DNA of 39,389 nucleotides from an uncultured Thiotrichaceae bacterium. Lineage in GTDB: Bacteria; Pseudomonadota; Gammaproteobacteria; SZUA-229. The first letter of the stretch is position 1; each line of letters starts with the position of its first letter. The DNA lies in assembly GCA_964500555.1 (NCBI GenBank), contig CAZCOZ010000001.1, forward strand, positions 13,708 through 53,096. The letters are read 5' to 3'. A model generated the notes under the pieces. The model ran no database searches and had not been told where the DNA came from. It saw only the letters and a program-made list of their open reading frames with translations. This document shows positions 1-39,389 of the stretch, one piece after another. The translations under genes were made by a program, and so were the position numbers.

Positions 1-772
1 TTTGTGTTGCTGATTGAACTGATGACTGTTGTAACGGTTGTTGTGAGGATTGTGCTACCAAGTTGGTTACCAGGTGTGCTGCTGACTGTGCCACTGGTTT
101 GTCTGCTGATTGAGTAACTACCTGAGTTGAGTCTCGCCCTATTGACTGTCTTATTTCTGGCTGTTTTATTTCATTACCCAGTAATGGTGTTAATTGCTGT
201 GCTAGCGGTTCTCCTGACTTAGGGACGACTCCTGACTTTATCGATTCATCTAATGACTGTACTGCTGGCCTTATTAATGGCGAAGCGAATAAAGATGGCG
301 ATGAAGATAGATTCAGCTCAGATTTAACATTGTTATCTTTGACCACACCCGTTTCAACAGAATCAGTTTCGACAGAATTCAAAGGCAAGACCTGAGACGT
401 ATCCGTCACAAGTTGATCACCCGTATTCAGTGGCTGTTTTTTATTCTCTATTGGCAATAAGTCAGAAACATCAATATTTAAATCTGTTAAAGAGCGGTCA
501 CCCTCTGCCGATAATTCAGGAAAAACGCCTGTAATCGGCAAACTATTGCCGGCCAGTTCAGTTGCTTCAGACGCTTCATTAGACACGCCATCAGAGACTA
601 ATTGAGCAAAAGCTTTCTGCATCGTTTCACTAAATGAACCTGCTATGAAAGATGAAACACCTGTAGACGTAACGTCAAAGCCATTAATAGCAGTGCTTAC
701 ACTCGGTGTAAGAGTTGGTAAATCAGTTACTTTAATTGCGCCGGTATTGTTTATCGTTAAAATACTATTCAT
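1..772 (-). CDS. fliK: Partial CDS (first 257 codons; the 3' end lies beyond the left window edge): probable flagellar hook-length control protein FliK
   Basis: Absent from the ORF track because it is open at the window edge. ATG at 772..770, with an in-frame TAG at 781..779 just upstream, and the frame stays open to base 1. Translation starts MNSILTINNTGAIKVTDLPTLTPSVS and becomes S/Q/P/V-rich low complexity (..VAQSSQQPLQQSSVQSATQ), as expected for the FliK N-terminal/linker region. It follows fliJ directly, as in polar flagellar clusters, and has its own sigma-54 promoter at 812..827. Confidence 0.55.
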   Translation of the reverse strand, partial: MNSILTINNTGAIKVTDLPTLTPSVSTAINGFDVTSTGVSSFIAGSFSETMQKAFAQLVSDGVSNEASEATELAGNSLPITGVFPELSAEGDRSLTDLNIDVSDLLPIENKKQPLNTGDQLVTDTSQVLPLNSVETDSVETGVVKDNNVKSELNLSSSPSLFASPLIRPAVQSLDESIKSGVVPKSGEPLAQQLTPLLGNEIKQPEIRQSIGRDSTQVVTQSADKPVAQSAAHLVTNLVAQSSQQPLQQSSVQSATQ

Positions 773-811
773 GCTCTGCTATCGGATAATGCCATTAATA
801 GCAATTACTAG

Positions 812-827
812 AGCAAGGTATATGCCA
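812..827 (-). promoter_or_regulatory. Sigma-54 (RpoN) -24/-12 promoter upstream of fliK
   Basis: The minus strand reads TGGCAT-ATACC-TTGCT, against the consensus TGGCAC-N5-TTGCW with correct GG-N10-GC spacing. It lies about 40 nt upstream of the fliK ATG. Confidence 0.7.
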
Positions 828-890
828 GTTTTAAATTTAATTACAGTCCTTTTTAATTAAATGGCATTAAATATTCATCACAAACAAACA

Positions 891-1328
891 CTAATAACCA
901 TCGAATTTTGTCTGCGGACGATTTTCCAGCTCCTTTTGTTCAGCCTGTTCCTTTTGTAAATGTTCAAGTTGTTGCCTGTTTTCAACAACCTTATTAATTA
1001 TCTTACTTTTACTGCGTTTATGTAACCATTCCTGTTGACTGGCTTCGCATTTGTTCTGTTCATTTTCGACAAATTGTCGCTGCTGCGCAATCGCTTCATC
1101 AAGGCGGTTTATAAAAAGTCGATATTCCTGCGCTTGAATAGCCGACAACCCTGATTTTCCAACAGATTCAAAACCTTTTATATATTCATCACGGTAGTTC
1201 ATCAATTCATCCAGCTGTTTTTTTTTCTGTTCCCTTTCTTGTAAAGCTTCGCCATGCAAACGTCCCGCATTATGTTCCTGCTGTTTTCTAATATTTGCGA
1301 TTGGTTGTAATTTCGTTGATTGTTTCAC
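891..1328 (-). CDS. fliJ: Flagellar export chaperone/stalk protein FliJ (GTG start)
   Basis: 145-aa coiled-coil protein. The segment QLDELMNYRDEYIKGF..GLSAIQAQEYRLFINRLDEAIAQQRQFV..QQEWLHKRSKSK..ENRQ follows the pattern of enterobacterial FliJ (..LIDYQNEYRNNL..NYQQFIQTLEKAITQHRQQL..SWREKKQRLQ..ERQ). It sits between fliI and fliK. Confidence 0.8.
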   Translation of the reverse strand: MKQSTKLQPIANIRKQQEHNAGRLHGEALQEREQKKKQLDELMNYRDEYIKGFESVGKSGLSAIQAQEYRLFINRLDEAIAQQRQFVENEQNKCEASQQEWLHKRSKSKIINKVVENRQQLEHLQKEQAEQKELENRPQTKFDGY

Positions 1329-1393
1329 TTTTTAATACCCTAAACTAATATCCAAAGATCAATACTTTTAATTCATACTTGTTCTGCAAGACT

Positions 1394-1849
1394 TCAGCCT
1401 TTTGCAGATCTCATCGCTTTATGCCCAAAAATATCCTTTCCACTGCGTTCATCGGAATCTGTGAGTTCATTTTTTTGTTCTAATGCTTTTTGTTTTATTT
1501 CTTCTTTTATGTCTTTAAATACTTTATTTTTTCCCAACCAAATTTGGTTTGATTTTTCATAATCAGCATGACTTTTATCTACTTTATATGACAGTGTTTC
1601 TACTGTTAAATCGATATGATCCATTAATAACTGAAACTCCCTTACATGTGCCGGTGGCAATCCTGATTTTTTTGCTCTCGCTATTCCTTTTATACATTCA
1701 GTTTTATGTTGCAATAAAACGTCCATTTGTGCCTGTTGCCCTTTCGCCACGCGTTCATAATAATCCATCTCATTATGCGCTTTACTTTCTTCACGTCGTG
1801 CCTGTGAAAAACCATCACCAACTGTTTCTGCATTATCCATTGCCTGCAT
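1394..1849 (-). CDS. Second, divergent FliJ-like coiled-coil protein immediately after fliI
   Basis: 151-aa ORF overlapping the fliI stop by 17 nt (8 nt if the start is Met4). It has the same size, charge pattern and landmark spacing as FliJ (QMDVLLQHKTECIKGI..SGL..VREFQLLMDHIDLTVETL..QIWLGKNKVFKDIKE). The CDS call is solid. The FliJ-paralogue assignment rests on pattern only. Confidence 0.55.
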   Translation of the reverse strand: MQAMDNAETVGDGFSQARREESKAHNEMDYYERVAKGQQAQMDVLLQHKTECIKGIARAKKSGLPPAHVREFQLLMDHIDLTVETLSYKVDKSHADYEKSNQIWLGKNKVFKDIKEEIKQKALEQKNELTDSDERSGKDIFGHKAMRSAKG

Positions 1850-3263
1850 TGCCTCTCATTGCGCCATTGTTGACTAAATCGATCAATTCATTAACGCTCT
1901 GCCCATAAGCAAACGCTTCACTTGTATCCTGTTTTAAAAAAGTTTTTAGCGCTTCATTAAAGTCGATAGCTTCATCTATCATCGGGTCACTACCATACTG
2001 GTAAGCACCGACACTAATAAGATCATGATTTTTTTGGTAAGTTGAATACAATTGTTTAAAACGTTTTGCTGCCTGTTTATGTTCATCCGTAACAACATCG
2101 TTCATCACACGACTGACAGATGCTTCGATATCGATTGCGGGGAAATGCCCTTGTTCTGCAATTGATCGAGATAACATAATATGCCCATCTAATACTGCTC
2201 GAGCAGAGTCGACAATGGGGTCATTGGTGTCATCGCCTTCAGCCAGCACGGTATAAAAAGCGGTTATTGATCCGCCTTTTTCTCCATTATTACCCGCCCT
2301 TTCCACTAAATGTGGCAGCTTTGCAAAAACCGAAGGTGGATAACCTTTGGTTGCAGGTGGTTCACCAATCGCAAGTGCAATTTCACGCTGAGCCTGCGCA
2401 AAGCGCGTTAGTGAATCCATTAGTAATAAAACATTTAAGCCTTTATCACGAAAATACTCCGCAATAGTCGTCGCTAACAATGCACCGTGCATTCGCATTA
2501 ACGGTGGACTGTCTGCTGGACTGGCAACAACAACTGAGCGTTCCAAACCCTGTTCGCCTAAAATTTTATCAACAAAATCTTTTACCTCACGACCACGTTC
2601 ACCAATTAAACCAACAACAATAACATCGGCCTCTGTATAACGCGTCATCATTCCTAACAACACACTTTTGCCAACACCACTACCGGCAAACAAGCCTAAG
2701 CGTTGACCTCGTCCGACTGTCAATAAAGCGTTAATCGCTACCACGCCAACATCAAGTGGTTCATTAATTGCCCAACGTGCTAATGGATTTCCTGGTTTAC
2801 CGGCTAAAGGTAAAAATTCATCGCATTCAATTTCGCCTTTACCATCGAGTGGATTGCCAGCAGCATCAATAACTCTGCCAAGCAATGCATCACCAACGCG
2901 TGCTTTATACATACCCTTGCCGGGAATAACACTGGCATCAGGCATCAATCCTTTTATATCTCCAGTCGGCATTAAATAGAGTCGTTCACCAGCAAACCCG
3001 ACAACTTCTGCTTCGATGTTTCCTTCCGATGAGGACACCAGACAACGCGCGCCAACAGGTGCATGACAACCTACTGTTTCGAGTGTTAACCCAACCATAC
3101 GTTTAAGCTTGCCCTCAACAACTAACGGCGTATTTTTTTTGGCTCGAAGCTGATACTTCTGTAACAGTTCACACCATATAGAACTTCGACTGTAATTATC
3201 AGCCGACGGCTTAATAATAGATTCAGTAACAGATTCAGTCATTACCTTAGAACCTGTCATCAT
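1833..3263 (-). CDS. fliI: Flagellum-specific ATP synthase FliI
   Basis: 476 aa. Walker A is FAGSGVGKSVLLGMM and Walker B is VLLLMDSLTRFAQAQREI. F1/T3SS ATPase signature PPSVF..LPHLVERAG..GSITAFYTVL. Lies between fliH and fliJ. Confidence 0.97.
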   Translation of the reverse strand: MMTGSKVMTESVTESIIKPSADNYSRSSIWCELLQKYQLRAKKNTPLVVEGKLKRMVGLTLETVGCHAPVGARCLVSSSEGNIEAEVVGFAGERLYLMPTGDIKGLMPDASVIPGKGMYKARVGDALLGRVIDAAGNPLDGKGEIECDEFLPLAGKPGNPLARWAINEPLDVGVVAINALLTVGRGQRLGLFAGSGVGKSVLLGMMTRYTEADVIVVGLIGERGREVKDFVDKILGEQGLERSVVVASPADSPPLMRMHGALLATTIAEYFRDKGLNVLLLMDSLTRFAQAQREIALAIGEPPATKGYPPSVFAKLPHLVERAGNNGEKGGSITAFYTVLAEGDDTNDPIVDSARAVLDGHIMLSRSIAEQGHFPAIDIEASVSRVMNDVVTDEHKQAAKRFKQLYSTYQKNHDLISVGAYQYGSDPMIDEAIDFNEALKTFLKQDTSEAFAYGQSVNELIDLVNNGAMRGNAGNG

Positions 3264-3946
3264 TGTGAATCGTCTACGTTCTGTTCATTCATAAGGTGTT
3301 CATCTATCAGGCGCTCACCACCCATTACTTCGGCAATGATTGCATTCATTCTTTTTTCAACACTTGCATCAATCCGTGATGTGTTGGTTAATACGCGACA
3401 GCCTCCCCTTGTTAACAATGGGTCTTCGATAATTTTCCAATTCAGTTCCGTGCTTGTTGATGTTAGTGTATCTCGAATTAACGTCGCATCATCAGGATGT
3501 AACTCAAGTGTTATTTCAGCAGGCGTTGCCGGTAACAGACTTAATGCTTCTCGAACCACCGCGACAATTTCACTGGGAGAAATTTTTAACTCACGCCTGA
3601 CCATCTGTTTAACCACTGCCATACTCAACTGCGCTAATTCATCAACCACCTGATTATCGACATCCGGTAACGGCATCGCCAAAGCGGCCAGTATGGTAGG
3701 GATATGCTCTAGTTGCTCTCGCATTTCTTTCTGGCCTTTAGCCAGCCCTTCCATATAACCTTTTGCATAACTTTTTTCATACGCTTGCTGACTTATTCGT
3801 GCCTGTTGTTCTCCTGTCAAACCATTCATTGAACTATTTTTATTTTTCGGCGCAAAATCATAACTAGAGTCTGTGGTTAAAACCAGATTAGGTGCGCGCC
3901 AGGGTTTGCAGTCATGATTCGATTCGCAATTTACGATCTTAGACAT
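3260..3946 (-). CDS. fliH: Flagellar assembly protein FliH (FliI regulator)
   Basis: The position between fliG and fliI, the 4-nt overlap with the fliI start, and the C-terminal FliH/YscL-like region (..VVREALSLLP...ELHPDDATLIRD...GGCRVLT..SRIDASVEKR) support the call. The ORF-track start at 3967 is a GTG. I prefer the ATG at 3946, which lies 9 nt after an AGGGAG Shine-Dalgarno. Confidence 0.85.
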   Translation of the reverse strand: MSKIVNCESNHDCKPWRAPNLVLTTDSSYDFAPKNKNSSMNGLTGEQQARISQQAYEKSYAKGYMEGLAKGQKEMREQLEHIPTILAALAMPLPDVDNQVVDELAQLSMAVVKQMVRRELKISPSEIVAVVREALSLLPATPAEITLELHPDDATLIRDTLTSTSTELNWKIIEDPLLTRGGCRVLTNTSRIDASVEKRMNAIIAEVMGGERLIDEHLMNEQNVDDSQ

Positions 3947-4961
3947 ACTCATCATCTCCCTTACCACCTATCGTTATATCACCTGCATCGGCAAGTCGTG
4001 TAGCAACGGTTAATATTTCTATTTGCGCATCTTCTACTTCTTTCAGTTTCACTGGCCCCTTCGCTTCAAGATCTTCACGCATCATGTCAGCAGCACGTGA
4101 AGACATATTGCCAAATATTTTCTCTTTGATTGCATCATCAGCACCTTTCAATGCAATGATGAGTTGGTCAGACTGAACATCTCGTAATAGTGTTTGCATG
4201 CCACGGTCATCAATATCCAGCAGGTTATTAAAGACAAACATTTTACTCAGAATTTCTTCTGCCAACTCTGCATCTTGCTCGGTAATCTCTTCTGTAATGG
4301 TTGTTTCTGCTTCGTTATCCATAAAGTTTAATATGTCCGCAGCCACTTTTACGCCACCCACACCCGAGCTCTTTTCGCCCGTACTACTGGAAAATTGTTT
4401 TTCTAAAATTTGATTGAGTTCGTTTAATGCTTCAGGCGTCACACCATCCAATGTAGCAATACGCATTAACACATCTGAACGCGAAGTTGACGGTAAATGT
4501 TGTAATACTTCTGCCGCATGATCACCATCAAGATATGACAATACAATCGCAACAATCTGTGGGTGCTCATTTTTTATAACGACAGACACGGCAAGTGGAT
4601 CCATCCATTTAAGGGAATCCAGGCCTTTGGCATCGCGGCCTAAAAGAATGCGATCAATAACGCTGCCCGCTTTTTGTTCGCCTAGTGCTTTGGTGATCAT
4701 GTTCCTTATATATTCATCAGGATCATTCCCCACACCAGACTGACCATTTGCTACATCCACAAAAGCACCTATCACATTATCGACCTGCTCACTCGAAACA
4801 TTATTGAGCGACGCCATTATTGTGCCAATTTTCTGCACTTCTTTCGGGTCCATATGCTTAAGCACTTCGGCTGCTTTGTGTTCACCCAGGCTCATCATAA
4901 ATATAGCAGCACGCTCAGCACCCGACACATCTTCCAGGCCAGAATCCATGGCATCACTCAT
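3939..4961 (-). CDS. fliG: Flagellar motor switch protein FliG
   Basis: Hallmarks are ERAAIFMMSLGE, EHPQIVAIVLSYL and MFVFNNLLDIDDRGMQTLLRDV. The ORF-track start at 4970 is a TTG. The ATG at 4961 overlaps the fliF stop by 8 nt (ATGAGTGA), which is typical coupling. Confidence 0.95.
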   Translation of the reverse strand: MSDAMDSGLEDVSGAERAAIFMMSLGEHKAAEVLKHMDPKEVQKIGTIMASLNNVSSEQVDNVIGAFVDVANGQSGVGNDPDEYIRNMITKALGEQKAGSVIDRILLGRDAKGLDSLKWMDPLAVSVVIKNEHPQIVAIVLSYLDGDHAAEVLQHLPSTSRSDVLMRIATLDGVTPEALNELNQILEKQFSSSTGEKSSGVGGVKVAADILNFMDNEAETTITEEITEQDAELAEEILSKMFVFNNLLDIDDRGMQTLLRDVQSDQLIIALKGADDAIKEKIFGNMSSRAADMMREDLEAKGPVKLKEVEDAQIEILTVATRLADAGDITIGGKGDDEYV

Positions 4962-6558
4962 CTTTTTCAATCCATGTATTCAGTACCTGCGCGACTCGTT
5001 TTGGGTCTTCTTTGACCATGGAACTTGCTACATCCATTAATTGCTGACCTGTCGGTGGCCGCTGATTACTTAATGTCAGTTGATCATCACCTGGTCGTAA
5101 CGGTTCACCCTGTGATCCATCTGGCAGTGTCGCATACTGAACAAGATTTTCACCCTGTTCAGATAAATTACTTAACATTGGTCGTAATACGCCAAAGGCA
5201 ATGAGTAAAACCACAAGACCGCCGAGTAATTGCTTAACCAAACCTAATGCCCAGGCCTGTTCCCAGATAGGTGTTTCTGGCAATGGCTCAACTTTTTCTG
5301 GCAACTGAAAGGGTGTATTAACAATATTAATAGTGTCACCACGCGCTTCATTTAAACCAACCGTTTCTTTAATCAAACTCGTCAAACGTTGCATCTCTTC
5401 TTCTTCGATGGGTTTACGTTCAACGTTTCCTTTTTTATCAACAATTGTTCGATAGTTAATAACAACGGCGACAGACAAGCGTTTTAATTCAACGGGTGAC
5501 TGACGGCTATGACTAATTGTTCGGTCTATTTCATAATTACGAACTGCACGCGATGAATTATTTATGGTACCTGTCTGGACGCCTTTTTTACCTTTAACGC
5601 TGCCACCTACAGGCGGTTGATTTGATAACGCACCGGGCACGCCTGACGCGTCCGACTGATTACTTTTTTGTTCAAAAAGTTGTTCACTACGTACTACTTT
5701 TTGATCTGGCTGATAACTTTCTCTGGTTTCTTCCAGTGAAGTAAAATCAATATCAGCAACAACCTGTGCCCGAACGCCGGCAATGCCATACATCGGGCTA
5801 ATAATATCGATTATGCGTTTAATGTAACGTTCTTCTAGTTTTCGAGTGTAATCAAACTGGCTACTACTCAGTGACATATCCGAACGATCCGAGTTACTGC
5901 TTAGTAGTCGACCGTTACCATCAACCACAGTAACCCGATCTGCATTTAGCCCCGGCACACTTGATGCAACAATATTTACAATTGAAGCGGTTTGCCCGTC
6001 ATTAATAACCCAGCCTGCAGAAATATTTAATACCACTGACGCCGCTGGCTGTTTATTTTTACGTGCAAAAGCAGACTGTTTAGGAATCGCCAGATGAACA
6101 CGTGCACTTTCAACAATTTTTAGTTTACTAATTGACTGCGCAATTTCACCTTCAAGCGCACGTTGATAACGCGCTTTCATTAAGAAACTATTACTGCCCA
6201 ATCCCTGATTCTCTTCGAGCAGTTCAAAACCAACAACGCCTCTTGGTGATAAGCTGGTTGCTGCAAGTTTCATTCTGGCATTATTTACTTTATCCGCAGG
6301 TACAGAAACACCACCATTACCCTCCAGTTTGTATTTAATACCCGCACTCTCCAGTGACTTTGTTACCTGTGATAAATCTTTTACTGACAAATCACCGTAT
6401 AACATGCTGTAATTTGGTGTTTGCGACCACATTGCAACAGTCACACCCAGGGCAACACTTATCGCTAGTCCAACCATCAAACCTAACTGACGTATAGCAG
6501 GCAAAGAATTAAATCCTTTCGCTCTTAATGCTAAATTATCTGCTGATACCACTGCCAT
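4954..6558 (-). CDS. fliF: Flagellar MS-ring protein FliF
   Basis: 534 aa. N-terminal TM segment (LGLMVGLAISVALGVTVAMW), a periplasmic YscJ/FliF domain (GIKYKLEGNGGVSVPADKV..ARMKLA), and a second TM near the C-terminus (LLGGLVVLLIAFGVL). Confidence 0.95.
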   Translation of the reverse strand: MAVVSADNLALRAKGFNSLPAIRQLGLMVGLAISVALGVTVAMWSQTPNYSMLYGDLSVKDLSQVTKSLESAGIKYKLEGNGGVSVPADKVNNARMKLAATSLSPRGVVGFELLEENQGLGSNSFLMKARYQRALEGEIAQSISKLKIVESARVHLAIPKQSAFARKNKQPAASVVLNISAGWVINDGQTASIVNIVASSVPGLNADRVTVVDGNGRLLSSNSDRSDMSLSSSQFDYTRKLEERYIKRIIDIISPMYGIAGVRAQVVADIDFTSLEETRESYQPDQKVVRSEQLFEQKSNQSDASGVPGALSNQPPVGGSVKGKKGVQTGTINNSSRAVRNYEIDRTISHSRQSPVELKRLSVAVVINYRTIVDKKGNVERKPIEEEEMQRLTSLIKETVGLNEARGDTINIVNTPFQLPEKVEPLPETPIWEQAWALGLVKQLLGGLVVLLIAFGVLRPMLSNLSEQGENLVQYATLPDGSQGEPLRPGDDQLTLSNQRPPTGQQLMDVASSMVKEDPKRVAQVLNTWIEKDE

Positions 6559-6662
6559 TCCTACACCTATACATAATTATTATTGATATTTATTCTTAAT
6601 ATTGATCGTTAAAACCCGTTATTAAAAAAGCATGTCATTAAACGTGTTTACTAAAGCCCTAT

Positions 6663-6738
6663 AAAATTCAAACTTGGAAAATCCAAACCTGGTAAATCTA
6701 GACTTGTAAAATTTAGACCTGCGAAATTTAAACCTGCA
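6663..6738. repeat. Five tandem 15-bp units derived from the 3' end of fliE, each carrying a stop (or TGG) in the fliE frame
   Basis: Minus-sense reading in the fliE frame: ATG CAG GTT TAA | ATT TCG CAG GTC TAA | ATT TTA CAA GTC TAG | ATT TAC CAG GTT TGG | ATT TTC CAA GTT TGA. The first unit is the real fliE end (..MQV*). Confidence 0.9.
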
Positions 6739-7066
6739 TCTTCATTACTTCTTTGTATGCAGAGAGTAAATTGTTTCTAACTTGCGTCAGTGCCTGAAAG
6801 GAAACACTTGATTTTTGACGAGCCACCATCACTTCACTTAAACTGACAGAAGGATCCCCCATTTCAAATGCTGTCGCTAAACTTCCTGCTGCTTTTTGCG
6901 TCTTATTAACCTGGTTTATCGAATCCTTTAACAATTGAGAAAAATCAGGGCCAGCTACCTTTGTCCCTGCCCCTATTACACCAGGTTCAACAGACATTTT
7001 ATTTTCAGCCAACGATGCCATATTGCGCATTTGCTGAATTACTTGATTAATTTCTACGCTACTCAT
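6728..7066 (-). CDS. fliE: Flagellar hook-basal body complex protein FliE
   Basis: 112 aa. The C-terminal part GDPSVSLSEVMVARQKSSVSFQALTQVRNNLLSAYKEVMKMQV is typical of FliE. RBS AGAGGTGA lies 6 nt before the ATG, and the gene is upstream of fliF. Confidence 0.9.
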   Translation of the reverse strand: MSSVEINQVIQQMRNMASLAENKMSVEPGVIGAGTKVAGPDFSQLLKDSINQVNKTQKAAGSLATAFEMGDPSVSLSEVMVARQKSSVSFQALTQVRNNLLSAYKEVMKMQV

Positions 7067-7203
7067 TTTTTATCACCTCTATATACTTATTTATTACAGT
7101 AAGATTAATTAGCGATTACTCTCGTAATCTATATCGACATTGAGATAAAAAGCTTGATGAAAACCGACTATCTTTTGCCAGTTCTCATTATTTTTTAATC
7201 GCG

Positions 7204-8604
7204 TTATACTGGTATAGCAACACCCGCATCTCTCATTTTTGCTAATTTATAACGTAAGGTCCTTGAACTGATCCCCAATCTTTCTGCCACTTCTTTTCGA
7301 CTGTTTTTTGCTTTTAATGCAGAAAGAATCAAATCTTGTTCACGTGCTTTTAAATCACCACTCAAATCCGGCTCTATTTCATCCAGCTCTATCTCATCAG
7401 ATTCTGTTTCCTCTGTTTTGGTTAACGCATCTGAAATCGACTGAAAAATGAATACTTCATTTTCAAGATGAATATCACTTGCTTCAATAACATTTCCTGT
7501 TTTTAGAATGAGCGCCCGCTGTATCACATTATCGAGTTCACGAACATTACCTGGCCACAGGTGTTTGATTAAACGTCTTTTTGCCGTTGCTGAAAAATAC
7601 ACAGCACTTTGAGATATAGCGTTACCAGTAGACGAATAGTGACTTAAAATTTTATTTGCTAACGGTAAAATATCATCAGAGCGATCACGTAAAGATGAAA
7701 TATGCAGTGGAAAAACATTAAGTCGATAGAATAAATCTTCACGAAACTTACCATCAGAAACAGCCTGATAAATGTTTCGGTTTGTTGTCGCCAAGATTCT
7801 TACATCAAGAGAAATAACTTTACGACCACCCAATCTCTCAACTTCACGTTCCTGCAGAACACGTAATAGCTTTGCCTGCAGAGCTAAATCCATTTCTGTT
7901 ATTTCATCAAGCAATAAGGTTCCACCCTGTGCCTGTTCAAACTTACCTACTTTTAATTGATAAGCACCTGTAAACGCGCCTTTCTCATAACCAAAAAGTT
8001 CTGATTCCAGCATATTCTCTGGTATTGCCGCACAGTTGATGGCGACAAAAGGACCTTTTGATCGATTTGAATGTTGGTGAATAAAACGCGAAACCACTTC
8101 CTTACCAACACCCGATTCACCACTAATCATGACGCTGGCATCTGTTAATGCGACTCGTTTTGAAACTTCAGCTAGTTGAATACTTTTATCATCAACCGCA
8201 ATAAAATCATCTGTTTTATCTTTTTCTGCAGATATAACTCGCGGTAATAAATCAGCAAGCATTTCAATAAGTAATTCTGCTTTAATGGGTTTTGTTAGAT
8301 AATCGGAGGCACCATTACGTATCGCCCGCACTGCATTTTCAATGCAACCATCTCCCGTCATTAGAACAAAAGGAATGTCTGGGTATTTTAATTTACAATT
8401 TTTTAATAATTCATGTCCATCCATTGGTGCTATGTTCAAATCACTTAATATCAGGGCTATTTCATTGTTTTCTTTTAGTTGTGAGAGAGCCTGCTCACCG
8501 TTTTCTGCAGTAACCACAGAATATTTTTCTAAATGTAACGCATCAGTTAAAACATCACACCAGGATAGATCATCATCAACAACTAAAATTGTTAACCGGT
8601 TCAT
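7204..8604 (-). CDS. Sigma-54-dependent (NtrC-family) response regulator, FleR/FlrC-like flagellar activator
   Basis: The receiver domain has all canonical residues (D10-D12, D55 in LILSDLNIAPMDG, T83, K105). The AAA+ domain has Walker A GESGVGKE, the sigma-54 contact loop EKGAFTGA and Walker B LLLDEI. C-terminal Fis-type HTH is EVAERLGISSRTLRYKL. No histidine kinase gene is adjacent. Confidence 0.9.
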   Translation of the reverse strand: MNRLTILVVDDDLSWCDVLTDALHLEKYSVVTAENGEQALSQLKENNEIALILSDLNIAPMDGHELLKNCKLKYPDIPFVLMTGDGCIENAVRAIRNGASDYLTKPIKAELLIEMLADLLPRVISAEKDKTDDFIAVDDKSIQLAEVSKRVALTDASVMISGESGVGKEVVSRFIHQHSNRSKGPFVAINCAAIPENMLESELFGYEKGAFTGAYQLKVGKFEQAQGGTLLLDEITEMDLALQAKLLRVLQEREVERLGGRKVISLDVRILATTNRNIYQAVSDGKFREDLFYRLNVFPLHISSLRDRSDDILPLANKILSHYSSTGNAISQSAVYFSATAKRRLIKHLWPGNVRELDNVIQRALILKTGNVIEASDIHLENEVFIFQSISDALTKTEETESDEIELDEIEPDLSGDLKAREQDLILSALKAKNSRKEVAERLGISSRTLRYKLAKMRDAGVAIPV

Positions 8605-8690
8605 AACGTACCTGCCACAACATTATTTGTTTGCAAACTGCAGTGCTGCAAATATTTTTCAATATGGATATTCAATGGTCTTACCCTCGC

Positions 8691-8735
8691 CTATGCGCTT
8701 TTATACAATCCGTTTTTATGCAATCCGTTTTTATG
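8691..8735. repeat. Direct 15-bp repeat (two perfect copies plus a degenerate third) in the leader of the regulator gene
   Basis: CAATCCGTTTTTATG occurs at 8706..8720 and 8721..8735, preceded by the related GCGCTTTTATA. The array lies just downstream of the sigma-54 -12 element at 8746..8750. Confidence 0.85.
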
Positions 8736-8745
8736 AAACCATTAA

Positions 8746-8761
8746 AGCAAAGAGCGTGCCT
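8746..8761 (-). promoter_or_regulatory. Sigma-54 -24/-12 promoter upstream of the sigma-54 response regulator gene
   Basis: The minus strand reads aGGCAC-GCTCT-TTGCT with correct GG-N10-GC spacing. It lies about 140 nt upstream of the ATG at 8604. Confidence 0.65.
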
Positions 8762-8896
8762 AGTTTTTTAAATATTTATAGATCAATTACTTATGCGTTC
8801 TCTACTGGAAGACGACAAGATTTCGTCACCACATTTATTTGTAATGCCAACATTATGTCATCGCTGTGCAATACATATAAAGAAGCACTACAGCAC

Positions 8897-8924
8897 TTAA
8901 GAAAAACACCGTCACTGCCGATAT
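8897..8924 (+). promoter_or_regulatory. Candidate sigma-28 (FliA)-type promoter facing the two plus-strand genes
   Basis: The -10 is GCCGATAT (7/8 to GCCGATAA) at 8917..8924. The -35-like TTAAGAAA (TAAAG-like) lies 12 nt upstream. The -35 is weak, so the call is tentative. Confidence 0.35.
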
Positions 8925-8934
8925 AATATATGAG

Positions 8935-9068
8935 AGCTTTGCACGATGTAGATTTTGCATCATAGCAAGGCAAAAGTTGTTGAAAAAGCGCAGTTTACAC
9001 GTAGTAAATGAGCATTTTGAAACAACTTTTAACGCCGCTAAGGTGGAAAAGATGCTGCGTGCAAAGCT
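8935..9068. repeat. Long imperfect inverted repeat (about 134 nt; extended hairpin or MITE-like element) in the leader of the 9096 gene
   Basis: The outer arms AGCTTTGCACG (8935..8945) and CGTGCAAAGCT (9058..9068) are perfect complements. The inner arms AAAAGTTGTT (8972..8981) and AACAACTTTT (9021..9030) are too. The segments between them pair only partly. Confidence 0.6.
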
Positions 9069-9095
9069 TTCTATATATACAAAAGTGAAAAAAAT

Positions 9096-9626
9096 ATGTC
9101 CTTATACGCAATTGATAAACTGATTAATGAAACGCGTCGGCTTGCTGCCGAATTCAAACGCACAACGGGCACAATGCTGCCTGTTTCAGGTGAAATTGCG
9201 CGCTATGACGTTTCACATCATCTTGATTTAACCTTATGTAACGATCCTGGCTGTGGTTATGATGCAATTGATAATAATCCGATTGACAATAATCGAAGAG
9301 AAGGACTACGCGTACAAATCAAAAGTAGAGTGATTGGCAACGCGGTAAAATCCGGCCACCGGCTTGGGCAACTAAATCTCAACGGTAGCTGGGACATCGT
9401 CATTCTATCTTTGATGGATAACGAATTTGAACCCGTTGAAATGTATCAGCTAAGCCGTAATGAGATTATAAACTCACTAAAAGATAATAATAAAAATACC
9501 AGCCTTTCCGTTGCCAAATTTAAAATGATAGGTGAACTTGTCTGGAGCAAGGAGCGTGGTATTAAAAACCTGGATCATTACCAAACAATCGAAAGAAAAA
9601 TTACTGATTCCTGTACCCATCACTGA
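9096..9626 (+). CDS. Hypothetical protein with a possible PD-(D/E)xK-like nuclease core
   Basis: 176-aa ORF. The spacing of GYDAID ... LRVQIKSRVI resembles a D...(E/Q)xK restriction-endonuclease-fold motif. The layout (SGEIARYDV.. / ..QIKSR.. / ..LNLNGSWDIVILSLMDNEFEPVEMYQL) recalls a widespread small uncharacterised family that I cannot verify without a search. Confidence 0.5.
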   Translation: MSLYAIDKLINETRRLAAEFKRTTGTMLPVSGEIARYDVSHHLDLTLCNDPGCGYDAIDNNPIDNNRREGLRVQIKSRVIGNAVKSGHRLGQLNLNGSWDIVILSLMDNEFEPVEMYQLSRNEIINSLKDNNKNTSLSVAKFKMIGELVWSKERGIKNLDHYQTIERKITDSCTHH

Positions 9627-9745
9627 TATAAATATCTAAACCATCCTACCCGCCGCATGACAGTAGCGTATACACTTGCTAATATTGCAATAACTTATAC
9701 CTATTCGCCTTCCAGAGATGGGTTGGATAAATTACCGGATTTACT

Positions 9746-10522
9746 GTGACCAAACAGGCTCATTTACTTTTTCAGAAAAAATATAAGGAAGAACTTATCC
9801 AGGTCTGGCAAAACAACCATCACCGCTGGTTAAGTATCGACAATATCGAACAGTCTCGACTAAACATCAAAAATCCTGAGGAACTTGCATCGCCCCTTGA
9901 TTATTATTTTTTAGCGTGCCTGCTTTTTATTAATATTCCAAAAAATGTGCTCCTTGGCGGTTTAGGTGGCGGCACACTTGCACACTACCTGCATAATAAA
10001 CAACCTGAAATAAATGGACATGCTATCGAAATCAATCCATTGATTGCAAAGTTAGCAAAAGATTATTTCTACTTCCCTCAAAATAAATGGGATATAGACA
10101 TCAGTGATATTGAGCACATCAATATTAAAAGCATTAAACATCACTATGATTTAATGTTGATTGATATTGGTGATAAGGATTCAACACCCGAATGGCTCAC
10201 TAGCGAAAAGATGTTGTTAGAATTTAAACAACAATTATCTGAACATGGCGTATTGGTGATAAATTTGTTAGTAAACAACGCCGATTCCTTTAGTCAAAAA
10301 TTAACAGCAATACGAAAGATATTTAATCGTAAAACAATTTGCGCAAGTATTCCCAGGCATAATAATATTGTGGTTTATGCCTTTAATAAGCAACCGTTAT
10401 ATAGTTCTTCAGATCAATTACAATCTCGGCTTGAAAAATTGTCACAAAGTTGGGGATTAGATTATTCAGTCTTGCTAGAACAGATTCAGCAGGAGAACCC
10501 TAAGGGAAGTGGGGTATTTTAA
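9746..10522 (+). CDS. Spermidine-synthase-fold / class I SAM-dependent methyltransferase-like protein (GTG start)
   Basis: 258 aa. Glycine-rich motif I VLLGGLGGGTLAHYL is followed by an acidic post-I residue (AIEINP) and DLMLIDIGD, the pattern of spermidine synthase-like proteins. GTG is the first start codon after an in-frame TAA at 9728. Confidence 0.65.
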   Translation: MTKQAHLLFQKKYKEELIQVWQNNHHRWLSIDNIEQSRLNIKNPEELASPLDYYFLACLLFINIPKNVLLGGLGGGTLAHYLHNKQPEINGHAIEINPLIAKLAKDYFYFPQNKWDIDISDIEHINIKSIKHHYDLMLIDIGDKDSTPEWLTSEKMLLEFKQQLSEHGVLVINLLVNNADSFSQKLTAIRKIFNRKTICASIPRHNNIVVYAFNKQPLYSSSDQLQSRLEKLSQSWGLDYSVLLEQIQQENPKGSGVF

Positions 10523-10555
10523 CCCGAGCAAGGTCTGGATTACTCAATATAAAAA

Positions 10556-10870
10556 CTAATTACTGTGTTGCATATAAACATCAACCGCACGGCGACCATT
10601 GTTTATTGACGCGACATGCTGACCTGAATCATCTCTAGCATCTATCGCAATCGCTTCAAGCCTTTTGTTAATATCAATAATTTTTCGAATCTTATCATCC
10701 ATTTCTATCACGTCATTACCCTGATGTGAGGTAGAGAATAATTTTTTGAGTAACTCACTACGTTGAACTTCAATTTCCATTACTCGATCCCAGTTACCTA
10801 CTTCTGCATCTTTTAACATTGTTTCACTGCAGCTAATTGCCTCTTTTAATTGTTTATTTTTAGTATCCAT
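10556..10870 (-). CDS. fliT: Flagellar chaperone FliT
   Basis: 104-aa helical protein directly after fliS. The motif AEVGNWDRVMEIEVQRSELLKKLF matches the conserved GDW..v..LE..R..LL core of FliT. Confidence 0.7.
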   Translation of the reverse strand: MDTKNKQLKEAISCSETMLKDAEVGNWDRVMEIEVQRSELLKKLFSTSHQGNDVIEMDDKIRKIIDINKRLEAIAIDARDDSGQHVASINNGRRAVDVYMQHSN

Positions 10871-10941
10871 ATGTAGTTCGCTATATGTAATTAGTTATGC
10901 GTAATTAACTATGCGTAATGATTATTAAATCGACTTAAAGA

Positions 10942-11373
10942 TTAAGATACAACAGATAGATTTTCTGTTTGTTTCTTTCTTAGTTCAAGTGGGATTAATT
11001 CCCAGCCTGATTTTATTTCATGTAGTAGCGATGAAGCTTCATCTAAAATAGTAACATCGTCATCTATATTAGCTTTTAGTAACCGCTGTTCTATGTATTC
11101 ATATATGTTATCAAGGTTAGTTGACAATTCACCACCCGCCTTAAGATCAAGGCTTGCACGTAATCCGTTTATGATAGACACCGCCTGACTAATCATTTCA
11201 CCCTTTTTTGCAATTTCGTGACGCGCCATTAAACCTTTAACAATGGCAATTTTACCAAGCGCACCTTCAAGCAACATTTGCACAAGTCGATGTGGATCTG
11301 CATCTGAAACACCACTAACTCGATCTACTTCACTGTAATGGGAAATATTATTACTAATTAATCCGTGGCTCAT
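10942..11373 (-). CDS. fliS: Flagellin-specific chaperone FliS
   Basis: 143 aa. DPHRLVQMLLEGALGKIAIVKGLM ... IINGLRASLDLKAGGELSTNLDNIYEYI is a typical FliS four-helix bundle sequence. RBS is AGAGGA. Confidence 0.9.
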   Translation of the reverse strand: MSHGLISNNISHYSEVDRVSGVSDADPHRLVQMLLEGALGKIAIVKGLMARHEIAKKGEMISQAVSIINGLRASLDLKAGGELSTNLDNIYEYIEQRLLKANIDDDVTILDEASSLLHEIKSGWELIPLELRKKQTENLSVVS

Positions 11374-11464
11374 TATTTTTCCTCTTGGTATTTTTTGTAT
11401 TATTTTTTATTTACTTTATTAACATATTAATTAATACGTTAATAAACCTTTCCTAAAAAGACAT

Positions 11465-11480
11465 AGCAATTTAGATGCCA
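11465..11480 (-). promoter_or_regulatory. Sigma-54 -24/-12 promoter upstream of fliS-fliT
   Basis: The minus strand reads TGGCAT-CTAAA-TTGCT. It begins 1 nt after the flaG stop codon and lies about 92 nt upstream of the fliS ATG. Confidence 0.65.
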
Positions 11481-11481
11481 A

Positions 11482-11889
11482 TCAAATGTATTCATCAAAT
11501 AGTTCGATATCCAAACCTGCACCTAGACTTCGTGCAGCTCTTAACGCTTCTTCATTTGGTATTTGACGAATTACTTGTTGCGTTGCTAAGTCCATAACTT
11601 TTATAACAGTTTGTCCGCTATCATTATCTACACTAAAGTGAAGTTCACGTTGAATGACCTGCATGTGTTCATTAAGATCACGTACGCTTTCGTCCAGTTC
11701 TTCCCTACTCGCTTCTTTTTTGGAAGCCTCATTTTGTTCAGGCCTTGCCGCATTAGAATGTACTTCATTGCCGTTTGCCGGAGAACCACCGATTAAAACA
11801 GTCTCTGGAACCGCAGCTACTTTTTCAACCACCGTAGGTTTATTGGTATTACTTAAATTAAAATTATCACTATTTATGTTAACTATCAT
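11482..11889 (-). CDS. flaG: Flagellar protein FlaG
   Basis: The C-terminal ELHFSVDNDSGQTVIKVMDLATQQVIRQIPNEEAL is the FlaG signature. The ORF-track start at 11901 is a GTG. The ATG at 11889 sits 5 nt after a GGAGG Shine-Dalgarno. Confidence 0.85.
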   Translation of the reverse strand: MIVNINSDNFNLSNTNKPTVVEKVAAVPETVLIGGSPANGNEVHSNAARPEQNEASKKEASREELDESVRDLNEHMQVIQRELHFSVDNDSGQTVIKVMDLATQQVIRQIPNEEALRAARSLGAGLDIELFDEYI

Positions 11890-12130
11890 GATAGCCTCCA
11901 CCGAACAGTTGTATTGCTAAGAATATTTAACAAGCGTTAGTCTTGTTAACATTGAGCATAAACCGTTATATATTATGGTGAAACCAGAAAATATATCTGC
12001 ATGCACACCACTTCTAACTACTATGTCGACAACTCAACTGTTTTCTTTAGAAAAAACAGCTTTAATAAAAAATAGATCTACCTTTAAAAAATGGACGTGA
12101 GATATTTACTTTGTGTACGACGGCAAACCA

Positions 12131-13498
12131 CTATCGTGAAGAGATAGTGGGTAAGTTCGCCAATTGTTGCGTTAGAAAGCTTCCTGTCGATTGCAATTGA
12201 GAAACTAAAATATCCATCGCGATAAACTGTGCACTCAAACGTGCTTCAACTGCCGCCATACGTCTGGACAATACGTCACGTTGATCATCGATACGATCAA
12301 GCCGACGCTCTAAACCATCTGAGCGAGAATCAATAATCCCGTCATTTTCTACATAACCCGATAAACCGATGGTAAATGATTGTGCAAAACCTGACTCTGA
12401 TGAAAAGAATGCATTTACTTCAAATAACTGACCATTTAGTTTTTCATCCAGCTTTACATCATCCGTTACCAAACTCCCGTCATCACCAAAACTGATTCCA
12501 ATATCCGATAAGTTGGCAAACACACCATTGGTTACTGTTGTTGATAAAGCCTGACGTATATTGCTTTGCACTCCTCTCAACACCGAGTCACCATTTAACG
12601 GCCCTGATACCCGCGTAGATTGATCAAAGTTAGAAAGTCCTCTCATCACACCTATTAGCGTGTTGTAGTTAGAAACAAAGCTTTCAAGATTTTCTTTAAT
12701 TGAGTCAATATCTGAGTCAACGGATAACGTTTCGACCGTGCCTGATTGAGCACCGGTCAGGTTGAATGTAATGCCTGATATCACATCTGAAAAAGTATTA
12801 TTTTCTCGGGTAACCGTTTGCGTATCAACTTTAATGACAGCGTCAGATGCTGCTCGTAGTGTCGTAAAATTAGCAGAATCGAGTAACGTTAAATCAACCC
12901 CATCTAAAACATCATCATCTGTTGCAACAATACTAATATTATTAGCCGCACCTAATTTATCTGAGCTTAAGATTAATTGTGTACCAGAATCCACCGAAAT
13001 TAACGTTGCTGTCACACCAGGATTATCTGGAGCTTCATTTATAGCGGAACGAATATCTTCAAGCGTATTATTCGTTGCATCCAGGGTTAATTGAAAAGTA
13101 TCTAGCCCCAGAGAAATATCCAGCGTACCGGTACCGACAACATCGGTTCCCGCAGTATAATCAACTGAACGAAGTTTTTCCGCTTTCGCCAGCTGTACGA
13201 CTTCAATATTATACGTTCCAGGAACTGCAGTACTATTTGCTGTCGCCGTAAATGCTTCTTCGTTACCAGAAGTCGCGGTATAAACTAGAAATGCAGATTC
13301 ATCTTCAAGTTTTGTAACACTCGATTGAAAAGTAGAGAGTGCACTTTTAAGAGTACCAAAAGCAGATAATTTTGAGTCTAAGTCTGTTTCTCTTGAATTT
13401 AAACGTGCATTTTTAGGGTCAGCTTCTGCTGCAACTAATTGTGAAACGAGATTAGCAATATCCAGTCCCGACCCCGCACCGCTTGCTACAATTGGCAT
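12131..13498 (-). CDS. fliD: Flagellar filament cap protein FliD
   Basis: 455 aa. N-terminal GLDIANLVSQLVAAEADPKNARLNSRETDLDSKLSAFGTLKSAL and C-terminal coiled coil (..VEARLSAQFIAMDILVSQLQSTGSFL) are typical of FliD. RBS is AGGAG. Confidence 0.92.
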   Translation of the reverse strand: MPIVASGAGSGLDIANLVSQLVAAEADPKNARLNSRETDLDSKLSAFGTLKSALSTFQSSVTKLEDESAFLVYTATSGNEEAFTATANSTAVPGTYNIEVVQLAKAEKLRSVDYTAGTDVVGTGTLDISLGLDTFQLTLDATNNTLEDIRSAINEAPDNPGVTATLISVDSGTQLILSSDKLGAANNISIVATDDDVLDGVDLTLLDSANFTTLRAASDAVIKVDTQTVTRENNTFSDVISGITFNLTGAQSGTVETLSVDSDIDSIKENLESFVSNYNTLIGVMRGLSNFDQSTRVSGPLNGDSVLRGVQSNIRQALSTTVTNGVFANLSDIGISFGDDGSLVTDDVKLDEKLNGQLFEVNAFFSSESGFAQSFTIGLSGYVENDGIIDSRSDGLERRLDRIDDQRDVLSRRMAAVEARLSAQFIAMDILVSQLQSTGSFLTQQLANLPTISSR

Positions 13499-13603
13499 CT
13501 TTCGTACTCCTACACTATTTCAATCATTCGTCTTCAATATCTATTCATCGATAATGAACAAGCTTTGACGGTAAAACTACCAATCAAAGCTTTATAAATT
13601 TTG

Positions 13604-13634
13604 AAGAACAGGCAAACTCCTTATGCCTGTTCTT
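13604..13634 (-). terminator. Stem-loop downstream of fliC (probable partial terminator/attenuator)
   Basis: Perfect 11-bp stem AAGAACAGGCA / TGCCTGTTCTT with a 9-nt loop, 45 nt after the fliC stop. The downstream tract (CAAAAUUUAUA) is only moderately U-rich. A second 9-bp hairpin follows at 13560..13592. Confidence 0.5.
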
Positions 13635-13679
13635 TACCAATAAGTTAAGTCTGTAACATTTGACTTAACTTAACTTCGC

Positions 13680-14837
13680 TTAACGTAATAAACTCAAAAC
13701 ATTTTGAGGGATCTGATTAGCCTGAGCTAACATTGCAGTACCCGCCTGTTGCAAGATTTGGTTACGTGTTAAGTTCGCTGTTTCCGCAGCAAAGTCAGCA
13801 TCACGAATTCGACCACGTGCAGCACTGGTATTCTCTGCATTAATCGACAGGTTAGTTACCACACTTTCAAAACGTGTTTGTATCGCACCTAAATCTGCAC
13901 GAGCTGTATTAACCGCCGTTATTGCTGAATCCATAAATAGAATCGCAGTATTTGCACCACCGGCACTACTAATATCCAATGTATCAAAACCAACTGTATC
14001 CGCTGCGGTTGCAGTTAGAGCATTTAAACCAGTGGTTACAGCTGTTGCAGCACCACCGATCGTTGCAGTGATATCATGTGATGACGTTAGTGTAATTTGA
14101 TCCGTTGTGCCTTCAGTAATAGTCGCAAAAACACCGGTCTGATCCGAAATATTATTAATTGCTGCTAATACACTTGAAGCCGCACCATCAGCGTCAGCAC
14201 CTGTAACGAAACCAGCAACATCAATTGCAACACCCGCTTCATTCTCAATCGTAATATCACCAGCAGCGATAGTCGCATCAAATCCAGTTGCTGCAGCTTG
14301 AGTAGCAGTTGCAATACTTGTTATGCCTAATGAATCAGACTTCGCATTCACAATACTATTTATTGCAATCGTCTCACCATTGTTAGCACCCACCTGGAAT
14401 GTTTTGTTAGTAAACGAGCCATCAAGCAATTTAACGCCATTGAAATTGGTTTGTGTTGCTACACGATTAATTTCACTTTTCAGTTGTTGCGCCTCAGCAT
14501 TTAGTGCTGCACGATCCGAAACACTGTTTGTTGCATTGGCAGACTGTACCGCAAGCTCACGAATACGTTGTAGTGAATTACTCACACTATCTAGTGAACC
14601 CTCAGCGGTTTGTGCTAGTGAAACACCGTCATTGGCATTACGCATCGCAACGTTCATACCACGAATTTGAGTTGTCATTCTTTCAGAAATCGCAAGACCC
14701 GCTGCATCGTCTTTCGCACTGTTAATACGTAGACCAGATGATAAACGTTGCAATGAAGTCGCCAAATCCATTGATGATGAAGTTAAGTTACGTTGCGCAT
14801 TAAGAGATGCAACGTTTGTGTTAATGGTTAAAGCCAT
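13680..14837 (-). CDS. fliC: Flagellin
   Basis: 385 aa. Conserved N-terminus MALTINTNVASLNAQRNL..LSSGLRINSAKDDAAGLAISERM and C-terminus ..AAETANLTRNQILQQAGTAMLAQANQIPQNVLSLLR. The central domain is T/S/A/G-rich. RBS is GGAGA. Confidence 0.97.
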   Translation of the reverse strand: MALTINTNVASLNAQRNLTSSSMDLATSLQRLSSGLRINSAKDDAAGLAISERMTTQIRGMNVAMRNANDGVSLAQTAEGSLDSVSNSLQRIRELAVQSANATNSVSDRAALNAEAQQLKSEINRVATQTNFNGVKLLDGSFTNKTFQVGANNGETIAINSIVNAKSDSLGITSIATATQAAATGFDATIAAGDITIENEAGVAIDVAGFVTGADADGAASSVLAAINNISDQTGVFATITEGTTDQITLTSSHDITATIGGAATAVTTGLNALTATAADTVGFDTLDISSAGGANTAILFMDSAITAVNTARADLGAIQTRFESVVTNLSINAENTSAARGRIRDADFAAETANLTRNQILQQAGTAMLAQANQIPQNVLSLLR

Positions 14838-14900
14838 AATTATTCTCCAGTACTGAGCAGATATACAACCGAAATGGTGTATTTACTGCTTCCGCTAACT

Positions 14901-14927
14901 TTAACGACCGTACTGCAGAAAACTTTA
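14901..14927 (-). promoter_or_regulatory. Sigma-28 (FliA) promoter of fliC
   Basis: The minus strand reads TAAAGTTT-N11-GTCGTTAA, against the consensus TAAAGTTT-N11-GCCGATAA. The -35 is exact and the -10 matches 6/8. It lies about 65-90 nt upstream of the fliC ATG. Confidence 0.8.
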
Positions 14928-14977
14928 ACTGTATTTAACATCTTTGCTACTTAACTTTCTCTTTAATTTGTTTTGCT

Positions 14978-15020
14978 TATAAATTGTATTATAAATTGTA
15001 TTATAAATTGTGTTATAAAC
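14978..15020. repeat. 12-bp tandem repeat (about 3.6 copies) upstream of the fliC promoter
   Basis: TATAAATTGTAT, TATAAATTGTAT, TATAAATTGTGT, TATAAAC. Lies between the sulfotransferase stop (15065) and the fliC -35 (14927). Confidence 0.9.
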
Positions 15021-15064
15021 TCATGCTTATACATCAGGTCATAAAGCGTGATTTTTAAACCCCA

Positions 15065-16705
15065 TTACTGAATGTTTTTTCTACCACCTGTAATACCCCT
15101 GTTTTCAGATATCTCAAATGCTTGCTTCAGTGTTTTTTTCAGCGTTTTCTTCAATGGCTGCAAGTATTTTTCATAGTAACCCCAATGCTCCATTGATGAG
15201 TGATGCTGCTCATTTTCAACTATCAGTCGACTCTCAGCAGACTTACTTTTGAAATCAGTACAACCTGACTGCCAATCAAGACCAATAAATTTAATTATTT
15301 CTTTACTGCTTATTGTCGTCTGGTTTGATATATCATCATATTCGACTGTATGAATATCTATTGGCAATACTTTTTTCCAATGTTCCATTAATCGTTCATA
15401 TTGCTGGTAATACAAACCAATGTCTTTTAAGTCACAGGCATAACCATGGTCGCCAGCAAAATCATGGAAGAAACAGGACAGTGAGACATCAAGCGGATTA
15501 CGACGACAATGTATAATATGTGCATTAGGAAATAACAATGCGATCAAACCAAGATAGATAAAGTTTGTTGGCATTTTATCGGTAATACGCTGTGGTCGAG
15601 TATGTGTATTATTCAGTGCTAAATTATTTATATCGTTCAAATAATAGCGCGCAAATCCAGCCAATGTTTCCGCCGAGTTATATTCAAAACTCATATACCG
15701 ATTATCTGTCTGTTCCATTGTCAGCTTTAATTTATTGGCAATGTTATTAATTAAATTCAGTTCGCCAGCTGCATAAATATCGGTATGATTATGCAACATT
15801 TGCTCAACCAATGTTGTTCCTGAACGTGGCATACCAATAATAAACACAGGCTGTTGTGATGGACATAATTCAAAATCATTAAATTTATGAAACAATTCCG
15901 GCGTAAAGGTATTGATCACTTTACTTATATATTCCACATGTTTTTCAGAATCGAAGTCCACTACCTTAGACATATTTGCCACTGCATAATTAGCAAAAGC
16001 CTCATCATATCGTTCTGATGCATCGTACATTGCACCTAGCGCAAAATAGAAACTACGGCGATCATCAAGTGGTAAATTTTTCTTTTTGAGCAAAGCCTCT
16101 ACCCTGTCGATATCTTCTTCCGTAATAGCTTCTCTATCTAATTGCACCAGCCCGTGAAAATTTCTTGCATCAGATGGATTAATCCTAAAAGCAAGATGAT
16201 AATGTGTAAGTGCCAGACTAATATCACCTGTTTGCAAATACAGCCTGGCAAGTTCACCATGAACATCGCCATTCATCGCATCTTGTTGTAATATTTCAGT
16301 GTATTTTTCTATCGCAGCAGTAAACTCAGCCATTCGCGAATAAACTAACGCTAAATTATTATTTAAGCTACTATTTTTAGGGGATTGCTCAAGCGCGAAG
16401 TTAAATAACTCCATTGCCAGTGATAACATTCCCGCATCCATCGCGATCATGCCGAGGCCATTCAGCGCAGATATATTATCTGGCTGTAGTTGTATGACCT
16501 GTTGATATAGACAATTTGCCTGGCGTAACTGTTTTGACTCATGATAGTTTCTAGCTTCAAGGATCAAACTAGAAATTTCATCATCACTTTCAACACTCTG
16601 ATGTACCGCTACGCTTTTTTTTCTTATTTCTTTATGCTGTTTGTTCTTCATGTGTTTTTTCATAGATATTATTTTTAAGGTTGCTTCCTGTAAAACTGTT
16701 TTCAA
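15065..16705 (-). CDS. TPR-repeat protein fused to a PAPS-dependent sulfotransferase domain
   Basis: The N-terminal ~250 aa are TPR-like repeats. The C-terminal half has the 5'-PSB loop FIIGMPRSGTTLVEQML (PRSGTT at aa 293-298) and a 3'-PB-like HCRRNPLDVSLS. The ORF-track start at 16705 is a TTG 3 nt after the flgL stop. Alternative ATG starts are at 16663 and 16651. Confidence 0.85.
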   Translation of the reverse strand: MKTVLQEATLKIISMKKHMKNKQHKEIRKKSVAVHQSVESDDEISSLILEARNYHESKQLRQANCLYQQVIQLQPDNISALNGLGMIAMDAGMLSLAMELFNFALEQSPKNSSLNNNLALVYSRMAEFTAAIEKYTEILQQDAMNGDVHGELARLYLQTGDISLALTHYHLAFRINPSDARNFHGLVQLDREAITEEDIDRVEALLKKKNLPLDDRRSFYFALGAMYDASERYDEAFANYAVANMSKVVDFDSEKHVEYISKVINTFTPELFHKFNDFELCPSQQPVFIIGMPRSGTTLVEQMLHNHTDIYAAGELNLINNIANKLKLTMEQTDNRYMSFEYNSAETLAGFARYYLNDINNLALNNTHTRPQRITDKMPTNFIYLGLIALLFPNAHIIHCRRNPLDVSLSCFFHDFAGDHGYACDLKDIGLYYQQYERLMEHWKKVLPIDIHTVEYDDISNQTTISSKEIIKFIGLDWQSGCTDFKSKSAESRLIVENEQHHSSMEHWGYYEKYLQPLKKTLKKTLKQAFEISENRGITGGRKNIQ

Positions 16706-16708
16706 TAA

Positions 16709-17611
16709 TTACAGATAATTAAATAATGATAAGCCTTGAATTTTCACAAATGTTTGCTGAGAAGCCTGTAATGCAAGCAATTGTTGCTCAAAATGGCTAA
16801 CCGCTTCTGCATAATCTAAGTCTTTCAGATTAGAACGGTTTTCCTGTAGTAAAACTGAAAAACTTTCATTAGCATTTTTCTGATTTTCAATTGTATTCAG
16901 CCGCGCACCAATCGATGCACGTGTATTTAATATATTATCGATAGCCGAATCTAAACGTGTCAGTGTTGTTCCCGACGGTGTATTCGCATCAAGGTCTGTC
17001 GAAAAATCATATAACATAGAGAACATATTATCGATACCACCGGCTCCATCATCCACTTTCATAAAGACTTCAACACCAGAATCCCCTACTGTTACATTTC
17101 TTCTTGCACCAATCTGTAAACTTCGTTGCCCCTGATCACCGGCATAAGTAAAATTACCCAGACCATCATCATTAAAAGGCTTTGTATCTGTTTGAAAGCC
17201 AGAAAATAAATATTCACCCAATGCATCTCTACTGTTCGCCAGTTGAATGAGAGAATCAATATTTGCTCGCACTTCAAACGCTATCGAGCGTCTATCACTC
17301 GCACTAAGTGAATCATTATTTGCCTGAACAGATAGCTCTCTCGAACGTTGTAGTAATTCGCCAATATCTGTCAATACGGTCTCTTCAAGTGCCAGTCGTG
17401 TCTCAGCAAAATCTGCATTACGTTGGTACTGTGCCGTTGTATCAATAATTTTATTGAGATTGAGCACACGTGTGGCAGCATCAGGGTCATCACTTGGTGA
17501 CAATAATCTTTCGCCCGTTGCTAACTGCTGTTGTGTTTTCGCAAGTTCCGATTGCTTTGACAGCATAGTGGTAACTGCCTGTTGAAATATTTGTGATGTA
17601 GAAATCCGCAT
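16709..17611 (-). CDS. flgL: Flagellar hook-filament junction protein FlgL (HAP3)
   Basis: 300 aa. Flagellin-like N-terminus MRISTSQIFQQAVTTMLSKQSELAKTQQQLATGERLLSPSDDPDAATRVL and C-terminus ..DLDYAEAVSHFEQQLLALQASQQTFVKIQGLSLFNYL. Follows flgK. Confidence 0.92.
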   Translation of the reverse strand: MRISTSQIFQQAVTTMLSKQSELAKTQQQLATGERLLSPSDDPDAATRVLNLNKIIDTTAQYQRNADFAETRLALEETVLTDIGELLQRSRELSVQANNDSLSASDRRSIAFEVRANIDSLIQLANSRDALGEYLFSGFQTDTKPFNDDGLGNFTYAGDQGQRSLQIGARRNVTVGDSGVEVFMKVDDGAGGIDNMFSMLYDFSTDLDANTPSGTTLTRLDSAIDNILNTRASIGARLNTIENQKNANESFSVLLQENRSNLKDLDYAEAVSHFEQQLLALQASQQTFVKIQGLSLFNYL

Positions 17612-17655
17612 ATTTATTTTCTCACTTTATCTTCAGGACCTATCATCTTCAGAAT

Positions 17656-19626
17656 TTATCTTCGAACCGCATTAAGCAAGGTATCAAACAAAGTATTGGC
17701 TACTGTAATCACCTGAGCCGCTGCCTGATATGCTTGCTGGAAGCGAATAAGATTGGCAGCTTCTTCATCAAGATTGACACCTGAAACTGAATCACGACTT
17801 GATATTGCTTTATCTAAAACGCCTTTTTGTGAAATCGCACTTAATTCTGCCTGTTTTGTATCAGAGCCAACATCGGCGACCATAACAATATAACTATCCG
17901 TAATACTGGCACTGCCACCAGCCATTAATTTGTTATCAGCCAAACCCGCCAACAGTAAAGCATTACGGTTATCGCCAACACCACCGGTGTTATATTCGGT
18001 ACTAAACTCATCACCCACTGCAGGTGCGCCTTTCAACTGCAAACCATAACCGTGGTCTAATCCACCCGGTGTTGGAAAAACATTGCCACCTGTTGCTGGG
18101 TTATAAGCTATACCCGCTTCTAATACAGTTGGGCTAAGCGGGTTGCTATTATCATAAAGGTCATAACTTGTCGGTGAGGTAAAACGCACTAACACCGGTG
18201 GTGATAATTGCCCTGCAGTTGCCTGAAACACACTGTTATTTATGTCGGTGACATTACCCGAACTAATTGCCCCAGTACCTGTATTTGTTATCGCAGTTAA
18301 ACTTCGTAACGGCGCTGCAGCAGCAATTTGACGATTATCGTTTAATGTCATTCTTATATCCGTTGCACCATCACGTGTCGGACGTATCAGGTAGGTATCA
18401 CCATTTGATGGCGCAGTGGCAATTTCAAAACGTAAACCTTCTGCAATAAATGGATCGACAACTGTTCCTGATCCCGTCATTGTTACAAGCTGATTAGTGT
18501 CGTTTTGCGTCAACTGCCATGCACCGGCATTAAAGCGTAATTTGTAATCTTTATTACTGAGTTGCGTTACATCATCAAATGCCACTGAAACATTCCCGGG
18601 TGTTCCTGATAATGTCAGCACCCGAGGTTTAGCCTCTTTAAAAAATTCAGCACCGAGCGCACTGTCTAAATCCATACCCTTCAATTGTTGCTCATTCATA
18701 AAATGGCTTAAACCAATTGCAACAAGACCTAAGCTATTGCTTGCGGGATCAAGCATGCGCTCACGAAAAGAAAGAAGCCCGCCAACACGTCCACCTGAAA
18801 TCTGTTCTGTGATAGGAACTAACACTCCACCATTCCCTTTGATAGCAATACCCAGTTGATTAGGATCATTGGCTTCGGTAAACACTTCCAGTGTTGTTGA
18901 GCGGTTACCAACAACTAAAACTTGTCCAGTACCAGACATCACATTAACCGCGCCAGCATCCTGTTGCACAGTGGTTATTGATACCAGCTCAGATAGGTTA
19001 CGAATAAGGACATCACGCTGATCAAGTAAATCATTGGCTGTCTGATTATTTGAACGCCCCTGCTCATTCACAATGGATTCGTTTAATTCAGCAATTGAAC
19101 GACTTAAACGATTTATCTCACTCACACTGCCGCGAACATCACTATTAAGCTGACCCCGTATGCCATCTAGCCAGGACGCCAGGTCATTAAAATTCCCAGA
19201 TAAATGCCGCGCTTCTTCAAGTAACACTTGACGAGATGCAATGGCAGATGGCGTATCAGCCACATCTTGTACTGCATTAAAAAAACTTTGCATTGAGGTT
19301 GCTATACCTGTGTCAGGATCTGCCAGCACATTATCTATTTGTGATGCCAGTGTATGAAAGACTTCAAATTCCTTTGCCGATGATGTCGCATTACGGAGGT
19401 TACCTACAATAAAAGCATCGTATGAACGTGTAATAGCAGTTGCTTGCACACCCGACCCAACAAAACCGTTATAATTGAATTGCGGATTGCGGGCGGATAA
19501 ATCGACATTTTGTTTACTGTATCCTTCGGTATTAACATTAGCGATATTATGCCCAATCGTATTGAGTGAACGTTGAAATACCTGCAACCCTGAACTGCCA
19601 ATTCTTAATAAATCATCACCAGCCAT
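17656..19626 (-). CDS. flgK: Flagellar hook-associated protein FlgK (HAP1)
   Basis: 656 aa. N-terminus GLQVFQRSLNTIGHNIANVNTEGYSKQ and C-terminus GVNLDEEAANLIRFQQAYQAAAQVITVANTLFDTLLNA. Confidence 0.95.
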   Translation of the reverse strand: MAGDDLLRIGSSGLQVFQRSLNTIGHNIANVNTEGYSKQNVDLSARNPQFNYNGFVGSGVQATAITRSYDAFIVGNLRNATSSAKEFEVFHTLASQIDNVLADPDTGIATSMQSFFNAVQDVADTPSAIASRQVLLEEARHLSGNFNDLASWLDGIRGQLNSDVRGSVSEINRLSRSIAELNESIVNEQGRSNNQTANDLLDQRDVLIRNLSELVSITTVQQDAGAVNVMSGTGQVLVVGNRSTTLEVFTEANDPNQLGIAIKGNGGVLVPITEQISGGRVGGLLSFRERMLDPASNSLGLVAIGLSHFMNEQQLKGMDLDSALGAEFFKEAKPRVLTLSGTPGNVSVAFDDVTQLSNKDYKLRFNAGAWQLTQNDTNQLVTMTGSGTVVDPFIAEGLRFEIATAPSNGDTYLIRPTRDGATDIRMTLNDNRQIAAAAPLRSLTAITNTGTGAISSGNVTDINNSVFQATAGQLSPPVLVRFTSPTSYDLYDNSNPLSPTVLEAGIAYNPATGGNVFPTPGGLDHGYGLQLKGAPAVGDEFSTEYNTGGVGDNRNALLLAGLADNKLMAGGSASITDSYIVMVADVGSDTKQAELSAISQKGVLDKAISSRDSVSGVNLDEEAANLIRFQQAYQAAAQVITVANTLFDTLLNAVRR

Positions 19627-19631
19627 TTTGT

Positions 19632-20132
19632 CTATTCCTGCCTGCCAGCTACTGTATTCAAATCAAATTGAATAACGGCACTTGAACGATTAATTTGATT
19701 ACGTATTAATTCAAGGTTATTGATTGCATGATTTGTATTAGTCTGCTGCTCAATAATATGTTGTTCAATAACAGGTTGCTCAATGCCCATATCTTTTTCC
19801 AACATCGCGGCAATACCTAAGCCACCACCCGTTTTATTACTGGCAAGATCCAGTGCTATTTGTTTATCAAACATTTCCTGATAAAAACGCGTTTGGTCGG
19901 ATTCAGCGGAATCACCTGCTATCGTGGCATCTCGCATGGATTTGAGCATCATTTGCAAAAACAGGGATTCAAACTGCTTTGCAACTTCCTTATTTGCTGC
20001 ACGTGATTCCGCTATCGATTCAGCTGTATTTTCATGATTAGAAACTTTACTACGAAGTTTTTGTAGCCCACTAAAATCGGTGTAAAGGCTGGCATCTGAA
20101 ATCTGGCTGATACTATTATTTACGCTATTCAT
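19632..20132 (-). CDS. flgJ: FlgJ, rod-binding domain only (no muramidase domain)
   Basis: 166 aa. It has the rod-binding motif AKQFESLFLQMMLKSMRDA...FYQEMFDKQIALDLA. The ORF ends 5 nt before the flgK start, so there is no space for a C-terminal glucosaminidase domain. Confidence 0.85.
   Translation of the reverse strand: MNSVNNSISQISDASLYTDFSGLQKLRSKVSNHENTAESIAESRAANKEVAKQFESLFLQMMLKSMRDATIAGDSAESDQTRFYQEMFDKQIALDLASNKTGGGLGIAAMLEKDMGIEQPVIEQHIIEQQTNTNHAINNLELIRNQINRSSAVIQFDLNTVAGRQE
19672..19698 (-). promoter_or_regulatory. Weak candidate sigma-28 promoter for flgK-flgL inside the 3' end of flgJ
   Basis: The minus strand reads TCAAATTA-N11-GCCGTTAT (5/8 and 6/8 to consensus). Internal class-3 flgK promoters are known in enterics, but this match is modest. 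Confidence 0.3.
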
Positions 20133-20133
20133 A

Positions 20134-21276
20134 TCAAATTACCAATAACTCAGCGTGTAGTGCACCAGCCATTTTTAACGCCTCAAGTATCGCGACTAAA
20201 TCACCTGGCGCAGCACCGACCTGATTAACCGCTCGCACAATGTCATTTAGATCGACACCGGGATCAAATAGAAACATACGATTATTTCCGTCTAAAGCGC
20301 CACCTAAAACATCTATCTGCGAGTCAGCAATAACTTCTGTATTACCGCCTTCTGAAAATGCATTAGGTTGACTAACCGCTTTATCTTCTCTGATGGTAAC
20401 AACAAGATTGCCGTGAGACACAGCCGCCGCCGAGACGCGCACAGCATTGCTAATAACAACCGTGCCCGTTCTTGAATTAATAATGACACGTGCAGAAGCA
20501 TTACCAGGTGCAAGCGTAATATTTTCAATCATTGAAACAAATGCAATTTTATTTTTTGTACTCTCTGGCGCCGTCACCTCAATCGAAATGGGATCAATCG
20601 CTTCTGCCGTACCTTCACCGAGTTCTTTATTAATGGCATCCGACATTCTGCTCGCAGTAGTAAAATCTGCGGTGAAAAGGTTCAGCGTTATTTTATTTTC
20701 GTAGCCTAATGAATTGTTGATCGTGCGTTCAACAATTGCACCTTTGGGTATACGGCCAACACTTGGAACATTAATGGTTATTTTAGAACCATCGCTACCT
20801 TGCACGCCCAAACCACCAACAACCAGATTACCCTGAGCAACGGCATACACTTTTCCGTCTGCACCTTTTAAAGGTGACATCAATAAAACGCCGCCACGCA
20901 AACTTTTCGCATTGCCTACTGATGAAGCGGTGATATCAATGGTTTGTCCTTTTTTAATAAACGGTGGAAGTGTTGCATGTAACATAACCGCAGCCACATT
21001 CTTTGGTTTTGGATTCACCCCTGGTGGTAACACTACGCCTAATTGAGTCAGCATGTTTTTTAAACTCTGTGCAGTATAAGCAACCTGACCAACGGAATCA
21101 CCGCTACCATCAAGACCAACCACAAGACCATAACCAATTAACTGGTTATCTCGCATCCCCTGAACTGAAGATAAATCTTTTATACGTTCTGCGTGTAACT
21201 GCGTCATTTGTGACAGCGCAATAAATATCACGAAGAAATATCTAGTAGCTGTACATTTATTAAATTTATAATTCAT
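20134..21276 (-). CDS. flgI: Flagellar P-ring protein FlgI
   Basis: 380 aa. A signal peptide is followed by [31 protein letters not shown]. The C-terminus is ..[31 protein letters not shown]. Confidence 0.97.
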
Positions 21277-21283
21277 TACCGTC

Positions 21284-21322
21284 TCTATTACTCTAGCCTC
21301 TATTGTTCTCGTTTCTATTATT
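21284..21322. repeat. Three 15-bp-spaced copies of TCTATT(A/G)(C/T)T (mRNA sense A(G/A)(T/C)AATAGA) just upstream of the flgI start
   Basis: The mRNA sense reads gtgAATAATAGAAACgagAACAATAGAGGCtagAGTAATAGAGACggtaATG. The same motif recurs in the flgF-flgG spacer. Confidence 0.8.
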
Positions 21323-21349
21323 CACTGACTGTCTTTTGCTATTGATAGT

Positions 21350-21375
21350 TAAAATGGCGTCCTAAAATGGCATCC
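21350..21375. repeat. 13-bp tandem duplication spanning the flgH stop codon
   Basis: TAAAATGGCGTCC (21350..21362, noncoding apart from its last base, 21362, which is the final base of the TAG stop) and TAAAATGGCATCC (21363..21375, the rest of the stop plus the end of flgH ..WMPF*). Confidence 0.85.
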
Positions 21376-22036
21376 ACGGGCTATTCAATATTTTTGTTAG
21401 CCAACCTTGCTTATTAGCATTATTTAGCGGGCCATCACCACTGTATTGTATTTCTGCATTTGCAATACGTTCAGATGAAATTGTATTGTCTGGCCGGATA
21501 TCACTTGGTCTAACAATCCCTCTCAGGCGTATATACTCTTCACCTTGATTAATGTTTATCCACTTCTCACCTTGTACGACTAAATTGCCATTTGCCTGCA
21601 CTGCAACTACAACTACAGTCACACTTCCCGTTAATGAATTGCTTTGCCCACTACCATTGCCACCTTTAAAGTCGTACGCAGACGCTATATCTGTCGCAAC
21701 TGTTTCACGTCCATTTGAAGTGACTGGCGCACCTAAAAAGGAAGCCGCAGAGATCGTCCCAGTTGTTTCTTTATTTGTTGTTGTATCAGATACTTTTTTT
21801 GCATCGGTTTTTTCTTCCAGAATAACCGTCAACATGTCACCAATACGCCTGGGTTTTAAATCTTCGTGCAATAACCAGGCAGAACCTAACTGATAGATAG
21901 AATCGGTATGCTGTATTGGTCCGCTATGTTGTATTGGCCTTGCTGGCGAAAATTCAACATCACCACGTTTCGGTGATGCACATGAAGCCAAACTCAATAC
22001 GAACAATATTAAAATTAAATGTTTTATATTTTTCAT
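21362..22036 (-). CDS. flgH: Flagellar L-ring lipoprotein FlgH
   Basis: 224 aa. Lipobox LSLASC. Conserved segments are RRIGDMLTVILEEKTDAKK and GEKWININQGEEYIRLRGIVRPSDI..NTISSERIANAEIQYSG. Confidence 0.95.
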   Translation of the reverse strand: MKNIKHLILILFVLSLASCASPKRGDVEFSPARPIQHSGPIQHTDSIYQLGSAWLLHEDLKPRRIGDMLTVILEEKTDAKKVSDTTTNKETTGTISAASFLGAPVTSNGRETVATDIASAYDFKGGNGSGQSNSLTGSVTVVVVAVQANGNLVVQGEKWININQGEEYIRLRGIVRPSDIRPDNTISSERIANAEIQYSGDGPLNNANKQGWLTKILNSPWMPF

Positions 22037-22105
22037 TACTGTTTTTATAATTTTTTATAGTGCATTACTTTTATAAACTATTACTTTTATAACGTAGCAC
22101 TATGT

Positions 22106-22891
22106 CTACATATTATTGGTTGCGTATTGCAACATTTGATCGGCAGTTGAAATTGCTTTCGAATTCATTTCGTAAGCACGTTGCGCTTCAATCATATTGA
22201 CCAATTCTTCAACCGTATTCACATTTGAACCTTCTAACGAAGACTGGATTAATGTTCCCAGCCCAGTTAATCCTGGAGTGCCTGTTTGTGCAGAACCACT
22301 GGCACCCGACTCAAGATAAAGATTATTTCCAACTGGCTGTAACCCGGTAGGATTAACAAAACCAGCTAACTGAACGCTACCTACCTGCGTGGGCGCTGAT
22401 GAACCTTGTGAAACAACTGAAACCACACCATCGGAACTGATAGAAACACTTAATGCATCCTCAGGAATAGTAATGTTCGGCTCAATGGGATAACCCAACG
22501 ATGTGACTAATTGACCTGTTGGATCTTTTTGTAATGCACCGTCACGCGTATAAGCAACTGAACCATCTGGCATTTGCACCTGTAAGAAGCCTCTGCCCTG
22601 AATCGCAACATCTAATGAATTACCCGTTTGTACAATACCGCCCTGAGTAAACAGTTTTTCTGTTGCAACAGTTCTTACACCTGTGCCAATATTTAATCCT
22701 GAAGGCGAAACGGTATCTTCAGATGACTGTGATCCAACTTGCACTACATTTTGATAAATCAAATCAGCAAACACGGCTCTGTCACGTTTAAAACCCGTGG
22801 TACTCGCATTGGCCAGATTATTTGAAATCGTTGCCATTCGTGTTTGTTGCGCTTCAAGTCCTGTTTTTGCTATCCACAAAGCTGAACTCAT
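22106..22891 (-). CDS. flgG: Flagellar distal rod protein FlgG
   Basis: 261 aa. N-terminus [38 protein letters not shown] and C-terminus [36 protein letters not shown]. Confidence 0.97.
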
Positions 22892-22920
22892 AATTATTTC
22901 TCCACTTAAATTTTTCTTTG

Positions 22921-22982
22921 TACTATTTACTTTCTATTATTTGGTTTCTATTATTTTTGTCTATTATTTTCGTTCTACTATT
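22921..22982. repeat. Four to five 13-14-bp-spaced copies of TCTATTATT (mRNA sense AAATAATAGAAA) in the flgF-flgG spacer
   Basis: The mRNA sense reads gAATAGTAGAAcgAAAATAATAGAcaAAAATAATAGAAaccAAATAATAGAAagtAAATAGTAc, followed by the RBS GTGGAGA and the flgG ATG. Confidence 0.8.
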
Positions 22983-22992
22983 CATTAAGCCA

Positions 22993-23733
22993 TTAACTTA
23001 GTCGCATCATGGCAGCAGCAGCTCGATCATTTTCATCTGCTGTTTCCATTACTTTGACATGCGTTTCATACTGACGAGCCAGTCGAATCATCTCCACCAG
23101 TGAGCGCGAGGTACTTACATTACTCGATTCCAGCGAACCAGAAACAAGTTGTACATTTGCATTTGCAGAAGCTTTTTTTCCTGCTGGCATATGCATCAAA
23201 CTATCAGCACCTTTTTCAAGTTCACCTTTTGCCGGGTTAACTAATTTAATACGGTCAATAACCGCCAACGCATTAATTTCCTGACCAAGTGGCTGAATCG
23301 ATATTGTTCCGTCCGACCCTATTTCCAAATTAGAATATGCTGGTAAAGAAATGGGACCACCATTGCCGAGAACAACATTACCTGCACCTGTAATTAGACG
23401 ACCCGCACTATCCAGTCGCAATTCGCCAGCCCGGGTATAAGCCTCACTACCATCAGCAGCCTGAACAGCCAACCAGCCCTGCCCATTGACAGCAACATCA
23501 AGGTCGCGCCCCGTTGTAATAATACTTCCCTGTGATATATCAGTTGCCGTACCATCTATAGCCGCATAAACACGAGAAGGATGAACCGGGCCATGAACCT
23601 GTTGACTTAACATCGTATGAAAATCAGCTTTAAAACCAATCGTGCTTGCATTAGCAAGGTTATTGGAATTTATCGCCTGCACCTTCATGGTGTCTCTTGC
23701 ACCATTCATGGCAATAAAAATCATACGATCCAT
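22993..23733 (-). CDS. flgF: Flagellar proximal rod protein FlgF
   Basis: 246 aa. N-terminus [37 protein letters not shown] and C-terminus LESSNVSTSRSLVEMIRLARQYETHVKVM. Confidence 0.93.
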   Translation of the reverse strand: MDRMIFIAMNGARDTMKVQAINSNNLANASTIGFKADFHTMLSQQVHGPVHPSRVYAAIDGTATDISQGSIITTGRDLDVAVNGQGWLAVQAADGSEAYTRAGELRLDSAGRLITGAGNVVLGNGGPISLPAYSNLEIGSDGTISIQPLGQEINALAVIDRIKLVNPAKGELEKGADSLMHMPAGKKASANANVQLVSGSLESSNVSTSRSLVEMIRLARQYETHVKVMETADENDRAAAAMMRLS

Positions 23734-23774
23734 ACAAATACCCTATTAATAATTATATTATTAAGAATTAAAAA

Positions 23775-24989
23775 TTAGAGATTAATAATAGTTTGCGTTA
23801 TCGTATCTTCAGCTTGAATGGTTTGTGCATTCGCCTGGAAATTACGTTGCGCAACAATCATGCGAACAAGTTGAGCCGTTAAATCGACATTTGATTCTTC
23901 CAGTGCATTAGACTGTAGTAAACCAAGACCTGCAGTACCGGGTCCACTCACCACTGGCGAACCTGATGAAAATGTTTCCACCCATGAGGTATTACCAATG
24001 GGTTTTAAACCTTGTGTATTTGCAAAATTCGCTAATACCACTTGCGCAACAACCTGCGACTGCCCATTACTGTAACGCGCAAACACATGACCGGTATCAC
24101 CAACGTCCACTGCAAGTAACTGTCCTGCGGTATAACCATCCTGACTTAGTGCATTGACTGAAAAATTACTACCGAATTGCGTGCTGTCAGATAAATCAAT
24201 AGAAAAAGACTGCGATGCCGCACCACCACCTGGATTCCAGGCAATAGGAATGTTTGCCGGTGCGTTATAAGAACCATCGCTATTAAAAGTTATCGCTGTC
24301 GTATCCTCTAAAACACCGTTAACGATGGTTCTTACATTCCATTCATTAGGATTTGTTGCTGGATCAAACTTACTAAAATACATCGAAATTGTATGATCAT
24401 TTCCTAAACTATCATAGATTGTTGTCGTGGTTGATGAGTTATAACCAGCGGTTTCAGGTACGCCACCAACCAGCGCCCAACTTGGATCCGTTTCATCCTC
24501 ACGCACATCAAAGTTAGCACCAACAGATATTGAATTTGTTGGTTTTGCACTAAGATTCGCATTGGTGAGTTGCAACGGGGAAATAGCACCTGTTATTGCA
24601 CCATTATCGTCCGCCTCTCTTGCCATCAATGCATATCCTTCGTTACTGACAACGTTGCCAGTGGAATCAAGTTTGAAGTTTCCTGATCGCGTATAAATCA
24701 ACGAACCGTTTGACTCTAGTTGAAAAAAACCTTCTCCACCAATTGCAAGGTCTAATGGATTATCCGTAAAAGCAATACCACCATGTGCAAATTGTTGCTC
24801 AACCGTGTGCAATCGAACGCCTTGTCCAATCGCTGAACCGGCCGCCAAAATATTCGATGCATATACATCCGAGAACTCTGCCCGTGATGATTTAAATCCT
24901 GTCGTCGCAGAATTGGCAATGTTATTACCAATAATAGCTAAATCACTTGATGCGGTCTGGATACCACTTAATGCTGTATTGAATCCCAT
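23775..24989 (-). CDS. flgE: Flagellar hook protein FlgE
   Basis: 404 aa. N-terminus MGFNTALSGIQTASSDLAIIGNNIANSATTGFKSSRAEF and C-terminus LEESNVDLTAQLVRMIVAQRNFQANAQTIQAEDTI. Confidence 0.95.
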   Translation of the reverse strand: MGFNTALSGIQTASSDLAIIGNNIANSATTGFKSSRAEFSDVYASNILAAGSAIGQGVRLHTVEQQFAHGGIAFTDNPLDLAIGGEGFFQLESNGSLIYTRSGNFKLDSTGNVVSNEGYALMAREADDNGAITGAISPLQLTNANLSAKPTNSISVGANFDVREDETDPSWALVGGVPETAGYNSSTTTTIYDSLGNDHTISMYFSKFDPATNPNEWNVRTIVNGVLEDTTAITFNSDGSYNAPANIPIAWNPGGGAASQSFSIDLSDSTQFGSNFSVNALSQDGYTAGQLLAVDVGDTGHVFARYSNGQSQVVAQVVLANFANTQGLKPIGNTSWVETFSSGSPVVSGPGTAGLGLLQSNALEESNVDLTAQLVRMIVAQRNFQANAQTIQAEDTITQTIINL

Positions 24990-25058
24990 ATTTTTCTCCT
25001 GTCTTTTTGCTTATTTATTTAATGCAAATTTATGTTGAATTTATATAACTTAAAATAG

Positions 25059-25751
25059 TTACTTAATTTTTTGAACTTCATTAAGTGATACTGATTGCCC
25101 ATTAACAAGATTTAATACTGCACCTGCTAATGAACCATCAGTACTTTGATTTAAAGAGATACTGTCTACCTTTGTTTCTACTGATACATCTACACCTTGT
25201 TTATCTCCTCCAATTAATGCTTCAGCTGTGACTAAATAATTTCCTGGTGGCGATACACTTCCATCATCAGAAAAACCATCCCATTTAAACTGCAAGTCAC
25301 CTGAAGATTGCCCACCAAGAGGTAGTACTTTTACCTGTTCACCTCGACTATTAAAAATATTTATAGTCACGTCACTTGTTCGTTGTTCTAAATTAATTTG
25401 CCCACTAATGGTATTACCCGTCGTTAAAAAACCTTGCCCACCAGGCAATAACACGGATTTACCAACCAGGCTTGCAGCCTGTAATGATTGATCTGAAGAA
25501 AGTTTTCCTGCCAATGTATCAAAAGAATTCTGCAATTCATTTAACCCATTCACCATAGACGATTGTGTTAGTTGACTCATAAACTGACTTGGATCCATTG
25601 GCTTAGTTGGATCCTGGTTCTTAACTTGTGCAACAAGCAATTCAATAAAGTTAGCCTGAGTTAATTCATCTCTTGGTTTTTCCGCTTCAGCCACATTATT
25701 GGTAACTGGATTAATAGATATAAAACTGTTGTTAACTGCTAGCTCTGACAT
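25059..25751 (-). CDS. flgD: Hook assembly/capping protein FlgD
   Basis: 230 aa. ANFIELLVAQVKNQDPTKPMDPSQFMSQLTQSSMVNGL, followed by an Ig-like/FlgD C-terminal domain. Confidence 0.92.
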   Translation of the reverse strand: MSELAVNNSFISINPVTNNVAEAEKPRDELTQANFIELLVAQVKNQDPTKPMDPSQFMSQLTQSSMVNGLNELQNSFDTLAGKLSSDQSLQAASLVGKSVLLPGGQGFLTTGNTISGQINLEQRTSDVTINIFNSRGEQVKVLPLGGQSSGDLQFKWDGFSDDGSVSPPGNYLVTAEALIGGDKQGVDVSVETKVDSISLNQSTDGSLAGAVLNLVNGQSVSLNEVQKIK

Positions 25752-25808
25752 TCTTTACTCCGTATATATTTTTCACTTTAAAAGTAACGTATAACATTAA
25801 TGATTAAA

Positions 25809-26228
25809 TTAACGTCCCATATTTAATGTTTTAAGAAGTAACTGTTTAGATGTATTAAATACTTCAACATTATTTTGATATGAACGTGAAGCCGCCATCA
25901 TATTTGCCATTTCCTCAATCGCATTCACATTCGATTTATAGATATAACCCTGTTTATTCGCTAGTGGATGATGTGGCTGGTATTCCTGCCTGGCTTCTGC
26001 TGTACTTTCAACTATTCCAGATACCCGTACCGAAACAGATGATGAGACATTACCGTTATCCATAGTATTCATTACCGAGGAGAATATTGGCTGACGGGAT
26101 TTGTATGCATCTTTTGAATTACCGCTTACGACATCTGCATTGGCGAGATTACTGGCCACAGTGTTAAGTCTTACAGACTGAGCGCTCATTGATGAACCGA
26201 CAACATTAAATATATTATAAAGTGACAT
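25809..26228 (-). CDS. flgC: Flagellar proximal rod protein FlgC
   Basis: 139 aa. SAQSVRLNTVASNLANADVV ... SNVNAIEEMANMMAASRSYQNNVEVFNTSKQLLLKTL. RBS is AGGAGA. Confidence 0.96.
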   Translation of the reverse strand: MSLYNIFNVVGSSMSAQSVRLNTVASNLANADVVSGNSKDAYKSRQPIFSSVMNTMDNGNVSSSVSVRVSGIVESTAEARQEYQPHHPLANKQGYIYKSNVNAIEEMANMMAASRSYQNNVEVFNTSKQLLLKTLNMGR

Positions 26229-26242
26229 AATTACTCTCCTGA

Positions 26243-26653
26243 CTATTCGCCTTTCAACGCGGCCATCATGCCTTTAAATTTACCGCCCAGAAAAGTAAGG
26301 CTAGCCTGATAATGCAAAGCATTTTCTGCGAATGAACTTTTTTCAATTTGTCCATCAACCGTATTACCATCCAGCGATGGTTGAAGAGGGACACGATAAA
26401 GTACGTCAGCAGTATTCACTGCAGTGTTAATTTGTATATGTTTTGAATGCGTGCGAGTGAGTGAGCTAGCAAATTTTGCATCGTTAGATTGTGCATTTAC
26501 ACTTGCCAAAGCAGATTTAAAATCAATATCTCTTGCCTTATATCCAGGGGTATCCGCGTTTGCGATATTCGACGCAAGGACTTCTGCGCGTTGCGACCTT
26601 AACGCTAATGCTTGCTGGTGGATTCCAAGAGCGGAATCAAATGTTATCGACAT
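26243..26653 (-). CDS. flgB: Flagellar proximal rod protein FlgB
   Basis: ALRSQRAEVLASNIANADTPGYKARD ... ENALHYQASLTFLGGKFKGMMAAL. The ORF-track start at 26665 is a TTG. The ATG at 26653 is preceded by GGAG at 6-nt spacing and fits the sigma-54 promoter at 26691..26706. Confidence 0.95.
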   Translation of the reverse strand: MSITFDSALGIHQQALALRSQRAEVLASNIANADTPGYKARDIDFKSALASVNAQSNDAKFASSLTRTHSKHIQINTAVNTADVLYRVPLQPSLDGNTVDGQIEKSSFAENALHYQASLTFLGGKFKGMMAALKGE

Positions 26654-26690
26654 ATTGCACTCCAACTTTAATTATTCTTGCGAACTAAAA

Positions 26691-26706
26691 TGCAATCGGT
26701 GTGCCA
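26691..26706 (-). promoter_or_regulatory. Sigma-54 -24/-12 promoter of the flgB operon
   Basis: The minus strand reads TGGCAC-ACCGA-TTGCA, a perfect match to TGGCAC-N5-TTGCA. It lies about 38 nt upstream of the flgB ATG. Confidence 0.85.
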
Positions 26707-27168
26707 ACTTTTAAAAATTAATAATTTGTAATTGATAATTCCCCAAAACACCTACTCTGTCGGTGTTTACATTGAATAAAACATTACTAAAAATATTACA
26801 TAAGAATAAGGAGTCTTTACATTGTCAAAAAAAGAATAGGATCAGCGGCAAGATATGTCCTGTGGGTGGCAAATATTTGTCATTAAAAATGGATGCCGGT
26901 GCTCGCAAAACAAACATGCAACATAGCTTACTTTTAAGATAGTAATCAATTACTTAATTTATACGGTAAAGCACAAAACTGTAATGATTTAAATGATGAC
27001 GACGAATGATAGTGGCGACAAGATTGTCACTCTAAAACACTTAAGAAATATTTATTTTTATTCGCTATAAAAAATTATAGCTAACGTAGCTAACTGAAGT
27101 AGTTAACTAAGAAAAAATAATAAGAAATGAATATATGTCATATGAAATTACACATACATCGAGCCCAG

Positions 27169-27669
27169 TTAGACTTGTACTAGAGATCGTTTGTCCGATG
27201 ATTTAATCGTTTGTCCGGTATGATTATACAATTCGGACATAGATGACGAGCCAGGTAGAATACCATGCAATATATCCAGTGCATGACGTGATTGTTTTGA
27301 AACTGATTCTACGATGCTGCCATTAATACGATTTTTTTCACGGCAGGTTTCTGCTATATCAACCAGTTTATTCCATAAATCTGCTAGTTCTTGATCTGAA
27401 CCAAATTGATAGTTTTTGCTTCTACCCTTATCAGCAACTGCTACAGTTTTAAATGCTGCGAGTAGTTTTTCACGATGTATAGAAAATGATTCCAGCTGCT
27501 GAATTTTTTCCTGTTTTTCTCGAACGACATCTTCCAGTGTAGCGGCATGCTGTTCAGTTAAAGCTTCATATTCTAAATCCAATGATTGCAATAGCTTTTG
27601 AGCACATTCAATTTCATTTTGAAATGCTTGCCTGATCGCGTCCCGATTACTGTTATCGAAAGTATCCAC
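27169..27669 (-). CDS. flgN: Flagellar chaperone FlgN (for FlgK/FlgL); GTG start
   Basis: 166-aa helical protein following flgM. The N-terminal pattern (..ECAQKLLQSLDLEYEALTEQHAATLEDVVREKQEKIQQLE) is FlgN-like. RBS GAGGA lies 7 nt before the GTG. Confidence 0.8.
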   Translation of the reverse strand: MDTFDNSNRDAIRQAFQNEIECAQKLLQSLDLEYEALTEQHAATLEDVVREKQEKIQQLESFSIHREKLLAAFKTVAVADKGRSKNYQFGSDQELADLWNKLVDIAETCREKNRINGSIVESVSKQSRHALDILHGILPGSSSMSELYNHTGQTIKSSDKRSLVQV

Positions 27670-27776
27670 TGGTTTATCCTCATTTATTCACAAATATATT
27701 CATTACGAATGATTACAAAAGATGCCGACTAAAAGACGACTACTAAAAATTACTATTAAACTTATTTATCTTAAGC

Positions 27777-28094
27777 TTACTTATCTGATGTCAATACGGT
27801 CTCGAATTTCATTAACTTATCAGCAATTTTATCTGTATCAATTTTAAACGAACCGTCACTAATCGCCTGTTTAACTTGCTCAACGCGTTTTGCATCAACA
27901 ACAGGTGCGGTAATAGCGGTGTTATCAACCTTACCAAGCTGTACCGCATTATCAGAAAGACTAACCGTATCAGCTGTCGATGATTTACCTGATTCAACAT
28001 GCTTCTGTTGTTGTTCAAGAGCGGGTTTAAGTTGACTATCATCCTTCGGCGCATGCACCTTAGGTGTCGATATCCCATTGATATCTATAGACAT
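27777..28094 (-). CDS. flgM: Anti-sigma-28 factor FlgM
   Basis: 105 aa. A disordered N-terminus is followed by C-terminal VDAKRVEQVKQAISDGSFKIDTDKIADKLM, typical of FlgM. RBS is AGGAG. Confidence 0.88.
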   Translation of the reverse strand: MSIDINGISTPKVHAPKDDSQLKPALEQQQKHVESGKSSTADTVSLSDNAVQLGKVDNTAITAPVVDAKRVEQVKQAISDGSFKIDTDKIADKLMKFETVLTSDK

Positions 28095-28159
28095 AATTTT
28101 ACTCCTACTATTTTATGTTGGTATTTTGTGCTGGTATCTTACATTCATTCTCACATATG

Positions 28160-28186
28160 TTAACGGCAGTAAGACCAAAATCTTTA
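28160..28186 (-). promoter_or_regulatory. Sigma-28 (FliA) promoter of flgM-flgN
   Basis: The minus strand reads TAAAGATT-N11-GCCGTTAA (7/8 in each box), in the flgA-flgM spacer. This is the classical position of the class-3 flgMN promoter. Confidence 0.8.
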
Positions 28187-28200
28187 ATTTCATTAAACAA

Positions 28201-28920
28201 TTAAATATCAACTTCTACTTCAGCAGATGACGTTATTACACCCTCTACCTTTTGCCGCGATTTCATATTCATCACATTTATACGATCGCCAATCGCACCA
28301 TTATTCAGCGCTTTCCCCATCATTCTTACCTGCATTCGTCCTGAGTGCGCCAGTATCGACACCTTTTGACCACGTTTTATCACCTGTGGTTTTTTTAACA
28401 TCGCTGGCGTCAATACAGTATCGACTAAAATGTGCCTTTTGACTTTCATTCCGGTGCCTATTTTTATACTTTCAAAATAACCATAAGATAGACGCGATAC
28501 ATCCTGTTTTATTAACTTTAGATCAGACTCCGTTAAAATGTCGCCTCTTTGTAAAGTATGTGTAACAGCAAGTACCTTCTTATACACACTTATCGTGACA
28601 GGAACATGTAATGACCAGGGTTTTGTACCTGTACATTTTACCCCAACCGTCGTTTTACCCATTATACGACTACCTTTAGGCAAAAATGCGCGTAATGCTT
28701 TATTGCATTTTTTTAACTTTAGCCTGGAGTCCAATCTCCCCGTTACTATCTCCGTCGATTGCTTATCTTTCGACGTGACACGATCACGAATAAAACTTTT
28801 AGCCGTCTGATAAATACTGTCATGACTTTGAAAAGATTCAGCAGCAGAAACAGATGACGTTGTACATAAAAGAATGAACAAACTGATATAGTTGAAAAAT
28901 TGATTATTTTTATTCATCAT
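28201..28920 (-). CDS. flgA: Flagellar P-ring assembly chaperone FlgA
   Basis: 239 aa. A signal peptide is followed by a SAF-like region and C-terminal RGQKVSILAHSGRMQVRMMGKALNNGAIGDRINVMNMKSRQKVEGVI. Confidence 0.9.
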   Translation of the reverse strand: MMNKNNQFFNYISLFILLCTTSSVSAAESFQSHDSIYQTAKSFIRDRVTSKDKQSTEIVTGRLDSRLKLKKCNKALRAFLPKGSRIMGKTTVGVKCTGTKPWSLHVPVTISVYKKVLAVTHTLQRGDILTESDLKLIKQDVSRLSYGYFESIKIGTGMKVKRHILVDTVLTPAMLKKPQVIKRGQKVSILAHSGRMQVRMMGKALNNGAIGDRINVMNMKSRQKVEGVITSSAEVEVDI

Positions 28921-28926
28921 TGATAG

Positions 28927-30156
28927 TTAGTTATTTCTTATCCGGCTACCCTTAACACCATATTTAGCCGCTGCATTGTGGACAAATAATTTTGCTTCAT
29001 CCAGATCCGTAAAACCACTAACACTGATTCTATATACCTGCTTCCCTTTAACAACTGCTTTTTCAAGCGAGGGGGATAATCCTGCAATATCCAGTCTTTC
29101 CAGCATTTTATTGGCTTTACTTTCATTACTTAATGAAACCAGATTCACGGTCAAAATAGATTTAATTTTTTTACTTTCCTGAATGTTGCCAGCTATTTTT
29201 TCATCATTTTTACTCTGTATTTTTTCCTCTTTAGCTTTAAGTTCAATGTTTTTAGATGAAAGATTTGAGGAGGTAACATTACCACTCATCTTAGTATTAT
29301 CCAGTTTATTAACATCTATAATGCTGATGTTATTTTCTGTATTAATTTTTTTCTGGTTAATATTGTCTGCTTTAATTTTATCGGCTTTAATCTTATTCTT
29401 CACCAACTCCAACTCTTTTCTCAATGAACGAATATCACTCGTTAACGTACTAACGCTACCTGCAATCAACGTTAATTCATTCGTTGGTAATGGCACAGGA
29501 ATTATATCTATCGGTAGTATCGCCATTGACTGTATTTTTGCCTCCTGTATCTCATTGGGCTTCTTTAAAAACCTGTCACCCATTTTGGTTTTATGTTCAC
29601 GATCTATTACAGTGTAATTAGTATTAACATTCTGTACTGTTTGCTGAATAGAACTTTTTACATATGAATCTAACTTGTACATAGCCAGTCCCACTACCAC
29701 TATAGAAACAATAAATAAGAGTAACAGCTGTGTTCGCGTTATAGAATTAAATAATTCGCCAATAGAAGATGCACCTGATGAAAGCTGAAAAGTATCTTCT
29801 GACATATCGACACCCTTATGATTACCTTCAATTTGGTTCACACCCGATTCGTTACTGTTACTATTATTGCTACTGTTAGTATTTCTTTTATTGATCTGTC
29901 TTTTATTAATGGTTTTATCATAAGCAGGAGCGTTATCCTGTATGCTAGACAACACACTGCTTAAGTTATAATTTCCCGACGAATCATTTTTACCAGGGTT
30001 CTCTCTATTTTGGATGCCTCTATTTTTTAAAGAGCCCCCCTTTGCTTTTTTTATTGCTCTGTCATCTGCAGTTGTATTTAACAAATTAGTCGAATAATCA
30101 GATAGCATTGAATCTGTATCAACTGGACCACTACAAGCGGCTACTAGCGATGACAT
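28927..30156 (-). CDS. Bitopic SPOR-domain (septal/denuded peptidoglycan-binding) protein with an N/S-rich N-terminus and a coiled-coil linker
   Basis: 409 aa. N/S/K-rich low-complexity N-terminal region, one TM helix (LLLLFIVSIVVVGLAMY), a coiled-coil stretch (RSLRKELELVKNKIKADKIKADNI), and a C-terminal SPOR-like domain (LTVNLVSLSNESKANKMLERLDIAGLSPSLEKAVVKGKQVYRISVSGFTDLDEAKLF). This is a DamX/FtsN-like architecture. The start overlaps the upstream stop (TAATG), and the stop is 6 nt before the flgA ATG. Confidence 0.8.
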   Translation of the reverse strand: MSSLVAACSGPVDTDSMLSDYSTNLLNTTADDRAIKKAKGGSLKNRGIQNRENPGKNDSSGNYNLSSVLSSIQDNAPAYDKTINKRQINKRNTNSSNNSNSNESGVNQIEGNHKGVDMSEDTFQLSSGASSIGELFNSITRTQLLLLFIVSIVVVGLAMYKLDSYVKSSIQQTVQNVNTNYTVIDREHKTKMGDRFLKKPNEIQEAKIQSMAILPIDIIPVPLPTNELTLIAGSVSTLTSDIRSLRKELELVKNKIKADKIKADNINQKKINTENNISIIDVNKLDNTKMSGNVTSSNLSSKNIELKAKEEKIQSKNDEKIAGNIQESKKIKSILTVNLVSLSNESKANKMLERLDIAGLSPSLEKAVVKGKQVYRISVSGFTDLDEAKLFVHNAAAKYGVKGSRIRNN

Positions 30157-31094
30157 TAGTGCTTACCTACCTGTAACGGCTTAACTTCAGAATGATTATC
30201 AACACCATTTTTTCCAAGTGCTTTTTCGAGAAGTAATGATTTTTTTGCTCGAAGCATTAACTTACTCGCTGTATCCTCATAGGTAACTGTAGTCGCGCTC
30301 ACACTTATAGTGAATTCAATACTATTGTCTAAATAAATACATTTATCCATAAGAATAAAATCTTTTATTCTTTCAGCTGCTTCCTTCGCCTCACTATTTT
30401 CAGTACTAGGTAAAAACACAAGAAACTCATCAGCATTATTACGATAAACAATATCACTACTGCGCGCTTTTCTTTCTAACCTTCTTGAAACTTCAATAAG
30501 AAGTGCATCACCTGCAGCCCGACCATACTGACTATTAATCAGATCAAAGTCATCAATGTCAAATAACAAAATTGAAAACGGTGTTTTATAACGCTGCGCT
30601 CTTCTTACTTCTAATTCGGCTATATCCTGATAGTTATACCCACTTCTTAACCCTGTCAATTCATCACGCTGCGAAAACTGTATGGATTTTTTATAGCGTA
30701 AAGCATTACGTAACGGTAGAGTCAAACCGGCTAGTAGCACCTCAATAATTTCAATTTCATAATCCAGAAAAACACTGTCTCTCGATATTGATATCGTGCC
30801 TAATATTTCTTCTTCATATCTAAGAGTATAAATACAACTCGGATGACCTATTGTTCCATTGAGGAGATAAGTTTTTGTTGCCTCATCATTATATTCAATG
30901 CCATTACACAGAACCTTTTCTCTAAACACGTCATTAAAGTTATCCAATAACTGATAAACATCCAGTGTTTCATGTAGGTGATTAACAAACGTATCTGTTA
31001 CAGGTTCATCAACAGAATTTGCCATCATATTTTCAATCGTATAGTCCGTATAGTTTTTTTCGCTAACGTGTGTGTTGTTATTCGTTTCAGACAT
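30156..31094 (-). CDS. Degenerate GGDEF-domain protein (A-site NADEF, I-site RSSD retained) with an uncharacterised N-terminal sensor domain
   Basis: GGDEF-fold signature RDELTGL..FSILLFDIDDFDLINSQYGRAAGDALL...RSSDIVYRNNADEFLVFL. GG(D/E)EF is replaced by NADEF, and RxxD sits exactly 5 residues upstream. I prefer the ATG at 31094 (GAGGG RBS 8 nt upstream) over the ORF-track ATG at 31142, which has no RBS. Confidence 0.85.
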   Translation of the reverse strand: MSETNNNTHVSEKNYTDYTIENMMANSVDEPVTDTFVNHLHETLDVYQLLDNFNDVFREKVLCNGIEYNDEATKTYLLNGTIGHPSCIYTLRYEEEILGTISISRDSVFLDYEIEIIEVLLAGLTLPLRNALRYKKSIQFSQRDELTGLRSGYNYQDIAELEVRRAQRYKTPFSILLFDIDDFDLINSQYGRAAGDALLIEVSRRLERKARSSDIVYRNNADEFLVFLPSTENSEAKEAAERIKDFILMDKCIYLDNSIEFTISVSATTVTYEDTASKLMLRAKKSLLLEKALGKNGVDNHSEVKPLQVGKH

Positions 31095-31318
31095 ATTATT
31101 AGCCCTCGTATTAATCGTTGTAATGTATAAAGCAACTACCATGCCAAAAAATAATATTTAACTATAACAATAGCTTGAAATCTAATTCTTTAACTGTGAC
31201 AAAAATTTGTCGATACAAAAATACACAACATCGGATAACTGCTAGAAAAATGGCAGTATTTTGACACTCGGTAGAATGCAATATTTTTAACTATTTCGTC
31301 ATAGTTAAAAAATAACAT

Positions 31319-31346
31319 TAAAGTTTCCTTTCAGATAATCCGATAA
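31319..31346 (+). promoter_or_regulatory. Sigma-28 (FliA) promoter facing the REC-Hpt-REC-PAS-GGDEF-EAL gene
   Basis: The plus strand reads TAAAGTTT-N12-TCCGATAA. The -35 is exact and the -10 matches 7/8. It lies about 205 nt upstream of the ATG at 31552. Confidence 0.7.
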
Positions 31347-31551
31347 CAGGAGAAATGCCAATAGAATTCATCTAACGACTTAAAAACAACACGACTATTT
31401 AAATATAACTATTCAATAGACAACTAGTACGAAAATTATGTCTTTACCAAATCTATCTTTACCAAAAGAAATAATATCATCATCAAAAGCTGATAATTCA
31501 AATGTTGATTATGAAACATTTATTATAAAAGTATGGGTTGTGAAGTAACTA

Positions 31552-34500
31552 ATGTCTAACAATGAGCTAAAGAAAGAAGGGATAAAGAAAGAAGAGCTGG
31601 AGAAAAAAGAACGGGAGCTCGCTCGCCTGAAAGAAGTTATCGACTCGATAAAACAGAGTATTGATGAGACTGATAATACCAGTGACTCTCATCACCCCCT
31701 TTCTAACAATGCAAAATTTGACGAAAACAATATAAAAAATGCCCGGATACTATTAGCAGAAGACAATAGTATTAATCAGGATGTCATACATGAACAAATG
31801 GAGATGCTGGGCTACGAAATTGAGATCGTCGATAATGGTGTACAGGTCTTATCCATAATCAAACAGAAAAGTTATGACCTTATTCTCATGGATGCGCATA
31901 TGCCGCATATGGATGGTTTTGCTACCGCCCGAGCTATCCGTTCATTTGAGAGAAAAAATAAACGTGATGCTATTATAATCATTGCATTAACCGCAGATAT
32001 TTCACCAGGCATACAGGAACACTGCACAAGTGTCGGCATGAATGACTATCTAGCTAAACCCTTTTTTATTGATGATCTCGATAATATGCTAAAAAAATGG
32101 TTAAGTAATGCACCTATAGAAAAGTCACATACTATTGAAGTTCAGAAACCACTTTCATTAGACTCTACAGACATTTTAAATATGTCTGTTATCGAACAAT
32201 TACGAATATTAAGCCAGAAAGGTGGACGAAATACGCTAGGCAACGCCATCAGTCGCTACCGTAGTTCAGCTTTAGAACAATTAGATTCAATGCACCACGC
32301 TGCAATGAAAAAAAATTGTAAAGAATTAGCTTCAATCAGTCATAGTCTAAAATCATCCAGTGGAACGCTAGGCGTTAATCTCATTTACACAGCAGCAGCA
32401 GAAATTGAAGAATTGGCTAATACGAATAACATTGGGCATATACAACAAGCTATAACCCAACTTGAAGAAAAACTGATAATTTCCGTACAGGCACTAGAAG
32501 ATTTAGCGGAAAATTCAAAAATAATAGCACCTATAGTAACCTCACCTATGCCTGTTATAGGAAACGATCAACAGTTACTCGTTGTTGATGATAATAAGGT
32601 AACACTCGACACGCTACAAAACGCATTACAACAATTCGGTTACAGAGTTGACAGTGCCAATAACGGTGAAGAAGCATTAGCACTACTTTCAAAGAATAAT
32701 TATGATTTAGTTATTACCGATTTACAGATGCCCGTCATGGATGGTTATGATTTATGCAAAGCAATACGAAGAAAATATACTGCAGAAACATTACCTATCT
32801 TAGTATTGACCAGCACTGCAAACGATGTACACGTACATGATGCTTATGAAATAGGTATTAGTAACTTTATTGTTAAGCCGTTCAATTTTCTAAATCTTGC
32901 CTATACCATTCTATTTACAATACAGAATACACGAAATGCTCACGATTTATGGCGTAATCAACAACTTTTAGGAGTAGCAGAAAATGTAGCTCAGGTAAGC
33001 AACTGGTCATGGGAAATAGATACGCAGAAAATACAGTTTTCGAGCCATTTGCAATGTTATTTTGATCCGCTATTAGATGATATAAACACTCTCGATGAAT
33101 TTATTTCCACGATGAACCTTGATGGGATGCGTTCGGCGATTAAATCATGCCTTTCAAATAAAAAAGAAACGAGTTGGGAGCAAGAGATTATCCACTCAAA
33201 ATATGAAAAATCTCTATATATTCTGCATCGATTTTGCATCATTCATAACGAAAATAATAACTCTGTACTCATCGGAACAGTGCAAAATATATCCTCAATA
33301 CGGCAAGCAGAGCAACGCATCACCGAACTGGCATTTTATGACACACTAACAAAACTCAACAGCCGATCAAGTTTTAATAAAAAACTACAGGAATTAATAA
33401 TCAGCTCCAAACGTAAGACAAAAAAATTTGCCTTACTCTATCTAGATCTTGATAACTTTAAAAACATTAATGATAGCTTTGGACATGATGTCGGCGATCT
33501 ATTATTGAAAGAAGTCGCCAATCGTCTACGTACACTTTTAAGGAAAGATGATTTTGCAAGTCGCCTCGGTGGTGATGAATTTTGCCTACTGCTTCACGAT
33601 ATTACAGATAACCTTTCTGCTGCCAATGTCGCACAACGCTGTCTAGAAATACTGTCTCAACCTATCACGCTTGCTGAAAGAGAATTTTCACCACACGCCA
33701 GTATTGGTATAGCTATCTATCCACAAAATGGAGGTGATGCAACCTTTTTAATAAAAGCTGCTGACACAGCGATGTATGAAGCAAAAAATAATGGTAAAGA
33801 TCAATATGCTTTTTATGAATCTGCAATGACTGACGCAGCTCACCTTCGATTAGTCATCGAAAATGATTTACGTACAGCACTAAGTGACGAACAATTTGAA
33901 CTGTATTACCAACCGAAAATATCACTATCATCAGGTAACGTAACAAGCGTTGAAGCACTTATTCGCTGGAATCATCCGGAAAAAGGTTTATGTCCACCAG
34001 ACAGTTTTATACCTGAAGCTGAACGCATGGGATTAATTGCTGAGCTTGGTGAATGGGTCGTGAAGACGGCATGCAAACAAATAAAATTGTGGCGAAGCCA
34101 GGGACTTAAAGATTTACCCGTTGCAGTCAATATTTCACCAACACATTTCGAACAGGATGGTTTTGCCGAAGATATGGCAAATCTTGTTAATGATTTAGAT
34201 ATATCCCCGTCATTAATTGAAATAGAGATTACTGAAAGTACATCGCGCGACCAACGCGTATTCACCAACACCTGTAAACAACTTCGTGTACTCGGATTTA
34301 GAACCGCTATTGATGATTTTGGAACAGGTTACTCATCACTATCCGTTCTTAAAGACGCTGCAGTTGATGTACTAAAAATTGATAGAGAGTTCGTTCGACA
34401 CATTCCTAACGATTCACAATCTTCAATACTTATTGGTACGATACTCGGTATGAGTAAAGCATTGGGCCTGGAAGTCGTCGCTGAGGGTATTGAAACGGAA

Positions 34501-34644
34501 GAGCAGTTAACCGTTCTCGTCGCGATGGGCTGTCATATGGCTCAAGGTTATTATTTTAGTAAACCTGTTCCTGCTGAAAAAATTCCCGCATTAGCACAAT
34601 GTTGCTTCCGTCGTCCTAAAGCCAATCAAGTTGCATATAAATAA
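31552..34644 (+). CDS. Multidomain signalling protein: coiled coil - REC - Hpt - REC - PAS - GGDEF - EAL
   Basis: 1030 aa. REC1 has ILLAEDN..DLILMDAHMPHMDG..LTAD..YLAKP. Hpt has SISHSLKSSSGTLGV (HxxKG-type phospho-His). REC2 has LLVVDDN..DLVITDLQMPVMDG..LTS..FIVKP. A PAS-like region follows. GGDEF has an intact RLGGDEF and the I-site RKDD 5 residues upstream. EAL has an intact catalytic set (ELYYQP, VEALIRW, NISP, EIEITES, DDFGTGYSSL, KIDREF, EGIETEEQ, QGYYFSKP). Confidence 0.93.
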   Translation: MSNNELKKEGIKKEELEKKERELARLKEVIDSIKQSIDETDNTSDSHHPLSNNAKFDENNIKNARILLAEDNSINQDVIHEQMEMLGYEIEIVDNGVQVLSIIKQKSYDLILMDAHMPHMDGFATARAIRSFERKNKRDAIIIIALTADISPGIQEHCTSVGMNDYLAKPFFIDDLDNMLKKWLSNAPIEKSHTIEVQKPLSLDSTDILNMSVIEQLRILSQKGGRNTLGNAISRYRSSALEQLDSMHHAAMKKNCKELASISHSLKSSSGTLGVNLIYTAAAEIEELANTNNIGHIQQAITQLEEKLIISVQALEDLAENSKIIAPIVTSPMPVIGNDQQLLVVDDNKVTLDTLQNALQQFGYRVDSANNGEEALALLSKNNYDLVITDLQMPVMDGYDLCKAIRRKYTAETLPILVLTSTANDVHVHDAYEIGISNFIVKPFNFLNLAYTILFTIQNTRNAHDLWRNQQLLGVAENVAQVSNWSWEIDTQKIQFSSHLQCYFDPLLDDINTLDEFISTMNLDGMRSAIKSCLSNKKETSWEQEIIHSKYEKSLYILHRFCIIHNENNNSVLIGTVQNISSIRQAEQRITELAFYDTLTKLNSRSSFNKKLQELIISSKRKTKKFALLYLDLDNFKNINDSFGHDVGDLLLKEVANRLRTLLRKDDFASRLGGDEFCLLLHDITDNLSAANVAQRCLEILSQPITLAEREFSPHASIGIAIYPQNGGDATFLIKAADTAMYEAKNNGKDQYAFYESAMTDAAHLRLVIENDLRTALSDEQFELYYQPKISLSSGNVTSVEALIRWNHPEKGLCPPDSFIPEAERMGLIAELGEWVVKTACKQIKLWRSQGLKDLPVAVNISPTHFEQDGFAEDMANLVNDLDISPSLIEIEITESTSRDQRVFTNTCKQLRVLGFRTAIDDFGTGYSSLSVLKDAAVDVLKIDREFVRHIPNDSQSSILIGTILGMSKALGLEVVAEGIETEEQLTVLVAMGCHMAQGYYFSKPVPAEKIPALAQCCFRRPKANQVAYK

Positions 34645-34671
34645 TACAATCAGATATAGTCTAAATAGATC

Positions 34672-35514
34672 ATGAATAATCTTTCGTTACAACAAGAAAT
34701 AGAACAGGAAAGTAACTTACCTGTATTACCACCTGGTATATCAAATTTATTCAAAACACTGGCTGATGAAAATATCACCTACGAAGTCGTCGCAGAAGAA
34801 ATCGAAAGATTTCCAACAATTGCGATAAGAGTTGTCGCAACGGCAAACTCATCATGGGCGGCGCCGATCGCACCGATTACATCATTGCGCGATTCCTGTT
34901 CACGATTAGGCTCGCAACTGGTTCTTAGTATTTCCATCGCGTTATCTGTTTCACAGGCATTTAACCCTTCTCGTTGCCCAGCATTTGAGTCAAAAAAATT
35001 TTGGGTAAGTGCGCTATTAACTGCAGAAGCTGCATTTAATAGCGCAAAAGAAACATCGGATATTTGCCCCGATACAGCACGATTAGCTGGGTTACTCCAT
35101 AATATTGGTTTATTATGGCTCGCAGAAAATAGGCCCTTAGAAATATCGGACGCTATATCTATAAGTCAAAATGATAATGTTTCATTTACACAAACACTAT
35201 TAGAAAAATATGAGCTCGATTTATATGATGTCGGCGGTTACCTGGCGACATCATTAGAATTACCAGAAACAATCGGAACAACTATTGCCAGCTATTCAAG
35301 CAAAAATCTATCTTCGGAAAATATTGATAGCGCAGAACCTTTAATTGTTAATCATCATTACGCGCACCAATTAGCTTCTTCTGTATTATTGCATGCTGAT
35401 GCAAATGGAGAAGATATCGAAACGCCCTATTCTCACGACGACCCACATTTTCAGCAACTCATGGAAAAATTATCGCGTATTCAATCTATGGCTCAGGCTT
35501 TGTTTTTTAGTTAG
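34672..35514 (+). CDS. HDOD-domain protein
   Basis: 280 aa. LPVLPPGISNLFKTLADENITYEVVAEEIERFPTIAIRVVATANSS .. and AGLLHNIGLLWL match the HDOD (HD-related output domain) pattern. It starts 27 nt after the upstream gene and is probably co-transcribed. Confidence 0.85.
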   Translation: MNNLSLQQEIEQESNLPVLPPGISNLFKTLADENITYEVVAEEIERFPTIAIRVVATANSSWAAPIAPITSLRDSCSRLGSQLVLSISIALSVSQAFNPSRCPAFESKKFWVSALLTAEAAFNSAKETSDICPDTARLAGLLHNIGLLWLAENRPLEISDAISISQNDNVSFTQTLLEKYELDLYDVGGYLATSLELPETIGTTIASYSSKNLSSENIDSAEPLIVNHHYAHQLASSVLLHADANGEDIETPYSHDDPHFQQLMEKLSRIQSMAQALFFS

Positions 35515-35537
35515 GGATTAAAAGTTATTAGGAATAA

Positions 35538-35568
35538 AAAAAGGTTGCTCAATTTGAGCAACCTTTTT
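35538..35568. terminator. Bidirectional Rho-independent terminator between the convergent HDOD and VPLPA-CTERM genes
   Basis: Perfect 13-bp stem AAAAAGGTTGCTC / GAGCAACCTTTTT with a 5-nt loop. Each arm carries its own 5-nt A- or T-run, and the A-run extends a further 2 nt upstream, so a U-tract follows the stem on both strands. Confidence 0.88.
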
Positions 35569-35609
35569 GACGTAAAGATTATGTGCCTATGCAAATACTA
35601 GCGCAAATA

Positions 35610-36134
35610 TTAGCTTTTACGACGACGCTGCATAGCTACAAGACCAAGCAAACCTGAAACAAACAACCACGCACTCGCTGGAAGCGGTACAACCGTTGTG
35701 CCTGTATAAAACCGGCCTTTAGAACCGCCACTTACAAATTGTATATCGTCAGCAAAACGAATAAAATCAACACCAGCTTCAGCAATAATGTCACCCGGAT
35801 TGTCAAAAATAGTGAAATCCAGCGATGTAAGAGTACCGGTAGCAGCATTAGTATCAAAACTCAGCACAGGAGCAGCACCGTCACTAATGCCAAAAGTCTC
35901 ACCAAATAGTTCAAACTTCGTGGCACCATGCCATGTACTCACTGTTCCGCTAACTGCGTCATAATCATCTGAATCAAACGCCAAAATAGCTTTACCTATC
36001 TCGCCATCAAACGCGCCACCGTCAATGGTAGTGTTTATTGTGTGGATGACCAAAGCAGCCTGGCTCACTGTACTTGCAAGCAAGAGTGCTGAAGCAAGGA
36101 TAACTGTTTCTATCGATTTTTTTATTTTCATCAT
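35610..36134 (-). CDS. Secreted protein with a C-terminal VPLPA-CTERM (PEP-CTERM-class, exosortase-type) sorting signal
   Basis: Signal peptide MMKIKKSIETVILASALLLASTVSQA. The C-terminus VVPLPASAWLFVSGLLGLVAMQRRRKS gives the motif, a TM helix and a basic tail. The ATG at 36134 is preceded by AAGGAA at 8 nt. The ORF-track start is 36167. Confidence 0.75.
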   Translation of the reverse strand: MMKIKKSIETVILASALLLASTVSQAALVIHTINTTIDGGAFDGEIGKAILAFDSDDYDAVSGTVSTWHGATKFELFGETFGISDGAAPVLSFDTNAATGTLTSLDFTIFDNPGDIIAEAGVDFIRFADDIQFVSGGSKGRFYTGTTVVPLPASAWLFVSGLLGLVAMQRRRKS

Positions 36135-36446
36135 TTTGCTATTCCTTATCGTGTGAATTTTAAACATTTATATTGATTTTAGTTCCAACAATGCACTATC
36201 TATACCAAGTTTATATCTATCTGTATTTATTAGCTTTTTTTAAACCGACTTTCAAACCCATTAAGCAAGTGTAAAACATTCCAACTTTTAACCCTGCCCA
36301 CAATCAAATTTCAGGTAGAGTTGATAAATAATACATAAAATCAGGTAACAACAGCATTAAGTTATTGATTTTTTAAATAATAGAAAAAAATTAATTCACC
36401 TAAACGTAAACTTTTACGACACCTGGCACTATTCCAGTAAAAAGCG

Positions 36447-37835
36447 CTACGTTTCAGGCTCAAGCCAATTATTTATCTCGACCAAATCTTTTTCAGTCAG
36501 GATACCTGCGGCACGCTTAAGTTCTAAGCTATTTGTGATGTATTGATAGCGTGCAGCGAAGTAATCTCGTTTACTGCTGTATAACAAACGTCGTGCTAAC
36601 AGAACATCAACGCTTGTTCGTGTACCCGCATCATAACCCGCACTGGTGGCATCCAGTGATGTTTGTGTTGAAATAACCGCCTGCTCTCGTGCTTTTACTG
36701 TTGAAATATCGGCCGTGAGACTTTGGTAAGCGGAACGCGCTAGTGCTTTGGTTCTACGTTGAGTCAGCTCCTGTATGGCTACCGCCTGATTTAATTCTGA
36801 TGCTCTTTGACGGATAACAGAACTGGTTCGCCCACCACTGTATATTGGTATATCGAGAGAAAGCCTGACCGTTCCAGATTCACTCACATTTGAAGGAATG
36901 GTTGTACCCGTTACGAGAGAGTTACGCTCATCCGTATTCGTTACACCAAAAGAAGCATTTAAATTTAGCGTAGGGTAATGACCACCTTTGCTACCGTTAT
37001 AAGCACTACGCGCGGCATCAACTGCATATTGTGATGAACGTAATTCAAAATTATTCTCCAGTGCACTTTTCTGCCACGCATTTATATCCGTTGGTTCGGG
37101 TACAACAAGCGGAATTTTTTCACGAACAACTTCGACATTTGTGCTGTATACATTAATAATTATGCCAAGTACTTCACGCGCATTTGCCAGCTGATTCTCT
37201 GCAATAATTTTATCTGCCTGTGCAATATCGTAACTAGCCTGTTGCTCTTTCACATCGGTGATATTAGAAAGCCCTACGTTGTAACGTTCTTTACTTTGTT
37301 CGAGTTGCTCACCAATCGCTTTTATTTCTGCCTCAACGGTTTCCAGTGCATCTTTTTCTGTTAACACAGCAAAATAAGCCTGTGCAACCCGAATAATCAT
37401 ATCCTGTTTTGCTACTTCAAAATCAATCAATGCCTGTGCTGCAATGGCATCACCCTGTTCAATATTTTCAAAAATGGTTTTATTAAAAATAACCTGATTT
37501 AAATTCAGCGAATAACCATCACTGTCATCGTCAAACTTCGTCACAACACCAGCACGATCATTTTCTGTCTTACCGCGCTGGACAAATCCATTTATGGCAA
37601 TTTGTGGCAGTACTGCAGCAAAGTTTTGTGAATACGTTTCAGAAACAGCCATATAATTTGCATAAGCCGCAAGAAAAGTCGCATCATAGCTTTTAGCTCG
37701 TTGCACAGCCTCAACAAGGTCTAATGCATACGTATTACTGCTAGCAAATAACAAACTCAGTGTCGTCGTTACTAATATTTTAGATATTTTTTTTCTTACA
37801 AAATGATTTATATCTGGATCGAACATTTGCTTCAT
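36447..37835 (-). CDS. TolC-family outer membrane channel (type I secretion OMP)
   Basis: 462 aa. A signal peptide is followed by two internally repeated TolC-like halves (..LDLVEAVQRAKSYDATFLAAYANY.. / ..ENNFELRSSQYAVDAARSAYNGSKGGHYPTLNLNASFG..). Lies directly downstream of hlyD. Confidence 0.9.
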   Translation of the reverse strand: MKQMFDPDINHFVRKKISKILVTTTLSLLFASSNTYALDLVEAVQRAKSYDATFLAAYANYMAVSETYSQNFAAVLPQIAINGFVQRGKTENDRAGVVTKFDDDSDGYSLNLNQVIFNKTIFENIEQGDAIAAQALIDFEVAKQDMIIRVAQAYFAVLTEKDALETVEAEIKAIGEQLEQSKERYNVGLSNITDVKEQQASYDIAQADKIIAENQLANAREVLGIIINVYSTNVEVVREKIPLVVPEPTDINAWQKSALENNFELRSSQYAVDAARSAYNGSKGGHYPTLNLNASFGVTNTDERNSLVTGTTIPSNVSESGTVRLSLDIPIYSGGRTSSVIRQRASELNQAVAIQELTQRRTKALARSAYQSLTADISTVKAREQAVISTQTSLDATSAGYDAGTRTSVDVLLARRLLYSSKRDYFAARYQYITNSLELKRAAGILTEKDLVEINNWLEPET

Positions 37836-37917
37836 CTTTGTATATGCTCCATATTTTTATTCAGCTCACATCGGTGACTACAATTGTTTATTGCTACCGT
37901 CTTTAATCCTCAATACT

Positions 37918-39282
37918 TTAATCTTCAATAAATGAACGGGCCACTGTATTAAGTATAGGATCGGTAAGGTACTGCAAGAAAGTTCGCTCGCCTGTAAATA
38001 TAAAAGTATCGGCTGGCATACCTGCAATTAAAGAAAGTTTATTGACTTCAAGTTGCGCTAAGCCTTCTTCTGTTATTTCAATAATCGCTAAATAATATGG
38101 CGGTATATCTCGATTTTTTTCGCTGCTAATACTGTCTGCTGAAATATTAATTATTCTACCTTCAATTTTTTTCGTTTCACGTGATTTAAATGCTGAAAAA
38201 TTAATATCTGCTATCTGTCCTACCGTAACACGATCAATATCAAGTAGAGAAATCTGAGCTTCAACAATCAGTCGTTCACTTTGCGGTACAATTTCCATCA
38301 ACTTAGCACCCTGTTGTATTACCGCACCAACTGTGTGAATAGCCAATTCATAAACTGTACCTGTTTGTGGTGAGCGAATAACAGTACGAGAAAGCGTATC
38401 TCCTACTATCTGCAACTGTTCAACTAATTGATACAAACGTTCTTGCACGGTATCCAGTTCACCAGCAACTTCTCTTTGAAGCTCTTTTTGCAACTGCAAA
38501 GACTGTAATTTTGCCGACACGACCTCAGATCGCGTTGCTGCAATGCGTGCAACTAAATCACCTAATGTTCCCTGATTACCCGATACTTCTCGTTGTAGAA
38601 GCCTGACTTGCTGACGTTCAGCAAAACCTTTCTTTTCTAATTTTTTAAGATCTTTATGCTCTGTTTCAAAGGATGCCAATAAACGTTGGCTCGCTTTTTT
38701 CTGTGACACCAGTCCTTTAAGTTGAGAATTAAGCTGTTGCTCCTGTTGCTTGTACAGCTTGATTTCGTTTTCATAGGATTCATTTCGCGCAAAAAAGGTT
38801 TGTTTTTGTACATCAATGACATCGACAACACGGTAATCCTCTTTATGCTCAAGCAATTGTGGCGGAAAAGTAATTTCTTCTTTTAAATCACGCTGTGCTT
38901 TTAACCGCGCTTCACGCGCTAATGCAGAGAAATACTGCCCCTGTACAATTTCCAGTTGAGATTTAGATTGTGTGTCGTCAAGTACCATAACAACCTGACC
39001 TTTTTCAACACGGTCGCCATCACGCACACGTAACGATTTAACAATACCGCCTTCAAGATGCTGTATTGTTTTACGGTTACTTTCGACGCGAAGTTTCCCT
39101 GGAGCATACGCCGCACTCGCAATAGGGGCCAACGCTGCCCAACTGCCAAAACCAAAAAAGACAACGATGATAATAAGGTAACCTGCACGTCGAAAATTGC
39201 GATCCTCGTTTAAGTTCAGTATGTCTTCTGAAGAGCTTTTATTCGACTGTCGCCTGGATGACTTTTTCTTCGTTGTCGTCAT
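37918..39282 (-). CDS. HlyD-family type I secretion membrane fusion (periplasmic adaptor) protein
   Basis: 454 aa. N-terminal TM (YLIIIVVFFGFGSWAALAPI), GKLRVESNRKTIQHLEGGIVKSLRVRDGDRVEKGQVVMVLDDT, a long coiled coil, and C-terminal ..GMPADTFIFTGERTFLQYLTDPI, typical of the HlyD/PrtE/AprE family. Confidence 0.92.
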   Translation of the reverse strand: MTTTKKKSSRRQSNKSSSEDILNLNEDRNFRRAGYLIIIVVFFGFGSWAALAPIASAAYAPGKLRVESNRKTIQHLEGGIVKSLRVRDGDRVEKGQVVMVLDDTQSKSQLEIVQGQYFSALAREARLKAQRDLKEEITFPPQLLEHKEDYRVVDVIDVQKQTFFARNESYENEIKLYKQQEQQLNSQLKGLVSQKKASQRLLASFETEHKDLKKLEKKGFAERQQVRLLQREVSGNQGTLGDLVARIAATRSEVVSAKLQSLQLQKELQREVAGELDTVQERLYQLVEQLQIVGDTLSRTVIRSPQTGTVYELAIHTVGAVIQQGAKLMEIVPQSERLIVEAQISLLDIDRVTVGQIADINFSAFKSRETKKIEGRIINISADSISSEKNRDIPPYYLAIIEITEEGLAQLEVNKLSLIAGMPADTFIFTGERTFLQYLTDPILNTVARSFIED

Positions 39283-39294
39283 AATTAGCCCTGC

Positions 39295-39389
39295 TTATCC
39301 ATTAGTTTTATTGCTTGCCGTTTTATTGCTTGCCGTTTTATTGCTTGCCGTTTTATTGCTGGCTGCTTTATTGCCTAATATTTGATTAC
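39295..39389 (-). CDS. 3' end of an upstream gene in the T1SS operon (possibly the ABC transporter), ending in pentapeptide repeats
   Basis: Only one minus-strand frame is open to the window edge: ..NQILGNKAASNKTASNKTASNKTASNKTNG*. The stop TAA is at 39297..39295, 12 nt before the hlyD ATG. The identity is inferred only from the usual ABC-MFP-OMP gene order. Confidence 0.4.
   Translation of the reverse strand, partial: NQILGNKAASNKTASNKTASNKTASNKTNG
39306..39376. repeat. 15-bp tandem repeat (about 4.7 copies) inside the 3' coding end of the upstream T1SS gene
   Basis: TTTTATTGCTTGCCG occurs three times (39306..39350), followed by TTTTATTGCTGGCTG and a partial copy. It encodes (NKTAS)n on the minus strand. 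Confidence 0.9.

Follow-up and report, generated by a model that had tools for sequence, protein, structure and literature searches.

The fliI-fliK interval

The window analysed here, a stretch of 39,389 nt from an uncultured Thiotrichaceae bacterium, carries on its minus strand a run of flagellar genes in the order fliE-F-G-H-I, an open reading frame at 1394-1849, a second at 891-1328, and fliK. Upstream of fliI, the genes fliE (6728-7066), fliF and fliG were identified with Pfam, and fliH (3260-3967; PF02108, 116 bits) is the upstream member of the conserved fliHIJ unit. The gene for the flagellar export ATPase, fliI (1833-3263), scores 642 bits against TIGR03496 (FliI_clade1; cut-off 619.1). 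The initial annotation placed two consecutive reading frames of 151 and 145 aa between fliI and fliK, and both are indeed present there. We refer to the frame proximal to fliI as fliJ' and to the distal one as fliJ.

The proximal frame encodes 151 aa when read from the ATG at 1849 and 148 aa from the ATG at 1840; the latter is more probably the start, and the majority of orthologues begin there. It overlaps the fliI stop codon (TAA, 1833-1835), as had been noticed earlier, by 17 nt from the first ATG and by 8 nt from the second. After a 65-nt spacer (1329-1393), with AGGG about 10 nt before the start codon, the distal frame begins with GTG and encodes 145 aa, its N-terminus agreeing with that of its orthologues. 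A scan of fliI-J'-J for promoters and terminators returned nothing meaningful (counts at or below the shuffled expectation), and no terminator-like sites were seen between the three genes, spacer included. Both J genes have a lower G+C content than their neighbours, as expected for coiled coils rich in Lys, Glu and Gln, and nothing in their base composition points to a foreign source.

The 5' part of fliK (2-772), which encodes the hook-length control protein, has no Pfam match, and the gene continues beyond the start of the window, where its continuation carries the FliK C-terminal domain (PF02120, Flg_hook; 75.8 bits). About 100 consecutive Ns interrupt the gene immediately outside the window, past base 1 (L096:6608-6707, on contig C1 of G000), and both flanks of this run share an identical Gln-rich sequence (GCACAATCCTCACAACAACCGTTACAACAG...). 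The Ns appear to mark an assembly gap or a withheld stretch where FliK is repetitive, and any length or frame deduced for FliK is therefore provisional.

The distal ORF is a canonical FliJ. It scores well above the cut-offs of both family profiles (PF02050, 70.0 bits against 28.4; TIGR02473, 75.4 bits against 50.45) and aligns with Salmonella FliJ (PDB 3AJW) at an E-value of 2e-6, collinearly over residues 3-136. The resemblance to enteric FliJ that was originally proposed by eye is thus confirmed.

Homology and descent of the proximal gene

Against the same profiles, the proximal ORF falls below every curated cut-off, with 20.7 bits (E 4.9e-4) for PF02050 and 16.1 bits for TIGR02473. It does not match another family either, its remaining Pfam matches being weak and below cut-off. 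However, BLASTP aligns it with the distal ORF at 30% identity over 100 aa (E 7e-10), and an hhalign comparison of 16 proximal orthologues (alignment A1) with 12 distal orthologues (A2) gave a probability of 98.3% and an E-value of 1.4e-14 over 122 collinear columns. PF02050 is also matched at E<=0.01 by 13 of the 16 proximal orthologues, the best at 2.2e-9, and A21, L39, Y45, G60 and W101 are common to FliJ' and canonical FliJ.

An AlphaFold2 model of FliJ' (pLDDT 84.4) predicts a two-helix hairpin with helices at residues 2-59 and 63-132, which agrees with an antiparallel coiled-coil hairpin of about 140 residues. In a Foldseek search with this model, the top four matches included 3AJW (TM 0.70/0.77, rmsd 2.9) as well as CT670, a homologue of YscO and the best match by TM-score (0.71). 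We used only the TM-scores and ranks here, as coiled-coil hairpins are generic and the E-values were consequently not significant. Searching the PDB with the single proximal sequence found nothing, and the proximal family profile gave no significant match (3AJW, E 0.42).

The initial annotation allowed for an unrelated coiled-coil mimic, that is, a protein that is FliJ-like through composition alone. Such a protein would account for the scores below the Pfam and NCBIfam cut-offs, the lack of a significant PDB match for the family profile and the non-significant Foldseek E-values. It is nevertheless hardly credible, given that the pairwise and profile-profile alignments are collinear over the full length, that the five residues listed above are shared with FliJ, and that the protein falls inside the family's FliJs in phylogeny (see below). 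The proximal ORF resembles the distal one far more than chance would allow and is, as judged by these alignments, a true FliJ homologue despite its sub-cut-off profile scores.

In a maximum-likelihood tree of 66 FliJ sequences (about 150 coiled-coil columns), the 22 proximal copies all fall into a single clade (100/99). This clade is nested in a larger one (99/94) with the family's own canonical FliJs (genera g32, g21+g27 and g33+g1), leaving out g20, g35 and 17 other gammaproteobacterial FliJs. Inside this proximal clade, the branching order matches the one seen among the distal copies. The proximal branches are several-fold longer than the distal ones, and long branches meet inside the proximal clade, which is a caveat of this tree. 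Long-branch attraction is still an unlikely source of the nesting, since it would be expected to pull the proximal copies towards the long outgroup branches and not into a short-branched family clade. A tree of FliI recovers the same clade (100/100).

With the 22 proximal copies forming one clade nested among the family's own FliJs, the trees indicate that FliJ' arose in the ancestor of a clade within the family through a single old and local tandem duplication, which was the other origin initially put forward. In approximately unbiased (AU) tests, an independent duplication in g32 was rejected (p 0.012); one in g27 was not rejected at 0.05 (p 0.098), and the g27 proximal copies carry the derived L72 and a residue other than A at position 79. 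As a separate observation, the FliI and FliJ of g20 and g35 (L044, L045, L049) group with other gammaproteobacterial lineages, apart from the remainder of the family. It may be that the flagellar clusters of these two genera had another history, by older divergence or by horizontal replacement.

Like the genome of the window, the relatives compared here are uncultured metagenome-assembled genomes, labelled "Gammaproteobacteria" or "Thiotrichaceae bacterium". The window's genus comprises 34 species genomes, and the order consists of a single family with 97 genomes in 19 genera. FliI was found above cut-off in 16 of the 34 species of the genus, and the same 16 have FliJ; flagellation is therefore patchy, with several 98-99% complete genomes lacking both proteins. 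FliJ' directly follows fliI in 15 of the 16 FliI-bearing species, and these have the distal fliJ wherever the contig allows (the G049 contig stops short of it, and the G042 copy is cut off). The other 18 species, those lacking FliI, yielded no FliJ'. In G021 (98% complete), canonical fliJ lies 12 nt after fliI without FliJ'. This genome sits deep inside the genus in the FliI tree, and its single fliJ is thus a secondary loss.

The order fliI-J'-J occurs in four genera (g1, g27, g32 and g33), whereas g20, g21 and g35 have a single fliJ, which in g21 reflects either a loss or a state older than the duplication. The FliJ' frame is intact in all 22 genomes from the four genera and lies between fliI and fliJ in every genome examined, and the canonical fliJ has never been lost where FliJ' is present. 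Relatives across the four genera therefore keep both genes, and the proximal frame is not pseudogenised among them.

Outside the family, we checked adjacency directly in the DNA of 40 sampled gammaproteobacterial fliJ loci. None had a second FliJ-like ORF. fliJ adjoins fliI in 37 of them but not in the remaining three, and the gap between the two is no more than about 90 nt in the 36 loci with an intact fliI. The fliHIJ order has also been reported to be deeply conserved (bioRxiv 10.1101/2021.01.01.425057). A literature search on duplicated, tandem or paralogous fliJ found no description of such an arrangement. One outside locus, L091 (G370:C1:660500-664200, an unrelated gammaproteobacterium), has fliI in three frames (165, 156 and 239 aa) next to a fliJ of 90 aa, which suggests a flagellar export operon in decay or a cluster of sequencing errors.

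Selection and the contact surface

We calculated dN/dS only for genome pairs with unsaturated synonymous sites, many pairs being saturated. The ratio is 0.11-0.27 for the proximal gene, 0.07-0.12 for the distal gene and 0.04-0.08 for fliI; in the G075/G077 pair, the three values are 0.27, 0.10 and 0.07. FliJ' evolves 1.5-2.7 times faster than fliJ. By these ratios it is under purifying selection, though constrained less tightly than its neighbours, and it is not a decaying copy.

The surface of FliJ that projects from the FliI6 ring is well described in Salmonella, where it consists of the conserved residues Q38, L42, Y45, Y49, F72, L76, A79 and H83, with F72 and L76 critical for binding the FlhA linker (PMC9114704). 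The distal ORF is identical to Salmonella at seven of these eight positions (Q38, L42, Y45, Y49, F72, L76 and A79), while Q replaces H83, a change found in almost every canonical FliJ that was sampled. Among 44 canonical FliJs (20 distal, 9 single and 15 outgroup sequences), Y49 and F72 are invariant and A79 nearly so.

In the proximal copies, by contrast, F72 is replaced by L in 22 of 22, A79 is absent from all 22 (V, E, T, I or S instead), and Y49 is absent (C, S or A) from all 21 that cover the position, G098 being cut there. Y45 and L/I76 are kept. The FliJ' of the window has C49, L72, I76 and T79, and so does not carry the set of FlhA-linker-binding residues (Y49, F72, L76 and A79).

The pattern extends to a wider sample. 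When cluster representatives of 1.84 billion proteins were searched by profile, 126 matched, and together with the earlier proteins these made 133 sequences; assigned by the higher-scoring family profile, 38 were of the proximal type and 95 canonical. C49 and L72 occur in all 36 proximal-type representatives covering those positions, while the canonical representatives have Y49 in 91 of 95 and F72 in 94 of 95. The proximal family does not conserve the canonical N-terminal L7, P9 and A11 or the C-terminal K113, R118, E130, Q131 and E133, and it has invariant positions of its own (R16, E18, G52, E68, L71, L72, E81 and K112). Taken together, these alignments indicate a consistently retuned gate-facing surface in FliJ'.

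A redundant duplicate drifting towards loss, without a function of its own, might be suspected from the faster evolution of FliJ' and from its clean loss in G021 and possibly g21. This is very improbable in view of the frame being intact in 22 of 22 genomes from four genera and the dN/dS of 0.11-0.27. The replaced positions are also themselves conserved, with C49 in every covering representative and L72 in all.

In the FliJ' sub-clade of the window, residues 45 and 75 are both His, against Tyr45 and Tyr/His75 elsewhere (148-aa numbering). It is pure speculation that Cys49 might form, with His45 and His75, a metal- or redox-sensitive site at the predicted hairpin tip.

Role of FliJ' and comparison with known systems

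FliJ is credited with acting as the central stalk of the FliI ring, as an activator of the FlhA export gate and as an escort of free chaperones, and these separate roles have been hard to dissect by mutation in model organisms. A second FliI, FlhA or FlgN could have served as partner for a second FliJ, but we rejected this because each is single in the genome (90% complete), including just one above-cut-off match for FliI. Elsewhere in the window, a 104-aa ORF after fliS (10556-10870, minus strand) has a weak match to FliT (NF007836, 24 bits against a cut-off of 116 bits). We take it to be a very divergent FliT-like chaperone, and a putative partner of FliJ'.

We favour, with some reserve, the reading that FliJ' is a duplication-derived, selected accessory partner in the export complex and not a redundant second stalk. 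Following the duplication, fliJ' would have taken over the slot translationally coupled to fliI, leaving the canonical fliJ second, with what would be its own ribosome-binding site. FliJ' would have kept the antiparallel coiled-coil hairpin of about 150 aa. The canonical FliJ would remain the central stalk of FliI6 and the activator of the FlhA gate, while FliJ', its partner surface retuned, may belong to the same single FliH-FliI export complex as an accessory component derived from FliJ. There it might carry another of the FliJ roles, such as chaperone escort, binding of free FlgN or FliT, or modulation of the contact between FliJ and FlhA.

This reading follows from the canonical copy keeping every residue for the stalk and gate activation, which makes an accessory partner the most likely position for FliJ'. 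FliJ' would thus probably serve the export ATPase complex as a FliJ-derived partner with an accessory or regulatory function. Some observations count against this reading. Replacing F72 by L is conservative, and with Y45 and L76 retained FliJ' may still bind the FlhA linker. As G021 and g21 manage on canonical fliJ alone, FliJ' is dispensable in some backgrounds.

The two genes were initially also suggested to encode alternative or heteromeric stalk proteins. In an alternative-isoform version of this idea, each of the two would take the centre of the FliI6 ring, but in separate complexes or at separate points of assembly, such as rod/hook-type as opposed to filament-type export, so that the one machine would exist in two versions. 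The predicted hairpin equals that of FliJ in length and geometry, fliJ' is translationally coupled to fliI, A21, L39, Y45, L/I76 and W101 are retained, and one FliI ring is available to be shared. Set against this, three of the eight conserved tip residues (Y49, F72 and A79) are replaced throughout, and FliJ' has lost the canonical N- and C-terminal motifs, the termini being expected inside the ring by analogy with F1-gamma. FliJ' has also been lost in evolution, and the canonical copy never has where FliJ' is present. The suggestion of two stalks is weakened accordingly: with these residues replaced and the terminal motifs gone, FliJ' is no simple second stalk, and we consider alternating isoforms somewhat unlikely, though deserving of some weight.

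A more speculative form, which we think doubtful, would make FliJ' and FliJ a separation-of-function pair, in which a single FliI6 ring uses two interchangeable rotors or adaptors with different tips, and swapping or competition between them sets the state of the FlhA gate. If true, the pair could switch between export classes or throttle export, and would represent a layer of regulation without a known counterpart among flagellar type III systems.

The locus is also of broader interest. One copy with every canonical contact residue beside a selected copy altered at exactly these positions amounts to a natural dissection of the roles of FliJ, whose several jobs may here be split between two proteins. 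The FliJ' family is small, with about 38 clusters at 50% identity. It also holds a warning for annotation, as the gene that lies directly after fliI and overlaps it need not be the functional orthologue of fliJ.

Salmonella enterica FliJ (3AJW; PF02050, TIGR02473) is an antiparallel two-helix coiled coil of about 150 aa whose gene lies immediately after fliI, and the distal ORF is a plain member of this type. FliJ' resembles it in its fold model, collinear homology, conserved A21, L39, Y45, L/I76 and W101, and gene position directly after fliI. It differs in scoring below both profile cut-offs, in the replacement of Y49, F72 and A79, in the loss of the terminal motifs, and in coexisting with a canonical FliJ in the same operon.

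Another comparison is with the SctO/YscO/InvI/EscO proteins of injectisome type III secretion systems (represented by CT670, PDB 3K29), which like FliJ' are highly divergent FliJ-like hairpins encoded after the ATPase gene. An SctO-type protein, however, serves as the only stalk in a secretion system that is separate and has an ATPase of its own. In the present case there is one ATPase (FliI) and no second type III system, and FliJ' falls within the family's flagellar FliJs.

A third comparison is with FcrX of Sinorhizobium meliloti, a small helical protein of FliJ ancestry that is a diverged orthologue at the fliJ position, tied to ctrA, and acts on CtrA and FtsZ through ClpXP (PMC11929396). 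Since FcrX is derived from FliJ and has no reported motility role (PMC11929396), it sets a precedent for FliJ' being a neofunctionalised regulator outside export that binds a regulator of flagellar expression or the cell cycle. The fast evolution of FliJ' and its lineage-specific invariant residues (R16, E18, G52, E68, E81 and K112) would suit such a role. We find it improbable, however, as the gene sits between fliI and fliJ in every genome examined and was not found in the 18 species of the genus without FliI, and an accessory role within the export complex remains our preferred reading. FliJ' is like FcrX in its FliJ ancestry and its divergence from canonical FliJ, but it is a tandem paralogue beside a retained fliJ, and nothing suggests that it acts on CtrA or FtsZ. 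What FcrX does show is that FliJ-derived proteins are able to adopt quite different roles (PMC11929396).

Follow-up and report, generated by a model that had tools for sequence, protein, structure and literature searches.

The gene between flgL and fliC in the flagellar cluster of this uncultured Thiotrichaceae bacterium encodes a protein in which an N-terminal TPR domain is joined to a C-terminal PAPS-type sulfotransferase fold. We tentatively interpret this protein as a TPR-guided flagellin modifier of the FlmG and Maf-1 kind, which would transfer sulfate instead of sugar and would have a non-catalytic role besides. An earlier sequence-only reading of the locus had proposed a TPR-guided flagellar sulfotransferase, and the domain architecture, the conserved linkage, the intact residues that are essential in TPSTs and the purifying selection on the gene all agree with that proposal; the evidence goes against a flagellin tyrosine as the acceptor and against sulfotransfer as the sole conserved role.

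The TPR-sulfotransferase gene and its locus

The window, by which we mean the whole stretch of 39,389 nucleotides analysed, contains a complete flagellar cluster, where the neighbours of the gene encode FlgL, FlgK, FliC, FliD, FlaG, FliS and FliT, and where flgB-flgI were identified through tblastn matches in related loci. A sigma-54 regulator is encoded at 7204-8604. The features of the locus are the following.

15065..16663, minus strand: coding sequence of the TPR-sulfotransferase, 532 aa from the first ATG (ORF list, Pfam, homolog lengths and alignment, dN/dS 0.09-0.10)
16709..17611, minus strand: flgL, hook-associated protein 3, 300 aa, directly upstream (Pfam Flagellin_N/C)
13680..14837, minus strand: fliC, flagellin, 385 aa, candidate client or substrate (Pfam; composition)
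14901..14927, minus strand: sigma-28-like promoter of fliC, TAAAGTTT-N11-GTCGTTAA (pattern search, 2 mismatches)

The 546-aa open reading frame described earlier at 15065-16705 is present, on the minus strand, and the four peptides quoted from it are all found in its translation. This frame extends to a TTG at 16705, and the second ATG, at 16651, is the start position of most homologs. Because homologs of 510-550 aa align from either the first or the second ATG (16663 or 16651), the true length of the product is probably 532 or 528 aa. The flgL stop codon occupies 16709-16711, which leaves 3 nt to the TTG and 45 nt to the first ATG, as had been stated. A sequence scan of the protein detected neither a signal peptide nor a membrane segment, and the one hydrophobic segment that it has forms a core strand of the fold, which rules out a secreted or membrane enzyme; the protein is soluble and cytoplasmic. 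With a G+C content of 0.35-0.38, the gene falls below flgK and fliC (0.41-0.45) and matches the accessory genes flaG and fliS. A recent horizontal insertion is disfavoured by this similarity to neighbouring accessory genes together with a position that has been kept over deep divergence.

No terminator-like site was found on the minus strand between flgL, the TPR-sulfotransferase gene and fliC, and promoter-like sites from flgL to fliC were no more frequent than in shuffled sequence, in agreement with the previous claim that neither element separates flgL from the gene; a promoter or terminator of its own at this junction is unsupported by the scans. Considering the lack of terminator-like sites and the short gaps between flgL and the gene in relatives (17-83 nt), co-transcription with flgL is probable. 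The sigma-28-like site of fliC lies 137 nt past the stop codon of the gene, close to the 140 nt estimated before, and 64 nt ahead of the fliC ATG.

A Pfam scan of the TPR-sulfotransferase and of 23 of the 44 listed ORFs, namely those outside flgB-flgI with a length of 100 aa or more, detected no glycosyltransferase, nonulosonic-acid or sulfate-activation genes, so that the reported lack of glycosyltransferase, nonulosonic-acid and PAPS-synthesis genes holds for the scanned ORFs; glycosylation genes were likewise not found in 12 related loci. The ORFs at 9096-9626, 9746-10522 and 35610-36167 gave no Pfam match, and the first of these displays 72% identity to a DUF6998-annotated gene in L002. 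In Pseudomonas aeruginosa and Aeromonas the flgL-fliC slot harbors flagellin glycosylation genes (an island and maf-5, respectively), and the window gene occupies this same slot next to the flagellin. Unlike islands of the Pseudomonas type, such as the Pseudomonas PAK island mentioned in PMC3542563, the slot is here filled by a single gene, and neither glycosyltransferase nor sugar-biosynthesis genes appeared in the scanned ORFs and the 12 related loci.

Domain architecture and active-site residues

The protein can be divided into two domains, in which the following segments and residues were located.

15884..16597, minus strand: N-terminal helical-repeat (TPR) domain, aa 23-260 (Pfam, AF2, Foldseek, dN/dS 0.04-0.065)
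15134..15880, minus strand: C-terminal PAPS-type sulfotransferase fold, aa 262-510 (PF13469, PDB profile, Foldseek, dN/dS 0.07-0.10)
15812..15835, minus strand: predicted 5'-phosphosulfate-binding loop GMPRSGTT with Arg280, aligned with Arg79 of TPST1 and Arg78 of TPST2
15761..15763, minus strand: Glu301 within AAGEL, paired in the alignment with TPST1 Glu100 (TPST2 Glu99), which is catalytic
15575..15577, minus strand: Lys363 within TDKMP, paired in the alignment with the 'NKDP' Lys of TPST1, presumed to be the catalytic Lys159 (Lys158 in TPST2)
15476..15511, minus strand: predicted 3'-phosphate-binding motif HCRRNPLDVSLS, with Arg388 and Ser396 eight residues apart (sequence; kept in 48 of 75 clade clusters)
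15161..15250, minus strand: eroded C-terminal family motif, SAESRLIVENEQHHSSMEHW (motif table and census, AF2 pLDDT, dN/dS)

The two-domain layout proposed from the sequence proved real by Pfam. The sulfotransferase half matches Sulfotransfer_3 (PF13469, E=3.8e-41; score 142 bits, cutoff 27) at aa 286-479 of the 546-aa form, over model positions 1-215 of 216, as well as Sulfotransfer_1 (8.5e-14), and a dozen TPR models (2e-14 to 1e-7) cover aa ~50-190; these scores are far above chance. A basic, low-confidence tail (aa 1-22) precedes the TPR domain, which consists of about four canonical TPR pairs together with TPR-like pairs and a linker. The AF2 model, with a mean pLDDT of 82.7 for the whole protein, shows a helical-repeat half, whose helices (H22-H261) exceed a pLDDT of 90, and an alpha/beta half. 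Foldseek matched the TPR half with TPR regions from OGT, SPY and designed CTPR proteins, and NCBIfam returned for it a sub-threshold likeness (E=1.1e-7) to SycD/LcrH-class chaperones of type III secretion. The single sulfotransferase-related match in NCBIfam was NoeE, a weak one limited to the phosphosulfate loop.

Since TPR matches dominated both the full-length PDB profile search and the full-model Foldseek comparison, the PDB search was redone with the sulfotransferase domain alone. The profile ranked the TPSTs first (TPST1 1e-14, tick TPST 1e-12, TPST2 3e-10), before the CurM ST (1e-9) and the cytosolic SULTs, and the best sulfotransferase folds found by Foldseek were TPST2 (3ap3_B) and tick TPST (8w5z). 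The TPSTs, which act on protein substrates, are hence the closest solved relatives by profile and the best sulfotransferase matches by fold, although with ~19% identity in the structural alignment and a single-sequence E=0.0015 the window protein is a distant homolog and not a member of that group. The two also differ in location, given that TPSTs carry a membrane anchor and reside in the Golgi lumen, whereas the window protein is cytoplasmic and fused to a TPR domain.

Both PAPS-binding signatures noted in the sequence-only reading are present. The 5' loop (FIIGMPRSGTTLVEQ) lies between strand E272-277 and helix H283-291 of the AF2 model, forming a predicted 5'-phosphosulfate strand-loop-helix that includes the Arg, and the 3' motif (IIHCRRNPLDVSLS) comprises strand E382-387 followed by helix H390-399, as predicted for a 3'-phosphate motif. 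The Arg, Glu and Lys of TPSTs are catalytic, and their replacement by Ala leaves strongly less active enzymes (PMC5562738; PMC10951654). In the alignment, the trio of TPST2 (Arg78/Glu99/Lys158) has its counterparts in Arg280, Glu301 and Lys363; with the 3'-phosphate Arg and Ser (Arg388/Ser396) also shared, the C-terminal domain is distantly related to the protein tyrosine sulfotransferases and keeps the putative PAPS-binding and catalytic residues.

The C-terminal end of the domain is less well preserved. The family consensus in this region is NTASxxQVRxPxYxSSxxRW, from which the window protein keeps Ser478, the two Arg positions being replaced by Glu483 and His493. In canonical family members the motif can be aligned without gaps to the TPST Ser285/286 segment (S..QV..P..W), of which the window protein keeps only Ser478, and the local alignment is consistent with a proposed register on TPST1 ERS286TDQVIKPVN..SKW; the score of this alignment alone is not significant, and a short-peptide PDB search with the motif gave chance matches only. 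AF2 assigns a pLDDT below 50 to aa 472-489, and the dN/dS of aa 471-532 rises to 0.21-0.28. The sub-lineage of the window protein thus seems to have lost most of the C-terminal family motif, which by alignment would correspond to the segment of the catalytic Ser286 in TPST; canonical members would have a plausible equivalent of it.

With respect to layout, the nearest parallel is the flagellin O-glycosyltransferase FlmG (596 aa) of Caulobacter crescentus, a cytoplasmic protein of similar size with a flagellar tie, an N-terminal TPR domain and a C-terminal transferase. The TPR domain of FlmG is necessary and sufficient for the binding of flagellins and is required for glycosylation, and the free catalytic half is inactive (PMC7591256). 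Maf-1 from Shewanella oneidensis is a second transferase with a TPR domain, which binds flagellin and determines acceptor specificity (bioRxiv 10.1101/2023.12.03.569772); in this case the TPR domain is C-terminal and the group transferred is pseudaminic acid. The window protein has no glycosyltransferase domain (GT-B or Maf): FlmG is a GT-B enzyme, the window protein has a PAPS-type sulfotransferase fold with no nonulosonic-acid pathway genes nearby, and the likeness to FlmG and Maf-1 is one of layout, not of membership. By analogy with these enzymes, its TPR domain would most likely dock on a late export substrate of the flagellum, with flagellin as the best candidate.

Conserved position, selection and active-site loss

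We assessed the linkage of the gene in the close clade by per-protein look-ups, which covered loci of 13 kb, and used genome matches of the wider family as a negative control for flagellar linkage. Each of the 12 clade homologs that were looked up (43-90% identity) showed the order flgK-flgL-X-fliC, where X is the TPR-sulfotransferase gene, as did the genome match L003 (42%). The flgL-X-fliC slot is invariant in at least 13 loci, which differ in the number of flagellin copies and in the order of the genes downstream.

The clade is a distinct sub-lineage of a wider, uncharacterised bacterial family of 'TPR repeat-containing sulfotransferases' (3629 matches at E<=1e-10), whose hosts among the matches listed include Mesorhizobium, Planctomycetes and Desulfobacterales, besides others. 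Its members have the same domain order as the window protein and are often longer (600-950 aa), and the family motifs shared are GMPRSGTT, DKMP, HCxRxPxD and TASxxQVRxPxY. A metagenome scan with the single protein yielded nothing closer than distant relatives of 28-38% identity, most of them on short contigs. At 28-37% identity, 77 of the 78 wider-family loci listed have no flagellar genes within 10 kb. The exception, L063 from the alphaproteobacterium Ferruginivarius, places a TPR-sulfotransferase between flgL/fliW and flagellin, adjoining a methyltransferase, and is a second, separate flagellar case.

A family this large, with nearly all of its listed loci away from flagellar genes, indicates that the fold has other jobs, and the window enzyme could accordingly be suspected of acting on a target unrelated to the flagellum, such as a small molecule or a sugar of the lipopolysaccharide or capsule, while merely sharing the transcript. 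The low G+C content of the gene relative to flgK and fliC would fit this reading, but it is matched in flaG and fliS, and neither a position that is invariant down to 42% identity nor an independent alphaproteobacterial flagellar locus would be expected. We regard this explanation as very unlikely.

Selection on the gene was estimated as dN/dS. Values were 0.09-0.10 for the whole TPR-sulfotransferase, 0.04-0.065 for its TPR half and 0.07-0.10 for its sulfotransferase domain, and the core genes gave 0.05-0.08 (FlgL), 0.06-0.15 (FliS) and 0.17-0.23 (FliC). Both domains are under strong purifying selection, comparable to that on flgL. The five core residues of PAPS binding and catalysis are unchanged in the window protein and in 47 other clusters, over divergence that reaches ~40% identity.

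The phosphosulfate-loop Arg is nevertheless absent in 27 of 75 clade clusters, many of which also lack the catalytic Glu, the catalytic Lys or the 3'-phosphate Arg, and the tree of the clade places this loss in at least two or three separate lineages. The wider family keeps this Arg in 77 of the 78 loci listed, which makes the flagellar clade unusually tolerant of its loss. The degenerate proteins P0025, P0033 and P0048 are all encoded between flgL and fliC (3 of 3 checked). Intact and degenerate versions occur, among others, in the genomes GCA_002746365.1, GCA_015488295.1 and GCA_942492025.1. At equal TPR divergence, the sulfotransferase domains of degenerate pairs are 8-10 identity points below those of intact pairs; in degenerate lineages, the TPR domain stays constrained and the sulfotransferase domain relaxes. 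As degenerate active sites persist in an unchanged flgL-fliC slot, the function that holds the gene in this slot across the clade cannot be sulfotransfer alone, and catalysis is dispensable for it.

These losses bring up the alternative of a mainly non-catalytic flagellar factor, be it an escort, an assembly factor or a regulator, whose TPR domain and structurally preserved sulfotransferase-fold domain would jointly bind flagellin or some other late substrate; sulfotransfer would then be a vanishing ancestral relic and flagellin would go unsulfated. Recurrent loss of the Arg and its partner residues in a clade that keeps its slot, set against a single loss among the 78 listed loci of the largely non-flagellar family, favours such a factor, and the relaxed sulfotransferase domain of degenerate pairs, the eroded C-terminal motif in the window sub-lineage, a TPR half that is the most constrained part of the protein and its sub-threshold SycD/LcrH-class likeness all point the same way. 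Listeria GmaR, an enzyme-plus-TPR protein that doubles as an anti-repressor, is a comparable case. An irrelevant active site is, however, hard to square with five core residues kept in 48 clusters and with a sulfotransferase-domain dN/dS as low as that of FlgL. In addition, the chaperones FlgN, FliS and FliT are all encoded in the window, and no chaperone vacancy is evident. We consider a mainly non-catalytic factor somewhat unlikely.

Candidate acceptors and proposed role

The flagellin encoded next to the gene has a composition with direct consequences for the acceptor, since FliC contains no Tyr, Cys or Trp and 20.8% Ser+Thr. Tyrosine sulfation of the adjacent flagellin is thus excluded. 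RaxST is not known to have a TPR domain or any tie to the flagellum. This Xanthomonas oryzae enzyme, described as a PAPS-dependent tyrosine sulfotransferase acting on a protein or peptide (PMC4646787, PMC4892823), resembles the window protein, as far as these descriptions go, in being a bacterial sulfotransferase with such a target; tyrosine sulfation of the RaxST or TPST type is impossible for the flagellin here. Given a FliC without Tyr, sulfate would go to a Ser/Thr hydroxyl or to a sugar already attached to flagellin. A Tyr-free nearest candidate substrate and the eroded C-terminal motif further separate the window protein from the TPSTs.

Tyrosine is available elsewhere in the locus, with 12 residues in FlgK, 6 in FlgL and 5 in FliD, and an active enzyme might instead sulfate a tyrosine in one of these hook-associated export substrates, as TPST and RaxST do in theirs. 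In agreement with this, the closest solved relatives are tyrosine sulfotransferases, the gene comes directly after flgK-flgL with no terminator-like site, and the short flagellins found beside fully canonical orthologs have Tyr at conserved positions 49, 171 and 224. The homology to TPST is, on the other hand, too remote for the acceptor type to be read from it, a dedicated enzyme would be less expected for proteins present in few copies per flagellum, and the flgL-fliC slot in known systems is that of flagellin modifiers. A hook-associated target seems improbable to us.

The TPR-guided flagellin modifier with a second role is the reading that we prefer, if tentatively. The gene would probably be transcribed with flgK and flgL, just ahead of flagellin synthesis, and the TPR domain (aa ~23-260) of its product would dock on a late flagellar export substrate, for which flagellin is the best candidate. 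Sulfate from PAPS would then be passed to the docked client ahead of export, onto a Ser/Thr hydroxyl or a sugar already present on flagellin. An additional, catalysis-free role, probably in binding, escorting or regulating flagellin, is suggested because relatives with ruined active sites hold the same position. A bolder version, in which direct Ser/Thr sulfate esters are formed on the Tyr-free flagellin before export and sister lineages are becoming dead flagellin-binding factors, is doubtful at best.

Known modifications of bacterial flagellins are glycosylation, lysine methylation and phosphorylation. Sulfation is not known from any bacterial flagellum, and full-text literature searches turned up no article describing a flagellin sulfotransferase of bacteria, in line with the remark in the sequence-only reading that none has been characterised. 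To our knowledge, an enzyme for Ser/Thr O-sulfation has been described from no organism. TPR proteins with sulfotransferase domains beside flagellar clusters were met in a study of flagellar motors and filtered out (PMC11870540). If the proposed activity is true, the protein would be the first bacterial flagellin sulfotransferase, and with a Ser/Thr acceptor it would also be the first enzyme to which Ser/Thr O-sulfation is assigned in any organism.

A sulfated filament would bear a fixed negative charge, which could alter filament packing, recognition by phages or the immune system, and adhesion to minerals or hosts in marine sulfur-cycling Gammaproteobacteria. The clade also offers a natural experiment on the passage from enzyme to pseudoenzyme, and because intact and degenerate forms share one operon position, catalytic and non-catalytic roles should be separable by genetics.

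The gene and its flagellar setting

One strand of the window carries a complete flagellar cluster in the order flgN, flgM, flgA, flgB to flgL, a TPR-sulfotransferase gene, fliC, fliD, flaG, fliS and fliT, followed by a sigma-54 response regulator and fliE to fliJ, with cyclic-di-GMP and efflux genes on its far side. The flgB-flgI genes were identified from tblastn matches in related loci, and Pfam scans took in the ORFs outside flgB-flgI. The features around the gene are:

15065-16705, minus: TPR-sulfotransferase ORF, 546 aa from TTG
16663, minus: its first ATG, giving 532 aa
16651, minus: its second ATG, giving 528 aa
14927-14901, minus: sigma-28-like site of fliC, 137 nt beyond the TPR-sulfotransferase stop and 64 nt ahead of the fliC ATG

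The ORF had been proposed by the sequence-only reading and was borne out in every particular, the strand being the sole addition, and every peptide quoted from it was found in the translation. The reported gap after the flgL stop (3 nt to the TTG, 45 nt to the first ATG) was reproduced, and the sigma-28-like site lies where a fliC promoter had been placed, about 140 nt downstream. Pfam scans of the window ORFs outside flgB-flgI likewise agree that glycosyltransferase, nonulosonic-acid and sulfate-activation (PAPS-synthesis) genes are absent. Homologs are 510-550 aa long, with alignments beginning at the ATGs at 16663 and 16651; residues are numbered here on the 532-aa form. No terminator-like sites were found on the gene strand between flgL, the TPR-sulfotransferase gene and fliC, which together with the gene spacing suggests co-transcription with flgKL, whereby the protein would be made just ahead of flagellin.

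The spacer between the TPR-sulfotransferase stop codon and the sigma-28-like promoter contains 3.6 repeats, at 96% match, of a 12-bp unit (plus strand, TTATAAATTGTA; gene strand, ACAATTTATAAT; 14977-15019). The repeats may bind a regulator or may form an upstream element rich in AT. Other sigma-28-type sites are a perfect one, TAAAG-N14-GCCGATAA (488-514, plus), with no ORF of at least 100 aa downstream, and two at 28160-28186 and 26644-26670 (both minus), one with a single mismatch immediately upstream of flgM and another overlapping the flgB start. Between fliT and the sigma-54 regulator, two ORFs without Pfam match lie on the opposite strand (9096-9626 and 9746-10522, plus): the former is 72% identical to an equally placed gene of the related locus L002, which bears DUF6998, and several related loci have a 157-169 aa ORF, DUF6998 or unannotated, following fliT; the latter (258 aa) is found again in loci L001, L118 and L119. 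Two FliJ-like ORFs follow fliI in succession (891-1328 and 1394-1849, minus), the proximal match being weak (E=4.9e-4) and the distal strong (E=2.7e-19). The window FlgJ (19632-20132, minus; 166 aa) has the rod-binding domain only, without a glucosaminidase domain; its ortholog in loci L112/L113 (L112 2091-2996; 301 aa) has both.

Architecture and relation to tyrosylprotein sulfotransferases

Pfam matched the C-terminal half to Sulfotransfer_3 (E=3.8e-41) and Sulfotransfer_1 (E=8.5e-14) and the N-terminal half to many TPR models (best E=2e-14), so that both assignments of the sequence-only reading held in the HMM search it had recommended; no NCBIfam model reached its cutoff. The AlphaFold model (mean pLDDT 82.7; input alignment of 25 sequences), with confidence below 50 at aa 472-489 and 515-532, shows:

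aa 1-22: basic, low-confidence N-terminal tail
aa 22-261: helical-repeat region, its fourteen helices making up roughly four canonical TPR pairs and further TPR-like ones
from aa 272: alpha/beta fold, first strand, GMPRSGTT loop, then helix

The strongly basic tail (MKKHMKNKQHKEIRKKS; 16598-16663, minus) is a predicted disordered region whose basic character is kept across the clade, by which we mean the flagellar-locus relatives of the protein (consensus MKxxNKKxxRK). The sequence has no signal peptide or membrane segment, its stretch of highest hydrophobicity being the core strand ahead of the 3'-phosphate motif, and the protein is therefore cytoplasmic. The cytoplasm is the site of PAPS synthesis and, in known systems, of flagellin modification.

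With the full-length query, TPR proteins swamped both sequence and fold searches. The sulfotransferase domain as a single sequence matched TPST1 at only E=0.0015, and as a profile of 16 sequences it matched TPST1 (1e-14), tick TPST (1e-12), TPST2 (3e-10), the CurM sulfotransferase (1e-9) and cytosolic SULT1A enzymes (3e-7 to 2e-5); TPST2 and tick TPST were the best sulfotransferase folds by Foldseek. Arg280 (PRSGTT) aligns with TPST1 Arg79, Glu301 (AAGEL) with Glu100, and Lys363 (TDKMP) with the Lys of TPST1 'NKDP', which we take to be Lys159. R79, E100, K159 and S286 are the catalytic residues of TPST1 (PMC5562738), and Ala mutants of the Arg, Glu and Lys in tick TPST and human TPST2 have strongly reduced activity (PMC10951654). 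The 3'-phosphate motif HCRRNPLDVSLS is intact, with eight residues from Arg388 to Ser396. The wider family of uncharacterised bacterial TPR-sulfotransferases carries a C-terminal motif, NTASxxQVRxPxYxSSxxRW, and canonical members of the family align without gaps to the confirmed TPST1 Ser286 segment, ERS(286)TDQVIKPVNVGALSKW, with S, QV, P and [RK]W identically spaced; the score was reached by 21 and 82 of 500 shuffles and is not significant alone. The window version, SAESRLIVENEQHHSSMEHW, retains the serine, with two arginines replaced by Glu and His.

Conservation of the flagellar position

Twelve homologs of 43%-90% identity were looked up, each in its contig. Ten have the order flgK-flgL-X-flagellin(s), X being the TPR-sulfotransferase gene, and the other two, whose contigs are shorter (L118, L119), have flgL-X-flagellin, with gaps of 17-83 nt to flgL and 140-520 nt to fliC; a gammaproteobacterial genome (locus L003, 42% identity) has the identical arrangement. 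The flgL/fliC linkage, whose conservation had been proposed as a test, is thus kept in 12/12 look-ups and L003, and around this fixed point flagellin number and length, flaG/fliD order and the post-fliT genes vary.

As a control, a genome scan listed 78 wider-family loci (28-37% identity) in Mesorhizobium, Planctomycetes, Desulfobacterales, Woeseiaceae and other hosts. Using tblastn with 26 window flagellar proteins, flagellar genes were found within 10 kb of only 1 of the 78 listed. The flagellar linkage is strictly kept within one clade; that the window protein acts on an unrelated target is very improbable. The exception, in the alphaproteobacterium Ferruginivarius sediminum (locus L063), is a TPR-sulfotransferase of 751 aa whose motifs are fully canonical; it and an adjoining SAM methyltransferase are encoded on the opposite strand, with flgK-flgL-fliW to one side and flagellin-fliD to the other. 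This case implies at least two arrivals of a TPR-sulfotransferase in the flagellin-modification slot. The downstream methyltransferase (L063 12113-13729, plus; 538 aa) has a MethyTransf_Reg domain, and the pair suggests a two-enzyme modification module beside flagellin.

Full-text literature searches turned up no work on a flagellin sulfotransferase of bacteria or on sulfated bacterial flagellin; the sole sulfotransferases linked to a motility filament act on the N-glycan of Halobacterium glycoproteins. A Campylobacter motor preprint screened TPR proteins encoded up to five genes away from flagellar clusters and removed sulfotransferase among the TPR-associated catalytic domains (PMC11870540); such genes have therefore been seen before yet unstudied.

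Catalytic state, acceptor and role

The sub-lineage of the window protein (17 clusters) keeps all five core residues, and the C-terminal motif decays stepwise within it.

dN/dS of the window against close relatives at dS 0.4-0.7 and against L001 at dS of about 1.4, near saturation
TPR-sulfotransferase, whole gene: 0.09-0.10
TPR domain: 0.04-0.065
Sulfotransferase domain: 0.07-0.10
Last 60 residues: 0.21-0.28
FlgL: 0.05-0.08
FliD: 0.09-0.12
FliS: 0.06-0.15
FliC: 0.17-0.23

The gene is under constraint comparable to that of core flagellar genes and maintains its active-site residues; the window enzyme is probably active.

Despite the resemblance to TPST, tyrosine sulfation of the window flagellin is excluded, because FliC has no Tyr (nor Cys or Trp; Ser+Thr 20.8%). 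Long flagellins of related loci have 0-2 Tyr; in the short flagellins beside fully canonical enzymes, Tyr occupies the conserved positions 49, 171 and 224. The three possible acceptors, among which sequence cannot choose, are flagellin Ser/Thr hydroxyls, a glycan whose enzymes are encoded outside the locus, and a different late export substrate. Tyr is present in FlgK, FlgL and FliD, and an active enzyme directed at a hook-associated protein is an unlikely reading. The short flagellins (two to three copies, 274-282 aa) accompany fully canonical motifs (loci L108, L112, L114, L003) and the long type (single copy, 357-386 aa) eroded or dead ones (window, L001, L002, L110, L115-L119), protein P0030 of L117 being the exception; this pattern may be phylogenetic only.

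The N-terminal TPR of FlmG is necessary and sufficient to bind flagellin (PMC7591256), and the Maf-1 TPR provides flagellin binding and acceptor specificity (bioRxiv 10.1101/2023.12.03.569772). By analogy with these two cases, both examined by experiment, the TPR domain would bind flagellin, and the TPST-like domain, drawing on PAPS, would sulfate this client ahead of its export. Our favoured reading, put forward tentatively, is that the enzyme actively sulfates flagellin or a glycan on it. The layout is that of the known TPR-guided flagellin-modifying transferases, whereas the catalytic fold and chemistry differ and the function is predicted.

When key residues were scored in the 75 clusters of the clade, the Arg, Glu and Lys together with the 3'-phosphate Arg and Ser were all retained in 48, and the 5'-phosphosulfate-loop Arg was replaced by Gln, Cys, Asn, His, Tyr, Asp or Glu in the other 27; in many of these the Glu or Lys (GSS, ADD) or the 3'-phosphate Arg (HCVANPLD) is missing as well. 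The non-flagellar family has the loop Arg in 77 of the 78 listed loci, which is no selection artefact because the scan pattern imposed no residue there. Many clade relatives thus look catalytically dead. In a neighbour-joining tree the degenerate forms split into no fewer than two or three lineages, and all three degenerate proteins looked up (P0025, P0033, P0048) sit between flgL and fliC. That the window protein, with its core residues kept, is mainly a non-catalytic factor is a somewhat less likely reading. Alongside sulfation, a second role independent of catalysis would account for the degenerate lineages. At matched TPR divergence, sulfotransferase-domain identity is 8-10 points lower in degenerate than in intact pairs, and on these comparisons the TPR half is the constant part across the clade. 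Given the Arg-less relatives in the flgL-fliC slot, what holds the gene in the flagellar operon clade-wide does not depend on sulfotransfer.

Follow-up and report, generated by a model that had tools for sequence, protein, structure and literature searches.

A degenerate GGDEF protein with a conserved I-site is encoded with a SPOR-domain protein ahead of flgA in uncultured Gammaproteobacteria: a candidate c-di-GMP receptor for flagellar assembly

The window, that is the whole stretch of 39,389 nucleotides analysed here (positions 13,708 to 53,096 of contig CAZCOZ010000001.1, assembly GCA_964500555.1, from an uncultured Thiotrichaceae bacterium), contains a series of minus-strand genes that encode, in order, a GGDEF-domain protein, a SPOR-domain protein, FlgA, FlgM and FlgN (Table 1). 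The GGDEF and SPOR domains had been called in an initial annotation from the sequence, and profile searches bear out both calls, with Pfam scores of 98.5 bits (cut-off 23.8) for the GGDEF domain and 32.2 bits (cut-off 21) for the SPOR domain.

Table 1. Features of the GGDEF-SPOR-flgA locus and its surroundings, listed in the direction of transcription of the minus-strand genes; positions are those of the window.
Feature	Position	Strand	Description or basis
HDOD protein gene, divergent neighbour	34672..35514	+	Pfam
REC-Hpt-REC-GGDEF-EAL protein gene, divergent neighbour	31552..34644	+	Pfam
Sigma-54 (-24/-12) promoter	31131..31146	-	TGGCATGGTAGTTGCT; near-consensus; 37 nt 5' of GGDEF start codon
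GGDEF-protein gene, putative c-di-GMP receptor	30156..31094	-	312 aa, soluble; N-domain/stalk/GGDEF
N-terminal alpha/beta sensor-like domain, residues 34-110	30765..30995	-	AF2: two helices, four-stranded sheet
Long stalk helix, residues 111-141	30672..30764	-	invariant motif LAGLxLPLRNA
GGDEF domain, residues 142-296	30207..30671	-	Pfam PF00990, E 4.3e-28
Primary I-site RSSD, R211/D214 (residues 211-214)	30453..30464	-	equivalent to PleD R359/D362
Degenerate A-site NADEF, residues 220-224	30423..30437	-	codons AAT GCT GAT GAG TTT
Secondary I-site arginine R242	30369..30371	-	PleD R390 equivalent; phmmer alignment to 1w25
TAATG stop/start overlap, GGDEF/SPOR genes	30154..30158	-	plus strand CATTA; codons share one base
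SPOR-protein gene	28927..30156	-	409-aa bitopic (N-in) membrane protein, C-terminal SPOR
Cytoplasmic motif 1, SMLSD(F/Y)SxxLLN, residues 16-27	30076..30111	-	alignment
Cytoplasmic motif 2, NxNLSSVLSxIQDxGPAY, residues 62-79	29920..29973	-	alignment
Single transmembrane helix, about residues 144-160	29677..29727	-	hydrophobic LLLLFIVSIVVVGLAMY after K/R-rich tail
Periplasmic long helix/coiled coil, residues 225-275	29332..29484	-	motif VSxLxxEIxxLRKEL conserved
SPOR domain, residues 335-409	28930..29154	-	Pfam PF05036, E 1.4e-7
flgA (P-ring assembly chaperone), operon gene 3	28201..28920	-	Pfam ChapFlgA 1.3e-32, ChapFlgA_N 3.2e-16
Sigma-28 promoter ahead of flgM	28160..28186	-	TAAAGATT-N11-GCCGTTAA; pattern search
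flgM	27777..28094	-	Pfam FlgM 3.1e-16
flgN	27169..27669	-	Pfam FlgN 1.1e-22

A sigma-54 promoter, which the initial annotation had missed, stands ahead of the GGDEF gene. The window has four exact matches to TGGCAY-N5-TTGCW where 0.19 would be expected; all four are on the minus strand ahead of flagellar operons, and the three others fall within the flagellar cluster, one directly 5' of flgB. The motif lies between -52 and -62 from the GGDEF ATG in all eight loci first examined and is kept at a fixed distance ahead of the gene in every locus with upstream sequence (23 of 23). The position of this promoter relative to the GGDEF start codon marks GGDEF-SPOR-flgA as a flagellar-type operon. The next promoter downstream is the sigma-28 promoter ahead of flgM, whose pattern occurs four times in the window (0.10 expected) and which is also kept in orthologous loci. 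Both this promoter and the absence of a promoter-sized gap earlier in the operon had been proposed before and are confirmed; since a -24/-12 promoter precedes them and no further promoter gap opens ahead of flgA, the three genes are probably co-transcribed, as judged from their sequence. A generic scan for sigma-70 promoters and terminators returned 23 sites where 22 were expected, which is no signal above chance.

The start codon of the GGDEF gene is placed at 31094 because the ATG at 31142, which opens a longer reading frame used in several 328-aa database entries, is situated within the conserved sigma-54 promoter, and because a GAGGG Shine-Dalgarno sequence occurs 8 nt upstream of 31094; the longer frame was thus rejected. 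At the other end of the gene the overlap with the SPOR gene, reported in the initial annotation, is read directly on the coding strand. Of 25 orthologous loci, 17 have an overlap of this kind (TAATG or ATGA), and at the remaining readable junctions the gap is at most 17 nt, with the exception of L001, in which the SPOR gene likely carries a frameshift. These gap statistics leave out L104, where duplicated segments with N bases represent an assembly artefact. The SPOR gene stops at 28927..28929 and the flgA ATG is at 28920, giving the 6-nt gap that had been described.

The AF2 model of the GGDEF protein (pLDDT 77.7) contains a GGDEF domain that Foldseek matches to isolated GGDEF structures (e.g. 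3ign) with TM scores up to 0.91. Within this domain the motifs run in the order ARSSD-IVYRN-NADEF, such that the RxxD motif is found exactly five residues ahead of the GG(D/E)EF position, and a phmmer alignment to PleD sets RSSD on RAID (R359/D362) and NADEF on GGEEF; translation and alignment thus agree with the motif reading first made. The GG(D/E)EF signature of active cyclases is absent from the window protein, both glycines being replaced in NADEF. The window protein does possess D179, N187, D196 and K291, the equivalents of PleD D327, N335, D344 and K442, and because these metal- and guanine-binding residues are present, its A-site may still bind nucleotide.

The sensor-like domain at the N-terminus is less easily classified. 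Profile searches gave no significant match for it in Pfam (19 members searched) or in the PDB, and the hoped-for identification by profile search therefore did not yield a confident GAF or PAS assignment. A faint Pfam GAF match (E 0.13) appears in two of the 19 members, and full-length Foldseek matches, which are dominated by the GGDEF domain, include the GAF-GGDEF protein Dcsbis/PA2771 (4zmu) and a phytochrome-DGC; 'GAF-like' is used here as a tentative label. The best near-full-length match among NCBIfam models was Shewanella DgcS, but the score of 91 bits falls short of the cut-off (400), and the window protein is not a member of that family.

The distribution of substitutions across the GGDEF family is revealing of how its two sites have evolved. 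The family comprises about 82 members of about 312 aa, its edge being defined by a sharp drop in score from 203 to 92 bits. RxxD is present in all 79 full-length members and the R390-equivalent arginine is R in 78 of the 79; the I-site triad (R211/D214/R242) is therefore essentially invariant and is stricter than any position of the A-site motif. That motif reads GGDEF in only 23 of 83 members, its substitutions arose repeatedly in separate subclades, and half of the family has replaced the metal-binding Glu of the fourth motif position (by K, Q, N, A, R or D). In the subclade whose GGDEF motif is intact, both the D327 and the D344 equivalents are N, and a fully canonical catalytic site, with GGDEF and both of these aspartates, is found in 14 of 79. 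As a control, the wider superfamily sharing the N-terminal domain has a fully canonical site in 76 of 100 representatives; this domain occupies the corresponding position in proteins of roughly 300 aa from about 200 representative clusters, and the family is judged from these comparisons to descend from an active-looking cyclase superfamily. Members of that superfamily and other sensor-stalk-GGDEF cyclases, Dcsbis/PA2771 for one, match the window protein in architecture and in their length of about 300 aa, but they are mostly canonical GG(D/E)EF enzymes, and the examples checked (L003 and L004) are not near flagellar genes. Three matches at 32-36% identity (L002-L004) were rejected as orthologues for their non-flagellar contexts, two of them (L003 and L004) being beside rluB-scpB-scpA; a GTDB genome scan with the full-length alignment gave, among the matches listed, one true family member (L001).

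These patterns strengthen the earlier suggestion that the window protein is a putative c-di-GMP receptor, given an I-site triad conserved family-wide and a catalytic site that appears to have drifted repeatedly. They qualify the accompanying statement that it is probably catalytically dead, which suits the loss of both glycines in the window protein but does not extend to the family, 14 members of which are canonical. SGDEF and AGDEF variants are active in other proteins. An unlikely alternative is that the family consists of regulated, product-inhibited diguanylate cyclases, tethered by the SPOR protein at the septum or pole and feeding a local c-di-GMP pool. Such an enzyme would be made with the basal body, comparable to the polar cyclases PleD or DgcP-FimV, and the window NADEF protein would be either weakly active or a dead copy, specific to this lineage, whose only role is to regulate partners. 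The largely canonical parent superfamily, the canonical members of the family itself and the near invariance of the GTP-binding residues N187, D196 and K291 agree with this, and RxxD is the standard feedback site of active cyclases too. However, the GGDEF gene has a dN/dS of 0.11 relative to a 93%-identical orthologue and the SPOR gene one of 0.25, which indicates purifying selection on both genes and a GGDEF gene that is not decaying. Because this strong selection acts on a protein lacking both glycines, because the position-4 Glu is gone in half of the family and because N replaces the D327 and D344 equivalents in the subclade with an intact motif, catalysis cannot be the conserved function of the family as a whole.

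The retention of GTP-contacting residues, D222 among them, even in degenerate members is compatible, judging from the alignment, with an A-site that goes on binding nucleotide or whose catalysis is residual or altered. It could also be read to mean that the degenerate A-site binds GTP, as do the GGDEF domains of PdeA/CC3396 or FimX, and that the protein reports nucleotide or energy state or scaffolds the SPOR protein, with RxxD serving a structural or partner-binding role instead of binding c-di-GMP. The preservation of guanine and phosphate contacts at N187, D196, K291 and D222 alongside the loss of catalytic positions is what such a protein would display, but an I-site triad that is stricter than the A-site, including the distal R242, is hard to explain without c-di-GMP, and this account is considered very improbable.

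The SPOR partner is a membrane protein whose AF2 model places the start of the transmembrane helix at residue 141. A sequence search of the PDB gave nothing significant for it, and the fold of its C-terminal domain was therefore confirmed by AF2 and Foldseek. The model (pLDDT about 90) has the b-a-b-b-a-b RNP-like fold; its best PDB match is the SPOR domain of RlpA bound to denuded glycan (TM 0.79, rmsd 2.0 A), and the SPOR domains of DamX, DedD and CwlC are matched as well. The protein evolves rapidly, and its conservation outside the SPOR domain is highest in the two cytoplasmic motifs and in the helix motif of the periplasmic part. S19, D20, S22, L25 and L26 of motif 1 are invariant in alignment A2, and N62, N64, L65, V68, L69, S70, I72, D74 and A78 of motif 2 are invariant as well. 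The initial description of this protein as DamX/FtsN-like is apt for its N-in bitopic topology and C-terminal SPOR domain, which it has in common with DamX, DedD and FtsN, but not for the rest: no NCBIfam equivalog, those of DamX, FtsN and DedD included, gave a match at E <= 0.01, similarity to these proteins outside the SPOR domain was not found, and SPOR is the sole recognisable domain. Furthermore, the family-specific cytoplasmic motifs and a flagellar sigma-54 operon, in place of a division context, set it apart from DamX, DedD, FtsN and RlpA.

To our knowledge, the SPOR proteins characterised to date are division proteins. On one alternative account the pair is a passenger: a SPOR protein of the DamX/DedD kind and its regulator would serve cell division or the envelope and happen to be encoded ahead of flgA, without any part in the flagellum. 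The division role of the characterised SPOR proteins, the JGI name 'DedD' on one homologue and the fast evolution of the SPOR partner lend themselves to such a reading. The conservation of the locus makes it highly doubtful, however. Promoter, gene order and tight coupling are kept in about 25 metagenomic or MAG loci; in all 25 loci for which there is sequence the SPOR gene is directly 3' of the GGDEF gene, with flgA next in line in 17 of 17, such that the synteny with flg genes anticipated for relatives is indeed found. The linkage of GGDEF, SPOR, flgA, flgM and flgN holds from 93% to 40% identity even as the upstream neighbours change, and the flagellar-type sigma-54 promoter at all 23 loci, the lack of a promoter-sized gap before flgA and the failure of all three NCBIfam division models to match the partner argue in the same direction.

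The reading favoured here, with confidence a little above even, is that the GGDEF protein acts as a receptor for c-di-GMP and docks on a membrane protein anchored to peptidoglycan, and that the two form an accessory for flagellar assembly or placement. The sequence analysis establishes the domain identities, the promoter, the operon structure, the conservation and the pattern of selection; the binding of c-di-GMP, the physical complex of the two proteins and the flagellar output are the inferred parts of this model. The genomic context agrees with it: FlgJ of the window has kept the rod-binding domain but not the hydrolase domain, and genes of c-di-GMP turnover adjoin the locus in several lineages. 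According to it, a sigma-54-driven flagellar operon would produce first a soluble c-di-GMP receptor, derived from an active diguanylate cyclase family, which in this lineage lost the catalytic motif (NADEF) and kept R211, D214 and R242. The receptor would probably dock on the two conserved motifs in the 142-aa cytoplasmic tail of the SPOR partner, and the periplasmic coiled coil and SPOR domain would tether the complex to denuded peptidoglycan, either in septum-derived, new-pole wall or in wall remodelled around the nascent rod. At the I-site, c-di-GMP, typically as an intercalated dimer that cross-links GGDEF domains, could then change the oligomeric or active state of the wall-anchored complex. 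An early envelope step of flagellum building may in this way depend on the level of the second messenger, with the complex produced alongside the P-ring chaperone FlgA; site choice, wall penetration and P-ring formation are candidates for the controlled step. The initial proposal of a checkpoint for insertion of the basal body through the wall is accordingly a plausible guess, and an output in polar placement is equally plausible. The carriers are uncultured Gammaproteobacteria that presumably bear a polar flagellum, and because they are uncultured, functional work will need synthetic genes and surrogate hosts. Cluster look-up and a FliI search pointed to MAGs labelled 'Gammaproteobacteria bacterium', and among named organisms Thiolapillus brandeum is the closest, with about 70% identity in FliI.

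Several known systems resemble parts of this arrangement. PelD of Pseudomonas aeruginosa and PopA of Caulobacter crescentus have a degenerate A-site, keep RxxD and use the GGDEF domain as a c-di-GMP receptor. PelD pairs a GAF-type domain with GGDEF, is itself membrane-anchored and is encoded in an exopolysaccharide operon, and PopA is a REC-REC-GGDEF protein that feeds CtrA proteolysis. Unlike the window protein, neither is a flagellar-operon gene or coupled to a SPOR protein, and the N-terminal domain of the window protein belongs to a distinct family. FlgZ/YcgR-type effectors of Pseudomonas are encoded beside flgMN and link a c-di-GMP receptor to the flagellum; they use a PilZ domain and act on the motor or stator after assembly, and their gene is downstream of flgN without a peptidoglycan-binding partner, whereas the window pair is upstream of flgA. 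No description of a GGDEF-SPOR-flgA module was found in the literature searched, consistent with the initial view that the pairing is not a described flagellar module.

Flagella are controlled by c-di-GMP through transcription (FleQ/FlrA), through the motor (YcgR/FlgZ/MotI) and, in Caulobacter, through placement (TipF). If the favoured model is true, a receptor translationally coupled to a peptidoglycan-binding protein and co-transcribed with FlgA would add a control point at the level of the envelope, and SPOR domains would gain a role beyond cell division. The family would in addition offer a clean natural case of the conversion of cyclases to receptors, with a relaxed A-site, a frozen I-site and an active-looking sister superfamily as control.

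A more specific version of this model, rather unlikely in its full form, is that the pair is a flagellar landmark or wall-passage checkpoint, in which the SPOR protein reads denuded glycan and the I-site receptor, bound to the cytoplasmic tail of that protein, allows c-di-GMP to block or permit the process. The denuded glycan would be a remnant of division or the product of a local amidase, and the SPOR protein would set the site at which the basal body crosses the wall in bacteria whose FlgJ has no hydrolase; FlgJ in the window consists of the rod-binding domain only. In Caulobacter crescentus, a membrane landmark derived from the division site (TipN) and an inactive c-di-GMP-binding protein (TipF) license the new-pole flagellum (Davis et al. 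2013, PMC3792480). If the window pair marks the pole, it would follow this logic as a functional analogy without homology, TipF being a degenerate EAL protein and TipN a coiled-coil membrane protein without SPOR, and their genes are located outside any flgA operon. If the landmark version were correct, the pair would do the work of TipN-TipF with unrelated proteins, and a SPOR protein would for the first time have a role in the flagellum.

The genomic surroundings hold further genes of c-di-GMP signalling. The divergent neighbours of the operon, encoding the REC-Hpt-REC-GGDEF-EAL and HDOD proteins, are possibly a local source or sink of c-di-GMP, as suggested by their genomic context; the same pair occurs at both L085 and L086, whereas L081 and L089 have other c-di-GMP genes close to the module. 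A small ORF 5' of the divergent EAL gene is kept in the closest relative only.

Nearly the whole 39-kb window is occupied by a single flagellar gene cluster on the minus strand, which opens with the GGDEF gene, the SPOR gene, flgA, flgM and flgN, continues with flgB through flgL, a TPR-sulfotransferase gene, fliC, fliD, flaG and fliS, and ends with a sigma-54-dependent response regulator gene followed by fliE through fliJ. The elements described in the initial annotation, namely the GGDEF gene with its RSSD and NADEF motifs, the TAATG overlap, the SPOR gene, flgA-flgM-flgN and the sigma-28 promoter, were all recovered in place, as was the 6-nt gap between the end of the SPOR gene and the flgA ATG. 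FlgA, FlgM and FlgN are confirmed by Pfam.

Table. Features of the window, by position or by residues of the protein named
Feature	Position	Strand	Description
GGDEF gene	30156..31094	-	312 aa
GGDEF protein, small alpha/beta domain	residues 34-104		two helices, four strands (AF2 model)
GGDEF protein, long stalk helix	residues 111-141		invariant LAGLxLPLRNA motif (AF2 model)
GGDEF protein, GGDEF domain			C-terminal to stalk helix (AF2 model)
SPOR gene	28927..30156	-	409 aa
SPOR partner, conserved cytoplasmic motif	residues 16-27		SMLSD(F/Y)SxxLLN
SPOR partner, conserved cytoplasmic motif	residues 62-79		NxNLSSVLSxIQDxGPAY
SPOR partner, single transmembrane helix	residues ~144-160		
SPOR partner, periplasmic long helix			conserved motif VSxLxxEIxxLRKEL
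GGDEF stop/SPOR start overlap	30158..30154	-	TAATG on coding strand
Sigma-54 element	31146..31131	-	TGGCATGGTAGTTGCT, near-consensus -24/-12, 37 nt upstream of 31094 ATG
Exact sigma-54 promoter	812..827	-	
Exact sigma-54 promoter	11465..11480	-	
Exact sigma-54 promoter	26691..26706	-	flgB's own
One-mismatch sigma-54 site	8746..8761		ahead of sigma-54 response regulator gene (7204..8604)
Sigma-28 promoter	28186..28160	-	TAAAGATT-N11-GCCGTTAA, ahead of flgM
Sigma-28 match	14901..14927	-	ahead of fliC
flgJ	19632..20132	-	166 aa
TPR-sulfotransferase gene	15065..16705	-	between flgL and flagellin gene fliC
Two genes interrupting the cluster	9096..10522	+	
flgN-flgB spacer	26666..27168		~500 bp, apparently non-coding
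REC-Hpt-REC-GGDEF-EAL and HDOD genes	31552..35514	+	first product 1030 aa; divergent from GGDEF-SPOR-flgA operon
VPLPA-CTERM/PEP-CTERM protein gene	35610..36167	-	185 aa
TolC/HlyD pair	36447..39282		adjoins PEP-CTERM protein gene

Exact matches to the sigma-54 pattern TGGCAY-N5-TTGCW number four in the window against 0.19 expected (0 of 100 shuffles reach four), and each stands ahead of a flagellar operon (that of flgB among them) on the minus strand; the sigma-28 pattern is matched four times against 0.10 expected. The GGDEF-SPOR-flgA unit carries the signature of a sigma-54 flagellar operon, and the three further sigma-54 promoters and the fliC sigma-28 promoter would outline the transcriptional tiers of the cluster. 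In Pseudomonas flgA itself is FleQ/RpoN-dependent, so that the two extra genes of the window sit between the flagellar promoter and flgA. Several database orthologues of the GGDEF protein (P0001, P0003, P0004 and P0006) are annotated from an upstream ATG, at 328-347 aa. The corresponding ATG at 31142, the start of 328-aa entries, was rejected: it falls inside the conserved sigma-54 promoter, as in the closest relative (L085), the two loci where this was checked, and because a GAGGG Shine-Dalgarno sequence also stands 8 nt upstream of the 31094 ATG, the latter is the real start. The upstream-start entries are probably at least 16 residues too long.

Protein searches delimit a sharply bounded family of ~82 clusters, each of ~312 aa and 40-93% identical, beyond which the next match falls from 203 to 92 bits. 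Its named members are all 'Gammaproteobacteria bacterium' MAGs, and by FliI the lineage likewise falls within uncultured Gammaproteobacteria, with Thiolapillus brandeum (~70% identity) as the nearest organism that has a name. In loci gathered by exact-protein look-up, through one GTDB match and by scanning metagenomes with an N-terminal alignment specific to the family, synteny with flg genes is evident: the SPOR-protein N-terminal motif directly follows the GGDEF gene in all 25 loci that could be read at this point, the SPOR domain is succeeded by flgA in 17 of 17, and flgM and flgN come next wherever the contig extends. Of the 25, 17 have a GGDEF stop codon overlapping the start of the SPOR gene (TAATG or ATGA), other readable gaps being at most 17 nt (except in L001, likely a frameshift), and SPOR-to-flgA gaps range from -1 to 86 nt. 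All 23 loci whose sequence extends upstream keep the sigma-54 element; in the eight measured, it lies at -52 to -62 relative to the ATG. The upstream neighbours vary, being a HisKA kinase, divergent fliK/flhB-like genes or a REC-GGDEF-EAL/HDOD pair, and in these comparisons the conserved entity is the GGDEF-SPOR-flgA unit itself and not the wider region. The alternative of a division module merely adjacent to flgA is weakened because the flagellar promoter is conserved, no promoter gap occurs inside the unit, and the linkage outlasts changes of upstream context.

The GGDEF protein (Pfam GGDEF, E 4.3e-28) reads ...ARSSD-IVYRN-NADEF..., with RSSD at residues 211-214 and NADEF at 220-224. A phmmer alignment to PleD (1w25) bears out the I-site geometry noted initially, placing RSSD on RAID (R359/D362), NADEF on GGEEF and R242 on the secondary I-site arginine R390. 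Neither a transmembrane segment nor a signal peptide is evident in the protein, which is therefore cytoplasmic. In the AF2 model (pLDDT 77.7) the N-terminus is disordered (residues 1-31), and full-length Foldseek matches are sensor-stalk-GGDEF cyclases (phytochrome-DGC 5llw, GAF-GGDEF Dcsbis 4zmu). Because the sensor domain returned no significant Pfam or PDB sequence match, the label 'GAF-like' is tentative.

Within the family alignment R211, D214 and R242 are invariant, and in a wider census all 79 full-length members have RxxD and 78 have R242. The A-site, in contrast, reads GGDEF in only 23 of 83 members; many have A, S, N, E, T or D instead of the first glycine, position 4 is Lys in 24 and Q, N, A, R or D in others, and in neighbour-joining order these substitutions spread over several separate subclades. 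In the subclade that retains GGDEF, the positions equivalent to D327 and D344 are both Asn, and a fully canonical catalytic site occurs in only 14/79 members. As a control, the N-terminal domain alone was searched against 1.84 billion representative proteins. It is common to ~200 clusters, almost always at residues 40-145 of a ~300-aa protein, and among 100 such proteins outside the top matches 76 are fully canonical (mostly GGEEF) and 93 carry RxxD. The contrast between this canonical superfamily and the drifted family indicates that the flagellum-linked subfamily descends from an active-looking cyclase family, its catalytic site specifically relaxed and its I-site frozen. Two distant paralogues of the same N-domain-GGDEF architecture (L003, 3134..4081, and L004, 9938..10792; 32-36% identity) stand in a housekeeping context in Pseudomonadales-like MAGs (SDR gene, GGDEF, then rluB-scpB-scpA) and probably represent the ancestral, catalytically canonical branch.

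The GGDEF gene is not decaying, since its dN/dS against a 93%-identical orthologue (0.11) is comparable to those of flgM and flgN (0.12 each). The guanine- and phosphate-contacting N187, D196 and K291 and the motif Asp D222 are nearly invariant, so that the A-site may still bind nucleotide, or some members may retain residual chemistry. These GTP contacts and the canonical minority support a tethered, product-inhibited cyclase, a reading weakened by how widely essential catalytic residues have been lost under purifying selection. The reading in which the GGDEF domain senses GTP or serves purely as a scaffold is weakened too, the whole I-site triad being more strictly conserved. The early description of the protein as probably catalytically dead suits the NADEF found here, but not the fully canonical members or the conserved GTP contacts.

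The SPOR partner scores above the curated Pfam cut-off (32.2 vs 21 bits), and AF2, run with the family alignment, confidently models residues 335-409 as a b-a-b-b-a-b domain. Among PDB structures this domain most resembles the SPOR domain of RlpA in complex with denuded glycan (TM 0.79, rmsd 2.0 A), then the SPOR domains of DamX, DedD and CwlC. The partner evolves much faster, being 73% identical where GGDEF proteins are 93% identical (dN/dS 0.25). It had been called DamX/FtsN-like; the SPOR domain is upheld, but the NCBIfam DamX, FtsN and DedD models do not match it, and the resemblance to DamX is one of topology only. In L001, the only GTDB representative with the module among the matches listed, the SPOR gene (9264..10528) seems to contain a frameshift that puts its SPOR domain out of frame with its N-terminal part; an error in assembling long reads is the likely cause, and the gene is unlikely to be a pseudogene.

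The partner's 142-aa cytoplasmic tail would be the sole physical bridge between the cytoplasmic receptor and the periplasmic peptidoglycan-binding domain, and its two conserved motifs would be the obvious docking sites for the GGDEF receptor. We consider it somewhat better than an even chance that the two proteins form a complex that is anchored to the wall and responds to c-di-GMP, produced along with FlgA once the sigma-54 tier of flagellar genes is switched on, whose output would be an early envelope step in building the flagellum. FlgJ matches only the rod-binding N-terminal part of TIGR02541 (positions 3-110 of 294), and no muramidase/glucosaminidase domain was detected in it, which is unusual for a gammaproteobacterium; this short FlgJ may be relevant to what the SPOR protein does. 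With FlgJ reduced to rod binding, another factor must organise wall opening, and a role of the complex in wall passage or P-ring formation, with flgA as the gene predicted to be co-transcribed, is a tentative version of the model. Placement is a similarly speculative one: denuded glycans, which are enriched at division septa, are what SPOR domains bind (Yahashiri et al. 2017, cited in PMC13029372), so the SPOR protein could label poles that derive from septa, following a logic like that of TipN-TipF in Caulobacter (PMC3792480). Either version is considerably less likely than the general model.

Full-text literature searches turned up neither a GGDEF-SPOR pair described within a flgA operon nor a SPOR protein with a flagellar role, in keeping with the initial view that the pairing is not a described flagellar module. 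The pieces of the module are all of known kinds, matching I-site receptors such as PelD and PopA, SPOR-anchored bitopic proteins, and the PilZ protein FlgZ, a c-di-GMP effector near flgMN. That the general theme is currently active is shown by a recent preprint on Caulobacter CmrA, which is a degenerate GGDEF/EAL protein of unrelated architecture that is recruited to the flagellar pole. The carriers are uncultured and we infer every functional step; the comparative signal is clean, and synthetic genes make the hypothesis testable.

The neighbourhood of the module offers several further observations. The REC-Hpt-REC-GGDEF-EAL/HDOD pair of the window also occurs in L085 and L086, and in L081 and L089 the module is flanked by other c-di-GMP or partner-switching genes (STAS, REC-SpoIIE, DGCcoil-GGDEF); such c-di-GMP turnover genes, recurrent in several lineages, could govern the local signal. 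In five relatives (L083, L086, L087, L088 and L089) the gene directly preceding the module, ~260-350 bp ahead of GGDEF and on the same strand, encodes a HisKA-HATPase_c histidine kinase of 460-480 aa, which is absent at that position in the window and L085. The flgN-flgB spot holds a CheW-REC (CheV) gene in L083, L086 and L088 and a CHASE8 hybrid kinase in L087. The TPR-repeat protein with a sulfotransferase domain (Sulfotransfer_3, E 3.8e-41) may modify flagellin or glycan. The two plus-strand genes encode a 176-aa ORF without assignment and a polyamine aminopropyltransferase-like protein (NF003380, E 8.7e-43, under the model cut-off). Finally, the VPLPA-CTERM/PEP-CTERM sorting signal (TIGR03370, E 5.8e-9) implies an exosortase system in the organism.

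What the first reader, a model, noticed from the sequence alone, without database searches (positions are those of the whole stretch)
31319..35514. Sigma-28-driven REC-Hpt-REC-PAS-GGDEF-EAL hybrid plus HDOD protein next to the flagellar genes
Seen in sequence: a near-consensus FliA promoter (TAAAGTTT-N12-TCCGATAA) points at a 1030-aa protein. That protein combines two complete receiver domains flanking an Hpt domain (phospho-His in SISHSLKSSSG), a PAS-like domain, a GGDEF with an intact active site and I-site (RKDD-x5-GGDEF), and an EAL domain with all catalytic motifs. An HDOD gene follows after 27 nt, and a strong bidirectional terminator closes the unit. No histidine kinase domain is present. 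Established knowledge: sigma-28 drives late flagellar and chemotaxis genes; GGDEF domains make c-di-GMP and EAL domains degrade it; HDOD proteins are recurrent partners of c-di-GMP and motility signalling. Inference: c-di-GMP turnover is wired into the late flagellar class through a phosphorelay hub (REC->Hpt->REC within one polypeptide). Together with the divergent degenerate-GGDEF receptor gene, this forms a local writer/eraser/reader set. REC-Hpt-REC fused to GGDEF-EAL is an uncommon architecture.
Basis: partly seen in the sequence, partly recalled or inferred. Interest (0 to 1): 0.6.

Follow-up and report, generated by a model that had tools for sequence, protein, structure and literature searches.

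The report
Kinase-less phosphorelay c-di-GMP enzyme, flagellar-timed
Next to the flagellar genes lies a two-gene operon, probably switched on with the late flagellar genes, that encodes a c-di-GMP-making and c-di-GMP-degrading enzyme which kept a phosphorelay (receiver, Hpt, receiver) but lost its built-in sensor kinase, a loss that occurred several separate times among its relatives.

Summary
ORF 31552-34644 (1030 aa) scores above Pfam cut-offs for two receivers, Hpt, GGDEF and EAL. All catalytic and phospho-acceptor motifs are intact. An HDOD gene follows after 27 nt, then a hairpin terminator.

The sigma-28 call rests on comparison, not on the single match. The site is TAAAGTTT-N12-TCCGATAA; the consensus spacer, and this genome's own fliC, flgM and motA sites, are N11. 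A match of this kind is expected about three times per genome by chance. But T(A/T)AAGTTT-N11/12-NCCGA heads the operon in all 14 loci examined (the window and 13 related loci), while spacers and flanks have diverged.

The protein is an in-frame deletion derivative of a soluble HisKA-HATPase-REC-Hpt-REC-PAS-GGDEF-EAL protein, which two relatives co-transcribe with a FIST (NosP-type) sensor gene. The kinase core was lost at least three times; one clade of kinase-less forms is rejected (p-AU 5.5e-18). REC1 and Hpt stay under purifying selection (dN/dS 0.07-0.20). So the relay probably still works, fed in trans; the donor is unknown.

It is a new variant of known kinds. No expression or enzymology is available. 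The scan noted sister forms on other DNA.

The parts
31319..31346 (+). Sigma-28 (FliA)-type promoter candidate: -35 TAAAGTTT (31319-31326), 12-nt spacer, -10 TCCGATAA (31339-31346).
   Evidence: Sequence. The motif is at the operon head in 14/14 loci, with diverged spacers and flanks. Consensus TAAAGTTT-n11-GCCGATAA is taken from PMC2859248.
31347..31551 (+). About 205-nt leader. It contains an in-frame 36-codon upstream ORF (31438-31548) that ends 3 nt before the start codon.
   Evidence: No Rfam match at E<=1. Folding z-score is -0.59. The upstream ORF is kept only in the closest relative L028 and is absent in L029 and L030. No significant FIST remnant (tblastn E 1.3).
31552..34644 (+). 1030-aa gene: coiled coil, REC1, Hpt, REC2, PAS-like, GGDEF, EAL.
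31561..31674 (+). N-terminal helix (aa 4-41). This is the conserved coiled-coil leader that precedes the kinase core in long homologues.
   Evidence: Alignment A1. Predicted helix with low to moderate pLDDT. dN/dS 0.37-0.45.
31741..32103 (+). REC1 (aa 64-184): D71, D114, T147, Y166, K169.
   Evidence: Pfam. Residues invariant or nearly invariant in 32 homologues. dN/dS 0.07-0.10 within the kinase-less clade.
32182..32517 (+). Hpt helical bundle (aa 211-322), phospho-acceptor H264 in HSLKSSSGTLG.
   Evidence: Pfam 32-38 bits. H264, K267 and G274 invariant. Helix bundle at pLDDT about 88-90.
32572..32886 (+). REC2 (aa 341-445): D346/D347, D390, T420, F439, K442.
32995..33291 (+). PAS-like domain (aa 482-580), reached through a long helix (aa 446-480).
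   Evidence: Pfam PAS_3 only E 0.061. PAS fold in the model, which aligns over the PAS-GGDEF-EAL structures of P. aeruginosa PA0861 (RbdA) and E. coli DosP.
33331..33804 (+). GGDEF domain (aa 594-751) with I-site R664xxD667 and GGDEF 673-677.
   Evidence: 41% identity to the GGDEF-EAL structures of P. aeruginosa MorA and PA0575.
33862..34566 (+). EAL domain (aa 771-1005) with all catalytic motifs.
34672..35514 (+). HDOD gene (280 aa). Its 'HD' position reads HN in all orthologues.
   Evidence: Pfam 97.5 bits. It lies directly downstream in all 16 loci, and in three of them (L032, L033, L035) its listed start coincides with the last base of the enzyme gene.
35538..35568 (.). Hairpin terminator flanked by an A-run and a T-run, between convergent genes.
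30156..31142 (-). Divergent degenerate GGDEF (NADEF) gene. A syntenic neighbour, not part of the operon.
   Evidence: Called next to the module in most related loci.

Best explanation
This is a two-gene operon: a kinase-less phosphorelay-controlled GGDEF-EAL enzyme plus an HDOD partner. It is most likely transcribed by sigma-28 RNA polymerase, so it would appear only once the hook-basal body is finished and FlgM has left the cell.

The enzyme descends from a soluble kinase that carried a full His-Asp-His-Asp relay in one chain (coiled coil, HisKA, HATPase_c, REC1, Hpt, REC2, PAS, GGDEF, EAL). An in-frame deletion removed only the HisKA-HATPase core and joined the N-terminal coiled coil to the linker before REC1.

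Proposed working: phosphoryl groups enter from a kinase encoded elsewhere. They enter either at REC1 (D114) or directly at Hpt (H264) from one of the genome's Hpt-less hybrid kinases. They then pass to REC2 (D390). REC2, through the long helix and the PAS-like domain, shifts the balance between c-di-GMP synthesis (GGDEF, product-inhibited through the I-site) and hydrolysis (EAL). The non-catalytic HDOD protein, always encoded immediately downstream, acts as a partner or reader.

Shown here: the domains and motifs, the deletion origin, its recurrence, purifying selection on REC1 and Hpt, conservation of the promoter motif, and conserved synteny.

Inferred: sigma-28 dependence, direction of phosphoryl flow, identity of the donor, which enzymatic activity phosphorylation favours, and the HDOD role.
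For: Domains and motifs.

Deletion origin: alignment A1. Long homologues at 63-73% identity (P0011, P0012, P0013, P0020, P0022; 1265-1427 aa) carry HisKA+HATPase_c between the shared coiled coil and REC1.

Same locus: flgN-flgM-flgA, SPOR gene, degenerate GGDEF gene, then on the other strand the big gene followed by HDOD.

Recurrence: on a tree of the shared C-terminal 600 aa, the kinase-less forms fall in three well-supported groups, each with a long-form sister. At least 3 changes are forced. One clade of kinase-less forms is rejected (delta lnL 263, p-AU 5.5e-18). The deletion borders differ between groups.

Still functional: D114, H264 and D390 are kept in every kinase-less form. Within the kinase-less clade dN/dS is 0.07-0.10 for REC1 and 0.18-0.20 for Hpt, against 0.04-0.17 for REC2, PAS, GGDEF and EAL.

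Promoter: the motif is in 14/14 loci, and in the two loci with an intact FIST gene it sits about 90 nt upstream of that gene, which is the first gene of the operon in L034 and follows a stand-alone REC gene in L033. FliA scores 259.7 bits in the genome. In this genome the same motif type precedes fliC, flgM and motA.

Possible donors: four membrane hybrid kinases without Hpt (C1:69995-71836, C103, C131, C37), and apart from CheA/ChpA-type proteins only two other Hpt domains, one of them stand-alone.

Precedent: in Legionella pneumophila, the FIST-domain sensor NosP and the kinase NahK control the REC-GGDEF-EAL enzyme NarR, and phosphorylation shifts its synthesis/hydrolysis balance (PMC8846402; bioRxiv 10.1101/604611).
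Against: There are no expression data.

The spacer is 12 nt, against 11 in the consensus and in this genome's fliC, flgM and motA sites.

A loose version of the motif occurs 4 times in the genome against about 3 expected by chance, so the window's match alone proves nothing.

No kinase gene lies at the locus in the window's clade. The best match to the lost core elsewhere in the genome is only 44% identical, so no donor can be named.

The genome is 90% complete in 187 contigs, so absence of a FIST gene or of a relocated kinase is 'not found', not 'absent'.

dS is saturated for several pairs. The tree used a quick search and only the C-terminal half, so recombination between halves is not excluded.
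Confidence: 0.6

Rival explanations
1. Relic reading. After the kinase core was deleted, REC1 and Hpt became functionless leftovers. The protein works as a constitutive enzyme, or one gated only by REC2 or PAS (most simply a phosphodiesterase that keeps c-di-GMP low in swimming cells, like E. coli PdeH).
For: There is no kinase at the locus and no identifiable donor. This gene family erodes readily: FIST remnants, His-less kinase cores and a 762-aa stump (P0033) are seen. E. coli PdeH is a class 3, FliA-dependent phosphodiesterase (PMC6119863).
Against: Within the kinase-less clade, REC1 dN/dS is 0.07-0.10 and Hpt 0.18-0.20, as low as the catalytic domains. D114, H264, K169 and the rest of the active-site set are kept in all 13 kinase-less clusters from at least three separate losses.
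Confidence: 0.15
2. The conserved TAAAGTTT...CCGATAA element is not the working sigma-28 promoter. The operon would be read from another promoter (sigma-70 type or other), with the element a coincidence or a site for something else.
For: The spacer is N12, not N11. The leader is about 205 nt long. The genome-wide count of the loose motif equals the chance expectation. Sigma-70-like hexamers also occur in the intergenic region, but no more often than in shuffles. The homologous Legionella operon depends on RpoS, not FliA.
Against: Both boxes are kept, at 11-12 nt spacing and in the right orientation, in 14/14 loci whose proteins have diverged to about 60% identity and whose spacers and flanks are unalike. 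The locus adjoins flgA-flgM-flgN throughout. The same motif type marks fliC, flgM and motA in this genome.
Confidence: 0.12
3. Phosphate-sink or reverse-relay reading. The REC1-Hpt-REC2 module does not mainly control the enzyme. It drains or buffers phosphoryl groups from other hybrid-kinase pathways in flagellated cells, and the GGDEF-EAL output is secondary.
For: The genome has several Hpt-less hybrid kinases and only a few Hpt domains. Both receivers have complete active sites.
Against: REC2, helix, PAS, GGDEF and EAL are contiguous and highly conserved, the usual layout for receiver control of the enzyme. A sister lineage dropped Hpt and REC2 but kept the kinase and REC1 next to PAS-GGDEF-EAL, which shows that the enzyme is the point of the relay.
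Confidence: 0.08

Closest known systems
Legionella pneumophila NosP (Lpg0279), NahK (Lpg0278), NarR (Lpg0277/Lpl0329) operon
   Same: A FIST-domain sensor gene, a soluble kinase and a receiver-controlled bifunctional GGDEF-EAL enzyme are transcribed together. Phosphorylation shifts the balance between synthesis and hydrolysis (PMC8846402; bioRxiv 10.1101/604611). Two relatives of the window's operon (L033, L034) have a FIST gene ending 3 nt before the kinase-bearing version of this gene.
   Different: Here kinase and enzyme were fused, with an extra REC-Hpt step between them. In the window both the FIST gene and the kinase core are gone. An HDOD gene is attached. The Legionella operon is RpoS-dependent and FliA-independent, whereas this one carries a sigma-28-type motif.
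E. coli PdeH (YhjH), a class 3 flagellar gene
   Same: A c-di-GMP-degrading enzyme placed under FliA, so that c-di-GMP control is timed with late flagellar assembly (PMC6119863).
   Different: PdeH is a stand-alone EAL protein without receivers, Hpt, PAS or GGDEF. FliA dependence is proven there and only inferred here.
Unorthodox or hybrid sensor kinases with REC and Hpt (ArcB/BarA/TorS type), and the P. aeruginosa HptB network
   Same: His-Asp-His-Asp relay logic. Hpt-less hybrid kinases feeding a separate Hpt is an established arrangement (PMC5812489 and PMC8543379 were listed but not read; otherwise own knowledge).
   Different: The window's protein has no HisKA or HATPase_c, so it is not a kinase. 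Its Hpt is flanked by two receivers and fused to an enzyme output.
P. aeruginosa MorA, PA0575 and PA0861 (RbdA); E. coli DosP (solved GGDEF-EAL or PAS-GGDEF-EAL structures)
   Same: The C-terminal 430-570 residues align at 23-41% identity with the same fold order.
   Different: None of these has the REC-Hpt-REC module, and their inputs are membrane, PAS or haem sensors.
HDOD proteins SadB (Pseudomonas) and GsmR (Xanthomonas)
   Same: A non-catalytic HD-related domain linked to motility and c-di-GMP. SadB is reported to bind c-di-GMP (PMC6543031).
   Different: Here it is a single-domain HDOD protein, closely linked (0-75 nt) to a GGDEF-EAL enzyme gene in every locus seen. Its role is untested.

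Membership tests
Sigma-28 (FliA) promoter | -35 box TAAAGTTT | tested here: met
   8/8 at 31319-31326. Consensus from PMC2859248.
Sigma-28 (FliA) promoter | -10 box GCCGATAA with CGA core | tested here: met
   TCCGATAA, 7/8 with the core intact, at 31339-31346.
Sigma-28 (FliA) promoter | 11-nt spacer between the two 8-mers | tested here: not met
   The spacer is 12 nt. This genome's fliC, flgM, motA and STAS-gene sites have 11. Nine of the 14 loci (window included) also have 12 at the site nearest the gene.
Sigma-28 (FliA) promoter | Sigma factor present, and the site conserved in orthologous loci | tested here: met
   FliA 259.7 bits, above the cut-off. Motif in 14/14 loci.
Sigma-28 (FliA) promoter | FliA-dependent transcript start | not testable with these tools
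Hybrid/unorthodox histidine kinase | HisKA (H-box) and HATPase_c catalytic core | tested here: not met
   No Pfam hit. The alignment shows the core deleted.
Hybrid/unorthodox histidine kinase | Receiver with phospho-Asp followed by Hpt with phospho-His | tested here: met
   D114 and H264.
Receiver-controlled bifunctional GGDEF-EAL enzyme (NarR/Lpl0329 type) | REC directly upstream of (PAS)-GGDEF-EAL with intact GGDEF and EAL motifs | tested here: met
   REC2, PAS-like, GGDEF and EAL domains, with all motifs intact.
Receiver-controlled bifunctional GGDEF-EAL enzyme (NarR/Lpl0329 type) | Cognate kinase and FIST sensor encoded in the same operon | tested here: not met
   Neither is in the window, and no FIST gene was found in the genome. 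They are present in relatives L033 and L034.
Receiver-controlled bifunctional GGDEF-EAL enzyme (NarR/Lpl0329 type) | Both cyclase and phosphodiesterase activities, modulated by phosphorylation | not testable with these tools
   Needs purified protein.
HDOD (PF08668) | HDOD profile match; the catalytic HD dyad is not required | tested here: met
   97.5 bits. HN replaces HD in all 14 orthologues.
PAS domain | Profile match above the cut-off | tested here: not met
   PAS_3 E 0.061, 14 bits against a 25.6 cut-off.
PAS domain | Five-stranded antiparallel sheet with flanking helices | tested here: met
   Model residues 482-579. Full-length alignment to the PA0861 (RbdA) PAS-GGDEF-EAL structure.

The most novel reading that the evidence does not exclude
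Repeated, independent deletion of the kinase core turned a self-contained relay (probably gated by a FIST/NosP-type sensor) into an open phosphorelay hub. In cells that have finished the flagellar hook-basal body, its REC1 and Hpt collect phosphoryl groups from several Hpt-less hybrid kinases and convert them into one c-di-GMP decision, read locally by the HDOD partner and the neighbouring degenerate GGDEF protein. The recurrence would mean that selection favours opening the relay to other inputs.
Probability: 0.25. Interest if true: 0.65.

Novelty: new variant of a known kind. Interest (0 to 1): 0.45.

Why it matters
It offers a natural experiment in how signalling proteins are rewired. At one conserved flagellar-side locus, the same long relay protein has been shortened in two opposite ways: the kinase is dropped, or Hpt and REC2 are dropped. 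The kinase was dropped at least three times, and the remaining relay parts stayed under selection.

If the kinase-less form is fed in trans, it is a compact model for how orphan REC-Hpt modules integrate several kinases into c-di-GMP control. It would also show how that control is restricted to cells that already have a flagellum.

The finding also gives HDOD, a common domain of unknown mechanism, a fixed enzyme partner to test against.

None of this overturns current ideas. The building blocks and the logic are all known.

Tried and rejected
- Riboswitch or structured leader: no Rfam match at E<=1 in 31100-31650. Leader folding is no better than shuffles (z -0.59).
- Upstream ORF 31438-31548 as a conserved leader peptide or a FIST remnant: kept only in the 88%-identical relative and absent in L029 and L030. 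tblastn with FIST proteins gives E 1.3.
- Relocated kinase core, relocated membrane kinase or FIST gene elsewhere in the genome: no FIST hit. The best matches are ordinary paralogues, 44% identity to the lost core and 30% to the 459-aa membrane kinase.
- Genome-wide enrichment of the motif as evidence: 4 observed against about 3 expected, so I dropped this argument and relied on orthologous conservation.
- Link between FIST loss and kinase loss: FIST is intact in only 2 of 7 kinase-bearing loci, so the two losses are not tightly coupled.
- Receiver-class markers from PMC9981736: both receivers have the full S/T and Y/F set, so this did not separate an 'intermediate' from a 'terminal' receiver.
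- Literature: searches found no paper describing a REC-Hpt-REC-GGDEF-EAL protein or the HK-REC-Hpt-REC-GGDEF-EAL fusion. The library is partial, so this is 'not found'.

Full report
**Setting.** The window is the flagellar region of a 2.35-Mb, 40.6% G+C metagenome-assembled gammaproteobacterial genome (90% complete, 187 contigs). On the minus strand lie fliS, flaG, fliD, fliC, a TPR-sulfotransferase gene, flgL back to flgB, then flgN, flgM, flgA, a SPOR-domain gene and a degenerate GGDEF gene. The finding is the first unit on the plus strand after this block.

**Check of the observation.** The two ORFs are 31552-34644 (1030 aa) and 34672-35514 (280 aa), 27 nt apart.
- Pfam gives Response_reg in two stretches (176 bits), Hpt (32.0 bits, cut-off 24.6; 37.8 bits when the segment is scanned alone), GGDEF (168.8), EAL (255.8), and HDOD for the second gene (97.5). 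No kinase domain is found.
- The quoted motifs are in the translation. D71, K169, H264, D347, D390, K442, D667 of the RxxD I-site, D675-E676-F677 of the GGDEF motif and most EAL catalytic residues are invariant across 32 homologues down to 30% identity; D114, R664, G674 and a few EAL residues are kept in at least 90% of them.
- The PAS call is sub-threshold by profile (E 0.061). An AlphaFold2 model (mean pLDDT 82.4) shows a PAS fold at residues 482-579 behind a long helix. The model aligns over the whole PAS-GGDEF-EAL structures of P. aeruginosa PA0861 (RbdA) and E. coli DosP.
- By sequence, the closest solved structures are the GGDEF-EAL tandems of P. aeruginosa MorA and PA0575 (E 4e-106 and 6e-102, 41% identity).
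- The terminator is a 14-pair palindrome at 35538-35568 with an A-run and a T-run.

**The promoter.** The site is TAAAGTTT-N12-TCCGATAA at 31319-31346, about 205 nt before the start codon. The E. coli consensus is TAAAGTTT-n11-GCCGATAA (PMC2859248).
- The genome has a FliA gene above the curated cut-off (259.7 bits).
- Its own late flagellar genes carry this motif type with an 11-nt spacer. fliC has TAAAGTTT-N11-GTCGTTAA (window 14927-14901, minus strand). flgM has TAAAGATT-N11-GCCGTTAA (28186-28160, minus strand). A motA/pomA gene and a STAS-domain gene on other contigs have it too.
- Taken alone, the candidate is weak evidence. A loose form of the motif occurs 4 times in the genome against about 3 in second-order Markov simulations, and the spacer is one base too long.
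- The comparison is what counts. I fetched 13 loci that encode homologues at 60-88% identity, or 72% over the C-terminal half for the G017 type. Every one has T(A/T)AAGTTT-N11/12-NCCGA in the right orientation at the head of the operon. Spacers and flanks are unalike.
- In the two loci that keep an upstream FIST gene, the motif sits about 90 nt before that gene, not before the big gene.
- I take this as good comparative support for a sigma-28 promoter, perhaps a deliberately weak one.
- The leader holds no Rfam family and no unusual structure. Its in-frame 36-codon ORF is kept only in the nearest relative.

**Where the architecture comes from.** A search of the large protein collection found three groups.
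- About a dozen clusters have the same 1026-1053-aa architecture.
- Equally close clusters of 1265-1427 aa add HisKA and HATPase_c.
- More distant 1450-1690-aa proteins add HAMP or CHASE3 sensors before the same HK-REC-Hpt-REC-GGDEF-EAL chain. These include proteins of tubeworm endosymbionts.

The alignment is unambiguous. Long and short forms share the N-terminal coiled coil (ELxxKExExARLKEVIxSL). The long forms then run into the H-box (SHEIRTPMNG) and the ATP-binding domain. The window's protein jumps from the coiled coil to the linker before REC1. It is therefore an in-frame deletion of about 235 residues that removed exactly the kinase core.

The locus is the same throughout: flgN-flgM-flgA, the SPOR gene and the degenerate GGDEF gene on one strand, and the big gene plus HDOD on the other. 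Some loci also have a divergent 459-aa membrane kinase, a stand-alone receiver gene and a 386-aa FIST/FIST_C gene that ends 3 nt before the kinase-bearing gene.
- Two loci (L032, L036) keep only 57-aa and 81-aa stumps in the place of the FIST gene; the L032 stump matches FIST proteins (tblastn E about 1e-12), the L036 one was not compared.
- FIST proteins of this operon type are the NosP sensors. Legionella NosP, NahK and NarR form the characterised parallel, with NarR a receiver-GGDEF-EAL enzyme whose balance shifts on phosphorylation (PMC8846402; bioRxiv 10.1101/604611).
- The window's clade has lost the FIST gene, the membrane kinase and the kinase core. No FIST gene and no close copy of either kinase were found elsewhere in this 90%-complete genome.

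**Recurrence.** On a tree of the shared C-terminal 600 residues, rooted on the distant long forms, the kinase-less proteins form three strongly supported groups, each with a kinase-bearing sister.
- The window's clade of eight groups with P0011 (support 100).
- P0016, P0017 and P0018 group with P0014 (100).
- P0021 and P0023 group with P0024 (100).
- At least three changes are forced.
- Holding all kinase-less forms in one clade costs 263 log-likelihood units (p-AU 5.5e-18).
- The deletion borders differ: P0016 and P0023 keep a pre-H-box segment that the window's clade lacks.
- A separate clade, which includes the genus-mate G017, made the opposite cut. It removed the sequence from the first Hpt helix to the end of REC2 and kept the kinase and REC1. 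In some members (P0028, P0029) the H-box is degenerate.
- Caveats: the tree used a quick search, only the C-terminal half was used, and recombination between halves is not excluded.

**Is the orphaned relay alive?**
- All kinase-less forms keep D114, H264 and D390.
- Nei-Gojobori estimates within the window's kinase-less clade give dN/dS of 0.07-0.10 for REC1 and 0.18-0.20 for the linker plus Hpt. The other domains (REC2, PAS, GGDEF, EAL) give 0.04-0.17. Only the coiled coil is looser, at 0.37-0.45. Some dS values are saturated.
- This argues against a decaying remnant and for continued phosphotransfer, which then needs a donor in trans.
- The genome encodes four membrane hybrid kinases with a receiver but no Hpt. 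Apart from CheA/ChpA-type proteins it has only two other Hpt domains, one of them a 112-aa stand-alone protein. Entry at the Hpt level or at REC1 is therefore plausible, but no donor can be named.

**HDOD.** An HDOD gene follows the enzyme gene in all 16 loci seen. In three of them (L032, L033, L035) its listed start coincides with the last base of the enzyme gene. The HD position reads HN in all 14 orthologues, so the protein is not a hydrolase. The mechanistic role of HDOD is not established in the literature found. SadB is reported to bind c-di-GMP (PMC6543031).

**Comparison and novelty.** The parts and the logic are known.
- FliA-timed c-di-GMP hydrolysis is known from E. coli PdeH, a class 3 flagellar gene (PMC6119863).
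- Kinase-controlled bifunctional GGDEF-EAL enzymes are known from Legionella NarR.
- Multi-step relays, and Hpt domains shared by several hybrid kinases, are known.

New here is the combination:
- a complete REC-Hpt-REC module without a kinase, fused to PAS-GGDEF-EAL;
- a fixed HDOD partner;
- a conserved sigma-28-type promoter at a conserved flagellar-side position;
- at least three independent losses of the kinase core, with the relay kept under selection.

Literature searches found no description of this protein type, but the library is partial. Earlier first-stage notes of this scan describe the long form, the His-less-kinase form and a 1642-aa form on other genomes. These agree with what I found independently.

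**Verdict.** It is a new variant of known kinds, of moderate interest.

Noticed in passing
window 31438-31548 (+): A 36-codon ORF lies in the same frame as the big gene and ends at a TAA 3 nt before its ATG. It is kept, with changes, in the nearest relative (L028) but absent in L029 and L030. It is probably not functional.
   Followed up: yes
L032:3819-3992 and L036:3752-3997: Short ORFs of 57 and 81 aa lie in the place of the FIST (NosP-type) gene. The L032 one joins the FIST N-terminal 50 residues to its last 15 (tblastn E about 1e-12); the L036 one was not compared. The gene survives intact in L033 and L034.
   Followed up: partly
L026:8422-11592 (G017) and proteins P0025, P0027-P0032: A sister clade kept the kinase core and REC1 but deleted Hpt (after its first helix) and REC2 in frame. 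P0028 and P0029 also have a degenerate H-box. P0033 (762 aa) is a further eroded stump.
   Followed up: partly
G000 C67:2435-2461 (+), outside the window: TAAAGATT-N11-ACCGATAA lies 50 nt before a 120-aa STAS (anti-sigma-factor antagonist type) gene, directly downstream of a GGDEF-EAL paralogue. It recalls the Pseudomonas HptB-HsbR-HsbA route to FlgM.
   Followed up: no
G000 C62 (minus strand), outside the window: TAAAGATT-N11-GCCGATGT lies before an acidic protein of unknown function (starts MVDKTTPESTDESTD...). It may be another sigma-28 target.
   Followed up: no
L033:2107 and L031:2996: A second sigma-28-type motif lies before the stand-alone receiver gene upstream of the operon in two relatives. 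In L031 it is weaker (TAAAGTAT).
   Followed up: no
window 14927-14901 (-) and 28186-28160 (-): Sigma-28-type promoters of fliC (TAAAGTTT-N11-GTCGTTAA) and flgM (TAAAGATT-N11-GCCGTTAA). Both have CGTT rather than CGAT in the -10 box, unlike the operon studied here.
   Followed up: partly
G000 C1:69995-71836 (+), about 17 kb beyond the window's end: A 613-aa membrane hybrid kinase (HK-REC, no Hpt). It is the best match in the genome to the deleted kinase core (44% identity) and so a candidate donor.
   Followed up: partly
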